In this document: positions 1 to 64,000 of the stretch, piece by piece
How positions within the stretch are numbered: the first letter of the stretch is position 1
Layout: each line of letters opens with the position of its first letter
The notes under the pieces: model-generated
Databases searched by the model: none
What the model saw: the letters and a program-made list of their open reading frames with translations, nothing else
Told to the model about the DNA's origin: nothing
Made by a program: the position numbers and the translations under genes
Source of the DNA: Promethearchaeota archaeon
Lineage (GTDB): Archaea; Asgardarchaeota; Heimdallarchaeia; Hodarchaeales; Hodarchaeaceae
Direction of reading: 5' to 3'
DNA length: 64,000 bases
Assembly (NCBI GenBank): GCA_048938105.1
Contig: JBHLMN010000001.1
Coordinates: 352,001-416,000 of the forward strand

Positions 1-1
1 A

Positions 2-676
2 ATTGGGTGTGGTGGAACTTTAGCTCAACTTGCTGAATTGGGATACCGTGTTGGAATCATTGATTTAACAGATGGAGAACCAACCCCTTTTAATGATAAA
101 CCCGAAATTCGGATTGAGGAGTCTTTGCAAGCAGCTAAAATACTAGGAGTCGACAGAATATTGCTAGGTCTCCCTAATCGCGTTCTTATGGATAACCTCA
201 AAGCTAGAATGGCTTTAGCCCGAATATTTCGTCAAAAAAAGCCAAAAATAGTAATTGGAATGCTGGGAATGACTCCTCAAGGATCACCAGATCATTATCA
301 AAGCCAACTTATATTCGATGCAGCTGTTTTTTACAGTCGTTTATCTAAATGGGAAAATCATTTTGATAACCTTCCTCCATGGAGAATTGAACATATCTAT
401 TACTACTTCACTGCTCGTGAATTGTTTACTTCAGATCTACCTCTTCAGTTTATTGTGGATATAAGTAAACACTTCGAGATCAAAAAAAAAGCATTATTGG
501 CTTATAAATCGCAATTTAAGGCACATCCTTCTTATAATCCACCAATTGTCCAATGGATAGAAGGTATGGGGCGATATTTTGGATCATTAATCAATAAAAA
601 ATACGGAGAAGTCTTCTATGGTTCAAAAGTATTAAATCTGAATTTATTCCAATATTATCTTTCGTCTCCCAAGTAG
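2..676 (+). CDS. bshB1: PIG-L family deacetylase, bacillithiol biosynthesis BshB1-like (5' end lies before the window)
   Basis: Frame is open from position 2 (IGCGGTLAQLAELG...). Has DLTDGE, HYQ, VDIS and AYKSQF motifs typical of BshB1/LmbE; a bshC homolog is also in the window. Confidence 0.75.
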   Translation: MGCGGTLAQLAELGYRVGIIDLTDGEPTPFNDKPEIRIEESLQAAKILGVDRILLGLPNRVLMDNLKARMALARIFRQKKPKIVIGMLGMTPQGSPDHYQSQLIFDAAVFYSRLSKWENHFDNLPPWRIEHIYYYFTARELFTSDLPLQFIVDISKHFEIKKKALLAYKSQFKAHPSYNPPIVQWIEGMGRYFGSLINKKYGEVFYGSKVLNLNLFQYYLSSPK

Positions 677-793
677 GATTAAAACGAGCTTTCACCTAAC
701 TCTTTTCTGTAATATGTTCTATATCTGAAGGAATGGAAATTCTGGTCAATTCAGTTAAACTCTGATGTGTCTGCTATTTTAAAAAGGATATAT

Positions 794-1720
794 TCATTCA
801 TCAATATGGTTTCGTGCTATTTTTGCTGCGAATAAAGCATATTCTAAGAAATCTTGTGGTTCCAGTTGCTCGATTGAGTCTTTTAGTGCTGTTAGAATTC
901 GGTCTTGTTCATTCTTATCGAGTAGATCTTTTTGAGATAAACACTTTGAAAAAAACACTGCAGAGTCCTGAAAATTACCTAATTCGTAGAGAGCGTCAGC
1001 AAGAGAATGGTACTCTTCTGAGGGATTAATTCGTGTTTCTGATGTAAGACTATCTAATAGATCAGCATAATGTTTTAGAGCAATAATTGCACAACGAAGA
1101 CCTTCGATAACTGCATGCTTTGACAAGCTATCACAAACTTTAGTACGCAAACTCAGAATTAACCTACGTTCATGTTCATTTTTTGGAGTGATCTTAGTCA
1201 AACGCTGAACTACACGCCAATATTGAGGCACTTCGTATCCTTGAATAGGATCGGAAAACCGTTGCAGAATTCTAGATTTTACACCATATTCAGCGAGATC
1301 CTTTACATTTGTTTCTAGTCCAAGAACTTCAGTTATTCCAAACTCTCGCATTTTTGCAGAATAAAACGACTTTAAATAACTGTAAAAATCAAAATTGTTG
1401 GAATAAATTTTTTTAACATATCCTAATGCTGTATGTTGGAATTTAGAAAAGCAGAATGGATCCATTAATTGAAATAATTGTATTTCAGAACCGTGGACAA
1501 CAGCTAGTGAGATTACCTGCCCCTGTAATCCATCAGATTCGAGCTTTAAGATTGCTGTACCACTTGGAAGAGAAATTGGAATACTAACTGTTTTCTCAAA
1601 AACAGGTTTTAATAGATCTTCATTTGTAATCCAGTCTTCAACTAGAAGATTACTAAAAATCCAAAGCTCAGGTTGGCTAGAAATCTCTAATAATGTTTTC
1701 CGTGATCGTTTCCGTGGCAA
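794..1720 (-). CDS. hypothetical protein with C-terminal TPR-like helices
   Basis: 308-aa ORF; YHSLADALYELGNFQDSAVFFSKCL resembles a TPR repeat. Confidence 0.55.
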   Translation of the reverse strand: MPRKRSRKTLLEISSQPELWIFSNLLVEDWITNEDLLKPVFEKTVSIPISLPSGTAILKLESDGLQGQVISLAVVHGSEIQLFQLMDPFCFSKFQHTALGYVKKIYSNNFDFYSYLKSFYSAKMREFGITEVLGLETNVKDLAEYGVKSRILQRFSDPIQGYEVPQYWRVVQRLTKITPKNEHERRLILSLRTKVCDSLSKHAVIEGLRCAIIALKHYADLLDSLTSETRINPSEEYHSLADALYELGNFQDSAVFFSKCLSQKDLLDKNEQDRILTALKDSIEQLEPQDFLEYALFAAKIARNHIDE

Positions 1721-1829
1721 AACTCAAACACTTCTTTCTTTAATTTATATAAATATCCTAATTTTATTTTGATAAATGTTTTTATCTCAATCAGTGGGAG
1801 TTATATCCTTAATATTTTTCATTATTTGA

Positions 1830-3755
1830 TTATCGACGCACATGAACAGCAACTCCCCTATTGAACGCAATCATCTCTGGGGCTGCAAGGCTACTTTTAC
1901 CAAAATTAAGAAAAATGTCGTTTTCGTCAACAATGAATACTTCTTCACCACACAGAATTTCAGGATCCACATTTAGTACAAATTTTGCTAATAAATCTTT
2001 GTTATTGGCAACATAAGGAAGAGCTTCATTTGCTGCTACCACTCGTAAATGTGGAGGGAGAGTTTGTTGGTATAATTTTTGAGCGAAAGTTTTTGAAGGT
2101 ATAATAACAAAATCTGAAGCACGAAATGTCCCCAATATCCCTGATTCATTAGAAAATCTACGAATAATTCCAGTTTTTCTAGATCTTTCAATATTTAGGC
2201 ACAGATCACTCAAAATGGCATGTGTACCAGCCCCAAATTGATAATCAATAATAGCTTTTAGGATATGAGTTTCATTCAACTTATCTTTATTTTTAATCCC
2301 TTCAAAAATATCGAAGTCTTGTAATATTTCAATATCTAGATCCAATGAAGGATGAATTTCGACTTGTTTGAACTTAGATCTATACATGTTGAGAAATCTT
2401 GATATAAAATTAGTAATCTCTGAGGAAAATGTCATGGGAATCCTTTCATGTTGAACTAAAGGATAAATTCCTTGTAATTCGTCAGGAATTATCCCAAAGA
2501 TTGGAGATAATCTTATTACTTGATATGAGTCTGTAGAGTGTATGTTTTGGAAATCTTGGCCGATTATTAGATTTTGATTCCAGATATAAAAACGTTCTAA
2601 AATCCGTTTCCTGTATCGCAATAGGAGAGGGTGGAAAGTAAGAATTGGATGAGTAATGAGGAGAGATCGAGATTTTGAAATGGGTTCATATTTTTCGACA
2701 AATTGAGAGGTTTTTAAACCAAACACAAAATCTAGAACCTTAGCTAAGGAGGGGTGATTCATCACTCGTGCTAAAACAAGTTCGTATAACCGTCCCTCGA
2801 TAATAGCCTGTTTAATTCTACGTATTTCTTCTAAACTGACGATAAGATTATGTTTAGCAAGTAATTCGGTTCGAGTTTCTTGATCGACCTGCTTTAATTC
2901 TGAAGGAGAATAATTCTGACAGATCTCACATGAACAGGGAAGATAATGTAAATTATCAAGATGTTCTGTACCAAATTCTGTAATATAACGATTTTTTTTG
3001 GCAAAAATAATATATGCTGCGGAATCAAACATATCTACACCAAGATATACAGCAACTGCAAAGAACATGGGATGACCTGCTCCAAATAAGTGAATAGGCC
3101 GATTTAGAGGTAAATGTTGTTTAACAGTGAATATTATCTGAACAACAGTAGAAAAATCATACTTCTCCAATAATGGTACAACAGATCCAATGGGATGAAT
3201 ATGGAAGTCTTTTAAGGCCATTTCCATGCAAGATCTTTCGACTAACTTCAAGTATTTCCCTCCTTGAATTGGTCCAGACCATAAAATTGAGTTTGTTAAA
3301 TTTCGGTGTTGAATATGTTCATCCGCTCTAAGAAGGGTTTTTTCCAAAGCTATTTTAGATTCCTCATAGGTCCCCTTTCTTATTGGAACATCTAAGAAAA
3401 CACCGATATCACTACTAATTTGTTCTTGAAACTGGGTAATTTCTTTATTGGTTACTGACACCTCACCATATTCCATAAGTTGAAATGCTCCTGAATCAGT
3501 CACAAGTGGACCAGAATAACCAATATGCTTGTGTAATCCTTCATCTAATGCTTGTTCTCGATTCACAGGATCTCTATATAATAAATAGGCATTTGTGATA
3601 AAAGCTTCCGCTCCACATTTTTCCATTTCTTTAGGAGGTATCAATTGACGATTTGGATTGATCACAGGCAGAAAAACTGGTGTTGTGATTTTGCCATGCG
3701 TTGTCACAATCGTTCCAATTCGTGCTAATCCATCTTTCTTTCTTATTGAGAACAA
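1830..3755 (-). CDS. tgtA: archaeosine tRNA-guanine(15) transglycosylase with C-terminal PUA domain
   Basis: TDSGAFQ, PIQGG, HLFGAGHP, DMFDSAAY, Zn site CSCEIC...HN, and PUA-like C-terminus (RGVAVHVR). Confidence 0.95.
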   Translation of the reverse strand: MFSIRKKDGLARIGTIVTTHGKITTPVFLPVINPNRQLIPPKEMEKCGAEAFITNAYLLYRDPVNREQALDEGLHKHIGYSGPLVTDSGAFQLMEYGEVSVTNKEITQFQEQISSDIGVFLDVPIRKGTYEESKIALEKTLLRADEHIQHRNLTNSILWSGPIQGGKYLKLVERSCMEMALKDFHIHPIGSVVPLLEKYDFSTVVQIIFTVKQHLPLNRPIHLFGAGHPMFFAVAVYLGVDMFDSAAYIIFAKKNRYITEFGTEHLDNLHYLPCSCEICQNYSPSELKQVDQETRTELLAKHNLIVSLEEIRRIKQAIIEGRLYELVLARVMNHPSLAKVLDFVFGLKTSQFVEKYEPISKSRSLLITHPILTFHPLLLRYRKRILERFYIWNQNLIIGQDFQNIHSTDSYQVIRLSPIFGIIPDELQGIYPLVQHERIPMTFSSEITNFISRFLNMYRSKFKQVEIHPSLDLDIEILQDFDIFEGIKNKDKLNETHILKAIIDYQFGAGTHAILSDLCLNIERSRKTGIIRRFSNESGILGTFRASDFVIIPSKTFAQKLYQQTLPPHLRVVAANEALPYVANNKDLLAKFVLNVDPEILCGEEVFIVDENDIFLNFGKSSLAAPEMIAFNRGVAVHVRR

Positions 3756-3995
3756 ATGATAATGGCATCTCCTCAGATCTGGTTGTTACATAACCCCCTC
3801 CTCAAGGAAATTATTGCCACATGACTTTAATTTCTCAAATAACATATTTATCATTCTTCTATAAACTTCAGATATTAGAAAATGTCAATTTAATATATTG
3901 AAGCTGATTTAATTAACTTATATTATTTATATCTTCGGTTGATTCCCTTTTTAGTAGAAGTCTGTTTAACAGGTGTTAGTGAAAAAAAAAATAAA

Positions 3996-4895
3996 CTATT
4001 TGGAATCTTGATCTTTCTCTGTGATAACACGAGAAATCTCTGTTAAAGAATCTGTAAGTTTATTCTCGCCTTCCTCTTCTTCAATGATTTCTATCACATT
4101 AGAAACCGTTTTAAAAATGAAGTGTAAGTCTTTTACCTTAAATTCTACCTCCTCTTCTTCAAGTCCTGTTGGTAATGAAAATTCAGCCCAGATCTCAGTT
4201 CCAGAAAAACCTGTAAATGCAGGAGAGTTTTGGAGCTCTTCTTCTACTAAAACAGAGTCTTTCAATGTAAGATTCTTAAATTTCAGGTTGATAAAGCTAC
4301 CCTCAATATCTATGTCTACTTCAAGCCCATAAGATTCCGTTAAAGTTTCAACAATTGAACGTAACATACTAATGCTGTGAATACTAGTCTCTTGAGCATT
4401 TATCAAGCATAAATCCAGTTTTGGCCAGAGAAGAAATAGTTGGTCTCGTAAAAAATGGGTTTCAATAATTTGATCCATACTCCCCATAGGAAAAACCTCC
4501 TTTCCCTTTATTATTGTTCGCTTAAGAAGGTCTGAAGCTGAACGGCGAGTAGATGTTTGTTTTTCATGAATTATCTTCCAATAATCATCAATATAAACAT
4601 AAACATCAGGAAGGAGGGGTTCACCCTCCTGAAACGTTCTCATAAGGCCTTTTATTCGTTGAGAATAACAAAACATTGGTATTTGTTTCTTAGGTTCACG
4701 CTTCAATAATAAGACATCTAAATAACGACGATCAGTACATTTAGGACGTAGCATGTTGACAACTTTATTATTTTGACATTTTTCAAGACAGAATAACCTT
4801 CGATCACGAACCATTTCTTCCCAAAGAGTAACCCCTGATATTAGATTTAAAGTCTCCATTGCTATTTTTGGGGCTTCCTCTTCGTTCCATTTCAT
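3996..4895 (-). CDS. hypothetical protein
   Basis: 299-aa ORF with ATG start and host-like composition; no motif recognised. Confidence 0.6.
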   Translation of the reverse strand: MKWNEEEAPKIAMETLNLISGVTLWEEMVRDRRLFCLEKCQNNKVVNMLRPKCTDRRYLDVLLLKREPKKQIPMFCYSQRIKGLMRTFQEGEPLLPDVYVYIDDYWKIIHEKQTSTRRSASDLLKRTIIKGKEVFPMGSMDQIIETHFLRDQLFLLWPKLDLCLINAQETSIHSISMLRSIVETLTESYGLEVDIDIEGSFINLKFKNLTLKDSVLVEEELQNSPAFTGFSGTEIWAEFSLPTGLEEEEVEFKVKDLHFIFKTVSNVIEIIEEEEGENKLTDSLTEISRVITEKDQDSK

Positions 4896-5487
4896 CGCTT
4901 TTGGGATCTCCTTCTAGGACTGTTTGTGAGAAAAACTGAATAGATTACTTCTCTGTCGCTATATCGATTTTAGATGGTTCTACTTATATTAGGATCTATT
5001 TTTTTATTGATAAGATGTATGTGGATCTTTCAATATTTTAGGACACTTGCGTTATTAGATGTGTGATAATAGGTAGATGGTTTTATTGTTGAAATTATTT
5101 AGAATTTCTCTAATATTAACTAAATACAACTTTTCATAAAAATTTTGTCATATTCCAGTACCTTTTGTATGATGATTTAAAATTTCTAGTATAAGGGTAG
5201 AAATAAGGTAGAAATAAGCTTTTACAGTTAAGAGTTATTCAAAAGGAGGGCGACAAAAAAAGTTAACCAGTTTCTAAGGCCTTCTGAACAATAAGTAAAT
5301 GTAATTTCCCCCAAATTTTGTTAATTATTGAAGATATCTAGTAAAATTCTAATTAGAATCAAGAATTCGAAGCCTCAGAGTGCCTTTTATATAATTACTA
5401 GTGGGTTTAAGATGCTTTGCCCTATTAACTCTGGAAAAAATAAATATTTCCCTCTAATGTCCCATCCTTTGAAGAAATTCAGTTAGT

Positions 5488-5640
5488 TCTTCGATTATAA
5501 AAGATAGGTTATTAAAATTGATTGAGTTTTATTCAACTTTATTCACAGGAGGTCATCAACTAGCTCGTTACCGCCGCTAGTCTCCATCGTGTGGGATGTA
5601 ACCCGACATCCTCTATCCTGTCAGCGTTAACCGCGTTCAG
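5488..5640 (-). ncRNA. predicted omega-RNA overlapping the tnpB 3' end, plus flanking guide
   Basis: TnpB omega-RNAs are known to overlap the ORF end and the right end; GC-richer hairpins are seen here. Boundaries are inferred. Confidence 0.45.
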
Positions 5641-6830
5641 GAATGCTTTTTTCATAATATTGTACGCGCCATTCACATCAGCATTAATTATAGTGCCTTT
5701 CAGGGATTTGAATAGTCCTCTAGTAATTCTTCGGCCTAGGTATTTCCTATGGTGTTCGATTGACTCATTATCCAAAAAAGAACACTTGCTGGAAAAACTT
5801 TCCTCTTGTTTAATGACCATTATCCCCTGCTCTGCTGCTTTGTATTCCAGTTGTTGAATTAGCTTGTTATACGGAATGGAGACAAAATTCTGAGTGTTCT
5901 TTTTACCAATTTTGCAATTTTGCTTCCACTCGGGATTATACCCGATCACAATTGTTCCAATGTCATTCCTAACACAGTACTCAATGATTTTCTGGCTAGT
6001 CTTATGGAAAAATTCATTGATCTTTCTATTGCGTTTTATGGTCAACTTTTGCATAGTTTTCCCTGTCTTTATTCCCTGACGGTCATAGGTTGATTGAATT
6101 CGGGCGCGTTCTTTGTTATAGTATTGATTAATGGATTTGGCAATCCCACCTTTAATAACAAACGGTTTTAAACCATTGTTATTGACAGTAGTTATGAGAT
6201 TGCGAACCCCTATATCAATTGCAACGATTTTGTCTTTATTTAATGGTTTAGGACTGATTTCTTTCTGGTAGATCATTTCTACCACATAACCTACTCCTTT
6301 CGGAATAATTCGTACCTCTCTGATGTCAGTCCTATCAGGTAGTCTTGTTTTTATTTTCAAACCTACTTTTTTTGGAAATAACAGGAAATTATCTTTTAAT
6401 TTCACCTGTTGGTTGGTAAAAACCAACATAAACTCTCCATTCTTTGGTTTGTATCTAGGAGGATTCGGTCTTCCGTTAAATTTTGATTTGTCCTTCTTCC
6501 ATTCATTAATAGCTCCAAAAAAGGATTTCCAATTCCTATCAAGTATTTTTAAAACTTGTTGAGCTGTTTGAGCTGGAAGTAGGTGATAATTGTCTGAAGT
6601 TTTAAGAAGGTGATATAAAGAATTATACCGAATCCATTTATTATGATTGAAAAACTCTTGACGCACAAGATAGTTAGCCTCATTATAGAGATTTTTCGAT
6701 AAATGACATAAAAATCGTAATTGTGGACAGGATTTTAACCAAATTCGTTCAGTTCTGATAACGCTTTTGTATCTGCTCACGAATCATCCCTGAAAACGAT
6801 TATCATAATTTATAATACCTTAGCTTTTTA
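5508..6830 (-). mobile_element. non-autonomous (IS1341-like) tnpB-only element; ends approximate
   Basis: tnpB with no adjacent tnpA ORF. Hairpins at 5560-5580 (CTAGC..GCTAG) and 5521-5537 (TTGA..TCAA) precede a minus-strand ...TTTTAATAAC end at about 5508. Left end not resolved. Confidence 0.6.
5560..6780 (-). CDS. tnpB: TnpB RNA-guided endonuclease (IS200/IS605/IS607 OrfB)
   Basis: N-terminal SKNLYNEANY, RuvC-I AIDIGVRN, IVIGYN..WKQ, EESFSSKCSFLD, RuvC-III INADVNGAYNI. Confidence 0.92.
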   Translation of the reverse strand: MSRYKSVIRTERIWLKSCPQLRFLCHLSKNLYNEANYLVRQEFFNHNKWIRYNSLYHLLKTSDNYHLLPAQTAQQVLKILDRNWKSFFGAINEWKKDKSKFNGRPNPPRYKPKNGEFMLVFTNQQVKLKDNFLLFPKKVGLKIKTRLPDRTDIREVRIIPKGVGYVVEMIYQKEISPKPLNKDKIVAIDIGVRNLITTVNNNGLKPFVIKGGIAKSINQYYNKERARIQSTYDRQGIKTGKTMQKLTIKRNRKINEFFHKTSQKIIEYCVRNDIGTIVIGYNPEWKQNCKIGKKNTQNFVSIPYNKLIQQLEYKAAEQGIMVIKQEESFSSKCSFLDNESIEHHRKYLGRRITRGLFKSLKGTIINADVNGAYNIMKKAFLNAVNADRIEDVGLHPTRWRLAAVTS

Positions 6831-7334
6831 ATCACCTAATTACCATTTCTTTCTTGTAAGAATGAGATTATAAACTAAATATGATTAAAATATCGGAAAT
6901 TATTTTAGAAAATAAGCATCAATTTTAATAATACTTTTAGAAGTCTTGAAGAATCAAAAATTTATCTATATTGAATCTTTTTAAAATAATATACTCTCAA
7001 CTAGAAATCATCTCAAGTTCTTAATCATGTGTCATCTTTTGGACGTTAAACGAGAATCCATCGATCATTCCTTATAATGTACGAAAGGTATCCAATAATA
7101 GGTACGTGATGTACTAGCTCTGCTGCATTGTCTATTTTTTGAGTAATCCAGCTTCATCAAACATCTTTCTTAACACTCTCTCCATCTCTACTCCAATTCT
7201 CTTGGCAAATCTTTCTGAAAATTTGTCAAAAAGAAGGTTAAAGTTTACACAAAAATGAAAAATGATAATTTATTGATAAAAATATTCCTCTATATAAATA
7301 CACAACCTTCTGTACAGTTACACTTTTATCATAT

Positions 7335-7919
7335 TTAATTTAGAGATTCTTCGTTACCTTTTGAATAATCTTCATCAAATTCATCTGGTTCCCAGTTGAA
7401 GTTCTTCATGAAAAGATGTCCTATATTTTGAGAACTTTGATCTTCATTATTCATCAAGTGAATTTCGTTTTTAGTATAGAAGAAAGCTTCCATATGTAAT
7501 ACAAAGAAATCTGTTCCAAATTCTCTAGAAAATTTATTTTTTGAATGCGTGACTATCAATAATACACCTATTCCACCAAAAGTTTTAACAAATTCTTCTA
7601 GAAGTTCCCTGTCCCAATAATCTATAGTATTTATTTGAATATCCCAAGAATGATCACCTTGTATAAAATAATTGTTATGAAAGATTTTGTTTTTAAAATG
7701 TCCAGGTTTTTTATTTTCTAGTAATTCAAGAGTCCTGAATTTAAAATAAAGTTCTATCCAATTATCTTTTTTATATTCTATTCCTTTCTTTTTTAGTAAA
7801 TGTATTGCTTCCCTACTCTCTTGAATTGGAGGAAGACATGGAGGAATAACCCCTGATGACCCATATTCATTAAATAATACTTCCGTGATCATTTCAGCTT
7901 CTTTTCGTGGTGAAAGCAT
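7335..7919 (-). CDS. diverged, shortened paralog of the upstream restriction endonuclease
   Basis: Aligns with 8024..8782 throughout: SPRKEAE/SPREEAE, LFNEYGS/LFSEFGS, PGHFK/PGKFK, QGDHSWDI/KGEFSWDI, FNWEPDEFDEDY/FNDRPKDFTDDY. ATG at 7919 matches the paralog start. Confidence 0.65.
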   Translation of the reverse strand: MLSPRKEAEMITEVLFNEYGSSGVIPPCLPPIQESREAIHLLKKKGIEYKKDNWIELYFKFRTLELLENKKPGHFKNKIFHNNYFIQGDHSWDIQINTIDYWDRELLEEFVKTFGGIGVLLIVTHSKNKFSREFGTDFFVLHMEAFFYTKNEIHLMNNEDQSSQNIGHLFMKNFNWEPDEFDEDYSKGNEESLN

Positions 7920-8023
7920 AATTATAACACACATTTCTGGTATTAATAGAATTTTAGTGATGACTACGCTTTTTAAAATCTATATTTAATAGAATTTGAA
8001 TATACTGCAATTTAGGAGAGGAA

Positions 8024-8782
8024 TTAATCTTTTTCTGGGTAATCATCTGTAAAATCTTTGGGGCGGTCATTAAACATCCAAGCTCCTATGTAACACTTCT
8101 CTGTTCTCATCTGTTGTATATCCAATTGATATTTACCTTTCCTTGGAGCTCCACTTGGTAGTCTCATACCTTCTTGGAAAGTTGGGTCAGCCCACCCTTT
8201 TTCAAGGCCTTGTTTTAAATCTTCAAGTGTTAAATAAAAACCTAAGATTTCACCAATAAGAAAAGCAGTCTTTCTTACCTTTCTTGGTCGTTCTTCATCG
8301 ATTCGTTGCTTTGTATATTCACTTGAACCACCTTTGAATTTTTCATGCCATCTTACAAAACTTCCATCCTTATCGTATTTAAAATGAGTCTTTCCAACTA
8401 ATAACCCGTAACCCTCATTCTTTTCCAAATAATTATCGAAGAACGATTTATCAACAAAAGGAACCTCTGGTGATTCATATCTTGATGATTTGAGACGAAT
8501 ATCCCATGAAAATTCTCCTTTAATTAAAAATAACCTTTTCCATGGATCAAAATGTTTGAATTTTCCTGGGAGTTTAGAATCTAGAAGGTGACGTAAATAA
8601 TGTTTAACATAGAAACTTGGCCATTCTAAATGTTTATATGGGAGATTATTATTTCTTAACCATTGAATTGCTTCTTTTCCATCTACAAGTGGAGGTGAAC
8701 GAGATTTATTAGTATCAATTGATCCAAATTCACTGAAAAGAACATTAATTAATAGTTCTGCTTCCTCTCGTGGTGAAACCAT
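8024..8782 (-). CDS. putative type II restriction endonuclease (PD-(D/E)xK-like)
   Basis: Overlaps the MTase 3' end by 34 bp; candidate catalytic segment EW..FY...WDIRLK. Confidence 0.6.
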   Translation of the reverse strand: MVSPREEAELLINVLFSEFGSIDTNKSRSPPLVDGKEAIQWLRNNNLPYKHLEWPSFYVKHYLRHLLDSKLPGKFKHFDPWKRLFLIKGEFSWDIRLKSSRYESPEVPFVDKSFFDNYLEKNEGYGLLVGKTHFKYDKDGSFVRWHEKFKGGSSEYTKQRIDEERPRKVRKTAFLIGEILGFYLTLEDLKQGLEKGWADPTFQEGMRLPSGAPRKGKYQLDIQQMRTEKCYIGAWMFNDRPKDFTDDYPEKD

Positions 8783-9810
8783 TCCAACATCCCACGTTCT
8801 TTGTTCTTAACTTCAGAAATGTATACTTCATAAGCTTTTGGATACTTCCTTTTTAGATCATCAATTGACGGTAGCAAAGTTTTATACATACGGTAGTCTC
8901 TTCCTAAAGGTGTTATATCCAAATTATGTTCTATAATAGAACGCATCTTGTCATTAATCTCAAAACCAATAAAATGACGATAGTTAGCTATAGCTGCCTC
9001 TGCTGTAGTGCCATTGCCCATAAATGGATCTAAAATTATATCTCCAGGTTTTGAACTAAAATCAATACATCTCTGAATCAATTGAGCAGGAAGTTTAGTG
9101 CCGTTTTTCTTCTCCCCTGGGGAATAATCTCGTTTGATATCCCAAACATCAGTTGGATAATGTTCGATTTTGTTGAAATAATATTCTTTAGGGTCTTTTG
9201 CAAGAAACAATATATGATAATGACTAGTTACAAACTTAATTTTTGTGTAAACCCCGAATTGATATTGCCAAATTAAATGATTTAACACAATTAAACCTGA
9301 ATTTCTTAGGGATCTGAGAATATCCTCTAAATTTGTCCAGCCACTAAAAATATACGCAGATGAGGTTGGTTTCATGAGACGAGGAAGTTGAGAAATCCAC
9401 TGTTCTGTAAAATCATTATAATTACTTTGTATTTCTTTATAATCTTCAACTACAAAATCAGAATCCCGATTATAAATAGACTCTTTTCCTGAAAAATCAA
9501 GTCCAAAAGGAGGATCAGCAATGATTAAATCGATACTTTCTTTTGATAAAAGCTGCATTCCTTTAATACAATCTTGAAAATATGTTTGATCTATTTTAAA
9601 AGATCCAATTTGTTTAACTTGTTTGTTAAAAAGGTTTAATGCTTGGGACTTATCCCAATCTTCACTGGGGCGGAATCTAAAAGCAGCTAAACCAGGAATA
9701 TATTTATTCTTCCGTTTTCTCTTCTTCTCTTTGTTATATTGTATCATTTCTTGAGAACTCTGAGAAACCATACCTGTAGCCTTCAAATAAAACTCTCCCT
9801 TATTTATCAT
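8749..9810 (-). CDS. beta-class N4-C/N6-A DNA methyltransferase
   Basis: Motif IV DPPF precedes motif I LDPFMGNGT; TKLP..LI.RCI segment. Confidence 0.92.
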   Translation of the reverse strand: MINKGEFYLKATGMVSQSSQEMIQYNKEKKRKRKNKYIPGLAAFRFRPSEDWDKSQALNLFNKQVKQIGSFKIDQTYFQDCIKGMQLLSKESIDLIIADPPFGLDFSGKESIYNRDSDFVVEDYKEIQSNYNDFTEQWISQLPRLMKPTSSAYIFSGWTNLEDILRSLRNSGLIVLNHLIWQYQFGVYTKIKFVTSHYHILFLAKDPKEYYFNKIEHYPTDVWDIKRDYSPGEKKNGTKLPAQLIQRCIDFSSKPGDIILDPFMGNGTTAEAAIANYRHFIGFEINDKMRSIIEHNLDITPLGRDYRMYKTLLPSIDDLKRKYPKAYEVYISEVKNKERGMLEWFHHERKQNY

Positions 9811-10225
9811 TAATAAAGTTTTTCAGATGAATTGTATTTTTTGATCAGAGAAGCTCTATTTAACCAAAAAGCGTTTCTGTTAGCTACATATATATAATGG
9901 GTTGATCTAAGGGATAGATCGAGCTAAAAGACCCGAGACGTCATTAGTGTATAAAGATGATGATTCTAGATTATTATAGAGGAGTTTCTATTATTTCTAA
10001 TTCTTCAAACAAAAAAATCACTTTATTTTTCTAATATAAAAGAAGATATTACGTAAATAACATCTATTTAAAACTAAAAGTAACCATTTCATTTCCTAAA
10101 AGAGGTAGTTGACTTTACATCAACAATTAAATAAAGTATATACAGTCTTACATCCAATATAACTCAAAATTAATCTAGATTTTAGGTAGATATGAGAAAA
10201 ATTAGATTATAGATTTCCACATATA

Positions 10226-10612
10226 ATGGAAAAAAAACTGGAATCTATTCTGAATTGGAATGAGGATCTTTCTTCAATCCTAGAAATTATCAATCCAGAT
10301 CGTTGGAAAGTTTTTCAGGTATTATATGTTAAAAGAGAAAATGAAGAACAATTTCCTTATTTACAAATTACTCCTAAGCAATTTCAATATTTTATTGAAG
10401 TTCACGCAAAATATCGCCCTGTGGCAGAAGATATAGAACTTATGAGAGGATCATATCTTATGCTTGATCCTCAATGTCGGTTTTTTCAGAATTCAACAGG
10501 TGAATTGGTTTTTAGTCAGTTAATTCTAGATATTGGTATTATCCCTGCAAGTGTAGAAGTGGGATGGGATTTTAGAAAATTCATTAAACGTGGAGGAATT
10601 TACAAATGGTGA
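10226..10612 (+). pseudogene. viperin (RSAD2-like) C-terminal fragment lacking the radical-SAM N-terminus
   Basis: NPDRWKVFQVL..REN, MRGSYLMLDPQCRFF, ILDIG and KFIKRGGIYKW are viperin signatures. No CxxxCxxC motif was found upstream. Confidence 0.85.
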
Positions 10613-10737
10613 TTCAAGAATAGATTTGCCCAATCTGTGGTAATGTTATCGTTTTTATTGAAAGCTAAATGAGAAGAATATTTAAATGGTTTCGATTGTT
10701 GAAGAAACACCAGCAGTTGCTTGTTTTTTGAGATATT

Positions 10738-11511
10738 CTATGAATGTGGAAGTGGTAATGAATTCCCATTATTTCTCAAAAGTATTATTAATTCTTCTAG
10801 CGTGTTTATAATAAATGATTCCACCATCCCCATAATTTTTTTGAAACATTGAACCATTTCTTTGTCTTGAAACCCTGGATTAAAAAATGTGTCGCGTAAA
10901 ATCAATTGGGTTTGAGCAGAAAAAGAATAAGTTAATTGTGAGAAAGAAGGAGGAGTAAGATTTCCATAATTTGCGATATCCTCATGTGTTCCATGATTTC
11001 TAATCTTAATTAAGACATAATACCATCCATTAATATTCCAAGGTTCTATACCTATTTTTGTCTCCCATAGATTTCTTAGATTACATGATGTAGGTCTAGA
11101 TAGAAGTTTTGTAACAACATCACGAGGGTAATAGATGTCATGAGACATTGTATACTCGAACATCTCAACAATTAACTTTGAAATAATATCTATAGCGCTT
11201 TTAAGATTGTATGTTAGATTATCAATAGAAAAAACAATGATGAAAGGAATTTGATGTCTTTCTTTAATCTGAATTTTCCCCAACGTGATGGGAAATTGTT
11301 GTTTCACGTCAGGGTATTTTTTTGAAACATCATTCCAACGATAAATCAATGAAAGATCGACTTGATTAAGTAAACTGAAAAAAATTTCTGCAGCAGCCAC
11401 TTTTTGGTTTATTGAAAATAGATTATTCGTTATTTTTTCTTTTACAGGATGATCTAATGTTGATATTCCAGTAATAATATTGATTAGATCCTCTACTTTT
11501 TGTTGTAACAT
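10738..11511 (-). CDS. HEPN-domain protein (Cthe_2314-like), predicted RNase
   Basis: Rx4H motif (IRNHGTH), LKSAIDI helix, all-helical; coupled to the upstream gene by a TAATG overlap. Confidence 0.7.
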   Translation of the reverse strand: MLQQKVEDLINIITGISTLDHPVKEKITNNLFSINQKVAAAEIFFSLLNQVDLSLIYRWNDVSKKYPDVKQQFPITLGKIQIKERHQIPFIIVFSIDNLTYNLKSAIDIISKLIVEMFEYTMSHDIYYPRDVVTKLLSRPTSCNLRNLWETKIGIEPWNINGWYYVLIKIRNHGTHEDIANYGNLTPPSFSQLTYSFSAQTQLILRDTFFNPGFQDKEMVQCFKKIMGMVESFIINTLEELIILLRNNGNSLPLPHS

Positions 11512-14500
11512 TAACTTTCCTCCTCCAGAGATTCTTTTTCACGCTTTAAATCATATTTAACTTCTTGGATGAGTATTTGTCTTAGTTGAATTCCCCATTC
11601 ATCATCTCCAGGTTTATAATCTTCAAGAACTTTCTTTTTTCGCATTATTTCATGCATTCCACTAGTTCCTGTCACAAAACTCGCAATTATACTTTTCTTA
11701 ACTTCGGATTCTCCTTTTGAAGCCATGAAAACATGTTTAAATACTTCTAGAAGATTTTGATCAAACTTATACCAGTTCATAATCGTAGGTATCATCCATA
11801 AATTTTTTACCTGTAAAGAATTAATGAAATCTATCAAAAGCGATTTACCGAGATCAGTAAGAGGTTGTTCTACTCCAACTGAACCTGTAACAAGTTTTTG
11901 GAGTAACTGTGATATTATAATCTGTATTGAATAATCGGAAAGATTGTTTTTCAAATAATTCAATACTCTCCTAATATTTTCCTTTTGTATATCATTTGGT
12001 AATGAATTTACTTTGTCAAAATAAAGATGAAATCTCGGAATTGCGGAATAACCAGATCTTTGAAATTCTTCAGGATTTTCTTTCAAAAATTCAATTCTAT
12101 TTATGAAAAATTCTGTAGTGAAACATAAATGAACTGGAACTAGTTTTGAAAAAATGAAATCTATTTCGTAAGAAGCAAATCGTTCAAGATCAGGTATACT
12201 GATTAATTGATGAATTAGAATCTTTAAAAATGAGATATGTTCCTCTTCCCATGTTTCAAGTCTAGTATACAAATCAAAGATAGCTAAAATTACTTCTTCT
12301 TGTGATATATCCATATTTGTGAGAATTTCAAAGCAATAATTGGGATCAGATTTCCACCAAAGACTGAGAACTCCAATTATTTTTGATTGATAAATTTCAG
12401 GTTTTTCTTTTCTAATTTTACTAATGTTGCTTTTTAGAAGTTCTATATTTGTATCATGGATTTTTCTGGCACGAAAGGAATCTAATACTACTTCAATACC
12501 GTAAGGTGAGTTTAAAGAATATAAATATTCAATAAAATTATTAAATTGTTCCATGCGTGATATTCTTAATCCTGCAAGTATGTAACCAAATAAAGTGGGA
12601 TCAGGAAACTTTGATTTCTCTATTATTAATTTTATGGCTCCAATTGAATAATCGGGCAACATTTCACCCATATTCAATAAAAACTGCCCAAGAATAAAGT
12701 TCAGAGATTTATATGATTCGGATTTCGTGAATTTTACAAGAAACTCAACAAATTCTTCTTCTGAAAAGGAATTTATAATTTTTAATTGTACAGACCACTC
12801 AGATTTGCTTAATGTATGAAAAGAAAATCTTAAATCTTTCAAGATCTTAAGGAAGTTTAAATTTATATTTGAACTTATAATTTGGTTTAATTCATTTAAA
12901 GGATCGTCCCATTTCGTTGAATTCTTGCTTATTGTTTTTACGATAGAATTTATTCCCTTCACTATTGATAAAGAAGATGTGTTATCTTTAATTGTGTCGA
13001 TAAACGAGAAAATCATCTTAATTTCGGTATCAGTTGGGAAATCAGATGTTCCTAACTCATTAGAGAGATTATAATTCCAATGAAGTGTGGAACTCAATTC
13101 TGTGAGTCCTTTTTCAATATAACTCTCCTTATCAGTATTCCTTATAATATTAAGAAGTGTATCCAAGGATTTTTCCCGTAATTTTTCAATCGTAGGAGAT
13201 TTAGTTATTTTTCCAGTTTTTATTATAGCTTTATTCAAATCTTCTGGAGATATATATATTTCCCTAAATTCGATATTTAGAACCACACATAATAATTCAA
13301 AAATAATTTCCGCTTCTTTTGAGGAACTTAACTGGTTGAATGTTTTTTCAACCCATTCTAACGCTTTAAATTGATATTTCAACGGTTTCCTGGTATTATA
13401 CTCAAATTGTGATTTAAGAAGACTGATTGCCTTATCAGACACATATTTTGCTGAATCAAGACATAGGGGATAAAGTAAACTTAGAAATCTTTCGAAATAA
13501 AGGAAATGATACATAATATCATTAAGAACGTCAATTATACTTTTTTTATAGATGTCAGAACTTATTCCTGATGATTTGAAGCTTTCTTCATCTAATGATT
13601 CAGATTTACTGATTAAATTCTGCACCATCTCCAATGTAAAATCTGGTTTATAAAAAGCAATAACTTTGAGATAATCTAGGATATCAATTCTTTCTAGAAT
13701 GTTACCATCTTTACAAACTTTTTCGATAAAATCGAGAAAAGGATGTAGCATCGAAGTTTGAAAGTCAGTTTGAAGTTTGTAGTCAATTTTAATTATATTT
13801 CTTAGAACATTAAGCGGTCTAGCTTTTAAAAGTTCTAATATTATCCCTTGCCATGTTTTTGAAATTTTCCCAGTTTCATATTGAATATTGCTCCAAATGA
13901 CTATATCTGAGAGAATGGGAAGGTTGAATCGAATTTTACCTAAACTAATTCTAACTATTCTTTCTTCAGAAAATTGCTGTAATAAGTTCTCAAACCTGAT
14001 GACATTTAGATCTGCTAATTCAGCAATTTTTTCAAAAAGTTGATTATCATATACAGGAAGTGGCTCAACAAGCGCAATTATGGTTAAAATATTTTTTTGA
14101 GTTGCATCAAAATCCTTGGTGTATCTTTTAGCCAACTTTTCATAAAGATTCGCTGAAGGAAATGCAAGGTCATGTTTTTTTAAATCAATAAGGTATAGAA
14201 GGATACCAGGATTTCCTCGAGCTTGATTCCAGTACATTTGAAGTAGATAATCATCGGTAATATTAAAATTTTCACGGAGATGATGTGTGAAGTCTTTTCT
14301 AGACAATCTTTTTAACTCATGATCTTTAATTTCCAAATTCAATTCAATAATTTCGTAAATTACCTTCTGTTTTGATGCTGTATCGCAAAAAAGGAGAATT
14401 TTGATCTTTTGGTCTTCTTGAAAATTTCCTAATATGCGAACAAAGGTACGTAAGTTGTTGAAATGTTCTGTATCGTCTAAAATGATAAGAACATTTTTAT

Positions 14501-15254
14501 CAAAATTAATTTCACTAAAATGCTGATCTAACGATTCTGTGTCGGAAAGTAAATGATAAACATTCCAATTTTTTTTTTCGCTTATTTTTTTCGAAATTTC
14601 TATTCCTAATCGGCTTTTTCCTATTCCTTTATTTCCAAATACAACTAAGAGTAAACCACTGTCTTCAAGAAACTCTATAATAGATTTAACATCATTTTTT
14701 CTTCCATAAATTGGTTTACCATAAATAATATCATTCAATGATGAAAGGTATTCACTAGAAGGAATGAAAGCTGGTTGATATTGGAAAAAATATCGTGATC
14801 TGAGAAGTGGATATTTCATCAAAAGATTCTCAATGTCTTTTAACTCCCAGATTCTAAACTTAATATCTGACTGGTTTGAAAATAATTCATCTAATTGTTC
14901 TCTATCAGATTTCGTCAGGTTAACGTTTATTAAATAGATTATAAAATTCAATTCTTTAGAAATTAAATTCTTAGAATGTTGTTTTATAGCATTCTTAATT
15001 CTTTTTCTTCTTTGTTCTAATCCAAATTCAAAAGAAATAGTTTTGACCTCAAATCTCCACATTCCTTTTTCCTTCAAATACTCCCCTTGATAATAAGCAT
15101 CAAAACCACCATCTTTCAATTTACCATATGAAATCACATCAGGAGAGATCTCATGTTTAAGCAAATGAATACATAATTCTTCGAACTTATCCCAGTTAAT
15201 TCTCTCCCATTTGAAGATCGGTTTAGGATCCCACACATATTGAGCTTCTTTCAT
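11511..15254 (-). CDS. Avs-like antiviral STAND NTPase with N-terminal Mrr-like nuclease and long helical C-terminal region
   Basis: FEELC..LL / DGGFDA / FEVK nuclease motifs; Walker A GNKGIGKS; Walker B LIILDD; STAND GxP (RGNPG); about 800 aa of alpha-helical C-terminus. Confidence 0.8.
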   Translation of the reverse strand: MKEAQYVWDPKPIFKWERINWDKFEELCIHLLKHEISPDVISYGKLKDGGFDAYYQGEYLKEKGMWRFEVKTISFEFGLEQRRKRIKNAIKQHSKNLISKELNFIIYLINVNLTKSDREQLDELFSNQSDIKFRIWELKDIENLLMKYPLLRSRYFFQYQPAFIPSSEYLSSLNDIIYGKPIYGRKNDVKSIIEFLEDSGLLLVVFGNKGIGKSRLGIEISKKISEKKNWNVYHLLSDTESLDQHFSEINFDKNVLIILDDTEHFNNLRTFVRILGNFQEDQKIKILLFCDTASKQKVIYEIIELNLEIKDHELKRLSRKDFTHHLRENFNITDDYLLQMYWNQARGNPGILLYLIDLKKHDLAFPSANLYEKLAKRYTKDFDATQKNILTIIALVEPLPVYDNQLFEKIAELADLNVIRFENLLQQFSEERIVRISLGKIRFNLPILSDIVIWSNIQYETGKISKTWQGIILELLKARPLNVLRNIIKIDYKLQTDFQTSMLHPFLDFIEKVCKDGNILERIDILDYLKVIAFYKPDFTLEMVQNLISKSESLDEESFKSSGISSDIYKKSIIDVLNDIMYHFLYFERFLSLLYPLCLDSAKYVSDKAISLLKSQFEYNTRKPLKYQFKALEWVEKTFNQLSSSKEAEIIFELLCVVLNIEFREIYISPEDLNKAIIKTGKITKSPTIEKLREKSLDTLLNIIRNTDKESYIEKGLTELSSTLHWNYNLSNELGTSDFPTDTEIKMIFSFIDTIKDNTSSLSIVKGINSIVKTISKNSTKWDDPLNELNQIISSNINLNFLKILKDLRFSFHTLSKSEWSVQLKIINSFSEEEFVEFLVKFTKSESYKSLNFILGQFLLNMGEMLPDYSIGAIKLIIEKSKFPDPTLFGYILAGLRISRMEQFNNFIEYLYSLNSPYGIEVVLDSFRARKIHDTNIELLKSNISKIRKEKPEIYQSKIIGVLSLWWKSDPNYCFEILTNMDISQEEVILAIFDLYTRLETWEEEHISFLKILIHQLISIPDLERFASYEIDFIFSKLVPVHLCFTTEFFINRIEFLKENPEEFQRSGYSAIPRFHLYFDKVNSLPNDIQKENIRRVLNYLKNNLSDYSIQIIISQLLQKLVTGSVGVEQPLTDLGKSLLIDFINSLQVKNLWMIPTIMNWYKFDQNLLEVFKHVFMASKGESEVKKSIIASFVTGTSGMHEIMRKKKVLEDYKPGDDEWGIQLRQILIQEVKYDLKREKESLEEES

Positions 15255-15534
15255 TAACTTTCTTTAGCTCCTATGAGTTGTTAAATGTTATTTCTCTTTT
15301 TAGAGGGCCTAAAAACTTATCTCAGACTTTCCTCTTATACTTTATACGTTTTCCCATCCAATAAGCCTCATTTTAACTATTATTCTTCATCTAACCTAAG
15401 ATTTTTCTTCATTTTAACATATAAAAATGAGACATTGAATTCTCAATCTCATGTATGTTTGTAGTTATTTAAGTATATACTTGAAATTCAAAGTATAAAT
15501 ACTACTAATCGCGTTAAAGAGGTAGAGGTACAAT

Positions 15535-15864
15535 TCAGGGTAGTGAAATTCCTTTTTTTATCCTAATGTCACTATAATCTCTCTTTTTCATTCGATATAG
15601 GTAATAGAAGATAAATAATGTTCCTAGTCCAAAAAAAAGCAAAGCCAAGTCAGTAGTAACAATTAAATAATCAGTAACTTCATTTACAATTCCTGTCACA
15701 CTGATGAAAGCAAAAAAACCAGATATAGCATACATAATAGATACAAAATGCCTTAACCGAACAAGATAAAGATGTTCGTGCTTTAATGTCATAATTGCCG
15801 CAGTAATTGTTATAGCATTTAACAAACCTATATTGATGTTAAGAAGAATACCTAAATCAGTCAA
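15535..15864 (-). CDS. small membrane protein (about 3 TM)
   Basis: Hydrophobic segments in a 109-aa ORF. Confidence 0.5.
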   Translation of the reverse strand: MTDLGILLNINIGLLNAITITAAIMTLKHEHLYLVRLRHFVSIMYAISGFFAFISVTGIVNEVTDYLIVTTDLALLFFGLGTLFIFYYLYRMKKRDYSDIRIKKGISLP

Positions 15865-15876
15865 AAAAATTCTCTT

Positions 15877-16107
15877 CTATGCTTTAGTCATTGCCTTTAA
15901 AATCACTAAAATCCCGATGAATAAAAAAACTACTAATAGTACTTCCAAAGGGATACCCAGAGTCTCCACAACTCCAGAAAGATCAGTTGTAACTCCCTGA
16001 AAGAAGGCATTGAAATCAAATCCTTCAGTTTGTACAAACAAAACTGAAGCAACAATAAGAATTATTATCCCTAAGCCGAATAAATAGAAATGATGACTCC
16101 ATTTCAA
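15877..16107 (-). CDS. small membrane protein (2 TM)
   Basis: Two hydrophobic helices; 12 bp from the next ORF. Confidence 0.55.
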   Translation of the reverse strand: MKWSHHFYLFGLGIIILIVASVLFVQTEGFDFNAFFQGVTTDLSGVVETLGIPLEVLLVVFLFIGILVILKAMTKA

Positions 16108-16300
16108 GTTTTAATTTCTCCCATGTTTATTTTATCTCACATTAAGTTTTGAATTGGATATATTCTACAGTAGTAATCTCTCATCTTACGTTATCTCGAA
16201 ATTGTCTTCAGAAATCAAGAATCAGTTCCAAATATTTTTCATGTTCCCAAATTATTTTTACGATTTTTCCCAATTTTTTTCCATCTTGATATTTACATAA

Positions 16301-19300
16301 TTAGCCGCACTTAGAATAACCACAAACTCGACAAAGAATGCATCCTTCACTATGCTCTACAATATTCCCACATTCTGGACATTCTGGTCGTAAACCTGAA
16401 GTGGTATGAGATAGATAAATTGTATTTCCCCCAGAACTAAAATCATTTTCTTCGGTTTCCCTAACTTGAACACTCTCATTCTTATGATTATTAACGCTAT
16501 AGCGGTTTATGAAACGTTCTACAGCCTTAGCTACTGCATCAGCGCAAGACAATATTGGTCCTTCTGAACCAAATGTAGGAGAAGGGCAACGAATGGATTT
16601 AAGTTGCATGATGATTTCATCTGGTTCAATCCTACTTCGAAGCGCGAGTGAAATTAAACGACCCATTGATTCAATATGTGATGCAACACAACCCCCAGAT
16701 TTACCCAGTGACAAAAACAGTTCAGCTAATCCCTCCTCATCCTCATTGATAGTTATAAATAAGTTTGTTCCACAACCCACACGAACTCGTTCAGTGACTC
16801 CACGGGTAACATCTGGTCTATACCTAGGTTTCTTTGATGAAATAACCTTATCTGATTTGGTTTTTACTTCGTTGGTACCTTTCTTAGACAAAACATCATA
16901 AGAGCGAGAACCAGAACGGTATACTGTTAGCCCTTTACATCCCAATTTGTAAGCCAACATATAGGCATTATTAATATCAGCCACAGTTGCTTCCTTGGGA
17001 AAATTGATGGTATTATGGGACACGATACCGTTTACGAGGTACGTATGAGAATTCTTAACCTCAACATCAAATAGTGGAATATCTCCAATGTCTTCGATGG
17101 ATGTTACTTTCTCAACAGCAGCAATAATTCTAAGATTAAGAGATTTCGCTACAGTATTCCAACAGTACTCTCGTTTTGATTGTTTTAACCATCTTAAATT
17201 GCTATAATACTCGTCTGAAGTTGGAAGAGTTTTTTCTTGGACTTCATTGGGATCAATCAAGACAAAATATTTTTTATAATGTGGTGGCGACCTTTTATGT
17301 TCTTCAATTGGTGTTATTATACCTTGCAGTTCATTACTAATTTCAACATAATAATAAATACCATATCCTTTGACTTTTTTCTGGCCTTGGTATATATATG
17401 GGAGACCAAAACTTCTAAGTAATTCTGAAATCTGATAAGCTAATCGTTTAGACATACCCCCATATACAACTAATCCTCTATTTTTTTTAAGATAACCATC
17501 GAGTGTAACACCTTCTAAGAACGCTTTCTTTTCTTCGGCGCTACCCTCGAGTATTTGTTTCGGAACATGTTTATTTCTTGCTTTGACTCCAATTAAACTT
17601 CTGACAAATCGAACTAAAGCTCTTGATGTAATAACGTGAGAAATCACATTATTTCGTTTATCTTTTATAAGTCGGGGTTTTTCCTCAAAAATCTCCATTG
17701 AGAGAATATCAAAAAGATCCCCTACATTACTATTATTCTCAACAAGAGCTACTGCTCCAGTACTCTCTACCATAGATCCATCTGCAGCTAGCATTCCTAG
17801 CCAACGTGCGAGGAGTGCATCCATCTTCTTTGGTAATTGTACTATATTAGAACTAGTTTTAAATTCATGATTAAAATCAATCGTTTTTCCCCCTTCGGTG
17901 TGAATAGGTGGAGAATTGTGTCTGACAACTACTAGATCCCCCTTTTTTAGATTTGAAAGTGTTTTCCATCCACTAGAAGTCATAATGTTATGAGTAGTTT
18001 TTGCACCAATAATTTTAGATCCATTTCTAAGCATAATTTCAACAGAAGAATGTTTTCCTGCACTATAATGAGAAATAACCTTTTTTAATTGTCCTTCTTT
18101 ACCATCAATAACATACAAATCAGGTAATGGGCTATCGAATTCATCAACACCATTGGCAAATCCGCATTCTGCTACTGGAACTAAACCTTTGTTAGTTGGC
18201 AAAAGAGTATCTCCAGCTATACACTTACTCACAGCATTGTCCACTCCTGATGTTTGGAACGCTGCTTGCATTCGAACATGCCACTCTGGGGAGATATCGT
18301 GTGCTGTAACAAAGGTTTGACGTATTTCCTCAGGTATTTCTGCCATTTCTGCAATTGAACCTGTTGCTGCGATTTTTTCCATCAGGTCTTGCGAATAAAA
18401 ACCCTGGCTTTTTGCTATCTCAACGAAAAAAGGATACCCTTCCACTAAAATATCGTCATCTAAAACTCGCCGTTCATAAGTTAGCATAAATAATGGTTCG
18501 ATTCCACTTGAACAGCCTGCTATGATCGATATGGTACCAGTTGGAGCTATTGTAGTTAATGTGGCATTTCGCATCATTGGATACTTTTCAGCAAAAATAC
18601 TCTTGTTAAAATTAGGAAATGACCCCCGTTCTTGGGCAAGCTTCTGCGACTCACGAATAGCAATTGTACGAATGTAGCTCATTACACGTTTAGCCAATTC
18701 TATACCTTTTTCTGAATTATAGGGGATTCCAACTTTAATTAATAAATCCGCGAATCCCATAATTCCAAGACCTATTTTTCGGTTTCTTTTCGTCATTTCC
18801 TCAATTTCAGGCAAAGGAAAACTTGAAACATCAATTACATTGTCTAGAAATCGCACTGCTAAGGTTATAATCCGTTCAAGATGATCATAATCTATATGAT
18901 ATTTTAGTGGATCAATAGGATCCTTTTTAACCATCTTACTAAGATTTATAGAGCCTAGATTGCATGATTCGTACGCTAACAGAGGCTGTTCTCCGCAGTT
19001 CTGTGTTTTGACGAATTTGATCTTCGTCCTCTCTCCAACTTGTTCTCCAAACCCTCCAATGAAAAAACAATGAAATTCATCCACTGTACCGTTATAAACA
19101 TCCTCCTTTCCTAGATATTTAACGTTTACAACTTTATCATTATACATGGTTGAATGTTCTTTAAGCTCTCTATAATTTTTAAATCCAAATTTTGTTCCTA
19201 ATCTGAACGGGATAGAAGATTGTTTGCATGAGTTTTCCCATTCCTTTTTAAAAGGTTCTCTGTTTAACTTTTCTTTCAATTCAAGATAACATAGTATTTG

Positions 19301-22300
19301 TTTCATCCTTTTTTCTTCAGCAAGATTTTTGTATGTTTTTCTTACACCAAGAGTTCTTTTGATGATCATTTCTTTTTCCGAATTGAAATATTTCATGAAA
19401 CAATTTCTGTTACAATAGCTGATTTCTCTTTCGTTAAAACTGATATGAAATAGCTTCCCACAATGCTCACAAGTCTTTTCAACCATAACACTATTGCCAT
19501 TTAAAAAGCATTTGAGATCTGTCTTTTGTTGACATTTTTCTAGCTTTCTTAAGGCCCTCTGATGAAATCCTATCCGAGATTTTTTGATATATGTAGGATC
19601 CTTCCATTTTTCACGAGAGATCTTTGAGAGTAGGAGTCTTTGTTCTGGATTATTTTCATATGATTGTTTCCGTGATAAGCTTATTTTTCTCTTTGTTTCT
19701 TCTGAAACTTCAACACCATATCTTGGGTTATTTTTTCCAGCTGTGTGATAAAAAGGATTTTCTTCTAGGTACTTTTTCCACTTCCTAGGATCAGCTTTTA
19801 TTTGGAATATGGGATTCTTTCTCCCTTTCATGGATATACCGTGTAAAGCATCATGTTCATTAACATGCATTATCTGAAGGTTTTCTGGTGAATTATTTTC
19901 AGAATCAAAATCTATATGATGAACTATATGATCTTTAGGTATTGGATTATCATTATTATGAAAAAATTTTGCAATTAGTGTATGTTCTGATTTTTCAGAC
20001 CGACCTCGGTTATACATTCTCATGTATTTCTTGTGAGGATTAACGGAATATTTCCCTCTTTGATATTGTAGTACTTTTGTTAAGATATGTAAACTATCTC
20101 CAGATTGTAATTCATCTGTTCGTTTTATGGTTCCGTTCCTAAGATAAAATCTATGATTGGCTGTTGTTTTTAAAATCTCCCCAGAATCCAGAAGTACTTG
20201 GTATACAGGAACCTTTTTTCCTGTTAATCTTGGCCTTCTCATGATTCTAACTGTTATTTTTCCTTGATCATCTTCAGTAAATACAGGAACATCATTTCCT
20301 TCCTTAGCTAATTGTTTCATTGGAACAGCTGATCTACCATCAGCTGTTGCTATCAATGTATCCCCAGTTATACAAGGGTTTGTTGCTTCGATTTTAGCCA
20401 GATCGGGAGTTGGATTTGCAGCATTAATTCGATCTAGAAAAATTATTCCTGGTTCCCCGTTTTTATGGGCCATTTTTACAATTTCATCGAAAACAACTCT
20501 CGCCTTTAACCGAGTTACCTCTTCTGAATTACGAGGATTTACCAACGCATAATCTTTGTCATTGAGTACAGCTTCCATAAATTCCTCAGTAAGCCCAACA
20601 GAGATATTGAAATTATTTAAAGTGCTTAAGTCCTCCTTACAACGAATGAAGTCCATGATATCGGGATGATCAACTCTTAAAATCCCCATATTTGCCCCCC
20701 GACGCCTGTTATGAACGAGAATGCCATTTGCTACAAATTGATTTGAACCTGGAACTTCAATATCCATTGTATGCGATTTGGTCCATTTAAGACTCTTAAC
20801 TTGAGTAAAATAATATTTTGGATCAGAAATTTTAGTAAAATGCTCATTATTCCTGATAATATCGAATTTTTCTTGAAGAAAGCTCAGTCTTTTTCTTGTT
20901 AAATTTCTTCTATGGGATGGATCACCTATATAATGCTGAATGGCTCTATAGAACCTCCTATCAGCTCCTCTCTTTCCTCTTCCTTTACCTGATCCCCTCC
21001 CAACGTATGTGTAAAGTTGTTTTAGTTTTTCTCCTTGATTTGGAATTATATCATTATACTCAAATGCTTTTTCATGATACCTAGATCGAAATGTTTCTGT
21101 CTTCCTTTTTGATATGAACCCTATCTCCTCTTTAAATACTCTCAGACTTCTATCTGAGACTAATCTTAAGGTATAAATTGGTTTTTTCCCGTAGCTATTA
21201 TCTCTTTTCTGCCGTACACTATAGCTAGATACAATATTTAATCCAAGTAACAACTGTTGTGTCTGTTCTATCAATTTTTGAGATGTTGAGTAGAGTCTGG
21301 GATACCCGTTTGTATGTGTATTCCCATCTCCCTCGAATAACCCCCTTATGAACGATTTTGCTACTTCTGGACATGATTGAAATATTTCTCTTGGAATAAA
21401 AGCGTCAGTTGATGATTTCTTCTTCCACTTCATATTTTCAAAAAATCTGCTTAGATCGTAAGAATAGAAAATTATATCAGTCCAAGAAACGTTATCCTCC
21501 TTTCTTCCAATTTTCAAGCCGAAAGAAAAGAGCATTAAATCTTCAATTCGCTGTATTAAATCAAGATCTTTGTTATCAACGCTAAAAATCATTCTTCCCC
21601 CAGTACTCAAACAACCATCGGCCATATATAATCCTAAAGTTTCACCCAGCTCAGATGTCATCGTTTCTGGAATTTTAATAGGAGTAGCATTGAAATGTTG
21701 TTCATTAATTTTGGGTAGAGAGACCTCTTTGCCATTATGACCTCCTAATACAACAATTACCCAGTCTCCGGCCTGAATTTCATTAATGGTCTTCCACACT
21801 CTTTCCCCTTTTTGATCAATACAAGCGATCTGATGATTGCAGGTTGCCTCAAGATTTAACCCAATATCAGTTTTAAGTCGTAGAACTTCAGCTATACCAT
21901 TATCCATTGAAATTAAGGCATTGGAATACGAATCTCCATCATAAACGAGGTCTTTTGTAAAGTTCTCTCCCATTGGGGGACAATCAAGTAATTCACCAAT
22001 TTCGATTACTCCTTCAGGAGTTCGTATATGACTTTTTGTTGACACACATCCGCCTTGCTTAATGATCTCTGTGGCAGAATTAAAGACCGTCATGAAAGAA
22101 ACTGGCCCACTTGCCACACCACCTGTGGTTTGGACCTTATCATTAACAGGTCGTAAATGGGAAAAGGTAAAGCCAGTGTTATGAATGACAAATAATGGGC
22201 CTTTTCCTGCTAAATAATTATTTGTATTTTCCACTGTGAAGTCATAAAACTCTTCTACGTCACCAGATTCCACTGAAGTGACTCTTACTAAAGATGGAAT

Positions 22301-24013
22301 GATTCTGAGTAAATATTTCAGATATTCTTTGTCATTTTCACTTAACTGGTTTCTATAGAATCTTAAAAGCTCTGTGATTAACTCAATAACCTTTTTTCTA
22401 TTTATTAAATTCTTTTCTTTCCATCGCGCTAGAAAGAATCTTCTTTCTCCAACTACGACTGATTTTCTCCAAATTCTAGTAGATTTTGTATTAATTCCAA
22501 CTTTTTCAAGAATAGGTTGAAGAAAGATAAAATCAAGAGGACAGGAAATAGATGAATGAGTTTTTTCAAGATGTTTTTCCATTCTTTGTTTTTTATTTTT
22601 TGATTTCAAATAAGGAAAGATTAAATCTGCTAATGTCCTATAATCTTCAAACCCATTTATAATTATTTCAAAAATAACACTATTTTTCAATCGTTTATCT
22701 TTTCTAACGCGATAACGTGGTTTAATTCCAAATACCGATAATAAACACTTTAGATCTACAGAAAACTCCTTACTTCCAGTTGAAAATTCTATCTTCTTCT
22801 CAGATTTTCTGATGTGACCATCACCGTCAATTAATCCTGCTATGTAAGAACTAATGACCGAAATAGGTGATTTGAAAATAAGCTCAGGTATCCTGACAGA
22901 TTTTGATTTTTTACCTATAATATTGCGATTTAACTTTCTGATTGCTTCATTCATTTCTTGATCGTAAGATGTTACATATTTAACTACCTTTGATCTCTTT
23001 AATGATCTCTTGTCTATTTGGATTGAATATTTTCTTCCTGTGATTTTTTCTAATATATTCTGATAAGAGTTAAGTAAATTGTTGTCAGTTGTAAAGAAGC
23101 TAAGACGTAAACCCTTCCATCCTGTCTTACTGTTTGTAAAATTTCTTAATGAACCATCTGTCTGGAATAAACCTATTAAATAAGCGAAATCCTCATCGAT
23201 TTGATAATTTTGCATATATTTATACTCGTTAAAAGGCCATTTTTTAATAGAACTATTATTGGATGTAATTAAGAAATCTCCCCTTTGAATTTCATCCGCT
23301 CTTTTTTCAATAACCCTATTATTACTCCAAATAAAGAAAGGATGCCAATTACTTGAAATAATTTCATTTTTTCCCTCCGTAACAATTTTAATTGTGTCTT
23401 TTTTGTTTAATACATATTTCCATATTTTCATCACTGGTTTTAAGACTATCTCCCCAGTACTTTTATCAAAGGAAAATGTTTGAATGTTTTCATCGGAAAT
23501 ATTCAAAATCCTTGCATTTCCTTGCTCTAAAACCTCTTTTTTATTAGAAAAAAAATCATAGATAGTATCAATTGCTTCAATACCACAGAATGTGGAATAG
23601 ACTCTAGTACCCCTTGCTATACACCCTCCACCTGATTTATGGATAATTGCTGCGTTCTTAATTGCTTGAAATATAGAATCCATATCATCGCGAATAGGTA
23701 AAACAAAGCAAGCAGATAATTGATTTAGCTCTGTTCCAGCATTCATCAATGTGGGTGAATTTGGTAAAAACTCTAGATTTACCATCATATCATAGAATTT
23801 ATCTTCATAAAAAGCTGGATTACCACCGTACCGTGTTTCATTCGCCGCAATAGCCTTAGCAACACGTTTAAACAGTTGATCAGGTGTTTCAATAACCTCT
23901 CCACGTTCATTTTGCCTCAAGTATCGTTTCTCAAGTACAATTTTTGCATTTGGTGTGAGTCTTGGCAGTTTTGTTTTCATGGACTTCTCTGGTTTTTCTG
24001 ATTTGATAGTCAT
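16301..24013 (-). CDS. nrdJ: class II (adenosylcobalamin-dependent) ribonucleotide reductase with four inteins; spliced product about 778 aa
   Basis: PNSPTLMNAG, QLSACFV, reconstructed KQGG|RRRGANMG, ATNP|CGEQPL, ESCNLGSINL, TIAPTGTIS, AVSK|TINFP, C-terminal TSCPD-like domain and Zn ribbon. Confidence 0.95.
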   Translation of the reverse strand: MTIKSEKPEKSMKTKLPRLTPNAKIVLEKRYLRQNERGEVIETPDQLFKRVAKAIAANETRYGGNPAFYEDKFYDMMVNLEFLPNSPTLMNAGTELNQLSACFVLPIRDDMDSIFQAIKNAAIIHKSGGGCIARGTRVYSTFCGIEAIDTIYDFFSNKKEVLEQGNARILNISDENIQTFSFDKSTGEIVLKPVMKIWKYVLNKKDTIKIVTEGKNEIISSNWHPFFIWSNNRVIEKRADEIQRGDFLITSNNSSIKKWPFNEYKYMQNYQIDEDFAYLIGLFQTDGSLRNFTNSKTGWKGLRLSFFTTDNNLLNSYQNILEKITGRKYSIQIDKRSLKRSKVVKYVTSYDQEMNEAIRKLNRNIIGKKSKSVRIPELIFKSPISVISSYIAGLIDGDGHIRKSEKKIEFSTGSKEFSVDLKCLLSVFGIKPRYRVRKDKRLKNSVIFEIIINGFEDYRTLADLIFPYLKSKNKKQRMEKHLEKTHSSISCPLDFIFLQPILEKVGINTKSTRIWRKSVVVGERRFFLARWKEKNLINRKKVIELITELLRFYRNQLSENDKEYLKYLLRIIPSLVRVTSVESGDVEEFYDFTVENTNNYLAGKGPLFVIHNTGFTFSHLRPVNDKVQTTGGVASGPVSFMTVFNSATEIIKQGGCVSTKSHIRTPEGVIEIGELLDCPPMGENFTKDLVYDGDSYSNALISMDNGIAEVLRLKTDIGLNLEATCNHQIACIDQKGERVWKTINEIQAGDWVIVVLGGHNGKEVSLPKINEQHFNATPIKIPETMTSELGETLGLYMADGCLSTGGRMIFSVDNKDLDLIQRIEDLMLFSFGLKIGRKEDNVSWTDIIFYSYDLSRFFENMKWKKKSSTDAFIPREIFQSCPEVAKSFIRGLFEGDGNTHTNGYPRLYSTSQKLIEQTQQLLLGLNIVSSYSVRQKRDNSYGKKPIYTLRLVSDRSLRVFKEEIGFISKRKTETFRSRYHEKAFEYNDIIPNQGEKLKQLYTYVGRGSGKGRGKRGADRRFYRAIQHYIGDPSHRRNLTRKRLSFLQEKFDIIRNNEHFTKISDPKYYFTQVKSLKWTKSHTMDIEVPGSNQFVANGILVHNRRRGANMGILRVDHPDIMDFIRCKEDLSTLNNFNISVGLTEEFMEAVLNDKDYALVNPRNSEEVTRLKARVVFDEIVKMAHKNGEPGIIFLDRINAANPTPDLAKIEATNPCITGDTLIATADGRSAVPMKQLAKEGNDVPVFTEDDQGKITVRIMRRPRLTGKKVPVYQVLLDSGEILKTTANHRFYLRNGTIKRTDELQSGDSLHILTKVLQYQRGKYSVNPHKKYMRMYNRGRSEKSEHTLIAKFFHNNDNPIPKDHIVHHIDFDSENNSPENLQIMHVNEHDALHGISMKGRKNPIFQIKADPRKWKKYLEENPFYHTAGKNNPRYGVEVSEETKRKISLSRKQSYENNPEQRLLLSKISREKWKDPTYIKKSRIGFHQRALRKLEKCQQKTDLKCFLNGNSVMVEKTCEHCGKLFHISFNEREISYCNRNCFMKYFNSEKEMIIKRTLGVRKTYKNLAEEKRMKQILCYLELKEKLNREPFKKEWENSCKQSSIPFRLGTKFGFKNYRELKEHSTMYNDKVVNVKYLGKEDVYNGTVDEFHCFFIGGFGEQVGERTKIKFVKTQNCGEQPLLAYESCNLGSINLSKMVKKDPIDPLKYHIDYDHLERIITLAVRFLDNVIDVSSFPLPEIEEMTKRNRKIGLGIMGFADLLIKVGIPYNSEKGIELAKRVMSYIRTIAIRESQKLAQERGSFPNFNKSIFAEKYPMMRNATLTTIAPTGTISIIAGCSSGIEPLFMLTYERRVLDDDILVEGYPFFVEIAKSQGFYSQDLMEKIAATGSIAEMAEIPEEIRQTFVTAHDISPEWHVRMQAAFQTSGVDNAVSKCIAGDTLLPTNKGLVPVAECGFANGVDEFDSPLPDLYVIDGKEGQLKKVISHYSAGKHSSVEIMLRNGSKIIGAKTTHNIMTSSGWKTLSNLKKGDLVVVRHNSPPIHTEGGKTIDFNHEFKTSSNIVQLPKKMDALLARWLGMLAADGSMVESTGAVALVENNSNVGDLFDILSMEIFEEKPRLIKDKRNNVISHVITSRALVRFVRSLIGVKARNKHVPKQILEGSAEEKKAFLEGVTLDGYLKKNRGLVVYGGMSKRLAYQISELLRSFGLPYIYQGQKKVKGYGIYYYVEISNELQGIITPIEEHKRSPPHYKKYFVLIDPNEVQEKTLPTSDEYYSNLRWLKQSKREYCWNTVAKSLNLRIIAAVEKVTSIEDIGDIPLFDVEVKNSHTYLVNGIVSHNTINFPKEATVADINNAYMLAYKLGCKGLTVYRSGSRSYDVLSKKGTNEVKTKSDKVISSKKPRYRPDVTRGVTERVRVGCGTNLFITINEDEEGLAELFLSLGKSGGCVASHIESMGRLISLALRSRIEPDEIIMQLKSIRCPSPTFGSEGPILSCADAVAKAVERFINRYSVNNHKNESVQVRETEENDFSSGGNTIYLSHTTSGLRPECPECGNIVEHSEGCILCRVCGYSKCG
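17012..18223 (-). mobile_element. intein 4 (404 aa, LAGLIDADG)
   Basis: AVSK|CIAGDT ... IVSHN|TINFP; LGMLAADG and LEGVTLDG motifs. Confidence 0.92.
18998..20374 (-). mobile_element. intein 3 (459 aa, HNH endonuclease) inserted before the thiyl-radical Cys
   Basis: ATNP|CITGDT ... KTQN|CGEQ; VHHIDFDSENNSPENL HNH motif; NUMOD3-like SEETKRKIS; CEHC..YC...C. Confidence 0.92.
20708..22048 (-). mobile_element. intein 2 (447 aa, LAGLIDADG), Arg at +1
   Basis: KQGG|CVSTKS ... ILVHN|RRRGA; block B TCNH; LGLYMADG and IRGLFEGDG motifs. Confidence 0.92.
22178..23623 (-). mobile_element. intein 1 (482 aa, LAGLIDADG homing endonuclease)
   Basis: SGGG|CIARGT ... VIHN|TGF; IGLFQTDG and IAGLIDGDG motifs. 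Confidence 0.93.
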
Positions 24014-24498
24014 TATTTTAATCTCTTTTTTTCTAATATAGTGAATTTAGGTAAACGAAATTCTAGTTGTAACATAACATGCATCGCAAGAGATGTTCAA
24101 ATTAGAGTGCCTTTTCATTAATTGATTATTGAATCTCATTTAAAAACCCAAAAAAATGATGGTGTACTAATAATCGTTAAGTAGTTAGAAACATAAACAG
24201 CTCAAACTTTTTTTACTCCTCAAATCGTAAACTGAGGAAGGTTTGATATTTATTAAAAGTCTAATGCCAGGGTACTATTTGGGAAATATGCAGAGAGATT
24301 GTTGTACTACTGTACTGATACGGATACATAATAGTTTCGCTTTAAAATGAATTAATGTCAGATATATATGACCAGAGGCTTATCGATTATAAGATGTAAT
24401 AATCAGTAAGTACTGGGATATTACCTCTGAAATATGCTTGTTTTAAACCATCCATAATATCAAGTTCTTCAACCAACAAAAAGAGGTTGATAATACAA

Positions 24499-24687
24499 AT
24501 GATGAAGCTTATTACAGTACATTTACCAAATGATCAGGTATTAGGTCTTGATGAATTAGTACGCAGTGGACGGTACCCTAATCGCAGCGAAGCAATTCGT
24601 TTTGCCATACGTGATATGTTGAAGGATGAATTGTGGAGTCTTCGTGCCAGTGCATTAATTCCCCAATCTCGAGAGGTTTCTTATTGA
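24499..24687 (+). CDS. ribbon-helix-helix transcription factor, CopG/CdrS-like
   Basis: MKLITVHLP...LDELV..GRYPNRSEAIR.AIRD.L signature. Confidence 0.85.
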   Translation: MMKLITVHLPNDQVLGLDELVRSGRYPNRSEAIRFAIRDMLKDELWSLRASALIPQSREVSY

Positions 24688-24814
24688 AAATAGAATCTTT
24701 ATAAAAATCAAAGTTCTTTTTTCTACTAATTCTAAAGATCGTTGACTGGTATATACTTAACTTGAAACTGTATTCTTATTAGCTATTTTTATTCGTTCTA
24801 TCTAGGGCATTCTA

Positions 24815-25426
24815 ATGAATGAGAAAAGAAAAGTTAAACGTTGGCGAACTATCAAGCCGAAAACTCCTATTATCGGGATCGATGACGGGGGATTTGATCG
24901 TTTTTCTAAAGAAGATATAATTATTCCAGTTTATGGGGTCATCATGAAAGGATCAGCATATGTTGATGGTATTATTCAATGTCATCTTAAGAGAGATGAT
25001 CCTCAAGCCACTACCACCATCACTCAGATGATCTTAGATTCATCACATAAAAATCAGTTAAAAACAATATTCTTCCAGGGGATCACGATCGCTGGTTTTG
25101 GAGTCATAGATATTGTGGATTTGTATGAATTAACTGGAATTCCTGTTATTGTGGTGCTTCGAAAATATCCAAATTTTACCAAAATTAAAAGTGCTTTAGA
25201 AAAGGTTTTTCCTACTGACCAAGATAGGTGGCAAAGTATAAGACGGGCTGGAGACCCATTAAAAGTCCAAGAAGATCCAGCAATTTTCCTCCAACTTGCT
25301 GGAATTCATCCAAAAGATGCTTATCTACTTATTAAGAGATGTACGGCTGTTGGTACTATTCCAGAAGCTTTGAGGATTGCTCACTTCATTGGAGCAAGTT
25401 ACTATCATTCTTCACGTCAAATCTAA
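24815..25426 (+). CDS. DUF99/UPF0215 family (endonuclease V-like fold)
   Basis: IGIDDG, GITIAGFGVID, PEALRIAH. Confidence 0.85.
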   Translation: MNEKRKVKRWRTIKPKTPIIGIDDGGFDRFSKEDIIIPVYGVIMKGSAYVDGIIQCHLKRDDPQATTTITQMILDSSHKNQLKTIFFQGITIAGFGVIDIVDLYELTGIPVIVVLRKYPNFTKIKSALEKVFPTDQDRWQSIRRAGDPLKVQEDPAIFLQLAGIHPKDAYLLIKRCTAVGTIPEALRIAHFIGASYYHSSRQI

Positions 25427-25429
25427 TAT

Positions 25430-26974
25430 TTAAACTTCTTGATTACCTTTGTCTATCTGGGGAGGTAATAATTCCTCGTACAGGAGAACTATTGGCGCTA
25501 ATAACCAGCTAAATCCGCCTCCTACTACAAACAAAGAGAAATCATTAGATAAGCAAAATACCCCAATTACTATTAAAGTTCCAGATAAACAAAGAGCTAA
25601 TATTGAATTCCGAACTGCATGTATATCACGATTCCAAACACTTCCTTCGCTCAGAGGGGTATTTTTAAGTAACAATCCCTCTATTACACCAGAGATAATG
25701 AAAAAGAAAGCACCTAATGAAAATAAATAGAACGGTATTAACTGTAACAATCGAATAATCAAACTTTGTGTCCTCTTTTCCCAAACAATGGCTAATAGAG
25801 CTGCTAAAGTGTACGATATACTTACAAGCGCTGGCATTAAGTACCCCAAATGAAATCCTAATGCCTCGCTTCGTAAGAAGGGAATATCAGCTAGCATCAT
25901 TATAGCTAAAAGTGATATTAGAAAAACTATACTAATTCCTGAAAAAAAGGCCATTGCATTCAAGATCAACTCGAATTTTTTTTTCCAGCCTATATAAGGA
26001 GAGGATAAGATAGAACGTGACCGTATTCGGAGGATATTACAAGCACCATGAGCCCAACGCCACAATTGAGCTACTTGCGCCTTAGCTGTCTCAGGAACAA
26101 GTCCATATGAGCCAATAAAATCTAGATATCTCCCCTCATAACCCCGTGAAAGAATTTTCATTGAAGTATCAATATCTTCAATCAATGTTTCTTCAGAAAA
26201 GCCACCAACTTCAATTAAAACTTCTTTTCGAAAGCATCCTGTTGTACCATTGAAAAGTACAACCCCTCGTTGCTCTTTTGCCGCCTCAAAAACCTCATAG
26301 AATTGGGAATATAAGATAGAGTTAGCAGCTTGATATAATCTCTGTGTATTTCTATAAGAGGTTTTTGCTTGGACATAACCGACCTGTTCATCCAATATTA
26401 CCTTAGAAAACTCTGTTAATAAGTTTGGGACCGGGATGTGATCAGAATCTAGAATTACTATAAAATCTCCACGAGTCTTATCAAGTACAGCGTTGATATT
26501 CCCAGCTTTGAAACCTCGTGTGTCTGGTTTATGATAAAATTGAATATTAAATGTCATGCAAAACTCCTTTAACAGTTTCGTAACGTTAGGATCCTGACCA
26601 TTATCACTTACAATAATATCATAATGTGAATATTTTATTTTCAGGGTTCCTTCCAGAGTTTTTTTAAGTAACGAAAAGGGAGTTCCATGGGAGGGTACAA
26701 TAATAGTAAAAGATGGAGGTTTTATAGGGCGTTTATCTTGGGGGATTAATTTATACCTGAATTGAAAAGCACCAGATATCATATAAAAAAGATAAAATGC
26801 AAACAAAAACCCAAACAGTTCGATCATAAGAAGGATAATATTAAGCATTATTGTCACAAAGTCTATCTGAATAAAGATTATTAATAAGCTAGATACAGTA
26901 TAAACAGGAATCACAATGAGAATTAGAACAGAAATACCAAGGGTTATCCAGGACAAACAGCGATATACCCACAT
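25430..26974 (-). CDS. processive GT2 glycosyltransferase (cellulose synthase-like)
   Basis: KAGNIN, DSD, ED and QLWRW motifs; flanking TM helices. Confidence 0.88.
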   Translation of the reverse strand: MWVYRCLSWITLGISVLILIVIPVYTVSSLLIIFIQIDFVTIMLNIILLMIELFGFLFAFYLFYMISGAFQFRYKLIPQDKRPIKPPSFTIIVPSHGTPFSLLKKTLEGTLKIKYSHYDIIVSDNGQDPNVTKLLKEFCMTFNIQFYHKPDTRGFKAGNINAVLDKTRGDFIVILDSDHIPVPNLLTEFSKVILDEQVGYVQAKTSYRNTQRLYQAANSILYSQFYEVFEAAKEQRGVVLFNGTTGCFRKEVLIEVGGFSEETLIEDIDTSMKILSRGYEGRYLDFIGSYGLVPETAKAQVAQLWRWAHGACNILRIRSRSILSSPYIGWKKKFELILNAMAFFSGISIVFLISLLAIMMLADIPFLRSEALGFHLGYLMPALVSISYTLAALLAIVWEKRTQSLIIRLLQLIPFYLFSLGAFFFIISGVIEGLLLKNTPLSEGSVWNRDIHAVRNSILALCLSGTLIVIGVFCLSNDFSLFVVGGGFSWLLAPIVLLYEELLPPQIDKGNQEV

Positions 26975-27007
26975 TTGATGTTTCTTCCCGAGTCTTAAAA
27001 GTCTGAA

Positions 27008-27853
27008 TTAAAAATCAAGTTTTCCAGCTAAGAAATCAGACCAACCCTTTTTGTACTTCTCAGGACTGTTAATGTGATTCCAATAGACTGGAGAGTCTGG
27101 AAAATATCCATAAAGTAGCCCCTCTTTAGCTAGAGTTGGGAAAACATCCTTCTCTAGGGATGAAATTGGTTTTTCGATGAATGTGAAAATCTCAGGCTCA
27201 AAAATGTAAATACCAGCGTTAATAAATTTCAATCCTTTCTTCCCACTAGTAATAAATCTAACAATTTTTCTACTTTTTTCATCAAAATCAACTTGACCGT
27301 TTGTATTTTCAAGAATAAACATAGTACATATCCCCCCCTCTTTAATTTTGCGACGATGGTATTCTATCAATGAACTAAGATTTAAATTTGTAATTAGATC
27401 TCCATTCATAACTAAAAATGTAGATTTAAACTGTTTCTGAGCATGTAATACTGCCCCCGCAGTGTCCAAAGGTTTGTCTTCTGAAATAAATCCAATTTCG
27501 ACACCTGGAATCTTTTTTTCTGAGAATTGCTGTTGAATGTGTTCTTGAAGATATCCCACTGAAAGAAAGATTTCGATTAAGGCATGTCGCCGTAATAGGT
27601 CTATAGAATACTCTATAATTGGTTTATAACCAATGGGTAACATAACAGCTGGAGTAGCAACAGAAATTGGTCGAAAGCTCGTCCCACGACCTCCACATAA
27701 AATTAGGGACTTTATAGTGTGAGCTTCTAATGCAACTTTTAATGCTTGGATAATAAACTGCTTAACATTGCCGTGACCTGCTACCTCCACCAAATTCAAC
27801 CAAAATGTGTTTGTGAACTCAATCGTATATTTATGAATGTCCTTATTTTTCAT
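27008..27853 (-). CDS. sugar-phosphate nucleotidyltransferase-like protein with N-terminal extension and degenerate signature
   Basis: LCGGRGTSFRP, EDKPLDTAGA, VMNGDL, INAGIYIF, SLEKDVFP. Confidence 0.75.
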   Translation of the reverse strand: MKNKDIHKYTIEFTNTFWLNLVEVAGHGNVKQFIIQALKVALEAHTIKSLILCGGRGTSFRPISVATPAVMLPIGYKPIIEYSIDLLRRHALIEIFLSVGYLQEHIQQQFSEKKIPGVEIGFISEDKPLDTAGAVLHAQKQFKSTFLVMNGDLITNLNLSSLIEYHRRKIKEGGICTMFILENTNGQVDFDEKSRKIVRFITSGKKGLKFINAGIYIFEPEIFTFIEKPISSLEKDVFPTLAKEGLLYGYFPDSPVYWNHINSPEKYKKGWSDFLAGKLDF

Positions 27854-27895
27854 TGAAAATCATTCTCTAAACCATTTAGTTGAAAATATAAGATT

Positions 27896-28987
27896 TCATT
27901 TTTCACGTTCAGCAAGAAATTGGACTAAAATTTTAAGAAAGACAAACAACTCATTTGCTTGGTTATCTTCACCGCTCTGTTCAGCCTGGATGGCTTCTAA
28001 TTCTTGTACACAAAACTGGGCATACTCATCTCTAACTTCCCTTACTCGATGATTGACTGAACGAAAAGCTTCAATGACATAGTTTATTTCTTCTTCTGTT
28101 TTCTTTCCAACTGGTTTATTATAAATCTCTTTTATCTTAGAAGCATATTCAGTTTGTAAAACGAAAAAAAGGAATAAGTTTCGCTTTGATTCTTGTATAT
28201 CCCAATATGGGACTTTTCCGAATTGTTCTGGATTTCCTAGGATGTCTAAGTAATCATCTTGAATTTGAAATGCAATACCTGCAGCAACAATAGCATCATG
28301 TAATCTATCAGTAAATAGATCTCCACGGTTGGCTGCTAAACAACCTAGCTTAACGCAACCAGCAAAAACAATAGCTGTTTTCAGCTCCATAATTTTGATA
28401 ACATGATCTTTGTCAAAATTAAAATTGTGATTTAATCTATCTTCTAATTCAATGGCATTACCTAAACTGACTTGATAAGCATAATCGAGAACAAGGTTTA
28501 GAGTGGGTTCATTCTTCAGTAATGTCAAAGCATAAGCATGAAGAACATCTCCATCATGGAGCGCACGATCTGCCCCATGAATTATGTGAAAGGCTTTTTT
28601 TCCGCGTCTGAGTGGAGCGCCATCAATTAAATCATCATGAATCAAAGTCATATTATGCAGAAGCTCGATGGCAATTGCGGCATTATACGATCTCTCCATT
28701 GCAACTTCTCGATATTCAGTATTTCTAACTAATAAATCAGTTGTTACTGCAATGAGTGCTGGACGAAGTCGTTTTCCTTGGGTTGTTAGAATGAAATCAT
28801 GAATTCGCTCTCTTGTTGGACTAATAAGTCCATTTATTGCTTGAGTGAGCTTTTTGTTCAAATGTTCCATAATTTCTGCATTTATGAACTCTAGTGCCAC
28901 GAAAAAAGCCCTCTTATTCATATTACATAAAATCGTGTTTTTCTTCAATACACTGATAGAAAATATAGTTGTGTGACATTCTATCAT
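27896..28987 (-). CDS. idsA: polyprenyl (geranylgeranyl) diphosphate synthase
   Basis: GKRLRP, HDDLIDG..LRRG, KTA, FQIQDDYLD; the true start is probably downstream of 28987. Confidence 0.88.
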   Translation of the reverse strand: MIECHTTIFSISVLKKNTILCNMNKRAFFVALEFINAEIMEHLNKKLTQAINGLISPTRERIHDFILTTQGKRLRPALIAVTTDLLVRNTEYREVAMERSYNAAIAIELLHNMTLIHDDLIDGAPLRRGKKAFHIIHGADRALHDGDVLHAYALTLLKNEPTLNLVLDYAYQVSLGNAIELEDRLNHNFNFDKDHVIKIMELKTAIVFAGCVKLGCLAANRGDLFTDRLHDAIVAAGIAFQIQDDYLDILGNPEQFGKVPYWDIQESKRNLFLFFVLQTEYASKIKEIYNKPVGKKTEEEINYVIEAFRSVNHRVREVRDEYAQFCVQELEAIQAEQSGEDNQANELFVFLKILVQFLAEREK

Positions 28988-29406
28988 CCTGTAGGTTCAA
29001 TTTTTTGACCAGTATTTAATAGGTTTGCTGTATCTTATTAATAGGTTTTCTCTGAATAAGCTGCAATAAGAGGTTTTTGACTATTTAAAGAGAAGGATAA
29101 ATCAAGACATGAAGGTAATTTGAATTGAATTAGTATTAATTATTTAAAAGAAAGCTGTAGAGCAATACAGTGAACTTATCATATAATTTGGTCTTTTTCA
29201 TTAATATTGGTAATCTGCGTTATAGAACCGATAGTAAAACGAGAACTCCATTATCATTTTGGAAGTTGAGAATCGATTGACTTGCAGGAAATCGTTTCTT
29301 TTAAGTGATTGTAGTTCACTAGGTTTTCTTAACCAATAGGCTTTTTTAAATATAACCAATATTCATTTTAAGAACAGTTAAGATTCTTATACGGATGATC
29401 CCATAA

Positions 29407-30705
29407 TTGTCTTTTCAATTCTGTCCTTATTGTAATAAAAAAACTCCAGTAAGAAACTTTTGTGTCCATTGTGGAAATAAATTATCAAATGCCAATACTT
29501 GTCTTTATTGTAATGCTTCAATTCCTTTGAACACCACTCTTTGCCCTTTTTGCGGTCATAATGCCTCTTTTTCATCATCTAACAATACGCTGAAAGATTA
29601 TTCTCATCTTAATTGGATTTCTATAGATTTTCGTTTAGCGATTTTAGTAATATTTATTCTTTCAGCCTACTATCTTACTCAACTGATGATTGGATCGATT
29701 TTCTTCTTCTTTTTTCCCGTTGAATTCAGCTCAGATAATAATAATGCTTTTTTTTCTCTAGTCATCATGCTAGTAAGTAGTATATTATTGATTTTGATCT
29801 TTGTAAAATGGCTACCGTTTTCAACCAAAGAAAAAAATTTGAAAAAAAGTGAACTACAACTTCTTTTTCTCTTAATTATAATACTTATGGTATCTGTCTC
29901 TATCATTGAGATACTTGTTTCACTCACTGGTATTGGATTAGATCTGATTAATGTAGATCCTTCTCTCTCTTCTCCTTATGATGATTTCTTTATAAATCCT
30001 CTTAATATCCTTACTTTCACAATTTTGGCAACTATTATTGGCCCGATTTTTGAAGAGCTCGTTTACCGTCATTTTACAATATCTACAATGTTGAAACAAT
30101 GTCAATCGAAATTTTTTGTAGTTTTTACGAGTGCATTAATCTTTAGCCTCTCCCATACCGCAGCAAACTTATTAGAAAGCCTCCGTTATGCAATTTTACA
30201 CTTAATTGTTACTTTCAGTATCGGCATTGTCTTAGGGATAATCTTTCTCCGCTGGGGATTAAAATATGCAATTATATTCCACTCTTTATGGAATATATTT
30301 TCACTAATAGTCGAATTATTGATCATTTTTGATGGACAAGAGTTGATCGATTTGATTCTTTTAGTATCTATGGCTATAACTTTTATCCTAACTGTTTTTT
30401 TCCTTTTTCTGTTTCGATCCTCTTTGGTTCGGATTATTTTTAAAACAAAACTCCCAACAAAAACTGAGATTTTGTTTATTTTAGCTAATTTCTCCATTAT
30501 CATTACTTATGAGTTATTATTACCTTTATTACTCTTATCAACAAATCAAAATCTTTTGACTGCAGGACTTATCTTTTTTTATCAGTTTTGTGGGTTTTTA
30601 GTTGGATTAATACTAATTAACAGAAAGCAAAAGATAGTAACAAACTTTAATAGCAATTTACTAGAGGGTAATGACATTTATGAGGATTTATCATCTTTAG
30701 AGTAA
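29407..30705 (+). CDS. CPBP (CAAX/Abi) intramembrane metalloprotease with N-terminal double zinc ribbon
   Basis: Four CxxC pairs; EELVYR, FSLSH and HSLWN motifs; many TM helices. Confidence 0.85.
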   Translation: MSFQFCPYCNKKTPVRNFCVHCGNKLSNANTCLYCNASIPLNTTLCPFCGHNASFSSSNNTLKDYSHLNWISIDFRLAILVIFILSAYYLTQLMIGSIFFFFFPVEFSSDNNNAFFSLVIMLVSSILLILIFVKWLPFSTKEKNLKKSELQLLFLLIIILMVSVSIIEILVSLTGIGLDLINVDPSLSSPYDDFFINPLNILTFTILATIIGPIFEELVYRHFTISTMLKQCQSKFFVVFTSALIFSLSHTAANLLESLRYAILHLIVTFSIGIVLGIIFLRWGLKYAIIFHSLWNIFSLIVELLIIFDGQELIDLILLVSMAITFILTVFFLFLFRSSLVRIIFKTKLPTKTEILFILANFSIIITYELLLPLLLLSTNQNLLTAGLIFFYQFCGFLVGLILINRKQKIVTNFNSNLLEGNDIYEDLSSLE

Positions 30706-30867
30706 ATCAAGTAATCAATTATTATAATCTCTGTAGCAAATTGAATAAATAATCCTTTAAGTGCCAAAAGATTTCAAAACCAATCTAATGTGATAATCAA
30801 CCTGAATTTAAGCCTACTTTTTAGTTTGAGGAAAGCCAATAAAAAAAAGGAAAAAAAGGTGTGTAAA

Positions 30868-31884
30868 TTAATGTGTATTAAAGTGTGATTTTGGATCCTC
30901 TATAAAAACTGGAACTGCAGCTGCTCCTCTTTTCACTTCAATGTCGTTCATTCCAAGAACTCTCACGATTTCCTTGAATCTATTTCGAATAGTCACTGGT
31001 GTTGTTTTTGCAGCTCTAGCAATTTGCTGTTGTGTTCGTCTTTCCCCTGTTTTAACTCCTGCTATATATAGACAAGCAGCAGCTATGGACATGGGGTTTT
31101 TTCCAACAGTTATTCCATAAATTTTCGTTTTCTTTGCAATATTGACAGCTATCATGCGAGTGGGCATTGAAAGAGACAGTTCCTCTCCCAAACGATGTAT
31201 TAGAGCTTCATGTCTTCCTGAATCGGGTTTCGTTTGAAGATGTTGAACTATTGTCCTGACACATCGTCCAAGCTCTTTAAAAGAAACATTTGTATTAATA
31301 GATACATCTTTTAGAGTAAGAGGGATCTTTGTTTTACGACAGGCTAAATATAGGCTTGCTGCAATCATCCCGTCAATTGATCTTCCTCGAATAAGATTCT
31401 TTTTTAAACACTGACGATAATAAGAGCTTGCCATTTGTGCTGTACGATCTGGTAATTCCATTTGACTTCTTAGTCGTTTAAGTTCACGTAAAGCAATTCG
31501 GAGATTTCGAATCTCACTTTCATGTGCATGATTATCGACATTAGTTAACCGATTAAAAGCTAATCGTTTTGAAGAAGAGAGTTTTCTTCCTTTACCATCC
31601 TTTCGTGACCTACTTATCTGGGTTTTGATACCGAAGTCTGGTTGGAGTAAGGATAAAGGAGAACCCCCTCGCGATCGATCCTGTTCCTCTTGATAATCGT
31701 ATGCACGCCATTCGGGTCCTTGATCAAACATTAACGAATCAACCACTACCCCACAACATGCGCAAATGAATTGTCCTGACCTAGGATCAGAAACCACATT
31801 ATCTAAAGTTCCACATTCAGGGCACTTTCTATGTCGGTTGGTATCATGCTTTTGAACCATGGTAATCGTGGTTTCCTCCAACAC
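30868..31884 (-). CDS. tfb: transcription initiation factor IIB
   Basis: Zn ribbon CPEC..C, GPEWRAY, two cyclin repeats (RGRSI, GKNP, VTIRNR). Confidence 0.95.
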   Translation of the reverse strand: MLEETTITMVQKHDTNRHRKCPECGTLDNVVSDPRSGQFICACCGVVVDSLMFDQGPEWRAYDYQEEQDRSRGGSPLSLLQPDFGIKTQISRSRKDGKGRKLSSSKRLAFNRLTNVDNHAHESEIRNLRIALRELKRLRSQMELPDRTAQMASSYYRQCLKKNLIRGRSIDGMIAASLYLACRKTKIPLTLKDVSINTNVSFKELGRCVRTIVQHLQTKPDSGRHEALIHRLGEELSLSMPTRMIAVNIAKKTKIYGITVGKNPMSIAAACLYIAGVKTGERRTQQQIARAAKTTPVTIRNRFKEIVRVLGMNDIEVKRGAAAVPVFIEDPKSHFNTH

Positions 31885-32181
31885 CAGCTTTTAATGACTT
31901 TCTAGATAAGTTCCCCGTAAATTTTATTTGCGAATTAATGACTGGAAATCAGGATAATAACATTTTTATTATGTCTAACGCTATAGAAATCTTTTTGTAG
32001 TTAAATTTATTCTTTTAAACTTGCGTTCTCGCCAATGTTTGAGCTTAGAAATTCTAGAAAATCCATCCGAAGTAAGGAAATATTAACTAGATAGTGATAA
32101 AAAACGTTTGATTTGGTCACTATTAAAAAAAATTGGCTAAATTATCTCTTCTCAGAGAAATATAAAGACAAAAAAAGGAAA

Positions 32182-33066
32182 TTATTGAGCAATCACGCTT
32201 TTTTTCAAAACATTTTCAACATAAAGTTCCCCCGCACGATAAGAGCTCCGTACAAGAGGCCCTGATGCTACATAAAGAAATCCTAGTTTAATAGCTTCTT
32301 TTTCCCAAAATTCAAACTTTGATGGCTCTATATATTCAACAACATCCAAATGTTTTCGTGAAGGTTGTAAATATTGACCTAGTGTTACTATATCCACTCT
32401 TGCACGTCTTAGCGTAAGAAGAGCAGCGAATACCTGCGCATCAGATTCACCTAATCCTAGCATTATCGAAGACTTTGTTAAAATTTGGGGATTCAGTTTT
32501 TTTATGTTCTCAAGTATATATATTGATTGTTTAAAGCTAGCTCTCTTATCTCTGACCATTGGCGTAAGTGCTTCTGTAGTTTCTATGTTATGGCCAATAA
32601 CTTCAGGTTTACTTTTGATAAGCTTCTGAAGAGCGCTTAAATTTCCTTGAAAATCTGGGATGAGGATCTCTATTATCACGCCTGGGTTTTTTTCTCGCAC
32701 TTTCTTTATACATTGGCTCAAATGCCCTGCCCCCCCATCAATCAAGTCATCACGTGTTACAGAAGTAAGAACCACATATCTTAACCCAAGCTCTTTAACT
32801 GCTTGTGCTAAATTTATGGATTCTTGGGGATCTAAAGATTGGTGAGGGTTACGGGTCTGTACATCACAAAACTTACAGTAACGAGTGCAAAAGGGGCCCA
32901 TGAGTAAAAAAGTCGCGGTACCTGATTCCCAACATTCTGTACAATTAGGGCAGAATGCTTCTTCACAAACTGTATGAAGACTTTGATTTTTGAGTAGTTT
33001 TCGCATTTTCCCAAATTCTTTCTTAGTTGGAAGTTTTGCTTTAATCCATTTTGGCTTTTTATTCAC
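32182..33066 (-). CDS. lipA: lipoyl synthase
   Basis: CEEAFCPNCTEC, CTRYCKFC, RSSY. Confidence 0.95.
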   Translation of the reverse strand: MNKKPKWIKAKLPTKKEFGKMRKLLKNQSLHTVCEEAFCPNCTECWESGTATFLLMGPFCTRYCKFCDVQTRNPHQSLDPQESINLAQAVKELGLRYVVLTSVTRDDLIDGGAGHLSQCIKKVREKNPGVIIEILIPDFQGNLSALQKLIKSKPEVIGHNIETTEALTPMVRDKRASFKQSIYILENIKKLNPQILTKSSIMLGLGESDAQVFAALLTLRRARVDIVTLGQYLQPSRKHLDVVEYIEPSKFEFWEKEAIKLGFLYVASGPLVRSSYRAGELYVENVLKKSVIAQ

Positions 33067-33224
33067 TATAACAACGCCTACACTTAATACTAAACTTAAT
33101 TTTACTAAAAAAATGTAAAATAATTAAAAAATAAATAAGTTGAGATTACACAGAATAGCCATTTTAAATGTCAATAGGTTTTGCTGATTAGAATCAGATC
33201 TTCGCTTATAAGTCTCAATTTTAG

Positions 33225-35645
33225 GTGATTTCTCCTTTGATTTTGCAAAATGAGCTAAAAAATATTTTATTTGAGATTCCTCCAGAACAACTTCTTGCAG
33301 GTGCCATTTGCATTATTTTAACTATAATTTTCCTTCTAGAATTGAGAAAATATTTGAAATATCACGCTTTTCCTGACCTTATGGAACTGTCAGGGATCGG
33401 AGTTATGGCCTCTGGGCTTTTTACCATAACTGGAGATATCCTTCTTGCAGGTTTAGCGGGCATCTTAGCGCTAATGATTATTGGATCCTTCGAAGTACGA
33501 GAAAATCCCATTTGGTTTCGAATGATGGTGACTTTTACTATTAGTTATGGGTTTTTTTTCTTAATGGTTGCTTTAGGATTTCTAACGACCAAAGTCTTTT
33601 CATCATTAGGAGATACTATTAAAGAATTTTTAATTTCTCTTGGATTATCTTCTAGCATCGATATACAACAGTTTTTTGTGGGAATTGGATATAATCTAGT
33701 CCTTTGGATCATGATTTTAACCGCATTCTTAGTGTTTGGTAAAAAATTTATTGTCGTAACTCGATTCATAAGTCCCCAGATGGTTTATCTTGTACTTTAC
33801 CTAGTTGCATTATTGATAATCCTACAAATGGATCTTCCAGAAATTGCAAAATATTTCGCTATTTTTGCCGTCAATATTCTTATTTATCTTGTTTCAGGTC
33901 CATTACTCTCTTTTTTATTTGGAATACAACCTCTAGAGGATGAGAGAGTAAAAAAAATCATCAATGACGTGCAAACGAAGATTCAAACTCCGATTCGAAA
34001 AATCGGCATTGTTAAAGCACCTATCCTCAATGCTTTCGCATATGGACCATGGTTTGATCAAAGAATTGCTTATATTGCCTCAGATTTAGATCAATTTACA
34101 GATGCGGAGATTCGTGGAATAACTGCTCATGAATTAATACATGTTCAAAAAAAACATACCCTTTGGTTGTTAGGCCTTACTGCAGTTGAACTAGTAATCA
34201 AGGCCGCAATTGATGCGCCTTCTACATATTGGGAATTTGTATTGGGGATGAGTCAAACTTGGGATTTCTTGAGTTTCTGGTTATTCAACATTGCATTATT
34301 TGCAATCTTACTCACTTTTGTTAAAATAATGGAAGGTCAGGCTGATAAAACCACGAGAGAAAAAGGATTTGGTTTGGATTTGGCTGAATCTTTATATCGA
34401 TTAGAAGGGTTTTACTATGGAATTGCAGGAGAGATTGGATTCAATACACAATTAATGACTGGAAAAATACGATCTAAAGATGAGAGTATCCGTTTTATGG
34501 GAGATCAGGCATTCTATCTTTATCGTAATCTGGCTCCAGGTCGTATGACTTGCATTATGAATCTGATAGCATCACATCCTCTTACATCCATCCGTCTAGC
34601 ATTGCAGCTAGACCATTCCATTGGAGCAATTAAAGCTGGATTTATGATATGGTTTCTGCTAATTCCAGGATTACGAAAAAGAACAATAAGAAAACTACAG
34701 AAAAGCCACCAAGAGATGAGTGAATTACTATCTTCTAAATATTCCAAAGATTTTGGTTCAATTAATGATTACGTAGAAATAACTTTTGAAGAGGATTGGG
34801 CTAAGTACTTTGTGGGACATCATGTGATTGCAAAACCCTGGTTATATGAAGGTGTTACATATTGGGGGAAAATAACTAATTTTCATCAGACCGAGAATAT
34901 AGTTTCTCCCATTGAATTCGAAATGGAGATTTCTAATGGGAAAACAATCAGAATCCCAAAGAGTGACTATACCTTTGTCATAGCTGAACCACAACACAAA
35001 TACTTTACAAAAAAAGGGAATATGGTTACTTTAGATAAAGTGCAAATTGAAAAAGGAAAATTCCGAAAATTCCATTTTACTGAAAATGGAAAAAAAACTA
35101 CATCACGCTCTATAGGATTGGATACATCTGAATTTAAGCAAGAAACTTATTGGTTGGTCTATAAAAATGGCATAATCCAACCTTGGAGTCTGAAAGAGGT
35201 TCATTTAGCTACACATTTCAGAGATACTGTTTTCTTGTTTGAAGATATTACTCAAAATGAATATCAATATCAAGGTAAAGAACTAGTTATTTCATCTCCT
35301 CCTTTAGTGCAAATGATTAATGCAAAAAATTGGTCACAAGAAAAAAGATTTTTCAAACTTCTACAAAAACTGAATGAACCATTTGTCCTCTATGATAAAG
35401 AAGACATCGACATTGGTGCTCCTTGTAAAGTAAATACCATATCCGATGATGATACCATAGAACTATTGGAAGGAAGAACACTCCGTACAATTAAACCGAA
35501 CATGATTGATGCATTAATTTTAGAATATCCTTTTTATCTTATTAATTTCCGAAAAGAGATGGGATTTGGTAACGTTCTAACATTGAAATTGTTTAATAGA
35601 GGTCTGAAGACAAAATATGTAGGTCTCAATAGCTATCTCGCTTAA
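33225..35645 (+). CDS. M48/HtpX-like membrane zinc metalloprotease with extra N-terminal TMs and a soluble C-terminal extension
   Basis: LNAFA, AHELIH, E.QAD, SHP...R. Confidence 0.8.
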   Translation: MISPLILQNELKNILFEIPPEQLLAGAICIILTIIFLLELRKYLKYHAFPDLMELSGIGVMASGLFTITGDILLAGLAGILALMIIGSFEVRENPIWFRMMVTFTISYGFFFLMVALGFLTTKVFSSLGDTIKEFLISLGLSSSIDIQQFFVGIGYNLVLWIMILTAFLVFGKKFIVVTRFISPQMVYLVLYLVALLIILQMDLPEIAKYFAIFAVNILIYLVSGPLLSFLFGIQPLEDERVKKIINDVQTKIQTPIRKIGIVKAPILNAFAYGPWFDQRIAYIASDLDQFTDAEIRGITAHELIHVQKKHTLWLLGLTAVELVIKAAIDAPSTYWEFVLGMSQTWDFLSFWLFNIALFAILLTFVKIMEGQADKTTREKGFGLDLAESLYRLEGFYYGIAGEIGFNTQLMTGKIRSKDESIRFMGDQAFYLYRNLAPGRMTCIMNLIASHPLTSIRLALQLDHSIGAIKAGFMIWFLLIPGLRKRTIRKLQKSHQEMSELLSSKYSKDFGSINDYVEITFEEDWAKYFVGHHVIAKPWLYEGVTYWGKITNFHQTENIVSPIEFEMEISNGKTIRIPKSDYTFVIAEPQHKYFTKKGNMVTLDKVQIEKGKFRKFHFTENGKKTTSRSIGLDTSEFKQETYWLVYKNGIIQPWSLKEVHLATHFRDTVFLFEDITQNEYQYQGKELVISSPPLVQMINAKNWSQEKRFFKLLQKLNEPFVLYDKEDIDIGAPCKVNTISDDDTIELLEGRTLRTIKPNMIDALILEYPFYLINFRKEMGFGNVLTLKLFNRGLKTKYVGLNSYLA

Positions 35646-35682
35646 AAACCACAATGATTCTTAAATAAGAAAATAGAAAACA

Positions 35683-36930
35683 TTAATCCTTGGTTTCTAA
35701 TACTTCAGTTGCTATATCTTTAGCTCGTTGGCGCCTTTCGCTAAGAGATTCGGTAGATTGAGTGAAATTTTTCCTGTTTAAACTCATCTCTTCCTCTTTC
35801 TCTGTTATATCTGCTTTTAATACTGCTATATTCTCCTCACATTGGATTAGTAGATCATTAATAGATTTAAACTCCGATGATCCTTCCAGCTCTTCTTTTT
35901 GGGCTAAATGATCTTTCCATTCATTTTTCTTTGAATCCATTTTTCCTTCCTGCAAAGCATTTAGCTCATGAGTTAGATTATTGATATTTTTCTGTTTTAA
36001 ATGGAGATCCGTTTTACCAACCTTGATTAATTCCTCCATGAGAGCAATAATTTCAGGATTACCTTCTTCCTCTTCAAGAAAACTCTGAACAGGATTCTTT
36101 TCATAAGCCAATGCTGTATTTACTATTCCAAAATCACCTGAAATTGATCCACGTTGAATTTCACGGGCATATTTCTTGAATATTTTCTTAAACGAATTTA
36201 AATGCCTACCTATTTCAATTTCCAATTCTGTCATTCTGATCCCGCTTTTCCGTGAAACTTTTATCGAAGGATTCTCTGATAAACGGGTCTTTTCTTTCTC
36301 CGCTTCTGTTAACGACTCTTCAAGTGTTTTTAATTCAGTTTGAATTTGATTTTGTTCTTCTTTTAACTTTGATATTTTTTGTAAGAGATCTTTAACATCT
36401 GTATTTAAATCAGCTAAATCTTCTAGAGCTTTAATTATACGATATTCCTCTTTTTGAAGATCACGTAGTTTAGCTAGTTCAGATCCTAACTTACTGATAG
36501 GATTATAAATTGTCCGCTTTTTGAGCATAAAATCAATACCCATAACCGAGTCAGCGGCATTTTTCTCCTTATTAATATCATTTAACAATCGAGACACATC
36601 TCTAATGAATTGGTTCAACTCAATTGAAGTCAACCTTTTTGATGCCTCTGGAACCTGAAAATCTAAAAACTGTTTATCAATAGAATGTGCTAATGCATTC
36701 ATAACCTTTAAAGACTCAAATTGTGATCGAAATTTTATTTTCTTCATCCCTTCTTCCGTGAGTTTTGGTTCCGTTTCCTCAACAAGTTTTTTACATCCTT
36801 CTTTCACTTTCTCGGAATTTTTATGCATTGATTGAAGGAGCTTCTTGCTTTTTTCATAAGCTAACTGGATTTCTTTCTTTCTTTGTATTTTAATTGATTC
36901 AGAAAGACCTTTAATTTCATCTTCAGCCAT
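35683..36930 (-). CDS. coiled-coil hypothetical protein
   Basis: 415 aa, K/E-rich heptads. Confidence 0.65.
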   Translation of the reverse strand: MAEDEIKGLSESIKIQRKKEIQLAYEKSKKLLQSMHKNSEKVKEGCKKLVEETEPKLTEEGMKKIKFRSQFESLKVMNALAHSIDKQFLDFQVPEASKRLTSIELNQFIRDVSRLLNDINKEKNAADSVMGIDFMLKKRTIYNPISKLGSELAKLRDLQKEEYRIIKALEDLADLNTDVKDLLQKISKLKEEQNQIQTELKTLEESLTEAEKEKTRLSENPSIKVSRKSGIRMTELEIEIGRHLNSFKKIFKKYAREIQRGSISGDFGIVNTALAYEKNPVQSFLEEEEGNPEIIALMEELIKVGKTDLHLKQKNINNLTHELNALQEGKMDSKKNEWKDHLAQKEELEGSSEFKSINDLLIQCEENIAVLKADITEKEEEMSLNRKNFTQSTESLSERRQRAKDIATEVLETKD

Positions 36931-36938
36931 TAAACCAC

Positions 36939-37340
36939 CTATTTCTTTGAATAATAAATCGATGAAAGAAAAAGGTCTTCTAAACGTGTTATCATCATTT
37001 CTAGGGGAGGAAAAGCATTTCCTTTTTTCTTAAATCCGACAATGAGATGATTAACTTGCCTTTCATTCGAAATTATTTGCAAACTTTCAGAGGTTGGGGT
37101 TATAGCTTCCCATATCTGAGGAAGAATCGCACACATTTGCTCGAACTCATCCATTTTCATTTCAACAATAGATCCCTCACTTCTTTTCAACCCTGTCAAT
37201 GGAAAACCATTATTATCACTGATGAATGAAGCTATCATTTGATGTTTCTCTCCTCCCCCCGTCATTTGTTTCGATAAAATTGCTCTAAGAGATAAACGCA
37301 TCTGGTCTTCTAAATTTCGTCCCATTTTTGATTTCATCAA
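36939..37340 (-). CDS. roadblock/LC7- or profilin-like small protein
   Basis: Helix then IASFISDNNGFPL strand-turn motif, helix, terminal strands; 133 aa. Confidence 0.45.
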   Translation of the reverse strand: MMKSKMGRNLEDQMRLSLRAILSKQMTGGGEKHQMIASFISDNNGFPLTGLKRSEGSIVEMKMDEFEQMCAILPQIWEAITPTSESLQIISNERQVNHLIVGFKKKGNAFPPLEMMITRLEDLFLSSIYYSKK

Positions 37341-37513
37341 CCTAGTTATTAACGTTTCATCATGAGAGAGATCAAGTTTCAGTTATTAATTTTTTTTGAA
37401 TTTTCGACTAAAATTATCGATTAGTTCGAAAGGATAATATTTTCAAAGAAGGTCAAAGGGAGATGGCTAAGATTCATCAATCAAGTTGTTTCTAAGCATC
37501 AATCAGTAAAAAA

Positions 37514-40500
37514 TTGCTTTCAGATACCAATTTATGTGAAAAGGTCATGAAAAAACTCAATAATCCATTAAACATAATATATCATACTGGTATAATCGTA
37601 TTGTTCCTCACATTGGTTATTCTACCTACATCTACTGTACTTAATTTAAATACCACTCCATTCACAGACGATGAGAAGATACAAGCTGAGTCTCCAGACA
37701 CATCACTAAATAATAACAAAATAAAACTTACAGATAATGATACTCAAATTGCAAATACTAAATTTGATATTGGAGCTCTATTTAATTATGTGAGCTCGCT
37801 TTACAAGGAAGAAGGGATATTTTTAGAAGCATATGGAGGATATACTACATCTATTGCAACTTATGAAGCCCTCTCTATCTTAAGATTCTTGGGTTTGGAT
37901 TACTATCAGTTTGGTTCTGATTGGGAAGATAAAGAGGTAACTATCGCTGATAAATTACTTGATCTTAGAGATAAATCTGGTTTAGGAGGGTATTATCTAT
38001 CACCACAATCTAATTCCCCCTCTTTAGAAGGAACATTTGGTGTAACGACTTCTCTTTGGATAATGAATGAATTACCTCTGAAACTGAAACCAATTACCCC
38101 AAAATTATTAGATTTTGTATATAATGTAACTTTTGATAGTGAAAATTACGGTTTCCATGAAGTCGGCCACGAAGACTGTTCAATCAAAGCTACATTTCAA
38201 GCATTAACAATTTTAGACTTGATTCGTAAGGTTGTGATTATTCCTGAATTATATGACGTAAAAAATACACCATTAATCAATGAAACTGTTTTAGACTTTA
38301 TGGCAAATTATTCTTTAAATATCTTCGAATTTATAAATGATTTTTGGGTTGAAGACTCATATTTCTTTTCAAACACCCCTTACCAAACTAAAATCGAAGA
38401 AACATGGTACGCGCTCCAATCAATTAAGATATTAGATGATTATGGGAAATTTTTAAACGAAAATTTGCCAAAAAATCTCACCGATTATAAAAATTCTGTG
38501 ATTCCTTGGTTAAAATCAATGAAAAAGACAATAGGACTCACAAAAGGTGGTTTTGGGACATCAGAATATGCAAATGTCTCAGAGACAGGTTTAACTTATG
38601 CAATCCTAAATCTTCTCAATTCCACCCAAGAAGTCGATATCAATCATACTGAAACAATATCGTTTATTTATTCGTCTCAATTTCTTAAACGGGAAAATCG
38701 AACTTATCGTTCTTCAGAGATACCTCATATCGGAGGATTTGGTCCTAATAATGTAACTTACTCAAAAGAATATCAGAGTAAAAGAGTGAATGTCCATGAT
38801 ACATATTATGCGGTATTAACGCTTCTTCTATCAGGTGATATTTTTTATTCCATTAATCTCACCTTAGAAACAACACACTATCAAGAGATTATATCAAAAT
38901 ATCCTGGTAGTATAAATAAATCAAACTATATCATTCAAGGAGAGCTTGGTGTTATTGAACAGTATTTCAAAATCTTTAATTACACATCTCATGGATCCCT
39001 AGAATTAACAACCGTTGTAGACAACTGGAATCTAACCCATCCCGACTATACTGAAAGTAATACGAAATTTGTGGGAAAATCAACTGCACAATATGCAGTA
39101 AACTTAGAGAATGATTCACAAGCTGATTTCAATTGGACAATGGGTTCTCATAAACTCACTAATATAATATCAATTCGAGATCTACCAATTATTCAATCCC
39201 CAGTATATCATCTCAATTCAACTCTGTATGTAGGCTATGCAAATGAGGTGAAATTTGATTCAGCAGTTATCAAGCCAGGAGACTATATAAATACAACGAT
39301 CTTCTTTCAAAATCGTTCCGTTATCACATACTCTAAGCAAAATATTACAGAGGGGACAGTTAACGCGAATTTAACATCGCCAAATAATGAGAACTTTATT
39401 TGGTTTGAATTAGAACCAATCAACACCACCATTGGAGCGATATCATATCAATGGAAAGTTCCTGATCAAGCGCTATTGGGAACTTGGGAGCTTACACTAA
39501 CTCTTAATCAGTCCAATTATTCCCTTTTTTTCACAATACAAATTGAAATAACTGATATCGTGTCTTTTTATAATATATCCCGAATGCCTCAATACTACCC
39601 TGGTGAAAATATGAACCTAAATGTTTCATTGAAATATTCAAATGGTAATTTTACTCCAAATGCAAATGCATCAGTGGTGTTTATAAGTAATCAAACTCAA
39701 GAAGAAGTATTTAACCTCACATTACATTACTTAAAGGGGAATATTTATACAACAAGCGGCACCAATTGTCCTACTCACTTTTTATACGGTTTCTATAATG
39801 TTTCTATTAGCTTAACATGGAATACAACTTCAGAATTACCTGCTGACACCGTTTATAATAGTAGTCTTCCAGTTATCCAAATTAAGGGGATTCCAACTGT
39901 ATCTGAGGCCTCTTTTAACACAAACTATCGAAATAATCTCCCATTAGTAGAAAATAATTTGTTTTATTATGGTGAAACTCTCAATTTAACTTTAAAAATC
40001 GGTTTTAAATCCAATTCTACCATTAATAATGTAACTGATGAAAATGTGGTTGTTAAGGGAGGATTGGTTAATAATACCCAACCGTCATCCTTTATTCAAC
40101 TATTTCAATTTTTGCATCACAATAGTACTATTACTTTAACAGGTTTAATTAGTACTAATCTCCCTAATTCCACCTTAGGAACACGATTTCAAATACAATC
40201 AGAATTCAACAATTCCTATGTTTATATCAAAAATCCCTTGAACACAGTTAAGCATGCAGCTTACAATTTTTCTTTGATTGGAACTTTTGAAATTAGAGAC
40301 ATTAATTACGTGGCAACAGAGATGTCTAATGGTCTTTACCAGTATGCTCTTGACACCACTTCAGTTATTTCAATTTCATTCAAAGTTTACAATAATGAAC
40401 TGGATGGTATCCTTATTCAAGTCCCGAGTCTTAATCTTTATGGTATATTGGACATTCAGAATAGATTTGGGGCTTTAAATCAGTCCCTACCTAGCGTTAC

Positions 40501-40762
40501 ATCTGGAGTAGATCAAAATGGAACAACAATCTATCTTTTATCAATACCTACTTCAAATCTAAGCCCAAATGATTATGATATTTCGATTTACACCTGGACT
40601 GCAATCAGAAACGACTTAAGAATTGGAAACCTATTTCCAGGTTTTTCAATTATAAAGACTTTTTCTCCAAAACCGATAATTCAAATACATGAGGTATTAA
40701 TCCTAATTTCGGGACTAACTCTAATTGTATTAATCTATTTAAATGTTAAGAAATCTCGATAA
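37514..40762 (+). CDS. surface glycoprotein: prenyltransferase-like alpha/alpha repeats, Ig-like domains, C-terminal TM anchor
   Basis: N-terminal hydrophobic segment; repeated GG(F/Y)...TY.AL..L units; many NxS/T sequons; C-terminal TM then KKSR. Confidence 0.7.
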   Translation: MLSDTNLCEKVMKKLNNPLNIIYHTGIIVLFLTLVILPTSTVLNLNTTPFTDDEKIQAESPDTSLNNNKIKLTDNDTQIANTKFDIGALFNYVSSLYKEEGIFLEAYGGYTTSIATYEALSILRFLGLDYYQFGSDWEDKEVTIADKLLDLRDKSGLGGYYLSPQSNSPSLEGTFGVTTSLWIMNELPLKLKPITPKLLDFVYNVTFDSENYGFHEVGHEDCSIKATFQALTILDLIRKVVIIPELYDVKNTPLINETVLDFMANYSLNIFEFINDFWVEDSYFFSNTPYQTKIEETWYALQSIKILDDYGKFLNENLPKNLTDYKNSVIPWLKSMKKTIGLTKGGFGTSEYANVSETGLTYAILNLLNSTQEVDINHTETISFIYSSQFLKRENRTYRSSEIPHIGGFGPNNVTYSKEYQSKRVNVHDTYYAVLTLLLSGDIFYSINLTLETTHYQEIISKYPGSINKSNYIIQGELGVIEQYFKIFNYTSHGSLELTTVVDNWNLTHPDYTESNTKFVGKSTAQYAVNLENDSQADFNWTMGSHKLTNIISIRDLPIIQSPVYHLNSTLYVGYANEVKFDSAVIKPGDYINTTIFFQNRSVITYSKQNITEGTVNANLTSPNNENFIWFELEPINTTIGAISYQWKVPDQALLGTWELTLTLNQSNYSLFFTIQIEITDIVSFYNISRMPQYYPGENMNLNVSLKYSNGNFTPNANASVVFISNQTQEEVFNLTLHYLKGNIYTTSGTNCPTHFLYGFYNVSISLTWNTTSELPADTVYNSSLPVIQIKGIPTVSEASFNTNYRNNLPLVENNLFYYGETLNLTLKIGFKSNSTINNVTDENVVVKGGLVNNTQPSSFIQLFQFLHHNSTITLTGLISTNLPNSTLGTRFQIQSEFNNSYVYIKNPLNTVKHAAYNFSLIGTFEIRDINYVATEMSNGLYQYALDTTSVISISFKVYNNELDGILIQVPSLNLYGILDIQNRFGALNQSLPSVTSGVDQNGTTIYLLSIPTSNLSPNDYDISIYTWTAIRNDLRIGNLFPGFSIIKTFSPKPIIQIHEVLILISGLTLIVLIYLNVKKSR

Positions 40763-41126
40763 GAATGCTTTCTCCAATTTCTATCGCCCATTCCTCAAAA
40801 AATAGAATGAGGCCTTTTAATTGCTCTTTCTTAAGCTCTGGGTAATGAATACCGAGTATTACAACTGTATAATAGCGTGTAATTTTAGCGATGACCCGAG
40901 CAATATTCGCAGCGAGCTCTCCATCCCGGTGATTAGGGAGTGAAATACAATGATAATTTGCTGATTTTTCCCCGTTCTTGCGAACATATGGAACTCCAAC
41001 TCCAATACCACCTAAATGATCGTTAGGGCCTGTTATATCAATAAATATACCGTTTTCCTTGAAGAAGACCGTAGCTTTAAACTCTTGCGCCAAATATTCA
41101 GTTTTAAAAGTAACAATTTCTTTCAA
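40746..41126 (-). CDS. LpdD/PAC4-like small protein
   Basis: G..DHLG, HRD.ELA, VVILGIH pattern. Confidence 0.55.
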   Translation of the reverse strand: MKEIVTFKTEYLAQEFKATVFFKENGIFIDITGPNDHLGGIGVGVPYVRKNGEKSANYHCISLPNHRDGELAANIARVIAKITRYYTVVILGIHYPELKKEQLKGLILFFEEWAIEIGESILIEIS

Positions 41127-41175
41127 CGCAAGAACCTTTTAAAATGAAACAAAAAATTAGAAGAAGGGATTTTCT

Positions 41176-41736
41176 TCAATAACCCCCATCATTAGTTTCA
41201 GTATTTTGATCACTTTCCAATTTTTCCTCTTGAAGCCGCTGCTCCTCTTCCTCACGCTGCTGCCGCTCCTCCTTCTCTTTTTGATGAGACTCAATTTTTT
41301 CTTTTAAACTAGAAATCTCTGAATCCAAATTTTGCTTTTTCTCTTCAGCCTTCTGAATATTATCTAATAGAGTTTGCTTTCCTTTTTCAAGATCATCTGA
41401 AGTGAATTTCAATGATTTCAGCTCTTCTGTTAATTGAGAGATTTCTTTATCTAAAGATTGTTTTTTCTCCACTAATGATACTTTAGAGAATTCTAAATCC
41501 GAAATTTGGTTATTAATTGTATCCAGACGTGTTTTTAATTCTTCGGTACGCGTATCAAATTCTAATTCTTTTTGTTTCAATGTTTCCTGTGCTTGTTTCA
41601 AATCACTTTGTAGTTCGTCTACAGATTTTCCTTTAACTTCTGGAGAATCCTCCACTAACTGTTCTACACCTGGAGGTGAACACACTGGACAAGGTGGACG
41701 AATAAAATAGGATCCACAACGAGAACATTTTGGCAT
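41176..41736 (-). CDS. Zn-finger plus coiled-coil protein
   Basis: MPKCSRCG...CPVC followed by heptads. Confidence 0.7.
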   Translation of the reverse strand: MPKCSRCGSYFIRPPCPVCSPPGVEQLVEDSPEVKGKSVDELQSDLKQAQETLKQKELEFDTRTEELKTRLDTINNQISDLEFSKVSLVEKKQSLDKEISQLTEELKSLKFTSDDLEKGKQTLLDNIQKAEEKKQNLDSEISSLKEKIESHQKEKEERQQREEEEQRLQEEKLESDQNTETNDGGY

Positions 41737-41737
41737 C

Positions 41738-42211
41738 TCACAGCACTCCCAATTCTTCTTTTAATTTTGAAGCTTCAGCTTCTCTTGCTGACACTTCAGC
41801 TTTTAATCCTGAAAATTTTGTTTTGAAGTCTTCTATCTCTTGTTCCATTTTTTCTTTATCCTGAATTAATTGTTGCTTTCTTTCCTGTTGACTTTTAAGA
41901 GACGCCTCCAATTCGTTAACCTGAGAATTTAGTTCATCATATTCAATCTTTGCTTTGCGTTCTATTTCTTCTTGTTTAGCCAAGCTATCCGCTAATTTTT
42001 GGATTTCAAGCTCTTTTTCTTCTTGAAATTTCTTTAGCTGTCCTTCAACATCATCTATTGATTCAATCAATTCTAAAGGATCAATTATTCGAATAGATTT
42101 ACTCTCTTCTGCTTTTATGGTTTTTACGGGCGACTCAGGTGAATCATCTGGAGTACAAAAAGGACAAGATATCTCACTATAATAAGCACCACATTTTTGA
42201 CAGGTAGGCAT
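41738..42211 (-). CDS. Zn-finger plus coiled-coil protein (paralog of its neighbour)
   Basis: MPTCQKCG...CPFC followed by heptads. Confidence 0.7.
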   Translation of the reverse strand: MPTCQKCGAYYSEISCPFCTPDDSPESPVKTIKAEESKSIRIIDPLELIESIDDVEGQLKKFQEEKELEIQKLADSLAKQEEIERKAKIEYDELNSQVNELEASLKSQQERKQQLIQDKEKMEQEIEDFKTKFSGLKAEVSAREAEASKLKEELGVL

Positions 42212-42349
42212 ATTGATTCCTCATTTCATTTTGAGCTTCTGGAAATATATTTACCTTGACTCTTTTCTTTTAACACTTTAGTTTTTTATTTATCTCATAA
42301 AAAAAGTTTTTTCATTTTTGATGAATCTTTTCTTGTATATAAAACAGAA

Positions 42350-44971
42350 TTGCTGATTCCTATGCATTCATTTCGATCAGTGTACACGACATTATTCCTT
42401 CCAACAAAGCAAGAGAAGACACTATATATCCTTTGTTTCTCTCGGGGAAAGTTATCACAACGAAAAGCAACCTTTCGAGGGAAAATTGAATATCACTTCA
42501 AACAGGAATACATGTGGCGACCCTGGCGGATATTTTGGGAAGAACAAGGAAAATGGAAACCTTATCCTCCCAAAAAAACGATTCAGGAGATTTTAACAAA
42601 ATCAAAGTTCATTTTATTAAGTAAAAAACTCTCAACAGAGGAAAAAAAAGGGATAGAACGCTTCTGCAAAGATTTTGACATTAAAACTTCTCTCGAGGAA
42701 AAAGAACTCTGTCCATTTTGCTTGATACATGATATTGTAACAATTCTTCCATCAAAGAACAAATATTTTGCTTTCGATAGGAAAATCTGTAAAACTTGTG
42801 CAATCCAAGAATTAGAGAATGAGCTTAAGACAAAAAGAATCAGTCTTCTATCAAATCCAGGATTTAAAAAGTATGCAGTATCTCTTTTAGATAAGTTACA
42901 TAATACTCAACGAGTTTTATCTGTTTTCACTGGGGATCAAGCCTTCATTGGGGATTATTCCCTTGTAAAGAAAATTGGAAAAGAAGAAGAGAAGAAGAAG
43001 TTAAAATTTGTTTCAGAATTCAACCTTCCATCTTTCCTGCTGAAATCCTTACAGAAACGAAAAATTAACACATTTCTTCCCATTCAAGTACAAGCAATCC
43101 AGAAAGGTTTGTTGAAGAATAAAAATCAACTAGTCATCGCAAATACAAGTGCTGGTAAAACGCTTATTGGCGAATTAGCTGGATTAATCCATGTGTTAAG
43201 GGGAAAGAAATTTATCTTTACTGTTCCCCTAGTAGCTCTGGCTAATACAAAATATGAAGAATTCAAACAATCTTATGGGAACCAATTTAAAATTGGGCTA
43301 CGAACTGGCCGATCACGAATTTTTAACTCTATAACAGAAAAAAGAGCTTTTTATCGTGATCGACATTCCATTAAAGATTCCGACATTATTGTTTCTACAT
43401 ACGAAGGTTTAGATCTTTTAATCAGAGCAGGTGAAGTGGACTTTGACACCATTGGTTGCATTGTTATTGATGAAGTGCAGACTTTAGCAGATTTTGATCG
43501 TGGGCCAACTTTAGATTGTCTATTAGCTAAAATTAGGACTTATGCAAGCAAAGCTCAAGTAATTGCACTCTCAGCAACGATTGGAAACCCAATTCAGTTT
43601 GCAAATGATCTTTCTTTAACTTTAGTAACCTTTGATCAAAGGCCTATTCCTTTAGAGAATCACATGCTTCTTTCAAGAAGTGAGCAAGAAAAATTGCGCC
43701 AGATTCTCAAGATAACAAAAAATGAATCCCAGATGACTTCGAGTCTTGGTTATCGAGGCCAAACAATCGTTTTTACTAACTCACGAAGAAAAACAATAGA
43801 GATTGCAGAGTTCTTACGTCATGCGGGTGTCCATGACGTTCATGCTTATCACTCGGGACTTTCATATGCATTAAGAAAACGATTTGAAATTGAATTTTCA
43901 AGCGGAAAATGTTCGATTATAATAAGTACATATGCATTGGGGGCTGGTGTAGATTTTCCAGCGTCACAAGTTATTTTTGAATCTTTAATGATGGGGAATA
44001 CTGTTTTAGAACCAAATACTTTCGCTCAAATGGCAGGGAGAGCTGGTAGATTAGGAAAACATGATCGTGGTCGAGTGATTCTTCTTTGTTTAGGAGAGTC
44101 TATTTCTTCTTTGGATTCTAGATCAGAAATAGAAATTGCTTTTGAACTTCTTAGTGCTGATTTGTTGCCAATAGAGCCAAATTATGATGAAGATGCCTGT
44201 GGTGAGCAAATACTCTCTATTTGTTCAACAAAAAAGTACATATCTCCAGGAATGGCTAATGAAATTTATCAAAGAATGATAGGAACTACTAGTTTTGACT
44301 TTATGCAAATTGCAAATAAGCTTATCAAGAACTCTCTGCTTAAAATAGTTGAAACACCACAAAGAAGATATTTAGAACTAACCTCCTTAGGTAAAGCAGC
44401 AGTTCTGTCATTTTTCTCTCCAGCTGATACATTAATAATTTTATCACACTTTCAAAAGAAAAAACACTTTCTATCAACTGCTCTCAATATGGTTCCACCT
44501 CAAAACGTTTATCTATCAAAAAAAATTCATCGATACCTTGAAAAAACTTATCATATGAGATTTTCCACTAGATTGCTTAATAGTCCTGTTCTAGATGTAA
44601 TGAGTGCCTCGCTAAAAGGTAAAGAGGCCACTGAAATTAATAAATGGTGTTTAAACGTATTTTCAAAATGGACTCAATATTTTTTCAACTGTAAATGCCC
44701 AGAAAATCCTTATTGCCATCATGGGGCAGAACAAATTGGTAGAGAAATTGTCAACGAAAGACTTCGTGGCAAGAATGTCAATCAAATTTCAGCTAGCATT
44801 AGTCGTTTTGAACTCCTAATATATCCTGGTGATATTTTATCTTTCTTAAATGGACTAGTCCATGAATTGGAGGGCATTCAGCGAATTGCGGACGCTACAA
44901 GAAAACCAAAAATGGAAAAAATGATTTCTATTTTAATTAATAAGATAGAAATTCCCCCTTCAGTTAAATAA
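42350..44971 (+). CDS. archaea-specific Ski2-like SF2 helicase (ASH-Ski2/COG1202)
   Basis: N-terminal CPFC..CKTC; TSAGKT, DEVQ, SAT, QMAGRAGR; C-terminal CKC...PYC. Confidence 0.88.
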   Translation: MLIPMHSFRSVYTTLFLPTKQEKTLYILCFSRGKLSQRKATFRGKIEYHFKQEYMWRPWRIFWEEQGKWKPYPPKKTIQEILTKSKFILLSKKLSTEEKKGIERFCKDFDIKTSLEEKELCPFCLIHDIVTILPSKNKYFAFDRKICKTCAIQELENELKTKRISLLSNPGFKKYAVSLLDKLHNTQRVLSVFTGDQAFIGDYSLVKKIGKEEEKKKLKFVSEFNLPSFLLKSLQKRKINTFLPIQVQAIQKGLLKNKNQLVIANTSAGKTLIGELAGLIHVLRGKKFIFTVPLVALANTKYEEFKQSYGNQFKIGLRTGRSRIFNSITEKRAFYRDRHSIKDSDIIVSTYEGLDLLIRAGEVDFDTIGCIVIDEVQTLADFDRGPTLDCLLAKIRTYASKAQVIALSATIGNPIQFANDLSLTLVTFDQRPIPLENHMLLSRSEQEKLRQILKITKNESQMTSSLGYRGQTIVFTNSRRKTIEIAEFLRHAGVHDVHAYHSGLSYALRKRFEIEFSSGKCSIIISTYALGAGVDFPASQVIFESLMMGNTVLEPNTFAQMAGRAGRLGKHDRGRVILLCLGESISSLDSRSEIEIAFELLSADLLPIEPNYDEDACGEQILSICSTKKYISPGMANEIYQRMIGTTSFDFMQIANKLIKNSLLKIVETPQRRYLELTSLGKAAVLSFFSPADTLIILSHFQKKKHFLSTALNMVPPQNVYLSKKIHRYLEKTYHMRFSTRLLNSPVLDVMSASLKGKEATEINKWCLNVFSKWTQYFFNCKCPENPYCHHGAEQIGREIVNERLRGKNVNQISASISRFELLIYPGDILSFLNGLVHELEGIQRIADATRKPKMEKMISILINKIEIPPSVK

Positions 44972-44981
44972 CTGAAGGTTG

Positions 44982-45239
44982 TTAAGTTGATTCTTCTCCT
45001 TCGCTCTTTATTGAAGTTTTTCGCTGATGTTTAATTAAAAAACCTAGTCCAACAAAGGCTATGAACGGTCCGCTAATATAAAAGATTACTTCTACAAAAG
45101 TACTCATTGTTCCACCAGAGCCAAAGATTATTAATCCTATAATGATCAGAACTGCTCCAATTAAACGATCATCCATGTTTACGGCCTCTTTTTTTTTTAA
45201 AACACGATCAATATAATTTGTAAAAATGATATCATGCAA
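44982..45239 (-). CDS. small 2-TM membrane protein
   Basis: Two hydrophobic helices; the start may be the later Met (MDDRL). Confidence 0.55.
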   Translation of the reverse strand: MHDIIFTNYIDRVLKKKEAVNMDDRLIGAVLIIIGLIIFGSGGTMSTFVEVIFYISGPFIAFVGLGFLIKHQRKTSIKSEGEEST

Positions 45240-46635
45240 GATTCTTAGTTTTTTTCATCACTTCTTCTATTTTATCGTTAACAAGGTTTCTAATATATTT
45301 TTCATAGTAATGCAATCGTTGAGAGGTTATAGCTTCTGCTCGAATGGATATTACTGGTTCAGTACCGCTTTTTCGAACTAATACCCAGCCATCTTCAAAT
45401 TCTGCTCTGATTCCGTCGATAGTAATAGAATTTAGAGCTTCATCTTTCAATATATCTTTGAGATTTGAAACCACTTCTGAAATAATTTCCTCAGGACAAG
45501 AGATTCGAAGCTCTTCTGTAGATGGATATTTAGGCAGGTTTTGTATTACTCTGGATAGATTTTGTTCTTGACTTGAGATTATTTCCAGCATCCTCAAAGC
45601 TGAGTATATTGCATCATCAAATCCGTAGTATTCTGCTCCAAAATAATAATGACCACTCAATTCACCTGCAAAAATAGCTCCACTCTTTAATAGAGCTTCA
45701 TGAATCCAAGAATGGCCAACGCGGGTGAATTTCACTCTTGCGCCTTGTTCTGAAAGATATTCAAAAGTTGCTCTAGAAGTTTTAACATCCACCATCATCT
45801 CTGCTTTCGGGTATTTTTGTAATAAATACTCACCAAATAACATTATTACTTGATCAGGACTGATAATTACCCCTTGATCGTCCACAAAACCAACTCTGTC
45901 ACCATCAGCATCAAAACCAATCCCTATGTCAAGCTTATCCTGTATTACGGCTTCTTGTACAAATTTCAAGCTTGATGGGGTCGCAGGATCAGGAATCATT
46001 ACTGGAAAATGACCATTTGGTTCAGAGTGGAGTGCTTTGGTATTCATCTTTTTTGATTTCAACAATTTAATTATTGGAAAACAAGTTCCATTTCCAATTT
46101 CAACTACAATATTCAAAGATGTTTTTGGTAGAAAATGATCTTTCTGAAATTGCCAGTACTGTGAAGTATTAATATTTTGCAATAGAACTGGCTGACCATA
46201 CTCTGTGTTCTTAACAATTACCATGGTATTTTCTTCTACCATTTCTTTAATTTGAGTGAATAAATTGTTAATATGGTAAGAAACCCCATTTTGATCACAA
46301 ACTTTTATTCCATTATAATCGATAGGATTATGACTTGCTGTTACCATAATTCCACCATCAATCACAGTATTCTTTACTGCCAAAAAATAAATGGTTGGAG
46401 TTGTACAGATTCCTACATCTAAAATATTACATCCTGCCTCCATTAAACCAGCAGAAAGTATTGATCTAATAATCGGAGTTGATATACGAACATCACCACC
46501 AATAATAATGGTTTTTCCAGAGCCAAAAAATGTTCCAAGCGCCCTACCTATGTTTAAAACCATTTCCGAAGTAAATTCTTTGGGAAACTTCCCACGGATG
46601 TCATAGGTTCGAAATAAATGATTAGAGATTTTCAT
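45232..46635 (-). CDS. phosphomannomutase/phosphoglucomutase
   Basis: FRTYDIRG, TASHNP, DADGDR, GELSGH, RKSGTEP. Confidence 0.93.
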   Translation of the reverse strand: MKISNHLFRTYDIRGKFPKEFTSEMVLNIGRALGTFFGSGKTIIIGGDVRISTPIIRSILSAGLMEAGCNILDVGICTTPTIYFLAVKNTVIDGGIMVTASHNPIDYNGIKVCDQNGVSYHINNLFTQIKEMVEENTMVIVKNTEYGQPVLLQNINTSQYWQFQKDHFLPKTSLNIVVEIGNGTCFPIIKLLKSKKMNTKALHSEPNGHFPVMIPDPATPSSLKFVQEAVIQDKLDIGIGFDADGDRVGFVDDQGVIISPDQVIMLFGEYLLQKYPKAEMMVDVKTSRATFEYLSEQGARVKFTRVGHSWIHEALLKSGAIFAGELSGHYYFGAEYYGFDDAIYSALRMLEIISSQEQNLSRVIQNLPKYPSTEELRISCPEEIISEVVSNLKDILKDEALNSITIDGIRAEFEDGWVLVRKSGTEPVISIRAEAITSQRLHYYEKYIRNLVNDKIEEVMKKTKNLA

Positions 46636-46689
46636 TTACTCACCACTAAATCTTGTTTATAATTTGGTATTTATAAGTTTGAATTAGCC

Positions 46690-47487
46690 TCAATCTTTCT
46701 TAACATCCAAGAATTCTTCTAGTGTCGTATGAGGAGTCTTAATGATTTCTTGTAAGGGTTGCCACGACCAGGTATAACGGATAAATGGAAAACGACGGTT
46801 TTGAATGTCATCTCGATATCTTTGGAGGAATTTCACTACATTGGAATCCTTTTTGTTTGGGTATCCTTGACCTAAGCAGAATGGAGGAAGATTCCACTTA
46901 CTCTCAATTTCTCGCAAGTTTTTATCACGGATGTATTTCGCAACACAGGATGCTGCAGAAACAACGGGATATTTTCTATCTGCCTTCTCTGAAATCACTA
47001 CCTTCTTAAGATCGCTACCAGCTCCTTTAATACTAATAATGCTAGCTCCAGGTGCATGTGACTCCGCTTCAACGCTTAAAGGGCTTTTTAAGCGCTTTAA
47101 ATGCGTTATAAGGTGTTTTAAGAAGTATGAAGGCTTTGAAATTGAATCTATTGTAATTTCTTCTGATGATAATTCAAATACAATTTGTCCAATATTTCGA
47201 ATTTCTAATAAATTTAAATTATCAGTTGGACGATTAGAGAGAGTTTTATCTATTTTATTTGCTGGAATCTTAATTATTTTTGATTCCAAGGCTAATTTTT
47301 GTATCTTTAAAGCTAATTTTGTTCTTTTTTTCTGGCCTTGTGAACCTGAAAAAAGCTTAGAATCTTTCAAGCCATTTTTTATGAGATCATTCAAAGATTT
47401 TTGGTCTAGGGTAACCCCTACAATAATAAGAGATCCAAAAACACTCCCTCGGCCAGCTTCATCAATACCTGATACCATTGAATGCAA
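46690..47487 (-). CDS. rnhB: ribonuclease HII
   Basis: GIDEAGRG, LKDSK, KAD..YPVVSAAS.VAK, GYP. Confidence 0.92.
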   Translation of the reverse strand: MHSMVSGIDEAGRGSVFGSLIIVGVTLDQKSLNDLIKNGLKDSKLFSGSQGQKKRTKLALKIQKLALESKIIKIPANKIDKTLSNRPTDNLNLLEIRNIGQIVFELSSEEITIDSISKPSYFLKHLITHLKRLKSPLSVEAESHAPGASIISIKGAGSDLKKVVISEKADRKYPVVSAASCVAKYIRDKNLREIESKWNLPPFCLGQGYPNKKDSNVVKFLQRYRDDIQNRRFPFIRYTWSWQPLQEIIKTPHTTLEEFLDVKKD

Positions 47488-47489
47488 CT

Positions 47490-48578
47490 TCAGTCGAGTC
47501 CAGTCATTTCAATTGCATTTATCGCTGCTTGCTTAGATAAACCCTCAGCTAGGATAGTATAGCGTTCTGGGCGAATCTTATGGGCTTCTAGCATCGCTTC
47601 TAGCAGAATTTCACGTTCGATTCCCACCTCACGCAATGTAACGGGAGCATCGACTTCAAGAAGGATATTTCGAATTCGTTTCCAGTTGGCTCCATGAAGA
47701 TACATCATCAAAATGGAAATCATACCTGTTTGATGGCCATGGGCTATTTGAAAATCATACTTATGAGATAATTTGTCTAAGGCATGACTAACAAGATGTT
47801 CTGAACCACTAGCAGGACGAGAGGATCCAGCAATACACATTGCAACCCCACTACTTCCCAACGCTTTCATTAAAACACGAGTCCCTTCTTCACTAAAAAA
47901 AAATCTTCCCAAAGACTTAACTCCCTCTTCTACCATGTTTGCTGTCATTTCAGAAAATGTCGCAGCATAAATATCAAAGTTCTCCCCTTTTAAACGATGA
48001 GCTAGTTTCCAATCTCTCACAGCGACCCATTTTGCAAGAATATCCCCTACTCCAGCTTGTATTGACTCTTTAGGAGCCTGACTAATTAATGAAGTATCTC
48101 CTACGATCGCAATCGGAGAAACTGGTGTATATATGGTAGATTTTGGAGATTTTGCTTCTTTAGCAATTTGCTCTCTTAAAAGAAAATTAACATAAGGACT
48201 AGAAAAACCATCATGGCTAGCATTAGTAGGTATGGCCACATATTTTGTTTGAGAAAGCCGTGCGATAACCTTTACATAATCAATAACTTTCCCCCCTCCA
48301 ACGGCCATAAGATATGTTTGTTTATCACGAATAGCTGATGCTTGCGAATGAAGGTATTCAAGCTCCACAATTTCAGGAAATACAGTATGAGAAAAATCCA
48401 AAATTCCCTCTACTTGGGGGATAATAACATTAGATGCAATCTTCTTTGTTTGAGTTCTTCCACTAAAGATCTTGATTTTATTTATTCCAATGTCTTTGCA
48501 AACACTAGGGATTCTTTGAACGGCTTTAGGTCCAAAAGCTACTCTTCTAGGAACATGAATCTCCTGAACTTGATTTAT
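47490..48578 (-). CDS. egsA: sn-glycerol-1-phosphate dehydrogenase, extended to a proposed AUA start
   Basis: GGGKVID, PTNASHDG.SSP, SRPASGSEH..SHALD, HG. Frame is open 59 codons upstream of the ORF-track start and encodes the EgsA-like N-terminus (IHVPRRVAFG). Confidence 0.88.
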   Translation of the reverse strand: MNQVQEIHVPRRVAFGPKAVQRIPSVCKDIGINKIKIFSGRTQTKKIASNVIIPQVEGILDFSHTVFPEIVELEYLHSQASAIRDKQTYLMAVGGGKVIDYVKVIARLSQTKYVAIPTNASHDGFSSPYVNFLLREQIAKEAKSPKSTIYTPVSPIAIVGDTSLISQAPKESIQAGVGDILAKWVAVRDWKLAHRLKGENFDIYAATFSEMTANMVEEGVKSLGRFFFSEEGTRVLMKALGSSGVAMCIAGSSRPASGSEHLVSHALDKLSHKYDFQIAHGHQTGMISILMMYLHGANWKRIRNILLEVDAPVTLREVGIEREILLEAMLEAHKIRPERYTILAEGLSKQAAINAIEMTGLD

Positions 48579-48585
48579 AGCTAAG

Positions 48586-48593
48586 ACCTCCTT
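48586..48593 (-). promoter_or_regulatory. Shine-Dalgarno AAGGAGGT for egsA
   Basis: Perfect SD core 7 nt before the in-frame ATA at 48578. Confidence 0.7.
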
Positions 48594-48596
48594 TCT

Positions 48597-49727
48597 TTAA
48601 TCAGTCTTATTTCTAAGATTGGTTTCATCAGCTCTTTCTCTGGATTTTATTTTAGTGTCAACATCCTTTTCTTTTTCGAGTTCATTTGGTTTTTTCGAAA
48701 CTGAAAAAAAATCTTTTCTCAATCTAATAATTTCCTTTCCTCCAAGTCTAAGTGTCGCATAACCACCAAAAAGACCTAGCATTACAGATTTTGCGAGACG
48801 ATCAATGAAAGCTATGAGAGCAGCATCCTGTCCTGGGTAATTTGGAGAATTTATAAGTACTAATGCCAATATAATCTCATATTGGCCCATTGCTCCTGGA
48901 AGAATGGGAATAATAAATGTGATATTTCCCGCACATGATGCAGCGATCACATAAGGAAAATCTATTAAGGTAAGAATTGGAAATACAGTGATTGCTATCA
49001 CATATATCATAATTCCCTCAATTACCCATATAGAAGCTGAAGTGGCAATTCCAAGAGAGAGATGGAATGGTTGAGAACGAAGGCCCTTTATTCCTGCTTG
49101 AAATCCTTGATAAGCAGAATCTAATCTTTTTTCTATAAATAGAGGAAAAATGTGGAAAAATTTTTCAATTATATCAGGCTTTATCATCATTAAAAATAAA
49201 GTTATCAAACCAAATATTGATACAAGAAAAATAATAAGCACTAATTGTAGAATAATCGATGAATCTTCAACCTGTAATAATGAGCTACCAACAAAAAATA
49301 AACTTCCAGTTATCACAAAAAGTAAACCTAAAATACTCAAAACCTGTTCAATGATAATGGAAGAGAGAGTATCAGAATATTTTGTATCATAATTTCTTTT
49401 TAATGCATACATACGAATTGCTTCACCAGCTCGGGCAGGAGTAAACAAATTAATTGCCAAAGCTGATACTACAGGGTAAGCTAATGATTTGAAAGGGAGG
49501 TTTACACCTTGAACATTGAGTAGAAGTTGCCATCGATATACCCTGATTAGCATATCTAAAACATACAATAAAAATAGCAGTAAAACTAACATTAATATTT
49601 CCCTAAAATCTAGGTCAGTGAAGTACTGGACTAATCTTGGAAGTCCGATAAATAGAATTATACCAATTAAAACAGCAATAGTGATCGTATAAATCAGAAT
49701 TGAAGGTAGTCTCTCACGAAACATCAT
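48597..49727 (-). CDS. lysylphosphatidylglycerol-synthase TM/UPF0104 flippase-like protein
   Basis: R..RW.LLL, N..TPARAGE..R, PGAMG.YE, DR; multiple TMs. Confidence 0.85.
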   Translation of the reverse strand: MMFRERLPSILIYTITIAVLIGIILFIGLPRLVQYFTDLDFREILMLVLLLFLLYVLDMLIRVYRWQLLLNVQGVNLPFKSLAYPVVSALAINLFTPARAGEAIRMYALKRNYDTKYSDTLSSIIIEQVLSILGLLFVITGSLFFVGSSLLQVEDSSIILQLVLIIFLVSIFGLITLFLMMIKPDIIEKFFHIFPLFIEKRLDSAYQGFQAGIKGLRSQPFHLSLGIATSASIWVIEGIMIYVIAITVFPILTLIDFPYVIAASCAGNITFIIPILPGAMGQYEIILALVLINSPNYPGQDAALIAFIDRLAKSVMLGLFGGYATLRLGGKEIIRLRKDFFSVSKKPNELEKEKDVDTKIKSRERADETNLRNKTD

Positions 49728-50019
49728 TTTAACAGCCTCACATCACATTAATACCTGAGACTTCTATTACATGGATATAACTGCTTATATTTACTTTAAG
49801 AGATTTTACTAAAACGATATGAAAGCATTGAAATAAGTAATTATTAATTCCTTTTTTTCTACATATTGGTTTTATTACTTACCATGATTGGTCTTGACAA
49901 TTTCAAAACTAACTGAAGACTATATAAAGAAATGAAAGAAAGATGCCTACACGAATCTTGTAAAAAATAAGGCTATTTAGAGGAATATAGGACAAATAAA
50001 TACTTGGTGATAGGCATAA

Positions 50020-51723
50020 ATGCAATATGAATCTGCAATTACCCAGTTATTATTACAAGCTTTGAGCTTATCTGAAAAAGAGATTTCAGAGTTATTAGAT
50101 ATTCCTCCCAATCCAAAATTCGGTGATATTTCTTTTCCTTGCTTTAAATTAAGCAAAAATCTTAATAAATCCCCTCAAGTGATTGCTAAGGAGCTTGAGA
50201 AAGCAATAAAAATACCTAAAGATTCGATAGTAAGAGAAATCAAAGCAGTTGGTGCCTTTCTCAATTTTTTCTTTGACATTTCAAAATTAACAGAGAGAAC
50301 TTTAAGGCAAATATGGAATGAGAAGAATAAATATGGATATAAAGAAGAAAATAATAAAACAGTTCTCCTCGAATTTCCTTCTCCTAATACCAACAAGCAG
50401 TTACATTTAGGTCATCTTCGAAATATGGCTCTTGGAGAATCTACTTCCAGAATTTTCGAGAGTCAAGGATTTAATGTCGTAAGGGTGAATTTACTCAACG
50501 ATCGGGGCATTCATATTTGTAAATCAATGTTGGCTTATAAAAAATGGGGAAATAATAAGAAACCTGATAAGAAAGAAGATCATTTCGTGGGTGATTACTA
50601 TGTCCTATTTTCTAAGCAATCAAAGAAAGATCCTAAACTTGAGGAGGAAGCTCAGGAACTATTAAGGCAATGGGAAGCTAATGATGATGAAACAATGGCT
50701 TTATGGGGGAAAATGACCAATTGGGCTATAGATGGTTTTACTAAGACTTTCACAAAATTTGGTATCAGTTTTGACAAGACCTATCGGGAGAGTGATTTAT
50801 GGAAAAAAGGCAAAAGCATTATTATGGAAGGGGTGAAAAACAATTTGTTTCATAAGGATGAAGTCGGAAACGTTGTAGTTGATCTTGGAGCACAATTAGG
50901 TACAAAGGTTTTACTACGGGCTGATGGTACTTCTGTTTATATAACACAGGATTTATATCTTGCTAAGAAAAAATATGAGGATTTCAAGTATTCTAAATCA
51001 ATCTATGTTATTGGGAGTGAACAAAATTATCATCTGCAAGTCTTATTTAAAATTCTAAAGATAATGAACTTTGAGTTTGCTGATGGTTGTTATCATTTAA
51101 GTCATGGCATGATATTTTTACCAGAAGGCAAAATGAAATCAAGAGAAGGAACTGTAGTAGACGCTGATACTATAATAAAAGAATTAATAGGAATGGCAAA
51201 AACAGAAATCATCTCAAGAGGAAAAATTACTGAATCAGAGATTAATAAAACAGCAGAAGATATTGCTATGGCTGCATTAAAATATTTCTTACTTAAATTT
51301 GCAGCATCAAAAGATTTTATTTTTTATCCTGAGGAATCAGTGTCATTATTTGGTAAAACAGGACCGTACTTACAATATTCATTTGTTAGGGCAAATAGAA
51401 TTATTCAGAAAATTGAGAAAAAACCATCTTTGAATGTAAATTTTAGTTTATTAGATAAACCAGAAGAAATTTCATTGATTAAATTATTAAAGGATTACCC
51501 TGATGTTTTAGAACGAGCTTCCCTATCCTATTCCCCACACATCATGGCAGAATATGCTCATCAACTCGCATCTTCCTTCAATTTATTTTATGAGAAATGT
51601 AGGGTTATAGGAGAATTGGATGAAGACATTCAAAATGCAAGGCTTTTATTGGTAGGATGTTTCCGCAATGTTATGAGAAATTGTTTATACATGTTTAGCA
51701 TCAATACAGTTGATTTAATGTGA
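50020..51723 (+). CDS. argS: arginyl-tRNA synthetase
   Basis: PNTNKQLHLGHLRN, KMKSREG, GPYLQY, DALR-type C-terminal domain. Confidence 0.95.
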   Translation: MQYESAITQLLLQALSLSEKEISELLDIPPNPKFGDISFPCFKLSKNLNKSPQVIAKELEKAIKIPKDSIVREIKAVGAFLNFFFDISKLTERTLRQIWNEKNKYGYKEENNKTVLLEFPSPNTNKQLHLGHLRNMALGESTSRIFESQGFNVVRVNLLNDRGIHICKSMLAYKKWGNNKKPDKKEDHFVGDYYVLFSKQSKKDPKLEEEAQELLRQWEANDDETMALWGKMTNWAIDGFTKTFTKFGISFDKTYRESDLWKKGKSIIMEGVKNNLFHKDEVGNVVVDLGAQLGTKVLLRADGTSVYITQDLYLAKKKYEDFKYSKSIYVIGSEQNYHLQVLFKILKIMNFEFADGCYHLSHGMIFLPEGKMKSREGTVVDADTIIKELIGMAKTEIISRGKITESEINKTAEDIAMAALKYFLLKFAASKDFIFYPEESVSLFGKTGPYLQYSFVRANRIIQKIEKKPSLNVNFSLLDKPEEISLIKLLKDYPDVLERASLSYSPHIMAEYAHQLASSFNLFYEKCRVIGELDEDIQNARLLLVGCFRNVMRNCLYMFSINTVDLM

Positions 51724-51919
51724 AATAATATACTTTATTTCACGTTCTAACCCAAAATTCACCATTTCTTAGGTTAAAAAACTGGTTGAATTCACTTAGG
51801 TTAATAAATTATAACACCCATGTAAAGAAGCTGGGTTAGTGTTATAAATTACATTGAAGAATATCCCTCAAAGCCTAATTTTTCTTTCTAATTTGAAGTA
51901 GAAAAAGGAAGAAACTCAT

Positions 51920-53176
51920 ATGAGTCCCCCATACTATGAGCAACTAGCTGAATGGACTGAATTTGTCCCAGAAAGCGAAATCCGTCGTCTTCTTTTAACA
52001 AATGTAAAGTATTATTTTGGTGGTGGAAAACCTGGTAGTCTCCCCATTGAAACTTTCAAAAAGATTCTTTATCAAATTGCAGACGAATTAGACATAGATG
52101 GTATTGACACATTAAATTATGGTCCAACAAGTGGTCTAGCTTCTTTAAAAGAAACTTTAGGAAAGAGAATGAAGGAAAAAGATGGAGTAACTCTACCCAA
52201 AGGATTAGATGACATCCTTATTTCCACAGGATCTCAACAGATGCTTTACGGCATTCTAGACGTATTGTTAAGACCTAAAGATGTAATTATCATGGCTCGT
52301 CCCTCCTATTTAGGATTTGTCGTACCAGTCACAAAATTAGGTGGGGACGTATTAACAGTACCTACAGATATGGATGGCATCATTCCAGAATATGTGGAAA
52401 AAGCAATTGAAATTAGTCAAAGAGAATTAAATCGAACCCCAAAAGCTATTTACGTTGTTTCAGATTCTGATAATCCCAAAGGTACAACACTCCCTGAAAA
52501 AAGACGAAAAAAACTTTTTGAACTTATAACTCAACATGAGATTCTTCTTATAGAAGATTCAGCATACCGTGAAATTCAATTTACTGAAATTCCACCCCCA
52601 ATTAAGAAATACGATTCAGAGAATAAATGGGTCGCTTATTTACGTACAAGTAGTAAAGAGGCCGCTGTTCTTCGGTTAGGTTATTCTGTCCTTCCAGAAG
52701 AAATAATGATTCCTATGATTAAAGATAAAGGATATTTAGATCTCTGTACATCTAGTCTTAACCAAAAAATCTTAGAAATTTATTATTCAAAGTATATTGA
52801 TCAAGTCTTGGGTGCTAATCTAAAAATTTACGAAGAACGTTGTGATATAATGCAGAAAACAATTGATGAATATTTTCCCACCAATGGCCAACGGACCCAG
52901 CCCACAGGAGGTTTTTTCTTCTGGTTCCAAATGGAAAATGAATATTTTGATTCCTCAAAGTTTTTGGAAGGTATAGCAATTCCAAATGATGTTTGCTATG
53001 TACCAGGACAAGCATTTTACCCCATAAAAGGCCATTCAATCAGTAAAGCAGACACAAAATTACATGGAAACAGGATAAAAACGAATGGAATGCGATTAAG
53101 CTTCTCATACACAACACCCCAGATAATAGAGGATGGTATGGAACGATTAGGAAAATTATTACAAGAAAAAGCCTAA
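51920..53176 (+). CDS. PLP-dependent class I/II aminotransferase (LysN/ARO8-like)
   Basis: GGGKP, YGPTSG, NPKG, EDSAY, TSSK..LRLG, MRLSFS. Confidence 0.9.
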   Translation: MSPPYYEQLAEWTEFVPESEIRRLLLTNVKYYFGGGKPGSLPIETFKKILYQIADELDIDGIDTLNYGPTSGLASLKETLGKRMKEKDGVTLPKGLDDILISTGSQQMLYGILDVLLRPKDVIIMARPSYLGFVVPVTKLGGDVLTVPTDMDGIIPEYVEKAIEISQRELNRTPKAIYVVSDSDNPKGTTLPEKRRKKLFELITQHEILLIEDSAYREIQFTEIPPPIKKYDSENKWVAYLRTSSKEAAVLRLGYSVLPEEIMIPMIKDKGYLDLCTSSLNQKILEIYYSKYIDQVLGANLKIYEERCDIMQKTIDEYFPTNGQRTQPTGGFFFWFQMENEYFDSSKFLEGIAIPNDVCYVPGQAFYPIKGHSISKADTKLHGNRIKTNGMRLSFSYTTPQIIEDGMERLGKLLQEKA

Positions 53177-53264
53177 TGTGAGTTCATTAGAGCCAATTTA
53201 TGGTTTTAGATAAGAGTAATCCTTACTGAAAACCACAAGATATCTTTAGTTATCCGATAAGAAC

Positions 53265-54959
53265 TTATATAAACTTCCCAGCCGTGATATACCAAGTATA
53301 GCCTGGAAATGCCTCCTCTCTAATCTGCCGCTGGAAAATATCGCAAATACTATGGATACCAGTTAGAATAGCCAGATCTAGCCAATTCCAAGTAACTTCT
53401 TGAGCCTTTTTTCCTGGAGTAAATCTACCAAAATTATGTGAGAGCATCAATTCCGTTTTTCTAACTTCACTTCTTAAACGACCAGCTTGAGGATTGGTTT
53501 TAAGCTCCTCCTGCTGCCTATTTAGAGTTTTGATTCCCTCCTCGTATTTAGACTGGATTAGAATTCTCATTTTTTCTAGTGTGGTTTGAACATCGTGAAT
53601 TTCTGAACTGGCATTGAACTCCTTAAAATTCAAATATACCTCATCATCTAAAATAGGGATGTTTATACCTTCAGCGGATCTTTTAGCCCAAGGTGAGTTG
53701 TAATAAATTCTATTTGAGCGAATAAGAATTGGTGGAGGGATCTCCAGCCTTTTCATTGCTGGAATCACTGCAGAATAATATTGTGTTTCACCAGCACCTC
53801 CAATATGAGTTAACAGAGGAAATGTATAATTATTTACTACAGCTCTCGAATCTGAGCGGGGAGTGATATGAGATCCTATTTCACTGAGGTCAGGATGACT
53901 CAAATCATAGGAAAATGAGTATTTTTCTGAACAAACAGGACATTCACCCTCCAAAACTCCAGGGTTAGATACATGCAATTCTACTCGTGTTTTATTGTTA
54001 CACTCAAGACATTCCAGAAAAAAGGGAACATAATCATCTTCCCGATATGGGAGTCCTGGTTGAATGTTTTGAGATACCAGCTGGTTGTAAATCTTGTTTA
54101 ATATATCTATGTAACGAGAACGGTTATTCTCTGAGAGTAGAAATTCAAAGGCTGGTAAAATAAGCTGCCGATATTGAGGATCACTTGAGGGACAAAGAAA
54201 TAGCCTGAGATCATTACGAATATTGAAAAGATGGCTCCAAATCTGTTGTGTCCAAAGAGAAAAATCGCTAGCTCTTATAGCATTATCATGTATGAGATCG
54301 AACCAAGAAAAAAATCGTTCCAAGAATAATTTTCGATATTCGAGATGTACTTTCGTAGTCTTCATTAATAAGCGTAAATTTTCCTGAATTTTTAATTTAA
54401 TCTCAAATAGCCACTCCTCTTCTGGAACTGGCACTTGATGCATTGGTGTCCCCTCAGGTACACCCCAAGATATTGGTGTAATTATTAATCCAGTAGGAGA
54501 ATTCGCTTGAGGGAATCGTGCAATGGTTAGCTCATTCTGGATTGAATCATGATCTCCTATGAAGAAAAAAGTTCCTATCTTTAGCAGATTTCCCAGCCAT
54601 TCAGCTAGAGAAACCTTGTTTATCAAAAACAACGGTCCACCAAATAAAAGAGGTTGATGACCTAAATCCAAAAAACCTTGATCCAGACGATCGATTGCTT
54701 CTTTAACCCGATTAGTTAAAGTCCCCAATCTACGATGCCTATCAGTGGCGAGACGACGTAAAACTTCAACATTCTCACTGAAAGGTGCGAAATTAATAGT
54801 GTGTTGCTGATGTTCAATCATACTTTTCAGTACTCGAAAAGAAGGGGGGATTTCTCCCCATAAATCTTTACTAAGCTCATTGGGGTGGCCTAATGCTGCT
54901 GTACGATAGATTTCTAATAAAGAGGAGAGATGAGTACTCAAAAAGGACAAATCCTGCAT
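53265..54959 (-). CDS. bshC: bacillithiol biosynthesis BshC-like protein
   Basis: GHQP.LFGGPL...K, GDHD and GGAGETQY match BshC motifs (GQQ..LFTGP, EDHD, GGPGE.AY). Confidence 0.75.
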   Translation of the reverse strand: MQDLSFLSTHLSSLLEIYRTAALGHPNELSKDLWGEIPPSFRVLKSMIEHQQHTINFAPFSENVEVLRRLATDRHRRLGTLTNRVKEAIDRLDQGFLDLGHQPLLFGGPLFLINKVSLAEWLGNLLKIGTFFFIGDHDSIQNELTIARFPQANSPTGLIITPISWGVPEGTPMHQVPVPEEEWLFEIKLKIQENLRLLMKTTKVHLEYRKLFLERFFSWFDLIHDNAIRASDFSLWTQQIWSHLFNIRNDLRLFLCPSSDPQYRQLILPAFEFLLSENNRSRYIDILNKIYNQLVSQNIQPGLPYREDDYVPFFLECLECNNKTRVELHVSNPGVLEGECPVCSEKYSFSYDLSHPDLSEIGSHITPRSDSRAVVNNYTFPLLTHIGGAGETQYYSAVIPAMKRLEIPPPILIRSNRIYYNSPWAKRSAEGINIPILDDEVYLNFKEFNASSEIHDVQTTLEKMRILIQSKYEEGIKTLNRQQEELKTNPQAGRLRSEVRKTELMLSHNFGRFTPGKKAQEVTWNWLDLAILTGIHSICDIFQRQIREEAFPGYTWYITAGKFI

Positions 54960-55236
54960 ACATTAGAAGATTTGAATTTAGTTTAGCAAAGATTAATAAT
55001 GATTCAAATTATTTCTGTTAAAGACAAGAAAAAAAAACCCTCTTATCACTTGGTAATACTAAATAAGCAGAAAAAAAGGTTCTCAAAATATATACTTTGA
55101 AAATTGGGTTTCAAAATTCTTTTATATTGAGGGAATATAAATCATTCAAACAAGATAATATCCCATGAATTACATAATTTTAATCTTGAAATACATTAAC
55201 ACTTAAATTTAAAATTAAAAATGGAGAATTTTTCTT

Positions 55237-58200
55237 ATGAAGTTATTTACTCGCTTTATATGCAAGAAACGTGCTGTTTCACCTGTCATCGCAGTTATTT
55301 TGTTAATTGGACTCGCTGTAGCTGCAGTTGCGGCTATTTTCCTCGTTGTTCTTCCGCTTTTACAGCCAACAAGTAGGCTTGAGCTGAAAGGCGCGTTTAT
55401 TGACTATGATGATGCCTATACTATAGCTGCAGACGAAGGAGTAGGTTATGGGACAGGGACATTGTCACTTTCAAATGCTGGTACAGGAGAGGTTAAAATA
55501 GTCTCTCTTAAAGTTTACTACACAACCAATGCTGTTAGTGGAAACTGGACGGAAATTGTAGATCACGATAGATTAGATATTACTAAGGATCGTCCATATA
55601 TCATCGAAACAATAGCACCAGATAAAGATCTATATGTTGGATTCCCTCTTCCTGATGAAAATGATGATAATACCATTACCTATAGGCTAACAGTTACTAC
55701 GGACGACGGAAAGATAATAGATACCGCTGGTCCAGAAGCAGTGAATGTTGTAGAAACTGAAATGCAATTAACAAAAGATCGACCCGATATTTCATTTATT
55801 GGAACTTTAGAAAAAAATTCAAATAATATCCGAAGAACGAAATCTATTTACCCAACTTCGGTATCCGACAACTCAGCAATCAAGAAAGTAACCTATGAAG
55901 TTGCTACTAATTCAGGATTCAGTAATATCGTCCAAACAAAAGATATCACAGACGTTGGTACTGGTCGATATCCTTGGAGTTGGAATACATTCAATGACAG
56001 TTCTGAAGGACTAGACAATGGTACTTATTATATGAAAATGACTGTTTATGATTATGCGGGACTCTCAAAAAGCACCTATGTGAATCCAGGTGATGAAATA
56101 AACTTTACAATTGATAATGATTATGTAAAACCAAGAATAGCGGATATTACAGGCTCCAGTAAAACTAATGGTTTAGATTTGGCAGAGGTAGGGACATCAT
56201 TCTCGGTTAATGCAACGATTACTGATAGTGGTTCTAAGGTTTCCACAGTCAAAGAAGCTTACATCCATTACAAGTTAAATGATTTAAGTACGACTTATAC
56301 TCCAGCACAAATGACTAATCCTTCAGGTGATACTTGGGAAGGAAATATTCCAGCGGATTTTGTAGATTCGACTGCTCTTCAATATAATCTTACTTATTAT
56401 ATTACTGCAAAAGATGACGATGATAATCCTGAAACTTCAGCAAGCCAAGATGCTGGAGTACTGGATACTACAAAACCGAATCTTTATGGACATACACCAG
56501 TGACTGTTGTATCCGACACATTAGAAGGACCCTCAATTGAACTTTCCATAAATGCTGAAGACAATGATACAGTCGATTTAGTTACTCTGGTCTGGCGTGA
56601 GGGAAACGATACGGGTCTATTAATTCCAGATTCATGGCAAGTTGAAAATTATATTGGCCAATCAGGTGATTCATGGACATTTACCATTCCTAAAGAAAAT
56701 GTAACCGTAGATGGAATAGACTACTACTTTAACGCAACTGATCCAACGGGAAACGCAAATGATGGAGCAGCTGGTTCACCATATCATATTACGGTTTATG
56801 ATGAATTAGCACCTCATGTACTAGCATTCGATCCTCAAATAGCTTCTCCGACAATTCCTGGCCAAGATGTAACAGTCAGAGTGAAAGTAAAAGACAATGA
56901 TCCCTCATTTAGCACTGAAAGGTTTATAGCTGAAACGGGGACTGTGAGAGCGCGCTACAATATTGATGGCGGTGGTTGGAGTATTTATTTTACTTTAGAT
57001 CATAGTTGGGGAGATTCTTCTCTTGATCCTGCTCCAGATGCAATTTGGGACGGCATAATAACTGGAGATAAATTTCAACAATTCACTGTTGTTAGTATTG
57101 AAGTTGAAGCAAAGGACGTAAAGGGGCAAACATCTACTATACAAACGGAGGTTGAGGTGTCTGAGGCAGGCAAACCTCTCTTCCGTGTTACGGGGACAGC
57201 AAACACCACTGGGACATACGACCATCAAATTGAGGTTAGTATCAAAAATTATGGAGATGGAGACGCAGAAGTTTACAATATGACAGTGTATCTATATGAC
57301 AATACAAAATTCTCCTACACAGGTGAACCTCTGCTAACTCAAATAGATGCAGCAGGAACAGGAGGAATCAACCCCAGATGGACAAATGTATCTACTCCAT
57401 CTGAATTTCCAAACGGAACTGAAAGAGGTTTAACAAATAATATAAGTATTAATAAAAATGATATTGCAACACTGACATTAACGTACGCTAATACTAGTGG
57501 AGGGTATTTCGATGTCAATGACATGACTGTTGGTATCAAACTCGGGTTTAGCTTTGCCTATCGCACTTCAAATGATTACTCCAAGCAGATGAAAGCAAAT
57601 ACAACGATTACAGCATATCAAACAACTACTCAGATAAGGTATTTCCGATCTGATTCCCATAATGTTAATGGTTGGGGTGCATATAACTTAGGTACGGCAC
57701 AATCTATTGGCGTTCAAACTTTAAATGAACAATCTCCAAGATTTACTTACTCATTAACTGTTACTTGGAGTGTACAGATCTATATTGTCCATGCCGACTC
57801 CTCAAGGATACCATTAACCTCTGGAAAATCAGCACAGGTTGCTAGATCTTCTGATGGCAGTGGTCTTCAGTATAATACATGGGTTTTGTCTTCAAGCCGC
57901 GATCTCACGACAACTGACGCAATTATGGTTGAGGTTTACATGGATATTGGAACATATAGCTATGACCCAATAACTTTCATAACGGAACAGTTAAATGCCG
58001 AGGATCTAGTCGCTAGTACATGGACAATCTGGTATTATACAGAGCGTTACTATAACAACCAATGGAATCAACGTAGAACTAGGGGAATCTTCTATTGGGG
58101 TGATTCTTCCTACAACAGCCGAATTGAACAATTCAAGATCACAATTCTTGCTGGTGGTGGTGGCGGTGGCAGTGGAGCTAGTGAACTTTCATTAAAGGCA

Positions 58201-58326
58201 TTTTCTCCGTCATCACGCATTGATACCACAGTGAAAAGTATTTCGCCGTTGTCTGCACTCTGGGAAAAATTAATGGTGATTACCCAACCTACTCAACCCA
58301 ATTCCTTAATGTCAAAGCGATTCTAA
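55237..58326 (+). CDS. giant type IV pilin-like/adhesin protein with class III signal peptide and Ig-like repeats
   Basis: KKRA|VSPVIAVILLI prepilin signal; T/D/N-rich beta repeats (YYITAKD, YYFNATD, D..P linkers). Confidence 0.8.
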   Translation: MKLFTRFICKKRAVSPVIAVILLIGLAVAAVAAIFLVVLPLLQPTSRLELKGAFIDYDDAYTIAADEGVGYGTGTLSLSNAGTGEVKIVSLKVYYTTNAVSGNWTEIVDHDRLDITKDRPYIIETIAPDKDLYVGFPLPDENDDNTITYRLTVTTDDGKIIDTAGPEAVNVVETEMQLTKDRPDISFIGTLEKNSNNIRRTKSIYPTSVSDNSAIKKVTYEVATNSGFSNIVQTKDITDVGTGRYPWSWNTFNDSSEGLDNGTYYMKMTVYDYAGLSKSTYVNPGDEINFTIDNDYVKPRIADITGSSKTNGLDLAEVGTSFSVNATITDSGSKVSTVKEAYIHYKLNDLSTTYTPAQMTNPSGDTWEGNIPADFVDSTALQYNLTYYITAKDDDDNPETSASQDAGVLDTTKPNLYGHTPVTVVSDTLEGPSIELSINAEDNDTVDLVTLVWREGNDTGLLIPDSWQVENYIGQSGDSWTFTIPKENVTVDGIDYYFNATDPTGNANDGAAGSPYHITVYDELAPHVLAFDPQIASPTIPGQDVTVRVKVKDNDPSFSTERFIAETGTVRARYNIDGGGWSIYFTLDHSWGDSSLDPAPDAIWDGIITGDKFQQFTVVSIEVEAKDVKGQTSTIQTEVEVSEAGKPLFRVTGTANTTGTYDHQIEVSIKNYGDGDAEVYNMTVYLYDNTKFSYTGEPLLTQIDAAGTGGINPRWTNVSTPSEFPNGTERGLTNNISINKNDIATLTLTYANTSGGYFDVNDMTVGIKLGFSFAYRTSNDYSKQMKANTTITAYQTTTQIRYFRSDSHNVNGWGAYNLGTAQSIGVQTLNEQSPRFTYSLTVTWSVQIYIVHADSSRIPLTSGKSAQVARSSDGSGLQYNTWVLSSSRDLTTTDAIMVEVYMDIGTYSYDPITFITEQLNAEDLVASTWTIWYYTERYYNNQWNQRRTRGIFYWGDSSYNSRIEQFKITILAGGGGGGSGASELSLKAFSPSSRIDTTVKSISPLSALWEKLMVITQPTQPNSLMSKRF

Positions 58327-58523
58327 CCCTTTTTCTCTTTCTTTTTTTCTAACCTTACTTTATTAGTAAAACTAGATAAATTAAAGAAAAAAGCCTAAAA
58401 CTAATTCACGTTGTTTTCCTTATTCCTCTAGAAGAACTCTTATCTAACATTTCAATGTTTTAACAATAGATTCTTTTTTCATATTTTTGTAATTATTACT
58501 GCTTATATTTTGGAAAGTCCCTA

Positions 58524-59774
58524 ATGAGCTCACACAAGTTTAACAGTGATTTAGTGATCGTTGGAGCTGGACCTGCTGGTTCATGTGCCGCTTGGGAATC
58601 AGTTCAAAAGAGATTAGGGGTATCTGTATCGTTATTTGAGGAACATCCCGAAATTGGGAAGCCACTGCAATGTTCTGGACTTGTTGCTACAGATGGACTA
58701 GAAAATTTGGGTCTAAATTTGAAAAAAGTAATTTTAAATAGAATTCTAAGAGCTCAATTTATTGCTCCAGATTTCAGCTCATTTGAAGTCAAACGTGGCC
58801 ATGATTCAATGGTTGTTATAAATCGTGTGGCATTAGATATATCTCTTGCAGAACGTGCAAGAGGCTTAGGTTGTGAGTACCATCTTGGACATAGAGTGAA
58901 CCAAATCCACTTTGATGATAACGGGTGGATTCTTCACATTCATCATAAAAGTAAAAAAAAGATCCATAAGAGTAAAGTACTAATTTCTGCAGAAGGAGCG
59001 CATGCAAGATTAACACGTTCAATTGGATTATCAACTCCTAATAAGAACTGGCTTTTTCCTGCCTTACAATATGAATTTGATCAAATTCAGGATATTAACT
59101 CAGATTGTGTAGAACTGTATTTTGGGCGAAAATACGCTCCAGGATTTTTCGGGTGGGTTATTCCAACCTATGAGAACTCTGCACGTATTGGTATCGCTGT
59201 TATACCATGGTTTAAAGGAAAACAACATCTTTATTTGAAACGATTTCTCAAAAAACACCCTTTTTTAAAAAAACGTTTAAAGAATAGTAAAATTATAAAT
59301 AGAAATGGAGGATACGTCCCTGTATCAGGACCAGTTAAAACAACCTATGATAAGAACTTCATGGTCATAGGGGATGCAGCGGGGCAAACAAAAGCAACAA
59401 CTGGTGGGGGTGTTAATATTGGAGGTTTTTGCGGCCGTTTGGCTGGTTTGACGGCTAGAAGGATAATTATAGAAGAGGTACCTTCTTTAAAAGCTTGTCG
59501 TGATTATCAAAACCAATGGCGAGCTCTTTTCGAACCAAATTTGAGTATAATGAAACTATTTCGGCGTATTCTAACCCCTCTTCCTGATAAAACTTGGAAT
59601 GAGATAATTAAAATCGGAAGAGAGACTGAAATCAGGGAATCCTTAAAGACAAGTCAGATTGACCTACATGGCACAAGCCTTCTTAAGTATGCATTAAAAC
59701 CTCATGTCTTTATGAAAGGCTTTCATCTTCTTCCTCAAGCGCTTTCAGGTTTCCTTCGGGAATTCATTACCTAG
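58524..59774 (+). CDS. geranylgeranyl reductase family FAD oxidoreductase
   Basis: VGAGPAG, G.PLQC.G, PGFFGWVIP, GDAAGQ.K.TTGGG. Confidence 0.88.
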   Translation: MSSHKFNSDLVIVGAGPAGSCAAWESVQKRLGVSVSLFEEHPEIGKPLQCSGLVATDGLENLGLNLKKVILNRILRAQFIAPDFSSFEVKRGHDSMVVINRVALDISLAERARGLGCEYHLGHRVNQIHFDDNGWILHIHHKSKKKIHKSKVLISAEGAHARLTRSIGLSTPNKNWLFPALQYEFDQIQDINSDCVELYFGRKYAPGFFGWVIPTYENSARIGIAVIPWFKGKQHLYLKRFLKKHPFLKKRLKNSKIINRNGGYVPVSGPVKTTYDKNFMVIGDAAGQTKATTGGGVNIGGFCGRLAGLTARRIIIEEVPSLKACRDYQNQWRALFEPNLSIMKLFRRILTPLPDKTWNEIIKIGRETEIRESLKTSQIDLHGTSLLKYALKPHVFMKGFHLLPQALSGFLREFIT

Positions 59775-59964
59775 GATAGAAACCATTAGCCTACTACACA
59801 GTTTATTATTGTTTTTTTCTATTTGTATTTTGATTTTAACTTAACTTCAAAAGAATGGGGAGGGAATAAATAATCAACTCAGAAAAGTTGAAAGGTGAAA
59901 TAATTGCAGGTTAAATTGGAAAAAGTGGTTCAGAAGGCTTAGATAAAGTAATGGATGCAAAATA

Positions 59965-60131
59965 TCTCAGGTTGGTGGCCTGATAACGCTCACATAGAAG
60001 TTCACAGTTATTCCTACCTACTAACAGGAGGGGATCCTACGGGAATTATCAAAGACGTTTCCCCTCATCTTGTTGATGATAGGGTTGGTGAACTTGTAGG
60101 AAACCACTTACTTTAGCTGGTGGTAGTTCAC
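59965..60131 (+). mobile_element. orphan IS200/IS605 right end/omega-RNA-like structured element
   Basis: Ends in GAAACCAC-TTACTTTAGCTG-GTGGTAGTTCAC, the typical IS605 right-end hairpin plus TTCAC; several further complementary segments; no tnpA or tnpB adjacent. Confidence 0.6.
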
Positions 60132-60136
60132 TGAAA

Positions 60137-61486
60137 TTAAGATGATATTTGTTTTTCTATCTCATCCAATGATTTGACCAAATTTTCTGTGTTTTCTTTT
60201 ATTTCTTGGAAATTTACTTCCATTTTTTGGTAAAGTTCATTGTATTGTGATAAAAATTCAACTAGCGGAGTTATAAAAACCTGCATTTGTTCAATTTGAT
60301 TCATACCAATGGAGGCAGCAGAAAAATCCCCTTCCTGAATGTTTTCTTTAATAGAGGTACTAATATTTGACACGATCGTGTGGAAACTGATAGAAAGTGG
60401 CTGAATTTCTGAGATTTTTATATCGTCTAAAGGAGATATGCCTTCTGAAATTGCATTTACGGCTGTGCGTAGTTGATCTAGTAACTTTTGAGTTTTTTTC
60501 TCGGATCGAATTGGTATTAATGCTGATCCTAAGGAAACTGAATTCTTATTCAACAAAATATCCTGAAAATCGACATAAACAGGAATTTCTATGCTTAATT
60601 CCTCTTTTCCTTCTCCAGACGAGCAGAGGAGAATGAATTCTGCTTTTGCATGGGCACCAACACCTAGTTGGGGAACAGATATTGAATCTGATCCACTGAT
60701 AATCGTGAGGGTTGAGGGGATTTTAATATTAGCTGAAACCTCAGTTGCAGGGCCCTCTCCCACATTCTCTATTTTAACAGTTAAAGTGAATTGTTCTCCA
60801 AATATTACATCATGGTCAAATTCATAGACAGCCCGTATTGATGGGAATTTTACAGAATCCATTAATTTTAGTCTGGTTATCTCAATAGCCCGTTTAATTC
60901 CCTCATAAAACATTGCTGCTGGTTTAGTACTAAGTAAATAACTCTCAGTATAATTTGAAGCTCGTTGGAGGGAACTAGGATTTGGGTTCTCGGGATTTAC
61001 TGCTGCAGCTAAGTCATAGGGGATATATAGACAGGCAGTTGCGGCTCGGTCGGCTGAGAAATCATGACTCTTGATAAAAGCATCTAAATGTTGACTGACA
61101 TTCCAATCTCCAGTCTGAATCCTCAATAATGATGCTATTGCCATACATGCAGCCCCTCCAAGTAGATCTTCCCATGAAATGTGTTCTTGTGATGCTTTTG
61201 TAAGCGCGTCAGCAGATGCACTTAACCACTGGTTTTCTGAATTCGGATCTGATAAAAACTGCTGAATAAGTTGAGCACCCGAAAAAAATTGGTAAGCAGC
61301 ATTTTTAAATTGCCCTCTATTTAATAGTTCACGAGCATACTTGTCAATGAGAGAAATAGTTTCACTAGCTGCCCTAGCACGCTCAGTAGGATCCTGAATA
61401 TTCTTTAATGATGCAAGGGCCTCTTGAACATCATTCGCTGTCGTAGATTTACTAAGTCGCTCGAAAAGTTCGTTCACGAATGACAT
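60137..61486 (-). CDS. hypothetical protein: helical-repeat N-terminus, Ig-like (CARDB-type) domain, helical tail
   Basis: GEQFTLTVKIENVGEGPATEV Ig-like motif; Ala-rich helices; no signal peptide. Confidence 0.65.
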   Translation of the reverse strand: MSFVNELFERLSKSTTANDVQEALASLKNIQDPTERARAASETISLIDKYARELLNRGQFKNAAYQFFSGAQLIQQFLSDPNSENQWLSASADALTKASQEHISWEDLLGGAACMAIASLLRIQTGDWNVSQHLDAFIKSHDFSADRAATACLYIPYDLAAAVNPENPNPSSLQRASNYTESYLLSTKPAAMFYEGIKRAIEITRLKLMDSVKFPSIRAVYEFDHDVIFGEQFTLTVKIENVGEGPATEVSANIKIPSTLTIISGSDSISVPQLGVGAHAKAEFILLCSSGEGKEELSIEIPVYVDFQDILLNKNSVSLGSALIPIRSEKKTQKLLDQLRTAVNAISEGISPLDDIKISEIQPLSISFHTIVSNISTSIKENIQEGDFSAASIGMNQIEQMQVFITPLVEFLSQYNELYQKMEVNFQEIKENTENLVKSLDEIEKQISS

Positions 61487-61945
61487 AATCTTGTATTCTC
61501 CTTGATTAATACTATCTAAGTTGTTTCAATGAATTAAATCATTATTGAATTTAAAGGAAGAATTATTCCTTTTTAATTCTTTGTTTTTTTTCTAAGAATT
61601 TTCTTTCTTTAGACTGCAGAATCTCAATGAGATAGAGTTTGTATTAAAATTGTATTGTATGATTCAAAGAACTGCTGTTTTTAATTTCAACTGTATCTTT
61701 CTTTAATCAAGACAAGTTATTTTGCTAAAAGGTGTATAAAAAATATATTTGTTTTAAACACTAAGTAATTTTATGAAAAGAAAATCAAAGGAGCTTTCTA
61801 TCAAAGACAATGCTAATTTACACACCTTTAAAAGATAACTTTGGCTTCAGTGTTATTTGAAGAAAAAGCATATTACATCCTCCCTCATTAAATATTCATC
61901 GTTACTTACTACTTTGAACCGTAATAAAAAGAAGGAGAAATTAGA

Positions 61946-62653
61946 ATGGTTTTCTTCCTCAGTCAAAAGGAAAATGAAGTCCCTGATATTCTGAAGAAAG
62001 ATCATGCGGCTAAAAAAGCTTATAATGAGATTTTATCAGGGTTAGAAAAAGCACTTATGCTTTATATTTATGATTCTGGACCCTATCCTCCAGATGAAGG
62101 ATCACAAATTCTACCCTTTGCAGATTTATCCCTTTGGGCAGAAAATGATTGGAAATCATTATATCCGAAATTTGAGAAGAAGAGATGGATTGTTGTTTTT
62201 GTAGCTCGTGGAGGTTTTCAGTTAATTGACCTTATAGAAAATAAGATTGATGATTTTACTTGGACCTATATTAAACCACGAACCGAGCTAAGGGATTTCG
62301 AAGATGAGAGTATTTACAAAGAATATCGAGATCCCGTCTTTGAAGAAAAATTTGCTGACTTTATGGAAGAAAATGTGTCTATCCTTTTTATTGAGGATAT
62401 TGTTTCTACAGGAGAAAATTTAGAAGCAGCTTTTGATATTACAATGGAAGTTGCTGAAGAATATAATGTTGAGGTTGGAGATGTTGTAACAATTGCTTTA
62501 ATATCACGCATGCGTAATATTGGAACAATGCCAATTTATGGAGTACAAACAGACATTCAAATTGATCTTCGATGTTCCTGGGGGAATGATCTTCCTGACC
62601 GAATTGATGCTCGAGATTTCTCAGAGAGTAAAGAATATATTGACGATCATTAA
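61946..62653 (+). CDS. type I phosphoribosyltransferase
   Basis: VARGG loop and PRPP-binding motif FIEDIVSTGENL. Confidence 0.75.
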   Translation: MVFFLSQKENEVPDILKKDHAAKKAYNEILSGLEKALMLYIYDSGPYPPDEGSQILPFADLSLWAENDWKSLYPKFEKKRWIVVFVARGGFQLIDLIENKIDDFTWTYIKPRTELRDFEDESIYKEYRDPVFEEKFADFMEENVSILFIEDIVSTGENLEAAFDITMEVAEEYNVEVGDVVTIALISRMRNIGTMPIYGVQTDIQIDLRCSWGNDLPDRIDARDFSESKEYIDDH

Positions 62654-62831
62654 GTTTAGAAAAACGGGAATACTTATACTAAGGTGTTAAGTAACATCAA
62701 TAAAATTAAGCTTTAAAAAAAATTACTTTTTTAAAGACAAAAAACGCATAACAATTGAATAGTAAAGAAGAAATCGTGACAAATATGTCTCGCTAAAAGA
62801 TTTTTCTGTCAGCTATAGGATGAATTAAGAA

Positions 62832-63740
62832 ATGAGTATTGATCCAACTTATATTAAATCAGCTGTTGAAACCTTGGAGCTAATCCAACGCATAAATAAT
62901 TATTTAAAAGAAAACCAGAAAGCGAATGAGCTTCCCAATTTCTTATCACAAATTGAATCTAAAGGTGAGGCAAGAGTGAGATCATCATTAGGTCAAACTT
63001 TGGGAATAGACATTCCTCTTGCCGATCAAGAAGGGAAGCCAACAAAATATTGGGAAGGAGTCCGTGATATGGCTCGCTTGGCAAAAAAACAATTTCTAAC
63101 ACTTAATGATGATCATAAATTCACTCAATTTTTAAGAAATACTAGTGCCAGCCTTTCATCAAGAATGGCTCCTGAAGAGAAGCCTATTTCTCCATTAGAA
63201 GAATTACTCCAAGAGGCTGGACCAAAACCAGAAGAAACTCAACCTATTTCTCCATTAGAAGAAATACTTACTGAACCTGTTTCCATACCCGAACCTAAGC
63301 CTATATCTGAACCGACCCCAGCCCCAGAACCCACAATTAGACCCGAACCCACTCCTATGCCTGAACCGACCCCCGCCCCAGAACCCACAATTACACCTGA
63401 ACCTGTTTTCACACCTGAACCTAAACCTATACCTGAACCGACCCCCGCCCCAGAACCCGCAATTACACCTGAACCCCCTAAACAAACATATACACCAGAA
63501 GTTACTCCTAGGGCAAGTGAACCTAGTGTACCTCCTCCACCAGATAAATTTCAAGCTCTTGATGAAGCATTAAAATCAAGTGGTCTTGATCGACCAAGTG
63601 ATGATGTAGCTGAACCCTCTCCATCATTAACAAGCATGCTATTACAAAAGGATGAAACAGGAGATAGGGAAGAAGACGATATGTTGTCTTTATCTTTAAG
63701 AGAAGCTTTAAAAATTCTAAGAGACGAAGACGAGGATTGA
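62832..63740 (+). CDS. hypothetical protein with Pro/Glu/Thr repeat linker and acidic C-terminus
   Basis: Globular N-terminus, PEPT repeats, terminal helix LREALKILRDEDED. Confidence 0.75.
   Translation: MSIDPTYIKSAVETLELIQRINNYLKENQKANELPNFLSQIESKGEARVRSSLGQTLGIDIPLADQEGKPTKYWEGVRDMARLAKKQFLTLNDDHKFTQFLRNTSASLSSRMAPEEKPISPLEELLQEAGPKPEETQPISPLEEILTEPVSIPEPKPISEPTPAPEPTIRPEPTPMPEPTPAPEPTITPEPVFTPEPKPIPEPTPAPEPAITPEPPKQTYTPEVTPRASEPSVPPPPDKFQALDEALKSSGLDRPSDDVAEPSPSLTSMLLQKDETGDREEDDMLSLSLREALKILRDEDED
63183..63480 (+). repeat. intragenic repeats encoding PISPLEE x2 and EPTPAPEP(T/A)I x3
   Basis: CCTATTTCTCCATTAGAAGAA at 63183 and 63243; GAACCGACCCCnGCCCCAGAACCCnCAATTA occurs three times. 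Confidence 0.85.
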
Positions 63741-63752
63741 GGGGATTTGTAG

Positions 63753-64000
63753 ATGAGTGAGAAGAACATCGTTCTCAATTGTATCTGGAGAACTGATGAT
63801 TTTGTTGTCTCTGATACTAAAATTCGACCCTCAGACGATGAAGCTGCATTAATCATTGATGAAAAAATCGAGAAAATTACGGCTCAAATCCCTCGGCATT
63901 TTTCATTAGTTACAAAAAAAATAATAGAACGTCGTGTTCATTCTATTGCCAAGAGTGGTTTTACGATCCCGAAGAGACAAATAAGAATTGGAATGGGATT
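63753..64000 (+). CDS. partial ORF, possible Asgard gelsolin-like domain (runs off the window)
   Basis: Absent from the ORF track; MSEKNIV...AALIIDEKIEKIT..IP..FSLVTKKIIERRVHSIAKSGF is open to the window end. Confidence 0.45.
   Translation, partial: MSEKNIVLNCIWRTDDFVVSDTKIRPSDDEAALIIDEKIEKITAQIPRHFSLVTKKIIERRVHSIAKSGFTIPKRQIRIGMG

Follow-up and report, generated by a model that had tools for sequence, protein, structure and literature searches.

We propose that two adjacent genes in the archaeal DNA analysed here (a stretch of 64,000 nucleotides, hereafter the window) are probably an unnamed two-gene antiviral system, since the same pairing turns up again on mobile elements of distantly related microbes. 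Our main reading, which we put at roughly 60%, is that the pair is an Avs-like antiviral module, horizontally acquired into a defence island, in which a REase-STAND protein (P0001) would serve as the sensor and a HEPN-like protein (P0002) as the trans effector. STAND/NLR-type receptors are one of the chief means by which prokaryotic immunity recognises protein patterns. If our reading is true, a DNase in cis together with a separate HEPN partner would allow a test of whether a STAND receptor can control an effector in trans, a logic nearer to that of eukaryotic NLRs, which signal to downstream executors.

Table 1. Features of the gene pair and of the island that carries it, in window coordinates.
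Feature	Position	Strand	Evidence
Gene for REase-STAND-helical repeat protein P0001, 1247 aa	11511..15254	-	ORF and translation
Mrr-like PD-(D/E)xK nuclease domain, N-terminal, residues ~14-160	14775..15215	-	alignment, Mrr_cat and PADLOC REase matches
Nuclease catalytic candidates D48, D52, E69-x-K71	15042-15113	-	30-sequence alignment
STAND-type P-loop NTPase, residues ~182-360	14175..14711	-	conserved motifs, family Pfam matches, PDB profile search
Walker A GNKGIGKS, residues 207-214	14613-14636	-	motif
Walker B LIILDD, residues 256-261	14472-14489	-	motif
C-terminal HEAT/ARM-like helical region, presumed sensor, residues ~361-1247	11514..14174	-	Pfam and PDB profile matches
Gene for HEPN-like partner P0002, 257 aa	10738..11511	-	ORF, TAATG overlap
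S105-A-I-D108, [ST]xx[DE] motif in long second helix	11188..11199	-	conserved in partners
R171-N-H-G-T-H176, candidate HEPN catalytic motif	10984..11001	-	R[NH]xxxH conservation in partners
Variable 11.4-kb island carrying the pair	4896..16300	.	same-genus genome comparison

Both open reading frames are present where an earlier note on this DNA had placed them. The 1-nt TAATG overlap that it described at position 11511 is confirmed by the junction, GGAGGAGGAAAGTTAATG, in which the final A of the TAA stop of P0001 doubles as the A of the ATG of P0002. A Shine-Dalgarno-like run, GGAGGAGGA, lies upstream of this overlap and, as read from the junction, the two genes are translationally coupled. 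Scans for sigma-70 promoters and intrinsic terminators were uninformative, the host being an archaeon.

Because neither protein alone reaches a curated threshold, the domain calls rest on family-level evidence. P0001 by itself reaches none in Pfam or PADLOC, scoring 18.9 bits against nSTAND5 (cut-off 34) and E 0.077 against Mrr_cat. A full HMMER search, however, assigns it to a family of 273 representatives at E<=1e-3, many of which are ~1250-1310 aa long and align with it from end to end at 21-25% identity. Word-index homologue searches with P0001 or P0002 returned only the query itself, phmmer searches of either against the PDB gave nothing useful, and tblastn of the homologue P0005 against plasmids produced two matches only, both confined to the NTPase. 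At the level of the family, the three-part architecture previously suggested for P0001 (REase-like domain, STAND NTPase, helical repeats) is upheld by Pfam and PADLOC matches, conserved residues and PDB profile matches.

In the predicted nuclease domain, D52, G57, G64 and K71 are invariant across a 30-sequence alignment, with D48 and Q/E69 nearly so. Mrr_cat is the sole recurring Pfam match of this domain (5 of 30 members, best E 6.7e-4), while the REase part of the PADLOC model Aga_REase-TIR matches 13 of 38 family members (best 2.3e-11); a profile of the domain found nothing significant in the PDB. In the NTPase, P0001 carries both the Walker A pattern GxxxxGK[ST] and the Walker B pattern hhhhD[DE] by which the STAND superfamily is recognised. 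Across 38 homologues G212 and K213 never vary and D260 hardly does. P349 is nearly invariant in the family; it lies within a GxP-like motif (RGNPG in P0001), and in STAND proteins a GxP motif goes with a helical and winged-helix arm behind the NTPase. Family members match AAA_16 (34/38), nSTAND5 (32/38), NB-ARC (16/38) and ATPase_2 (14/38) at E<=0.01. The top solved-structure matches of the family profile are RFC clamp-loader small subunits (1e-6), ranked above NLR/NB-ARC proteins (NB-ARC/CNL structures, 3e-4 to 8e-4). For the C-terminal region, HEAT_2 or HEAT matches occur in 3-4 of 38 members, and in the PDB profile positions 880-1033 match the HEAT-like repeats of AlkD as well as designed armadillo-repeat proteins (E 2e-4 to 6e-4).

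This layout invites comparison with Avs4 (antiviral STAND type 4), which combines an Mrr-like nuclease, a STAND module and TPRs, and senses the phage portal protein. The two have in common the domain order (Mrr-like PD-(D/E)xK effector, STAND NTPase, long helical-repeat sensor), a size of ~1250 aa and a location in defence islands and on mobile elements, and the D...(D/E/Q)xK catalytic core of the Mrr-like N-terminus is present in P0001. By sequence, however, P0001 is not Avs4: neither it nor any of 38 homologues matches the PADLOC Avs4 models, the only hit to any PADLOC Avs model is one weak Avs2 P-loop match, seen in 1 of 38 family members, and neither P0001 nor the family profile retrieved an Avs chain from the PDB. 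Moreover, the repeats of P0001 look HEAT/ARM-like whereas those of Avs4 are TPRs, and Avs4 is a single gene whereas the P0001 family has a conserved, coupled, HEPN-like second gene. To our knowledge, characterised Avs proteins carry their effector within the same polypeptide. Another likeness is to the PADLOC candidate PDC-S73 and the Argonaute-associated Aga_REase-TIR proteins, whose N-terminal REase domain is similar in some members (P0013, 1.3e-13 over residues 1-220), the PDC-S73 similarity extending into the start of the NTPase. This similarity does not go beyond single domains and spans <20% of the protein, and P0001 itself has no PADLOC match.

The second gene is kept in the nearest relatives. 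The earlier note had allowed that close homologues of the STAND gene might rarely neighbour the HEPN gene; instead, the nearest ones do have a homologous small gene immediately downstream. A same-strand gene for 250-293 aa lies <=4 nt downstream, or overlaps by 7-8 nt, at 8 of 12 sampled homologue loci (P0005, P0006, P0009, P0010, P0012, P0013, P0014 and P0057; at P0006 and P0009 the call relies solely on how large the gene is and where it lies). Where the best-scoring matches with a retained nuclease end (E down to 1.7e-26) were sampled, all seven loci have it. Six partners have readable sequence, five of which align to P0002 and the sixth weakly; the five and P0002 have in common the [ST]xx[DE] motif and R[NH]xxxH. 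In a FastTree phylogeny of the family, partner-bearing members fall in at least three lineages.

The partner is missing at the remaining four sampled homologues (P0003, P0019, P0020 and P0024) and at five more distant homologues of the same phylum; tblastn and HMM searches downstream of partner-less homologues found no decayed partner genes. Single-protein scans of genome contigs with P0002 and with P0005 detected no relatives, and a word-index search with the partner P0152 returned three close relatives only. That the wider STAND family also occurs without a HEPN-like partner, and that unrelated systems are tightly packed in defence islands, would suit two functionally independent defence genes that are merely adjacent in the island. 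We regard this as very improbable, since at least six sequenced loci, which vary in GC (0.29-0.52) and in flanking genes, have the two families together, either overlapping or with gaps <=4 nt, and the partner family is always beside the STAND gene, all loci having been reached via STAND.

The small protein is a candidate member of HEPN, a superfamily defined by a four-helix up-down bundle with an insert between helices 2 and 3 and an Rx4-6H motif that often has a polar residue after the Arg. P0002 itself matches no HEPN model in Pfam and nothing in PADLOC. An Rx4H string alone is weak evidence, as it arises in 17% of shuffled P0002 sequences; it gains meaning because it is conserved in register across homologous partner proteins. 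Nine of the 10 partner sequences have R[NH]xxxH in register and all ten have the His, and the acidic residue of [ST]xx[DE] is present in 10 of 10, 62-83 residues ahead of the RNxxxH motif. The earlier assignment of the 257-aa protein to HEPN is supported by way of these homologues. One of them, P0158, passes the Pfam family PF18730 (HEPN_Cthe2314) with 28.8 bits against a cut-off of 27.1, over a region that spans both conserved motifs. P0002 is joined to P0158 and P0159 by BLASTP (E 6e-6 and 6.7e-6) and, through a BLAST network, to P0152, P0160 and P0157 as well. When hhalign compares it with a profile of the partners from which P0002 was left out, the probability is 92.9% (E 3.6e-7, 146 columns).

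A single-sequence AF2 model of P0002 was discarded (pLDDT 34). In an alignment-based model (pLDDT 63, <50 around the RNxxxH motif), R171 terminates helix 163-171 and the S105-D108 motif lies within helix 87-122. [quoted passage not shown] Structural matches of the model are within the tool's noise range for helical bundles. Foldseek against the PDB gave generic long-helix proteins only (E >= 0.1). The partner profile gave a chance interferon match only against the same database.

One partner, P0157, has WGNIKH where others have RNxxxH, and Arg-dependent RNase chemistry is therefore not universal among partners. To judge from this substitution, the partner protein may have a non-catalytic role. 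The small protein could accordingly regulate the STAND protein or serve as its adaptor (a brake, co-sensor or toxin-antitoxin-like partner), using its HEPN fold to bind and not to cleave RNA. The P0157 lineage has kept its tightly overlapping gene despite the missing Arg, P0001 has an effector domain of its own, in which the catalytic residues are intact, and several HEPN families have degenerate Rx4-6H motifs (PMC3710099). We nonetheless hold this unlikely, because R[NH]xxxH and the helix-2 acidic residue are retained in 9 of 10 partners, among lineages <25% identical, which is the pattern predicted by selection on catalysis.

The pairing appears to be without a name, as was previously supposed. 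No defence-system model in PADLOC 2.0 recognises P0001 or P0002 as a whole, or the pair as a system, and the literature on nSTAND5, Cthe_2314 contexts and STAND plus HEPN two-gene systems, within a coverage that is incomplete and leaves novelty unproven, does not describe it. In a 2013 survey the Cthe_2314-like HEPN family (PF18730) was bacterial, with 'None detected' entered for both architectures and operons (Anantharaman et al. 2013, PMC3710099). The partners resemble this family in that P0158 exceeds the gathering score and the Rx4H motif is conserved. They differ in that P0002 itself misses PF18730, and in that the relatives found here are consistently coupled to a REase-STAND gene, one copy being archaeal. 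If our reading is true, this would be the first genomic context for the family. STAND proteins with fused HEPN effectors (PMC3710099) and a two-gene nSTAND2 system whose effectors are HEPN or GT4 (Kaur et al. 2021, PMC8195603) likewise bring together a STAND NTPase and a HEPN RNase, in what are predicted to be conflict systems. In those systems, however, the HEPN is fused to the STAND polypeptide (inactive in nSTAND2), whereas here it is free-standing, and P0001 has a predicted DNase domain of its own and intact NTP-binding motifs.

We speculate that the module works as follows. The C-terminal HEAT/ARM-like solenoid of P0001 most likely has a viral protein as its ligand. Once this is bound, and with ATP, the STAND protein would oligomerise, so that its N-terminal Mrr-like PD-(D/E)xK domains meet and cleave DNA. 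Such an oligomerisation-driven nuclease mechanism has been shown for Avs3 and Avs4. The co-translated protein, predicted to be a Cthe_2314-like HEPN protein, is most likely a second effector, acting in trans; purely as a conjecture, it would be an RNase that stays inactive until the active STAND assembly recruits it or lets it dimerise there. Damage to both DNA and RNA would follow, amounting to abortive infection. A complex prediction of P0001 residues 505-1247 with P0002 scored 0.00 and, made without controls, is uninformative on whether the two proteins bind. We entertain more tentatively a broader proposal, on balance doubtful, that the pair represents a widespread unnamed two-gene Avs-like family in which the REase-STAND oligomer, once active, draws in a free HEPN RNase and turns it on, so that one recognition event releases both DNase and RNase, and which mobile elements have spread across bacteria and into an archaeon.

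In G009, of the same genus, the island is absent and the ribonucleotide reductase gene directly adjoins the orthologue of window positions 3996-4895; in G001 different genes occupy the island's slot. Besides the pair, the island contains TnpB, an N6/N4 methylase accompanied by two REase-like ORFs, what remains of a viperin, and two small membrane ORFs (Pfam/NCBIfam). The relevance to NLR ancestry put forward in the earlier note proves weak, because the island is a strain-specific insertion and the partner was found in none of the phylum's 398 other genomes; the nearest relatives are ~24% identical proteins from metagenomic contigs that also carry integrase, recombinase or conjugation genes. 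The module has the look of strain-specific cargo brought in from elsewhere, and therefore says little on the ancestry of eukaryotic NLRs; its value for the archaeal host is modest.

Homologue pairs adjoin recombinases, integrases, HTH regulators (excisionase-like HTH genes) and type IV secretion and conjugation genes, and the window copy sits in its strain-specific insertion next to the TnpB gene. These neighbours would also fit a mobile-element maintenance or competition module, or another non-antiviral role (addiction, plasmid exclusion, a regulatory STAND), with the pair a passenger of the island here. We think this quite unlikely: true defence systems are usually carried by mobile elements, and the rest of the island consists of defence genes (the R-M methylase and the viperin remnant). 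The effector-NTPase-repeat layout is, furthermore, that of experimentally shown Avs proteins (preprint 10.64898/2026.01.04.697583).

The chance that the copy in the window is an inactive relic seems slight. Decay might be read from the decapitated viperin 125 nt from the pair's 3' end, from the long branch of P0001 in the FastTree phylogeny, where its placement is unreliable, and from a GC content of 0.294 for the pair, lower than the 0.339 of the window. Against this, both frames run uninterrupted, for 1247 and 257 codons, the catalytic and nucleotide-binding residues are all intact, and the coupling is preserved.

The large REase-STAND-helical repeat protein (P0001) and its small HEPN-like partner (P0002) are encoded by adjacent genes whose positions and lengths are exactly those given in the earlier note. 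The genes meet at the junction GGAGGAGGAAAGTTAATG, where a single base is common to the stop of P0001 and the start of P0002, and a purine run resembling a ribosome-binding site lies just upstream. At 0.294, the GC content of the pair is below that of the window (0.339). Neither protein reaches the curated thresholds of Pfam, NCBIfam, PHROGs or PADLOC, and shuffling P0002 produces an Rx4H string, such as its RNHGTH at residues 171-176, by chance in 17% of cases. Consequently, the domain names first proposed for both proteins needed outside support.

Word-index searches yielded no homologues of P0001, and none was present among 39 related genomes. A full HMMER search seeded with P0001 and covering 1.84 billion representatives returned 273 matches at E ≤ 1e-3, of which 77 reach E ≤ 1e-10. 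Many are 1250-1310 aa long and 21-25% identical to P0001 from about residue 15 to about residue 1100-1195. Judged by these alignments, P0001 is a member of a real protein family. Across 38 aligned family members, the NTPase keeps G212 and K213 without exception and R185, G210, D260 (Walker B) and P349 (GxP) almost without exception; in P0001, Walker A reads GNKGIGKS (207-214) and Walker B LIILDD (256-261). Pfam matches in the family are to AAA_16 (34/38), nSTAND_NTPase5 (32/38), NB-ARC (16/38), nSTAND3 (14/38) and ATPase_2 (14/38), while the NTPase part of the family profile retrieves from the PDB RFC clamp-loader subunits at 1e-6 as well as NB-ARC/CNL resistance proteins at 3e-4 to 8e-4. Profile positions 880-1033 match AlkD HEAT-like repeats and designed armadillo-repeat proteins, which supports a predicted alpha-solenoid in the C-terminal region. 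In the N-terminal domain, D52, G57, G64 and K71 are invariant across 30 aligned sequences and D48 and Q/E69 nearly invariant, the pattern in P0001 being D48/D52...E69-x-K71. The sole Pfam family matched repeatedly by this domain is Mrr_cat (5/30, best 6.7e-4; 0.077 for P0001 itself), and 13 of the 38 family members match the REase part of the PADLOC Argonaute-associated model (best 2.3e-11). These Pfam, PADLOC domain and PDB profile matches therefore support, at family level, the architecture that had been read from P0001, a putative Mrr-like nuclease, STAND-type NTPase and long helical-repeat region. Every key residue is intact in the window copy.

The pairing also recurs, as a check proposed with the original reading now indicates. 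Genomic context was looked up for 12 homologues of P0001, picked by rank, and eight are accompanied by a same-strand gene of 250-293 aa that starts no more than 4 nt from the stop or overlaps it by 7-8 nt. The partner gene is present in all seven sampled best-scoring matches that have kept the nuclease end. Pair-bearing loci range in GC from 0.29 to 0.52 and differ in their flanks, and thus represent independent occurrences. In a FastTree phylogeny of the family, members with the partner are split among three or more lineages that lie to either side of the midpoint root; P0001 is a long branch there, and the tree should not be over-read. In some loci more same-strand genes follow the partner, but they differ from locus to locus: one encodes a 364-aa Cys-rich protein (loci L003 and L004; L003 9237-10331), and others a 426-aa protein and an HNH_2-like protein of 284 aa (L026 5662-7835).

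Homologues lacking the partner were also encountered. Downstream of P0003 (in the stretch L005 3328-13269) come a 994-aa gene and a TPR-HEPN_LA2681 gene, in that order, and P0003 lacks its nuclease domain because the DDE transposase gene of an IS element abuts its 5′ end. P0020 has no gene downstream, P0024 is followed by an unrelated membrane protein and P0019 by unrelated genes; no decayed partner remnants were detectable at these four loci. The HEPN_LA2681 gene, two genes downstream of a related STAND, belongs to a HEPN family other than that of the partner.

Homologous partners likewise inform the identity of the small protein. P0002 matches P0158 (E 6e-6, 25% over 155 residues), P0159 (6.7e-6) and P0160 (1e-3), the remaining partners are connected among themselves by sequence matches, and a partner profile built without P0002 matches it with 92.9% probability (hhalign, E 3.6e-7, 146 columns). 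A [ST]xx[DE] motif is common to all ten partner sequences (S105-A-I-D108 in P0002), and in nine of them [ILV]-R-[NH]-x-x-x-H follows 62-83 residues later; P0162 has a weak link to the family (E 1e-3), its motifs nonetheless being in register. By sequence, then, the partners are one HEPN-like family. P0158 exceeds the Pfam gathering score of PF18730, the Cthe_2314-like HEPN (28.8 vs 27.1 bits, E 1.5e-6), in a match that spans exactly the two-motif region. The ten-sequence alignment gave an AF2 model of P0002 of moderate quality (pLDDT 63, pTM 0.65), which fits the published HEPN topology (PMC3710099): the first long helix spans 22-50 and the second, containing D108, 87-122; an insert separates these from helix 3; the helix at 163-171 ends at R171; and the last long helix spans 216-249. 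Given the family links, motifs, PF18730 match and model topology, P0002, first read as HEPN from its motif, is probably a HEPN protein and belongs with the Cthe_2314-like ones; the sequence evidence is good and the structural evidence no more than suggestive.

Avs3 and Avs4 are the model for the sequence of events that we propose. Most likely, by this analogy, the P0001 solenoid would bind a viral protein, ATP-dependent oligomerisation would juxtapose the PD-(D/E)xK domains, and DNA would be cleaved (for the Avs-type analogy, see also preprint 10.64898/2026.01.04.697583). Most simply, the conserved, translationally coupled HEPN protein would be a second effector, switched on by recruitment to, or dimerisation on, the STAND assembly. 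Less probably, the small protein would act as a regulator or adaptor: P0157, which retains the overlap with its STAND gene, reads WGNIKH at the second motif and so has no motif Arg, and some STAND relatives have no partner gene.

The closest functional analogue is Avs4, a single gene, whereas the pair comprises two. P0001 was rejected as an Avs4 member, since sequence membership fails in PADLOC and PDB searches. Earlier descriptions cover HEPN domains fused to STAND proteins (PMC3710099) and a two-gene nSTAND2 system whose inactive STAND bears a HEPN (PMC8195603); here, a free-standing Cthe_2314-like HEPN is coupled to a REase-STAND. No description of this combination was found in the literature searched, of which coverage is incomplete, and PADLOC 2.0 matched only isolated domains in the P0001 family, in agreement with the initial view that the pairing is not a named system. 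The 2013 HEPN survey gives operons of the Cthe_2314-like family as 'None detected' (PMC3710099). A 2026 preprint (10.64898/2026.01.04.697583) describes more than 90 STAND families, and the P0001 family may already be catalogued with its partner unnoted, our comparison being with PADLOC 2.0.

Features of the window (coordinates in the window) and partner genes beside homologues of P0001 (spacing relative to the STAND gene)
Feature	Coordinates	Strand	Length	Remarks
TnpB/OrfB_IS605 gene	5560-6780	-		Cas12f-like TNB domain; island edge
N6/N4 DNA methylase	8749-9810	-		PF01555, E 8.6e-37
Prokaryotic viperin	10226-10612	+		C-terminal half alone; NF038283 positions 165-280 of 281, E 1.2e-29
P0002	10738-11511	-	257 aa	
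P0001	11511-15254	-	1247 aa	
Two small predicted membrane ORFs	15535-16107	-	109 and 76 aa	upstream of STAND gene
Ribonucleotide reductase	16301-24013	-	2570 aa	several inteins; beyond membrane ORFs
P0152 (partner of P0005)			275 aa	within 4 nt
Partner of P0006			275 aa	within 4 nt; known by gene size and position, sequence not read
Partner of P0009			278 aa	within 4 nt; known by gene size and position, sequence not read
P0158 (partner of P0010)			at least 250 aa	4-nt gap; contig ends inside gene
P0157 (partner of P0012)	L022 4040-4831		263 aa	8-nt overlap
P0159 (partner of P0013)			293 aa	4-nt gap
P0160 (partner of P0014)			268 aa	8-nt overlap
P0162 (partner of P0057)			274 aa	7-nt overlap

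The pair sits in a defence island. The methylase is followed by ORFs of 252 and 199 aa (stretch 7335-9810, minus strand), neither with a Pfam match or known family, with which it presumably forms an R-M unit. The viperin, from which the radical-SAM half is absent, is a remnant. No counterpart of the membrane ORFs was seen in homologue loci. The reductase ORF contains Intein_splicing in four stretches and LAGLIDADG_3 in three, plus HNH_3 and NUMOD3; its orthologue in the complete same-genus genome G009 has 1188 aa. There, the reductase gene directly adjoins the orthologue of window 3996-4895 (locus L031), and the roughly 11.4 kb between them in the window (about 4896-16300) are therefore an insertion. 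In genome G001, the slot holds other genes (217, 800, 151, 236 and 358 aa; locus L032), so the slot is a variable hotspot.

The STAND family profile matches ten of 399 genomes of the phylum, mostly partially or distantly, and the partner gene is absent from all of these that were examined; the partner profile matches the window's own genome only. Elsewhere, homologue pairs adjoin serine recombinases, integrases, excisionase-like HTH genes, primase and type IV secretion genes. Such neighbours and this rarity make the module look like mobile-element cargo, acquired by the archaeon horizontally. The relevance to NLR ancestry suggested in the earlier note is not supported, given the absence of the insertion from G009 and the single genome matched by the partner profile. 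Genes of archaeal type are also present in the window, among them one for an archaeosine TGT that has a PUA domain.

Follow-up and report, generated by a model that had tools for sequence, protein, structure and literature searches.

How can an intein leave its host protein when the residue that follows it offers no nucleophile? In class 1 splicing the Cys, Ser or Thr at position +1 forms a branched intermediate, and to our knowledge every textbook and review scheme for classes 1-3 requires one of these three residues at +1. The requirement also limits intein biotechnology, where a scar residue is left behind. The window analysed here, a whole stretch of DNA of 64,000 nucleotides from an Asgard (Hodarchaeales-type) archaeon, encodes a ribonucleotide reductase (RNR) with four inteins, the second of which is directly followed by arginine (Table 1). 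The initial annotation proposed that this intein either splices non-canonically, by Asn cyclisation and aminolysis, or only cleaves and leaves a split RNR, and our analysis supports this frame. Because an intact mobile intein without a +1 nucleophile recurs across a large and old archaeal intein lineage, the RNR is probably matured by a route so far undescribed.

The open reading frame carries the Pfam domains PF02867, PF00317 and TSCPD. Its homologues are labelled adenosylcobalamin-dependent RNR by NCBI, and among solved structures T. maritima NrdJ (1xje) is the best match. The barrel and N-terminal domains, the loop-2 motif KQGGxRRGA and the B12-dependent closest solved relative point to a class II enzyme (NrdJ). 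Conceptual excision of the inteins yields a 778-aa protein which aligns with the RNR of a congener without gaps and with 86% identity over the first three junctions.

Table 1. The RNR gene, its inteins and the sequence elements of intein 2 in the window (^ marks a junction between intein and extein).
Feature	Positions	Strand	Details
RNR open reading frame	16301..24013	-	2570 aa, 4 inteins; putative class II (adenosylcobalamin-type, NrdJ-like); stop-free translation
Intein 1	22178..23623	-	482 aa; GGG^C...VIHN^T; canonical Thr+1
Intein 2	20708..22048	-	447 aa (protein residues 656-1102); KQGG^C...LVHN^RRRGANMG
Intein 3	18998..20374	-	459 aa; HNH/NUMOD3-type; ATNP^C...KTQN^C; canonical Cys+1, penultimate Gln
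Intein 4	17012..18223	-	404 aa; AVSK^C...VSHN^T; canonical Thr+1
Cys1 codon of intein 2	22046..22048	-	TGT
Block B of intein 2	21833..21844	-	T-C-N-H, intein residues 69-72
LAGLIDADG motif 1	21608..21637	-	LGLYMADGCL; Pfam LAGLIDADG_3
LAGLIDADG motif 2	21317..21352	-	FIRGLFEGDGNT; Pfam LAGLIDADG_3, best stretch 884-965
Block F core of intein 2	20753..20773	-	HTMDIEV; Thr427 and Asp429 retained, downstream His gone
Terminal His-Asn of intein 2	20708..20713	-	CAT 20711-20713, AAC 20708-20710
+1 codon	20705..20707	-	AGG, Arg; first C-extein residue, without side-chain nucleophile

Translation of the minus strand confirms the junctions and the +1 AGG that had been annotated: the N junction reads ...IIKQGG^CVSTKS and the C junction ...NGILVHN^RRRGANMG. 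Each junction is flanked by unlike residues (G/C and N/R), which makes the insertion, from C to N, unambiguous, and comparison with intein-free alleles rules out shifted boundaries. The insertion lies at a conserved site in specificity loop 2, at the point that corresponds in T. maritima to the step from S205 to R206; the loop carries specificity information, and by the 1xje alignment its counterpart in T. maritima is K202-R208. Orthologues lack the insertion. Its precise removal restores the host sequence, as the initial annotation had noted for the NrdJ loop-2 motif: intein-free relatives read KQGGRRRGANMG at this site, and the 16 of them conform to KQGG[R/K]RRGANMG. The blocks A, B, F and G are recognisable (N-terminal Cys, TxxH, Thr/Asp of block F, C-terminal His-Asn); the Cys1, TxxH, terminal HN and two LAGLIDADG motifs noted earlier are all present in intein 2. 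Pfam describes a HINT splicing domain (Intein_splicing, PF14890) with a LAGLIDADG endonuclease (LAGLIDADG_3). An AF2 model (pLDDT 88.6) predicts a HINT fold into which an endonuclease domain is nested, and both LAGLIDADG motifs are present with their acidic residues and an I-DmoI-like fold.

The arginine itself is not an artefact. The initial annotation had cautioned that AGG is one base from ACG or AGY; this concern is dispelled by seven related genomes in which the same intein is followed by Arg written CGA, CGG, CGC or CGT, giving five different Arg codons over eight genomes. The AGG codon is moreover identical in contigs X2 (another sample of the same study), X3 (an independent mangrove study) and X7. 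Together, synonymous codons and independent contigs rule out a sequencing error or a one-base slip. A displaced nucleophile is no better explanation, as positions +1 to +8 after intein 2, the Arg and the RRGANMG that follows it, contain no Cys, Ser or Thr. Within this genome, the inteins whose C termini were found with PF14890 are followed by Thr or Ser in nine of ten cases, and by Arg only after intein 2.

A tabulation of +1 residues at QGG^xRRG, suggested at the outset, finds Arg and Lys (and also Ile, Met and Val) recurring in many independent genomes. We collected 198 RNRs with an intein at the loop-2 site, corresponding to 171 unique inteins; Lys, Arg, Ile, Met or Val occupies +1 in 127 of them, and ten halophile-like and four viral copies without a nucleophile come in addition. 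The same data set contains 152 unique C junctions of inteins at other sites; Thr, Ser or Cys stands at +1 in 151 of these, and the remaining one proves to be the loop-2 site once more. The missing nucleophile at the site of intein 2 therefore exceeds chance. All 69 non-nucleophile representatives fall into one clade of 70 (SH-aLRT 96), sister to inteins with Thr or Ser at +1, and their hosts belong to many archaeal phyla and include some viruses. They form a single old lineage whose ancestors were canonical class 1 inteins of the RNR loop-2 site (QGG^xRRGA); this lineage gave up the +1 Cys, Ser or Thr and now adjoins the native residue of the host, Arg here and Lys, Ile, Met or Val elsewhere. 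In one nested cluster (P0164) the junction has moved by one residue and Ser+1 has been regained. The cluster hints at an advantage of having a nucleophile where one is available, and it speaks against the aminolysis proposal discussed below.

The closest comparison is with the canonical loop-2 class 1 inteins of the sister clade (P0161, P0095 and P0099; P0194 and P0199 are more distant). Both groups occupy the same insertion point and share architecture, length, Cys1, TxxH, the Thr/Asp of block F and the terminal His-Asn, at 35-41% identity. The canonical inteins end in Val-Ser/Thr-His-Asn followed by Thr or Ser, and they retain the His/Asn-Thr of block F as well as basic residues that follow the His of block B. 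In contrast, the lineage of intein 2 ends in Leu-Val-His-Asn, has no block F His and carries Arg9. With Arg at +1 here, and Lys, Arg, Ile, Met or Val throughout the clade, intein 2 does not belong to class 1. Class 3 inteins are marked by the absence of an N-terminal nucleophile and by a Trp in block B, a Cys at position 4 of block F and a Thr in block G. Intein 2 is no member of that class either: Cys1 is present, position 4 of block F is Asp/Glu, and Val precedes the His-Asn.

Across 57 clade representatives, C1, T69, H446 and N447 occur in every one, while N71 and H72 of block B occur in 54 and 55, respectively. As read from the alignment, the residues for the chemistry at both junctions are retained. 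Other positions have changed. The block F His, conserved in canonical inteins, and the Ser/Thr preceding the His-Asn are lost in the clade, blocks A and B are altered, and the clade-specific substitutions comprise the gained Arg9, Glu/Asp28 in place of Trp, Tyr70-Asn71 and Ala75. These losses and gains have the appearance of a retuned active site. The loss of the block F His may equally mean that the C-terminal chemistry is altered or weakened. We also considered the motif LL[DN]CPP with its Cys23 as a clade-defining catalytic feature and rejected it, as only 37 of the 57 representatives have it.

Several observations indicate that the intein is under selection and on the move. Within the lineage dN/dS lies between 0.06 and 0.3, alike in the splicing and endonuclease parts (0.06-0.19 in the latter), which points to purifying selection. 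Among congeners, pS is 0.33-0.41 in the intein and 0.63-0.77 in the extein (z 5.5-8.5); an intein value of about half the extein value argues for recent homing into Arg alleles. Only five of 20 congeners carry intein 2, and intein-free alleles are present in the same samples as intein-bearing ones. One copy (G037) has its endonuclease deleted and retains all splicing blocks. On these sequence grounds, which speak indirectly for homing, intein 2 qualifies as a genuine, actively mobile LAGLIDADG intein.

The host enzyme has no evident substitute. This genome has a single PF02867 locus and hence one RNR locus found, with no NrdD detected; searches with PF02867 or PF13597 for a redundant second RNR returned none here, in five relatives or in the cultivated Nanobdellota archaeon YN1. 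Six free-living Asgard genomes, this one and the five relatives, two of which are closed, thus carry the lineage of intein 2 in their sole RNR. The sole RNR of YN1 holds a further member (PMC11420986).

We favour for intein 2, with about an even chance of being right, a route argued by analogy with type A bacterial intein-like (BIL) domains. An N-S acyl shift at Cys1 would produce a thioester at Gly(-1). The terminal Asn would cyclise without a prior branched intermediate and free the α-amine of Arg+1, which would then attack the unhindered Gly thioester and form the native Gly-Arg peptide bond. The intein pocket, together with the RNR barrel of which both exteins are part, would hold the amine beside the thioester. 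The side chain of Lys or Arg is rejected as the nucleophile since other members of the clade have Ile, Met or Val at +1. Splicing by this route is possible for type A BILs that combine Cys1 and His-Asn with the absence of a +1 nucleophile (PMC4031507, citing Dassa 2004 and Aranko 2013); here it would have been recruited convergently, by a true intein whose host enzyme is essential. In type A BILs cleavage products outweigh the spliced product, and one BIL spliced only once its Tyr+1 had become Cys (PMC4031507); with cleavage dominant, aminolysis may not work well enough to supply a sole RNR. The YN1 copy, which has no block B His, also counts against this proposal. The broader idea of a fourth intein class, a monophyletic, ancient and still-homing archaeal and viral lineage in which attack of the α-amine on the Gly thioester, once the Asn has cyclised, is efficient enough to mature the only RNR of its hosts, is put forward tentatively, at somewhat short of an even chance.

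The resemblance to BILs does not extend to family membership. Intein 2 and type A BILs (for example that of Clostridium thermocellum) share the HINT domain, the N-terminal Cys, the C-terminal His-Asn and the lack of a +1 nucleophile. However, type A BILs are bacterial, lack a homing endonuclease, reside in variable non-essential proteins and mostly cleave (PMC4031507), whereas the lineage of intein 2 is archaeal and viral, has a LAGLIDADG domain under selection and appears to home to a single exact position in an essential enzyme. PDB sequence searches with intein 2 returned no BIL structure. As the lineage is nested phylogenetically inside canonical RNR inteins, the likeness is convergent.

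The main rival to aminolysis is cleavage alone: thioester hydrolysis and Asn cyclisation would remove the intein and leave a non-covalent, two-piece RNR nicked between Gly and Arg. Both cleavages need the same conserved residues (Cys1, block B and His-Asn) as splicing would, and BIL-type domains without a +1 nucleophile mostly follow this course (PMC4031507). The fragments share one interleaved barrel and, we infer, would probably remain associated. A precedent exists in phage Aeh1, where the large RNR subunit, interrupted by a mobile element, is fully active as the two polypeptides NrdA-a and NrdA-b (PMC3045599). That enzyme, however, is of class Ia and involves no intein; it is split at another place, by a free-standing endonuclease gene, and needs evolved tail peptides (PMC3045599), whereas the junction studied here is exact, without tails or indels, in about 180 diverse copies. 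Such exactness could be maintained by repeated homing alone, which weakens it as an argument for aminolysis. Against cleavage alone, the nick would fall inside the very loop that carries specificity information, and no gene fission at this site was noticed in the course of the other comparisons; we regard this outcome as rather unlikely, if well within reach.

It seems improbable to us that some other chemistry or a helper is at work, for example an acyl relay in which His446 or the partly conserved Cys23 passes the acyl group on to the freed amine, or a host factor that aids ligation or excision. Two alternative routes have arisen among inteins before, those of classes 2 and 3 (PMC2807308, PMC4031507), and the clade-specific Arg9, Glu/Asp28, Tyr70-Asn71 and Ala75 may play roles of their own. 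Cys23 in its LL[DN]CPP context would be a candidate, but it is not universal in the clade, and a dedicated host factor is made less likely by the range of hosts, which takes in many archaeal phyla and some viruses. The least credible reading, and a very improbable one, is that the intein is never removed: the RNR would work with 447 extra residues in loop 2, or the allele would be dead or the product of misassembly. Nothing specific favours it, except that YN1, an ectosymbiont without nucleotide biosynthesis, might not depend on its own RNR (PMC11420986). It conflicts with the synonymous Arg codons and agreeing contigs, with the position of the intein in the one RNR that each of six free-living Asgard genomes has, with the invariance of residues needed only for junction chemistry, with the splicing blocks kept by the endonuclease-deleted copy and with purifying selection on intein and exteins. 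The dead allele that the initial annotation had allowed for is likewise contradicted by this selection, by the recent mobility and by the sole-RNR status.

BIL domains apart, full-text searches of papers readable without a subscription turned up no report of a natural intein that lacks a +1 nucleophile. The lineage of intein 2 is large, natural and made up of true mobile inteins, and it breaks the +1 rule in an essential enzyme; its hosts, from many archaeal phyla and some viruses, include Asgard archaea and one cultivated DPANN archaeon. Were splicing without a nucleophile to hold, it would define a further mechanistic class and might open a way to ligation without a scar: traceless splicing beside Lys, Arg, Ile, Met or Val would be natural and could be harnessed. 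A fourth class would also make RNR loop 2 a site where extein folding assists ligation. If cleavage alone were true, a ribonucleotide reductase would routinely work with a nicked specificity loop; the outcome would be new either way.

Two further groups of inteins provide points of reference. Inteins that lost the N-terminal nucleophile resemble the lineage of intein 2 in being monophyletic, in the loss of one canonical nucleophile and in the retuning of neighbouring blocks; they still need Cys, Ser or Thr at +1, whereas in the present lineage the +1 nucleophile itself is absent. Solved archaeal endonuclease-bearing inteins, namely TliVMA/PhoVMA (7qss, 7qsu, 7qst) and PI-PfuI (1dq3, the intein from the RNR of Pyrococcus furiosus), have the overall fold of the intein 2 model. 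The best Foldseek matches are the TliVMA intein 7qss and PI-PfuI 1dq3, and E-values against this group range from 3e-28 to 7e-21 with a TM of up to 0.75. A single-sequence phmmer search gives an E-value of 1e-10 and an hmmsearch with the A2 profile 4e-28. These inteins occupy other insertion sites and are about 17-20% identical to intein 2.

The ribonucleotide reductase (RNR) gene of the window is a single open frame of 2570 codons (16301-24013, minus strand). Its Pfam matches are the N-terminal and barrel parts of RNR, TSCPD, Intein_splicing in four stretches, and endonuclease domains of the LAGLIDADG and HNH types. Conceptual splicing yields a protein of 778 residues which aligns without gaps to a congener RNR over the first three junctions (86% identity). 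In an alignment with the solved Thermotoga maritima NrdJ, intein 2 falls between the positions that match S205 and R206 of that enzyme, in the KQG[G/S]-RRRGA segment that forms specificity loop 2 of NrdJ. Intein 3 (18998-20374, minus strand) is of the HNH/NUMOD3 type, contains several Cys-x-x-Cys pairs and ends in Gln-Asn, not His-Asn, before Cys+1.

Inteins of the RNR gene and junction codons of intein 2 (residues refer to the unspliced protein, codons to the window)
Feature	Position	Strand	Junctions
Intein 1	residues 131-612	-	GGG|C...VIHN|T
Intein 2	residues 656-1102	-	KQGG|C...LVHN|R
Intein 3	residues 1214-1672	-	ATNP|C...KTQN|C
Intein 4	residues 1931-2334	-	AVSK|C...VSHN|T
Intein 2, Cys1 codon	22046-22048	-	
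Intein 2, terminal His-Asn	20708-20713	-	
Intein 2, +1 codon (AGG)	20705-20707	-	

The observation of an intein without a nucleophile at +1 is confirmed. Re-reading of the minus strand returned the AGG codon where the initial annotation had placed it, and the caveat that a one-base error might have created this codon falls away, since relatives encode the +1 arginine by other codons and independent contigs agree with the window. Homologues of intein 2 occupy the same position in seven of 40 related genomes searched (61-87% identity), all from the Hodarchaeota/Heimdallarchaeota group of Asgard archaea. Each is followed by RRRGANMG, with CGA, CGG, CGC or CGT (the last four times) as the +1 codon, and the loop of 16 intein-free relatives reads KQGG[R/K]RRGANMG. 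Contigs of X2 (another sample), X3 (an independent mangrove study) and X7 cover the +1 codon without difference. In the genome holding the window, nine of ten intein C termini have T or S at +1. The X3 and X7 contigs (window 20689-22059) also hold intein-free QGGRRRGA alleles of close relatives, which are potential homing targets co-occurring with carriers.

A census of loop-2 inteins combined a one-genome-per-species scan with 5.8 billion proteins searched through a word index and 1.84 billion cluster representatives searched exhaustively with a profile. In all, it retrieved 198 RNRs whose QGG^xRRGA site holds an intein, of which 171 are unique. The tabulation of +1 residues at this site, which the initial annotation had proposed, gave K in 103, R in 15, I in 6, M in 2 and V in 1, versus T in 26 and S in 18. 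As a control, at other intein sites of the same proteins, T, S or C follows in 151 of 152 unique C junctions, and the single exception is again the loop-2 site. Ten halophile-like proteins with V, I, R or K at +1 were added later; this subfamily (P0188, P0306-P0314) consists of acidic proteins with the C-extein xR[S/R]GAQMAIMH and belongs to the clade formed by the non-nucleophile inteins. Named hosts include Heimdall-group and Thor-group Asgard archaea, Thermoplasmata, Micrarchaeota, Aenigmarchaeota, Woesearchaeota, Bathyarchaeia, Methanoperedens and Hydrothermarchaeales. Four IMG/VR viral contigs (L078-L081) encode an RNR with a clade intein (KSGG|C...ILVHN|KRRGA, Lys+1), and such contigs could have carried the intein from one archaeal phylum to another.

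Maximum-likelihood trees were built from representatives clustered at 80% identity. In them, the 69 non-nucleophile inteins all belong to a single group of 70 (SH-aLRT 96), whose sister is a group of 15 canonical Thr/Ser+1 inteins; more canonical groups lie outside, and the +1 trait has to change only twice. The second change is a nested cluster, P0164 (members P0302-P0305, Logan assemblies), which reads KQG|C...LLVHN|SFRRGA; here serine follows the intein because the junction is shifted one residue upstream, an apparent secondary regain of the nucleophile. As the trees are unrooted and result from a quick search under a simple model, they suggest rather than fix the direction of the change.

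The intein is maintained under purifying selection: pairwise dN/dS values of 0.06-0.3 were obtained for its N-terminal splicing part and its endonuclease part, and for most comparisons of its C-terminal part. Synonymous differences among the three closest congeners reach a proportion of 0.33-0.41 in the intein versus 0.63-0.77 in the flanking exteins (z 5.5-8.5); being about half as diverged, the intein is younger than the host divergence and entered Arg alleles recently. Congener RNR frames range from 787 aa without intein to the 2570 aa of the window's gene with its four inteins; a 1236-aa protein carries intein 2 alone and the 787-789-residue proteins carry none. This shows that inteins are gained and lost very fast in this gene. 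The 381-aa copy of Heimdallarchaeum endolithica (L014 / L050) has lost 67 endonuclease residues but still has every splicing block and the junction with Arg+1.

The hosts appear to depend on the intein-carrying RNR. The genome holding the window (99% complete by marker genes, 7% contamination) has PF02867 at one locus only, and a search for a class III RNR found none; the same holds for five intein-carrying relatives, two of them with closed genomes. The sole RNR of Nanobdellota archaeon YN1 (genome AP031373; L082:1001-5950) also bears a clade intein, KQGG|C...FLIHN|KRRGANMG, which is atypical in its block B (TYDE, His to Glu) and in a degenerate first LAGLIDADG motif without acidic residue. 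A second intein in this RNR is canonical (NP|C...SHN|C). YN1 is a cultivated DPANN archaeon, an ectosymbiont grown in co-culture (PMC11420986), and may import nucleotides.

How is the RNR matured? All 57 clade representatives examined share Cys1, Thr69, His446 and Asn447, and nearly all share His72, Thr427 and Asp/Glu429; these are the residues required for thioester formation at the N junction and for breakage of the C junction by Asn cyclisation. C-extein positions +1 to +8 lack Cys, Ser and Thr, and the occurrence of Ile, Met and Val at +1 excludes the side chain as nucleophile, so the only nucleophile of the C-extein is its alpha-amine. This amine would become available only once Asn cyclisation frees it, and could then attack the Gly(-1) thioester to give a native peptide bond. 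We consider splicing by this route about evenly balanced between true and false. The same sequence of thioester, Asn cyclisation and aminolysis was proposed for type A bacterial intein-like (BIL) domains (PMC4031507). The site itself may favour aminolysis: the thioester would be borne by a Gly without steric hindrance, the freed N terminus would be surrounded by basic side chains that should lower its pKa, and the two exteins, as parts of one barrel, should remain together after C-cleavage.

The main rival, cleavage of both junctions without ligation, would leave a nicked two-piece RNR. Such an enzyme has a precedent in the active two-piece RNR of phage Aeh1; the latter is split elsewhere and needs tails (PMC3045599), whereas the loop-2 junction is exact in all copies. 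We regard cleavage alone as rather unlikely. Less likely than either are another chemistry or a helper, which seems quite improbable, and a failure of removal or a dead gene, which we regard as very improbable. The initial annotation had read intein 2 as either splicing by aminolysis or only cleaving, and this reading is supported.

Judged by its descent and architecture, intein 2 is an intein. It fails the +1 requirement that defines class 1, and likewise that of classes 2 and 3, which need this residue too. On paper it shares the type A BIL route, but it is not a type A BIL domain because it has a homing endonuclease under selection, sits at a single exact position of an essential enzyme and is nested in canonical RNR inteins. 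The full-text literature searched, reviews included, holds no description of inteins like this lineage, and there is a real possibility that it represents a new mechanistic class.

The AF2 model of intein 2, with a confident pLDDT of 88.6, matches solved inteins that bear an endonuclease. Compared with the canonical sister group and outgroups, the clade consistently has Leu-Val rather than Val-Ser/Thr before His-Asn and has lost the block F His/Asn-Thr pair. In block B it has Tyr-Asn and has lost the basic residues that follow the His; position 9 is Arg, and position 28 is Glu/Asp where the others have Trp. Since a recent engineering study reported that the geometry of the C-terminal tripeptide, and how far it lies from the block F Asp, is set by the residue preceding His-Asn (PMC12245125), the switch from Ser/Thr to Val is at most mechanistically suggestive. 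Lastly, an LL[D/N]CPP motif, whose cysteine is residue 23 of intein 2 (21980-21982, minus strand), occurs in every Heimdall-group copy and in 37 of the 57 clade representatives, but in no canonical relative; Cys23 might conceivably act in redox chemistry or as a relay.
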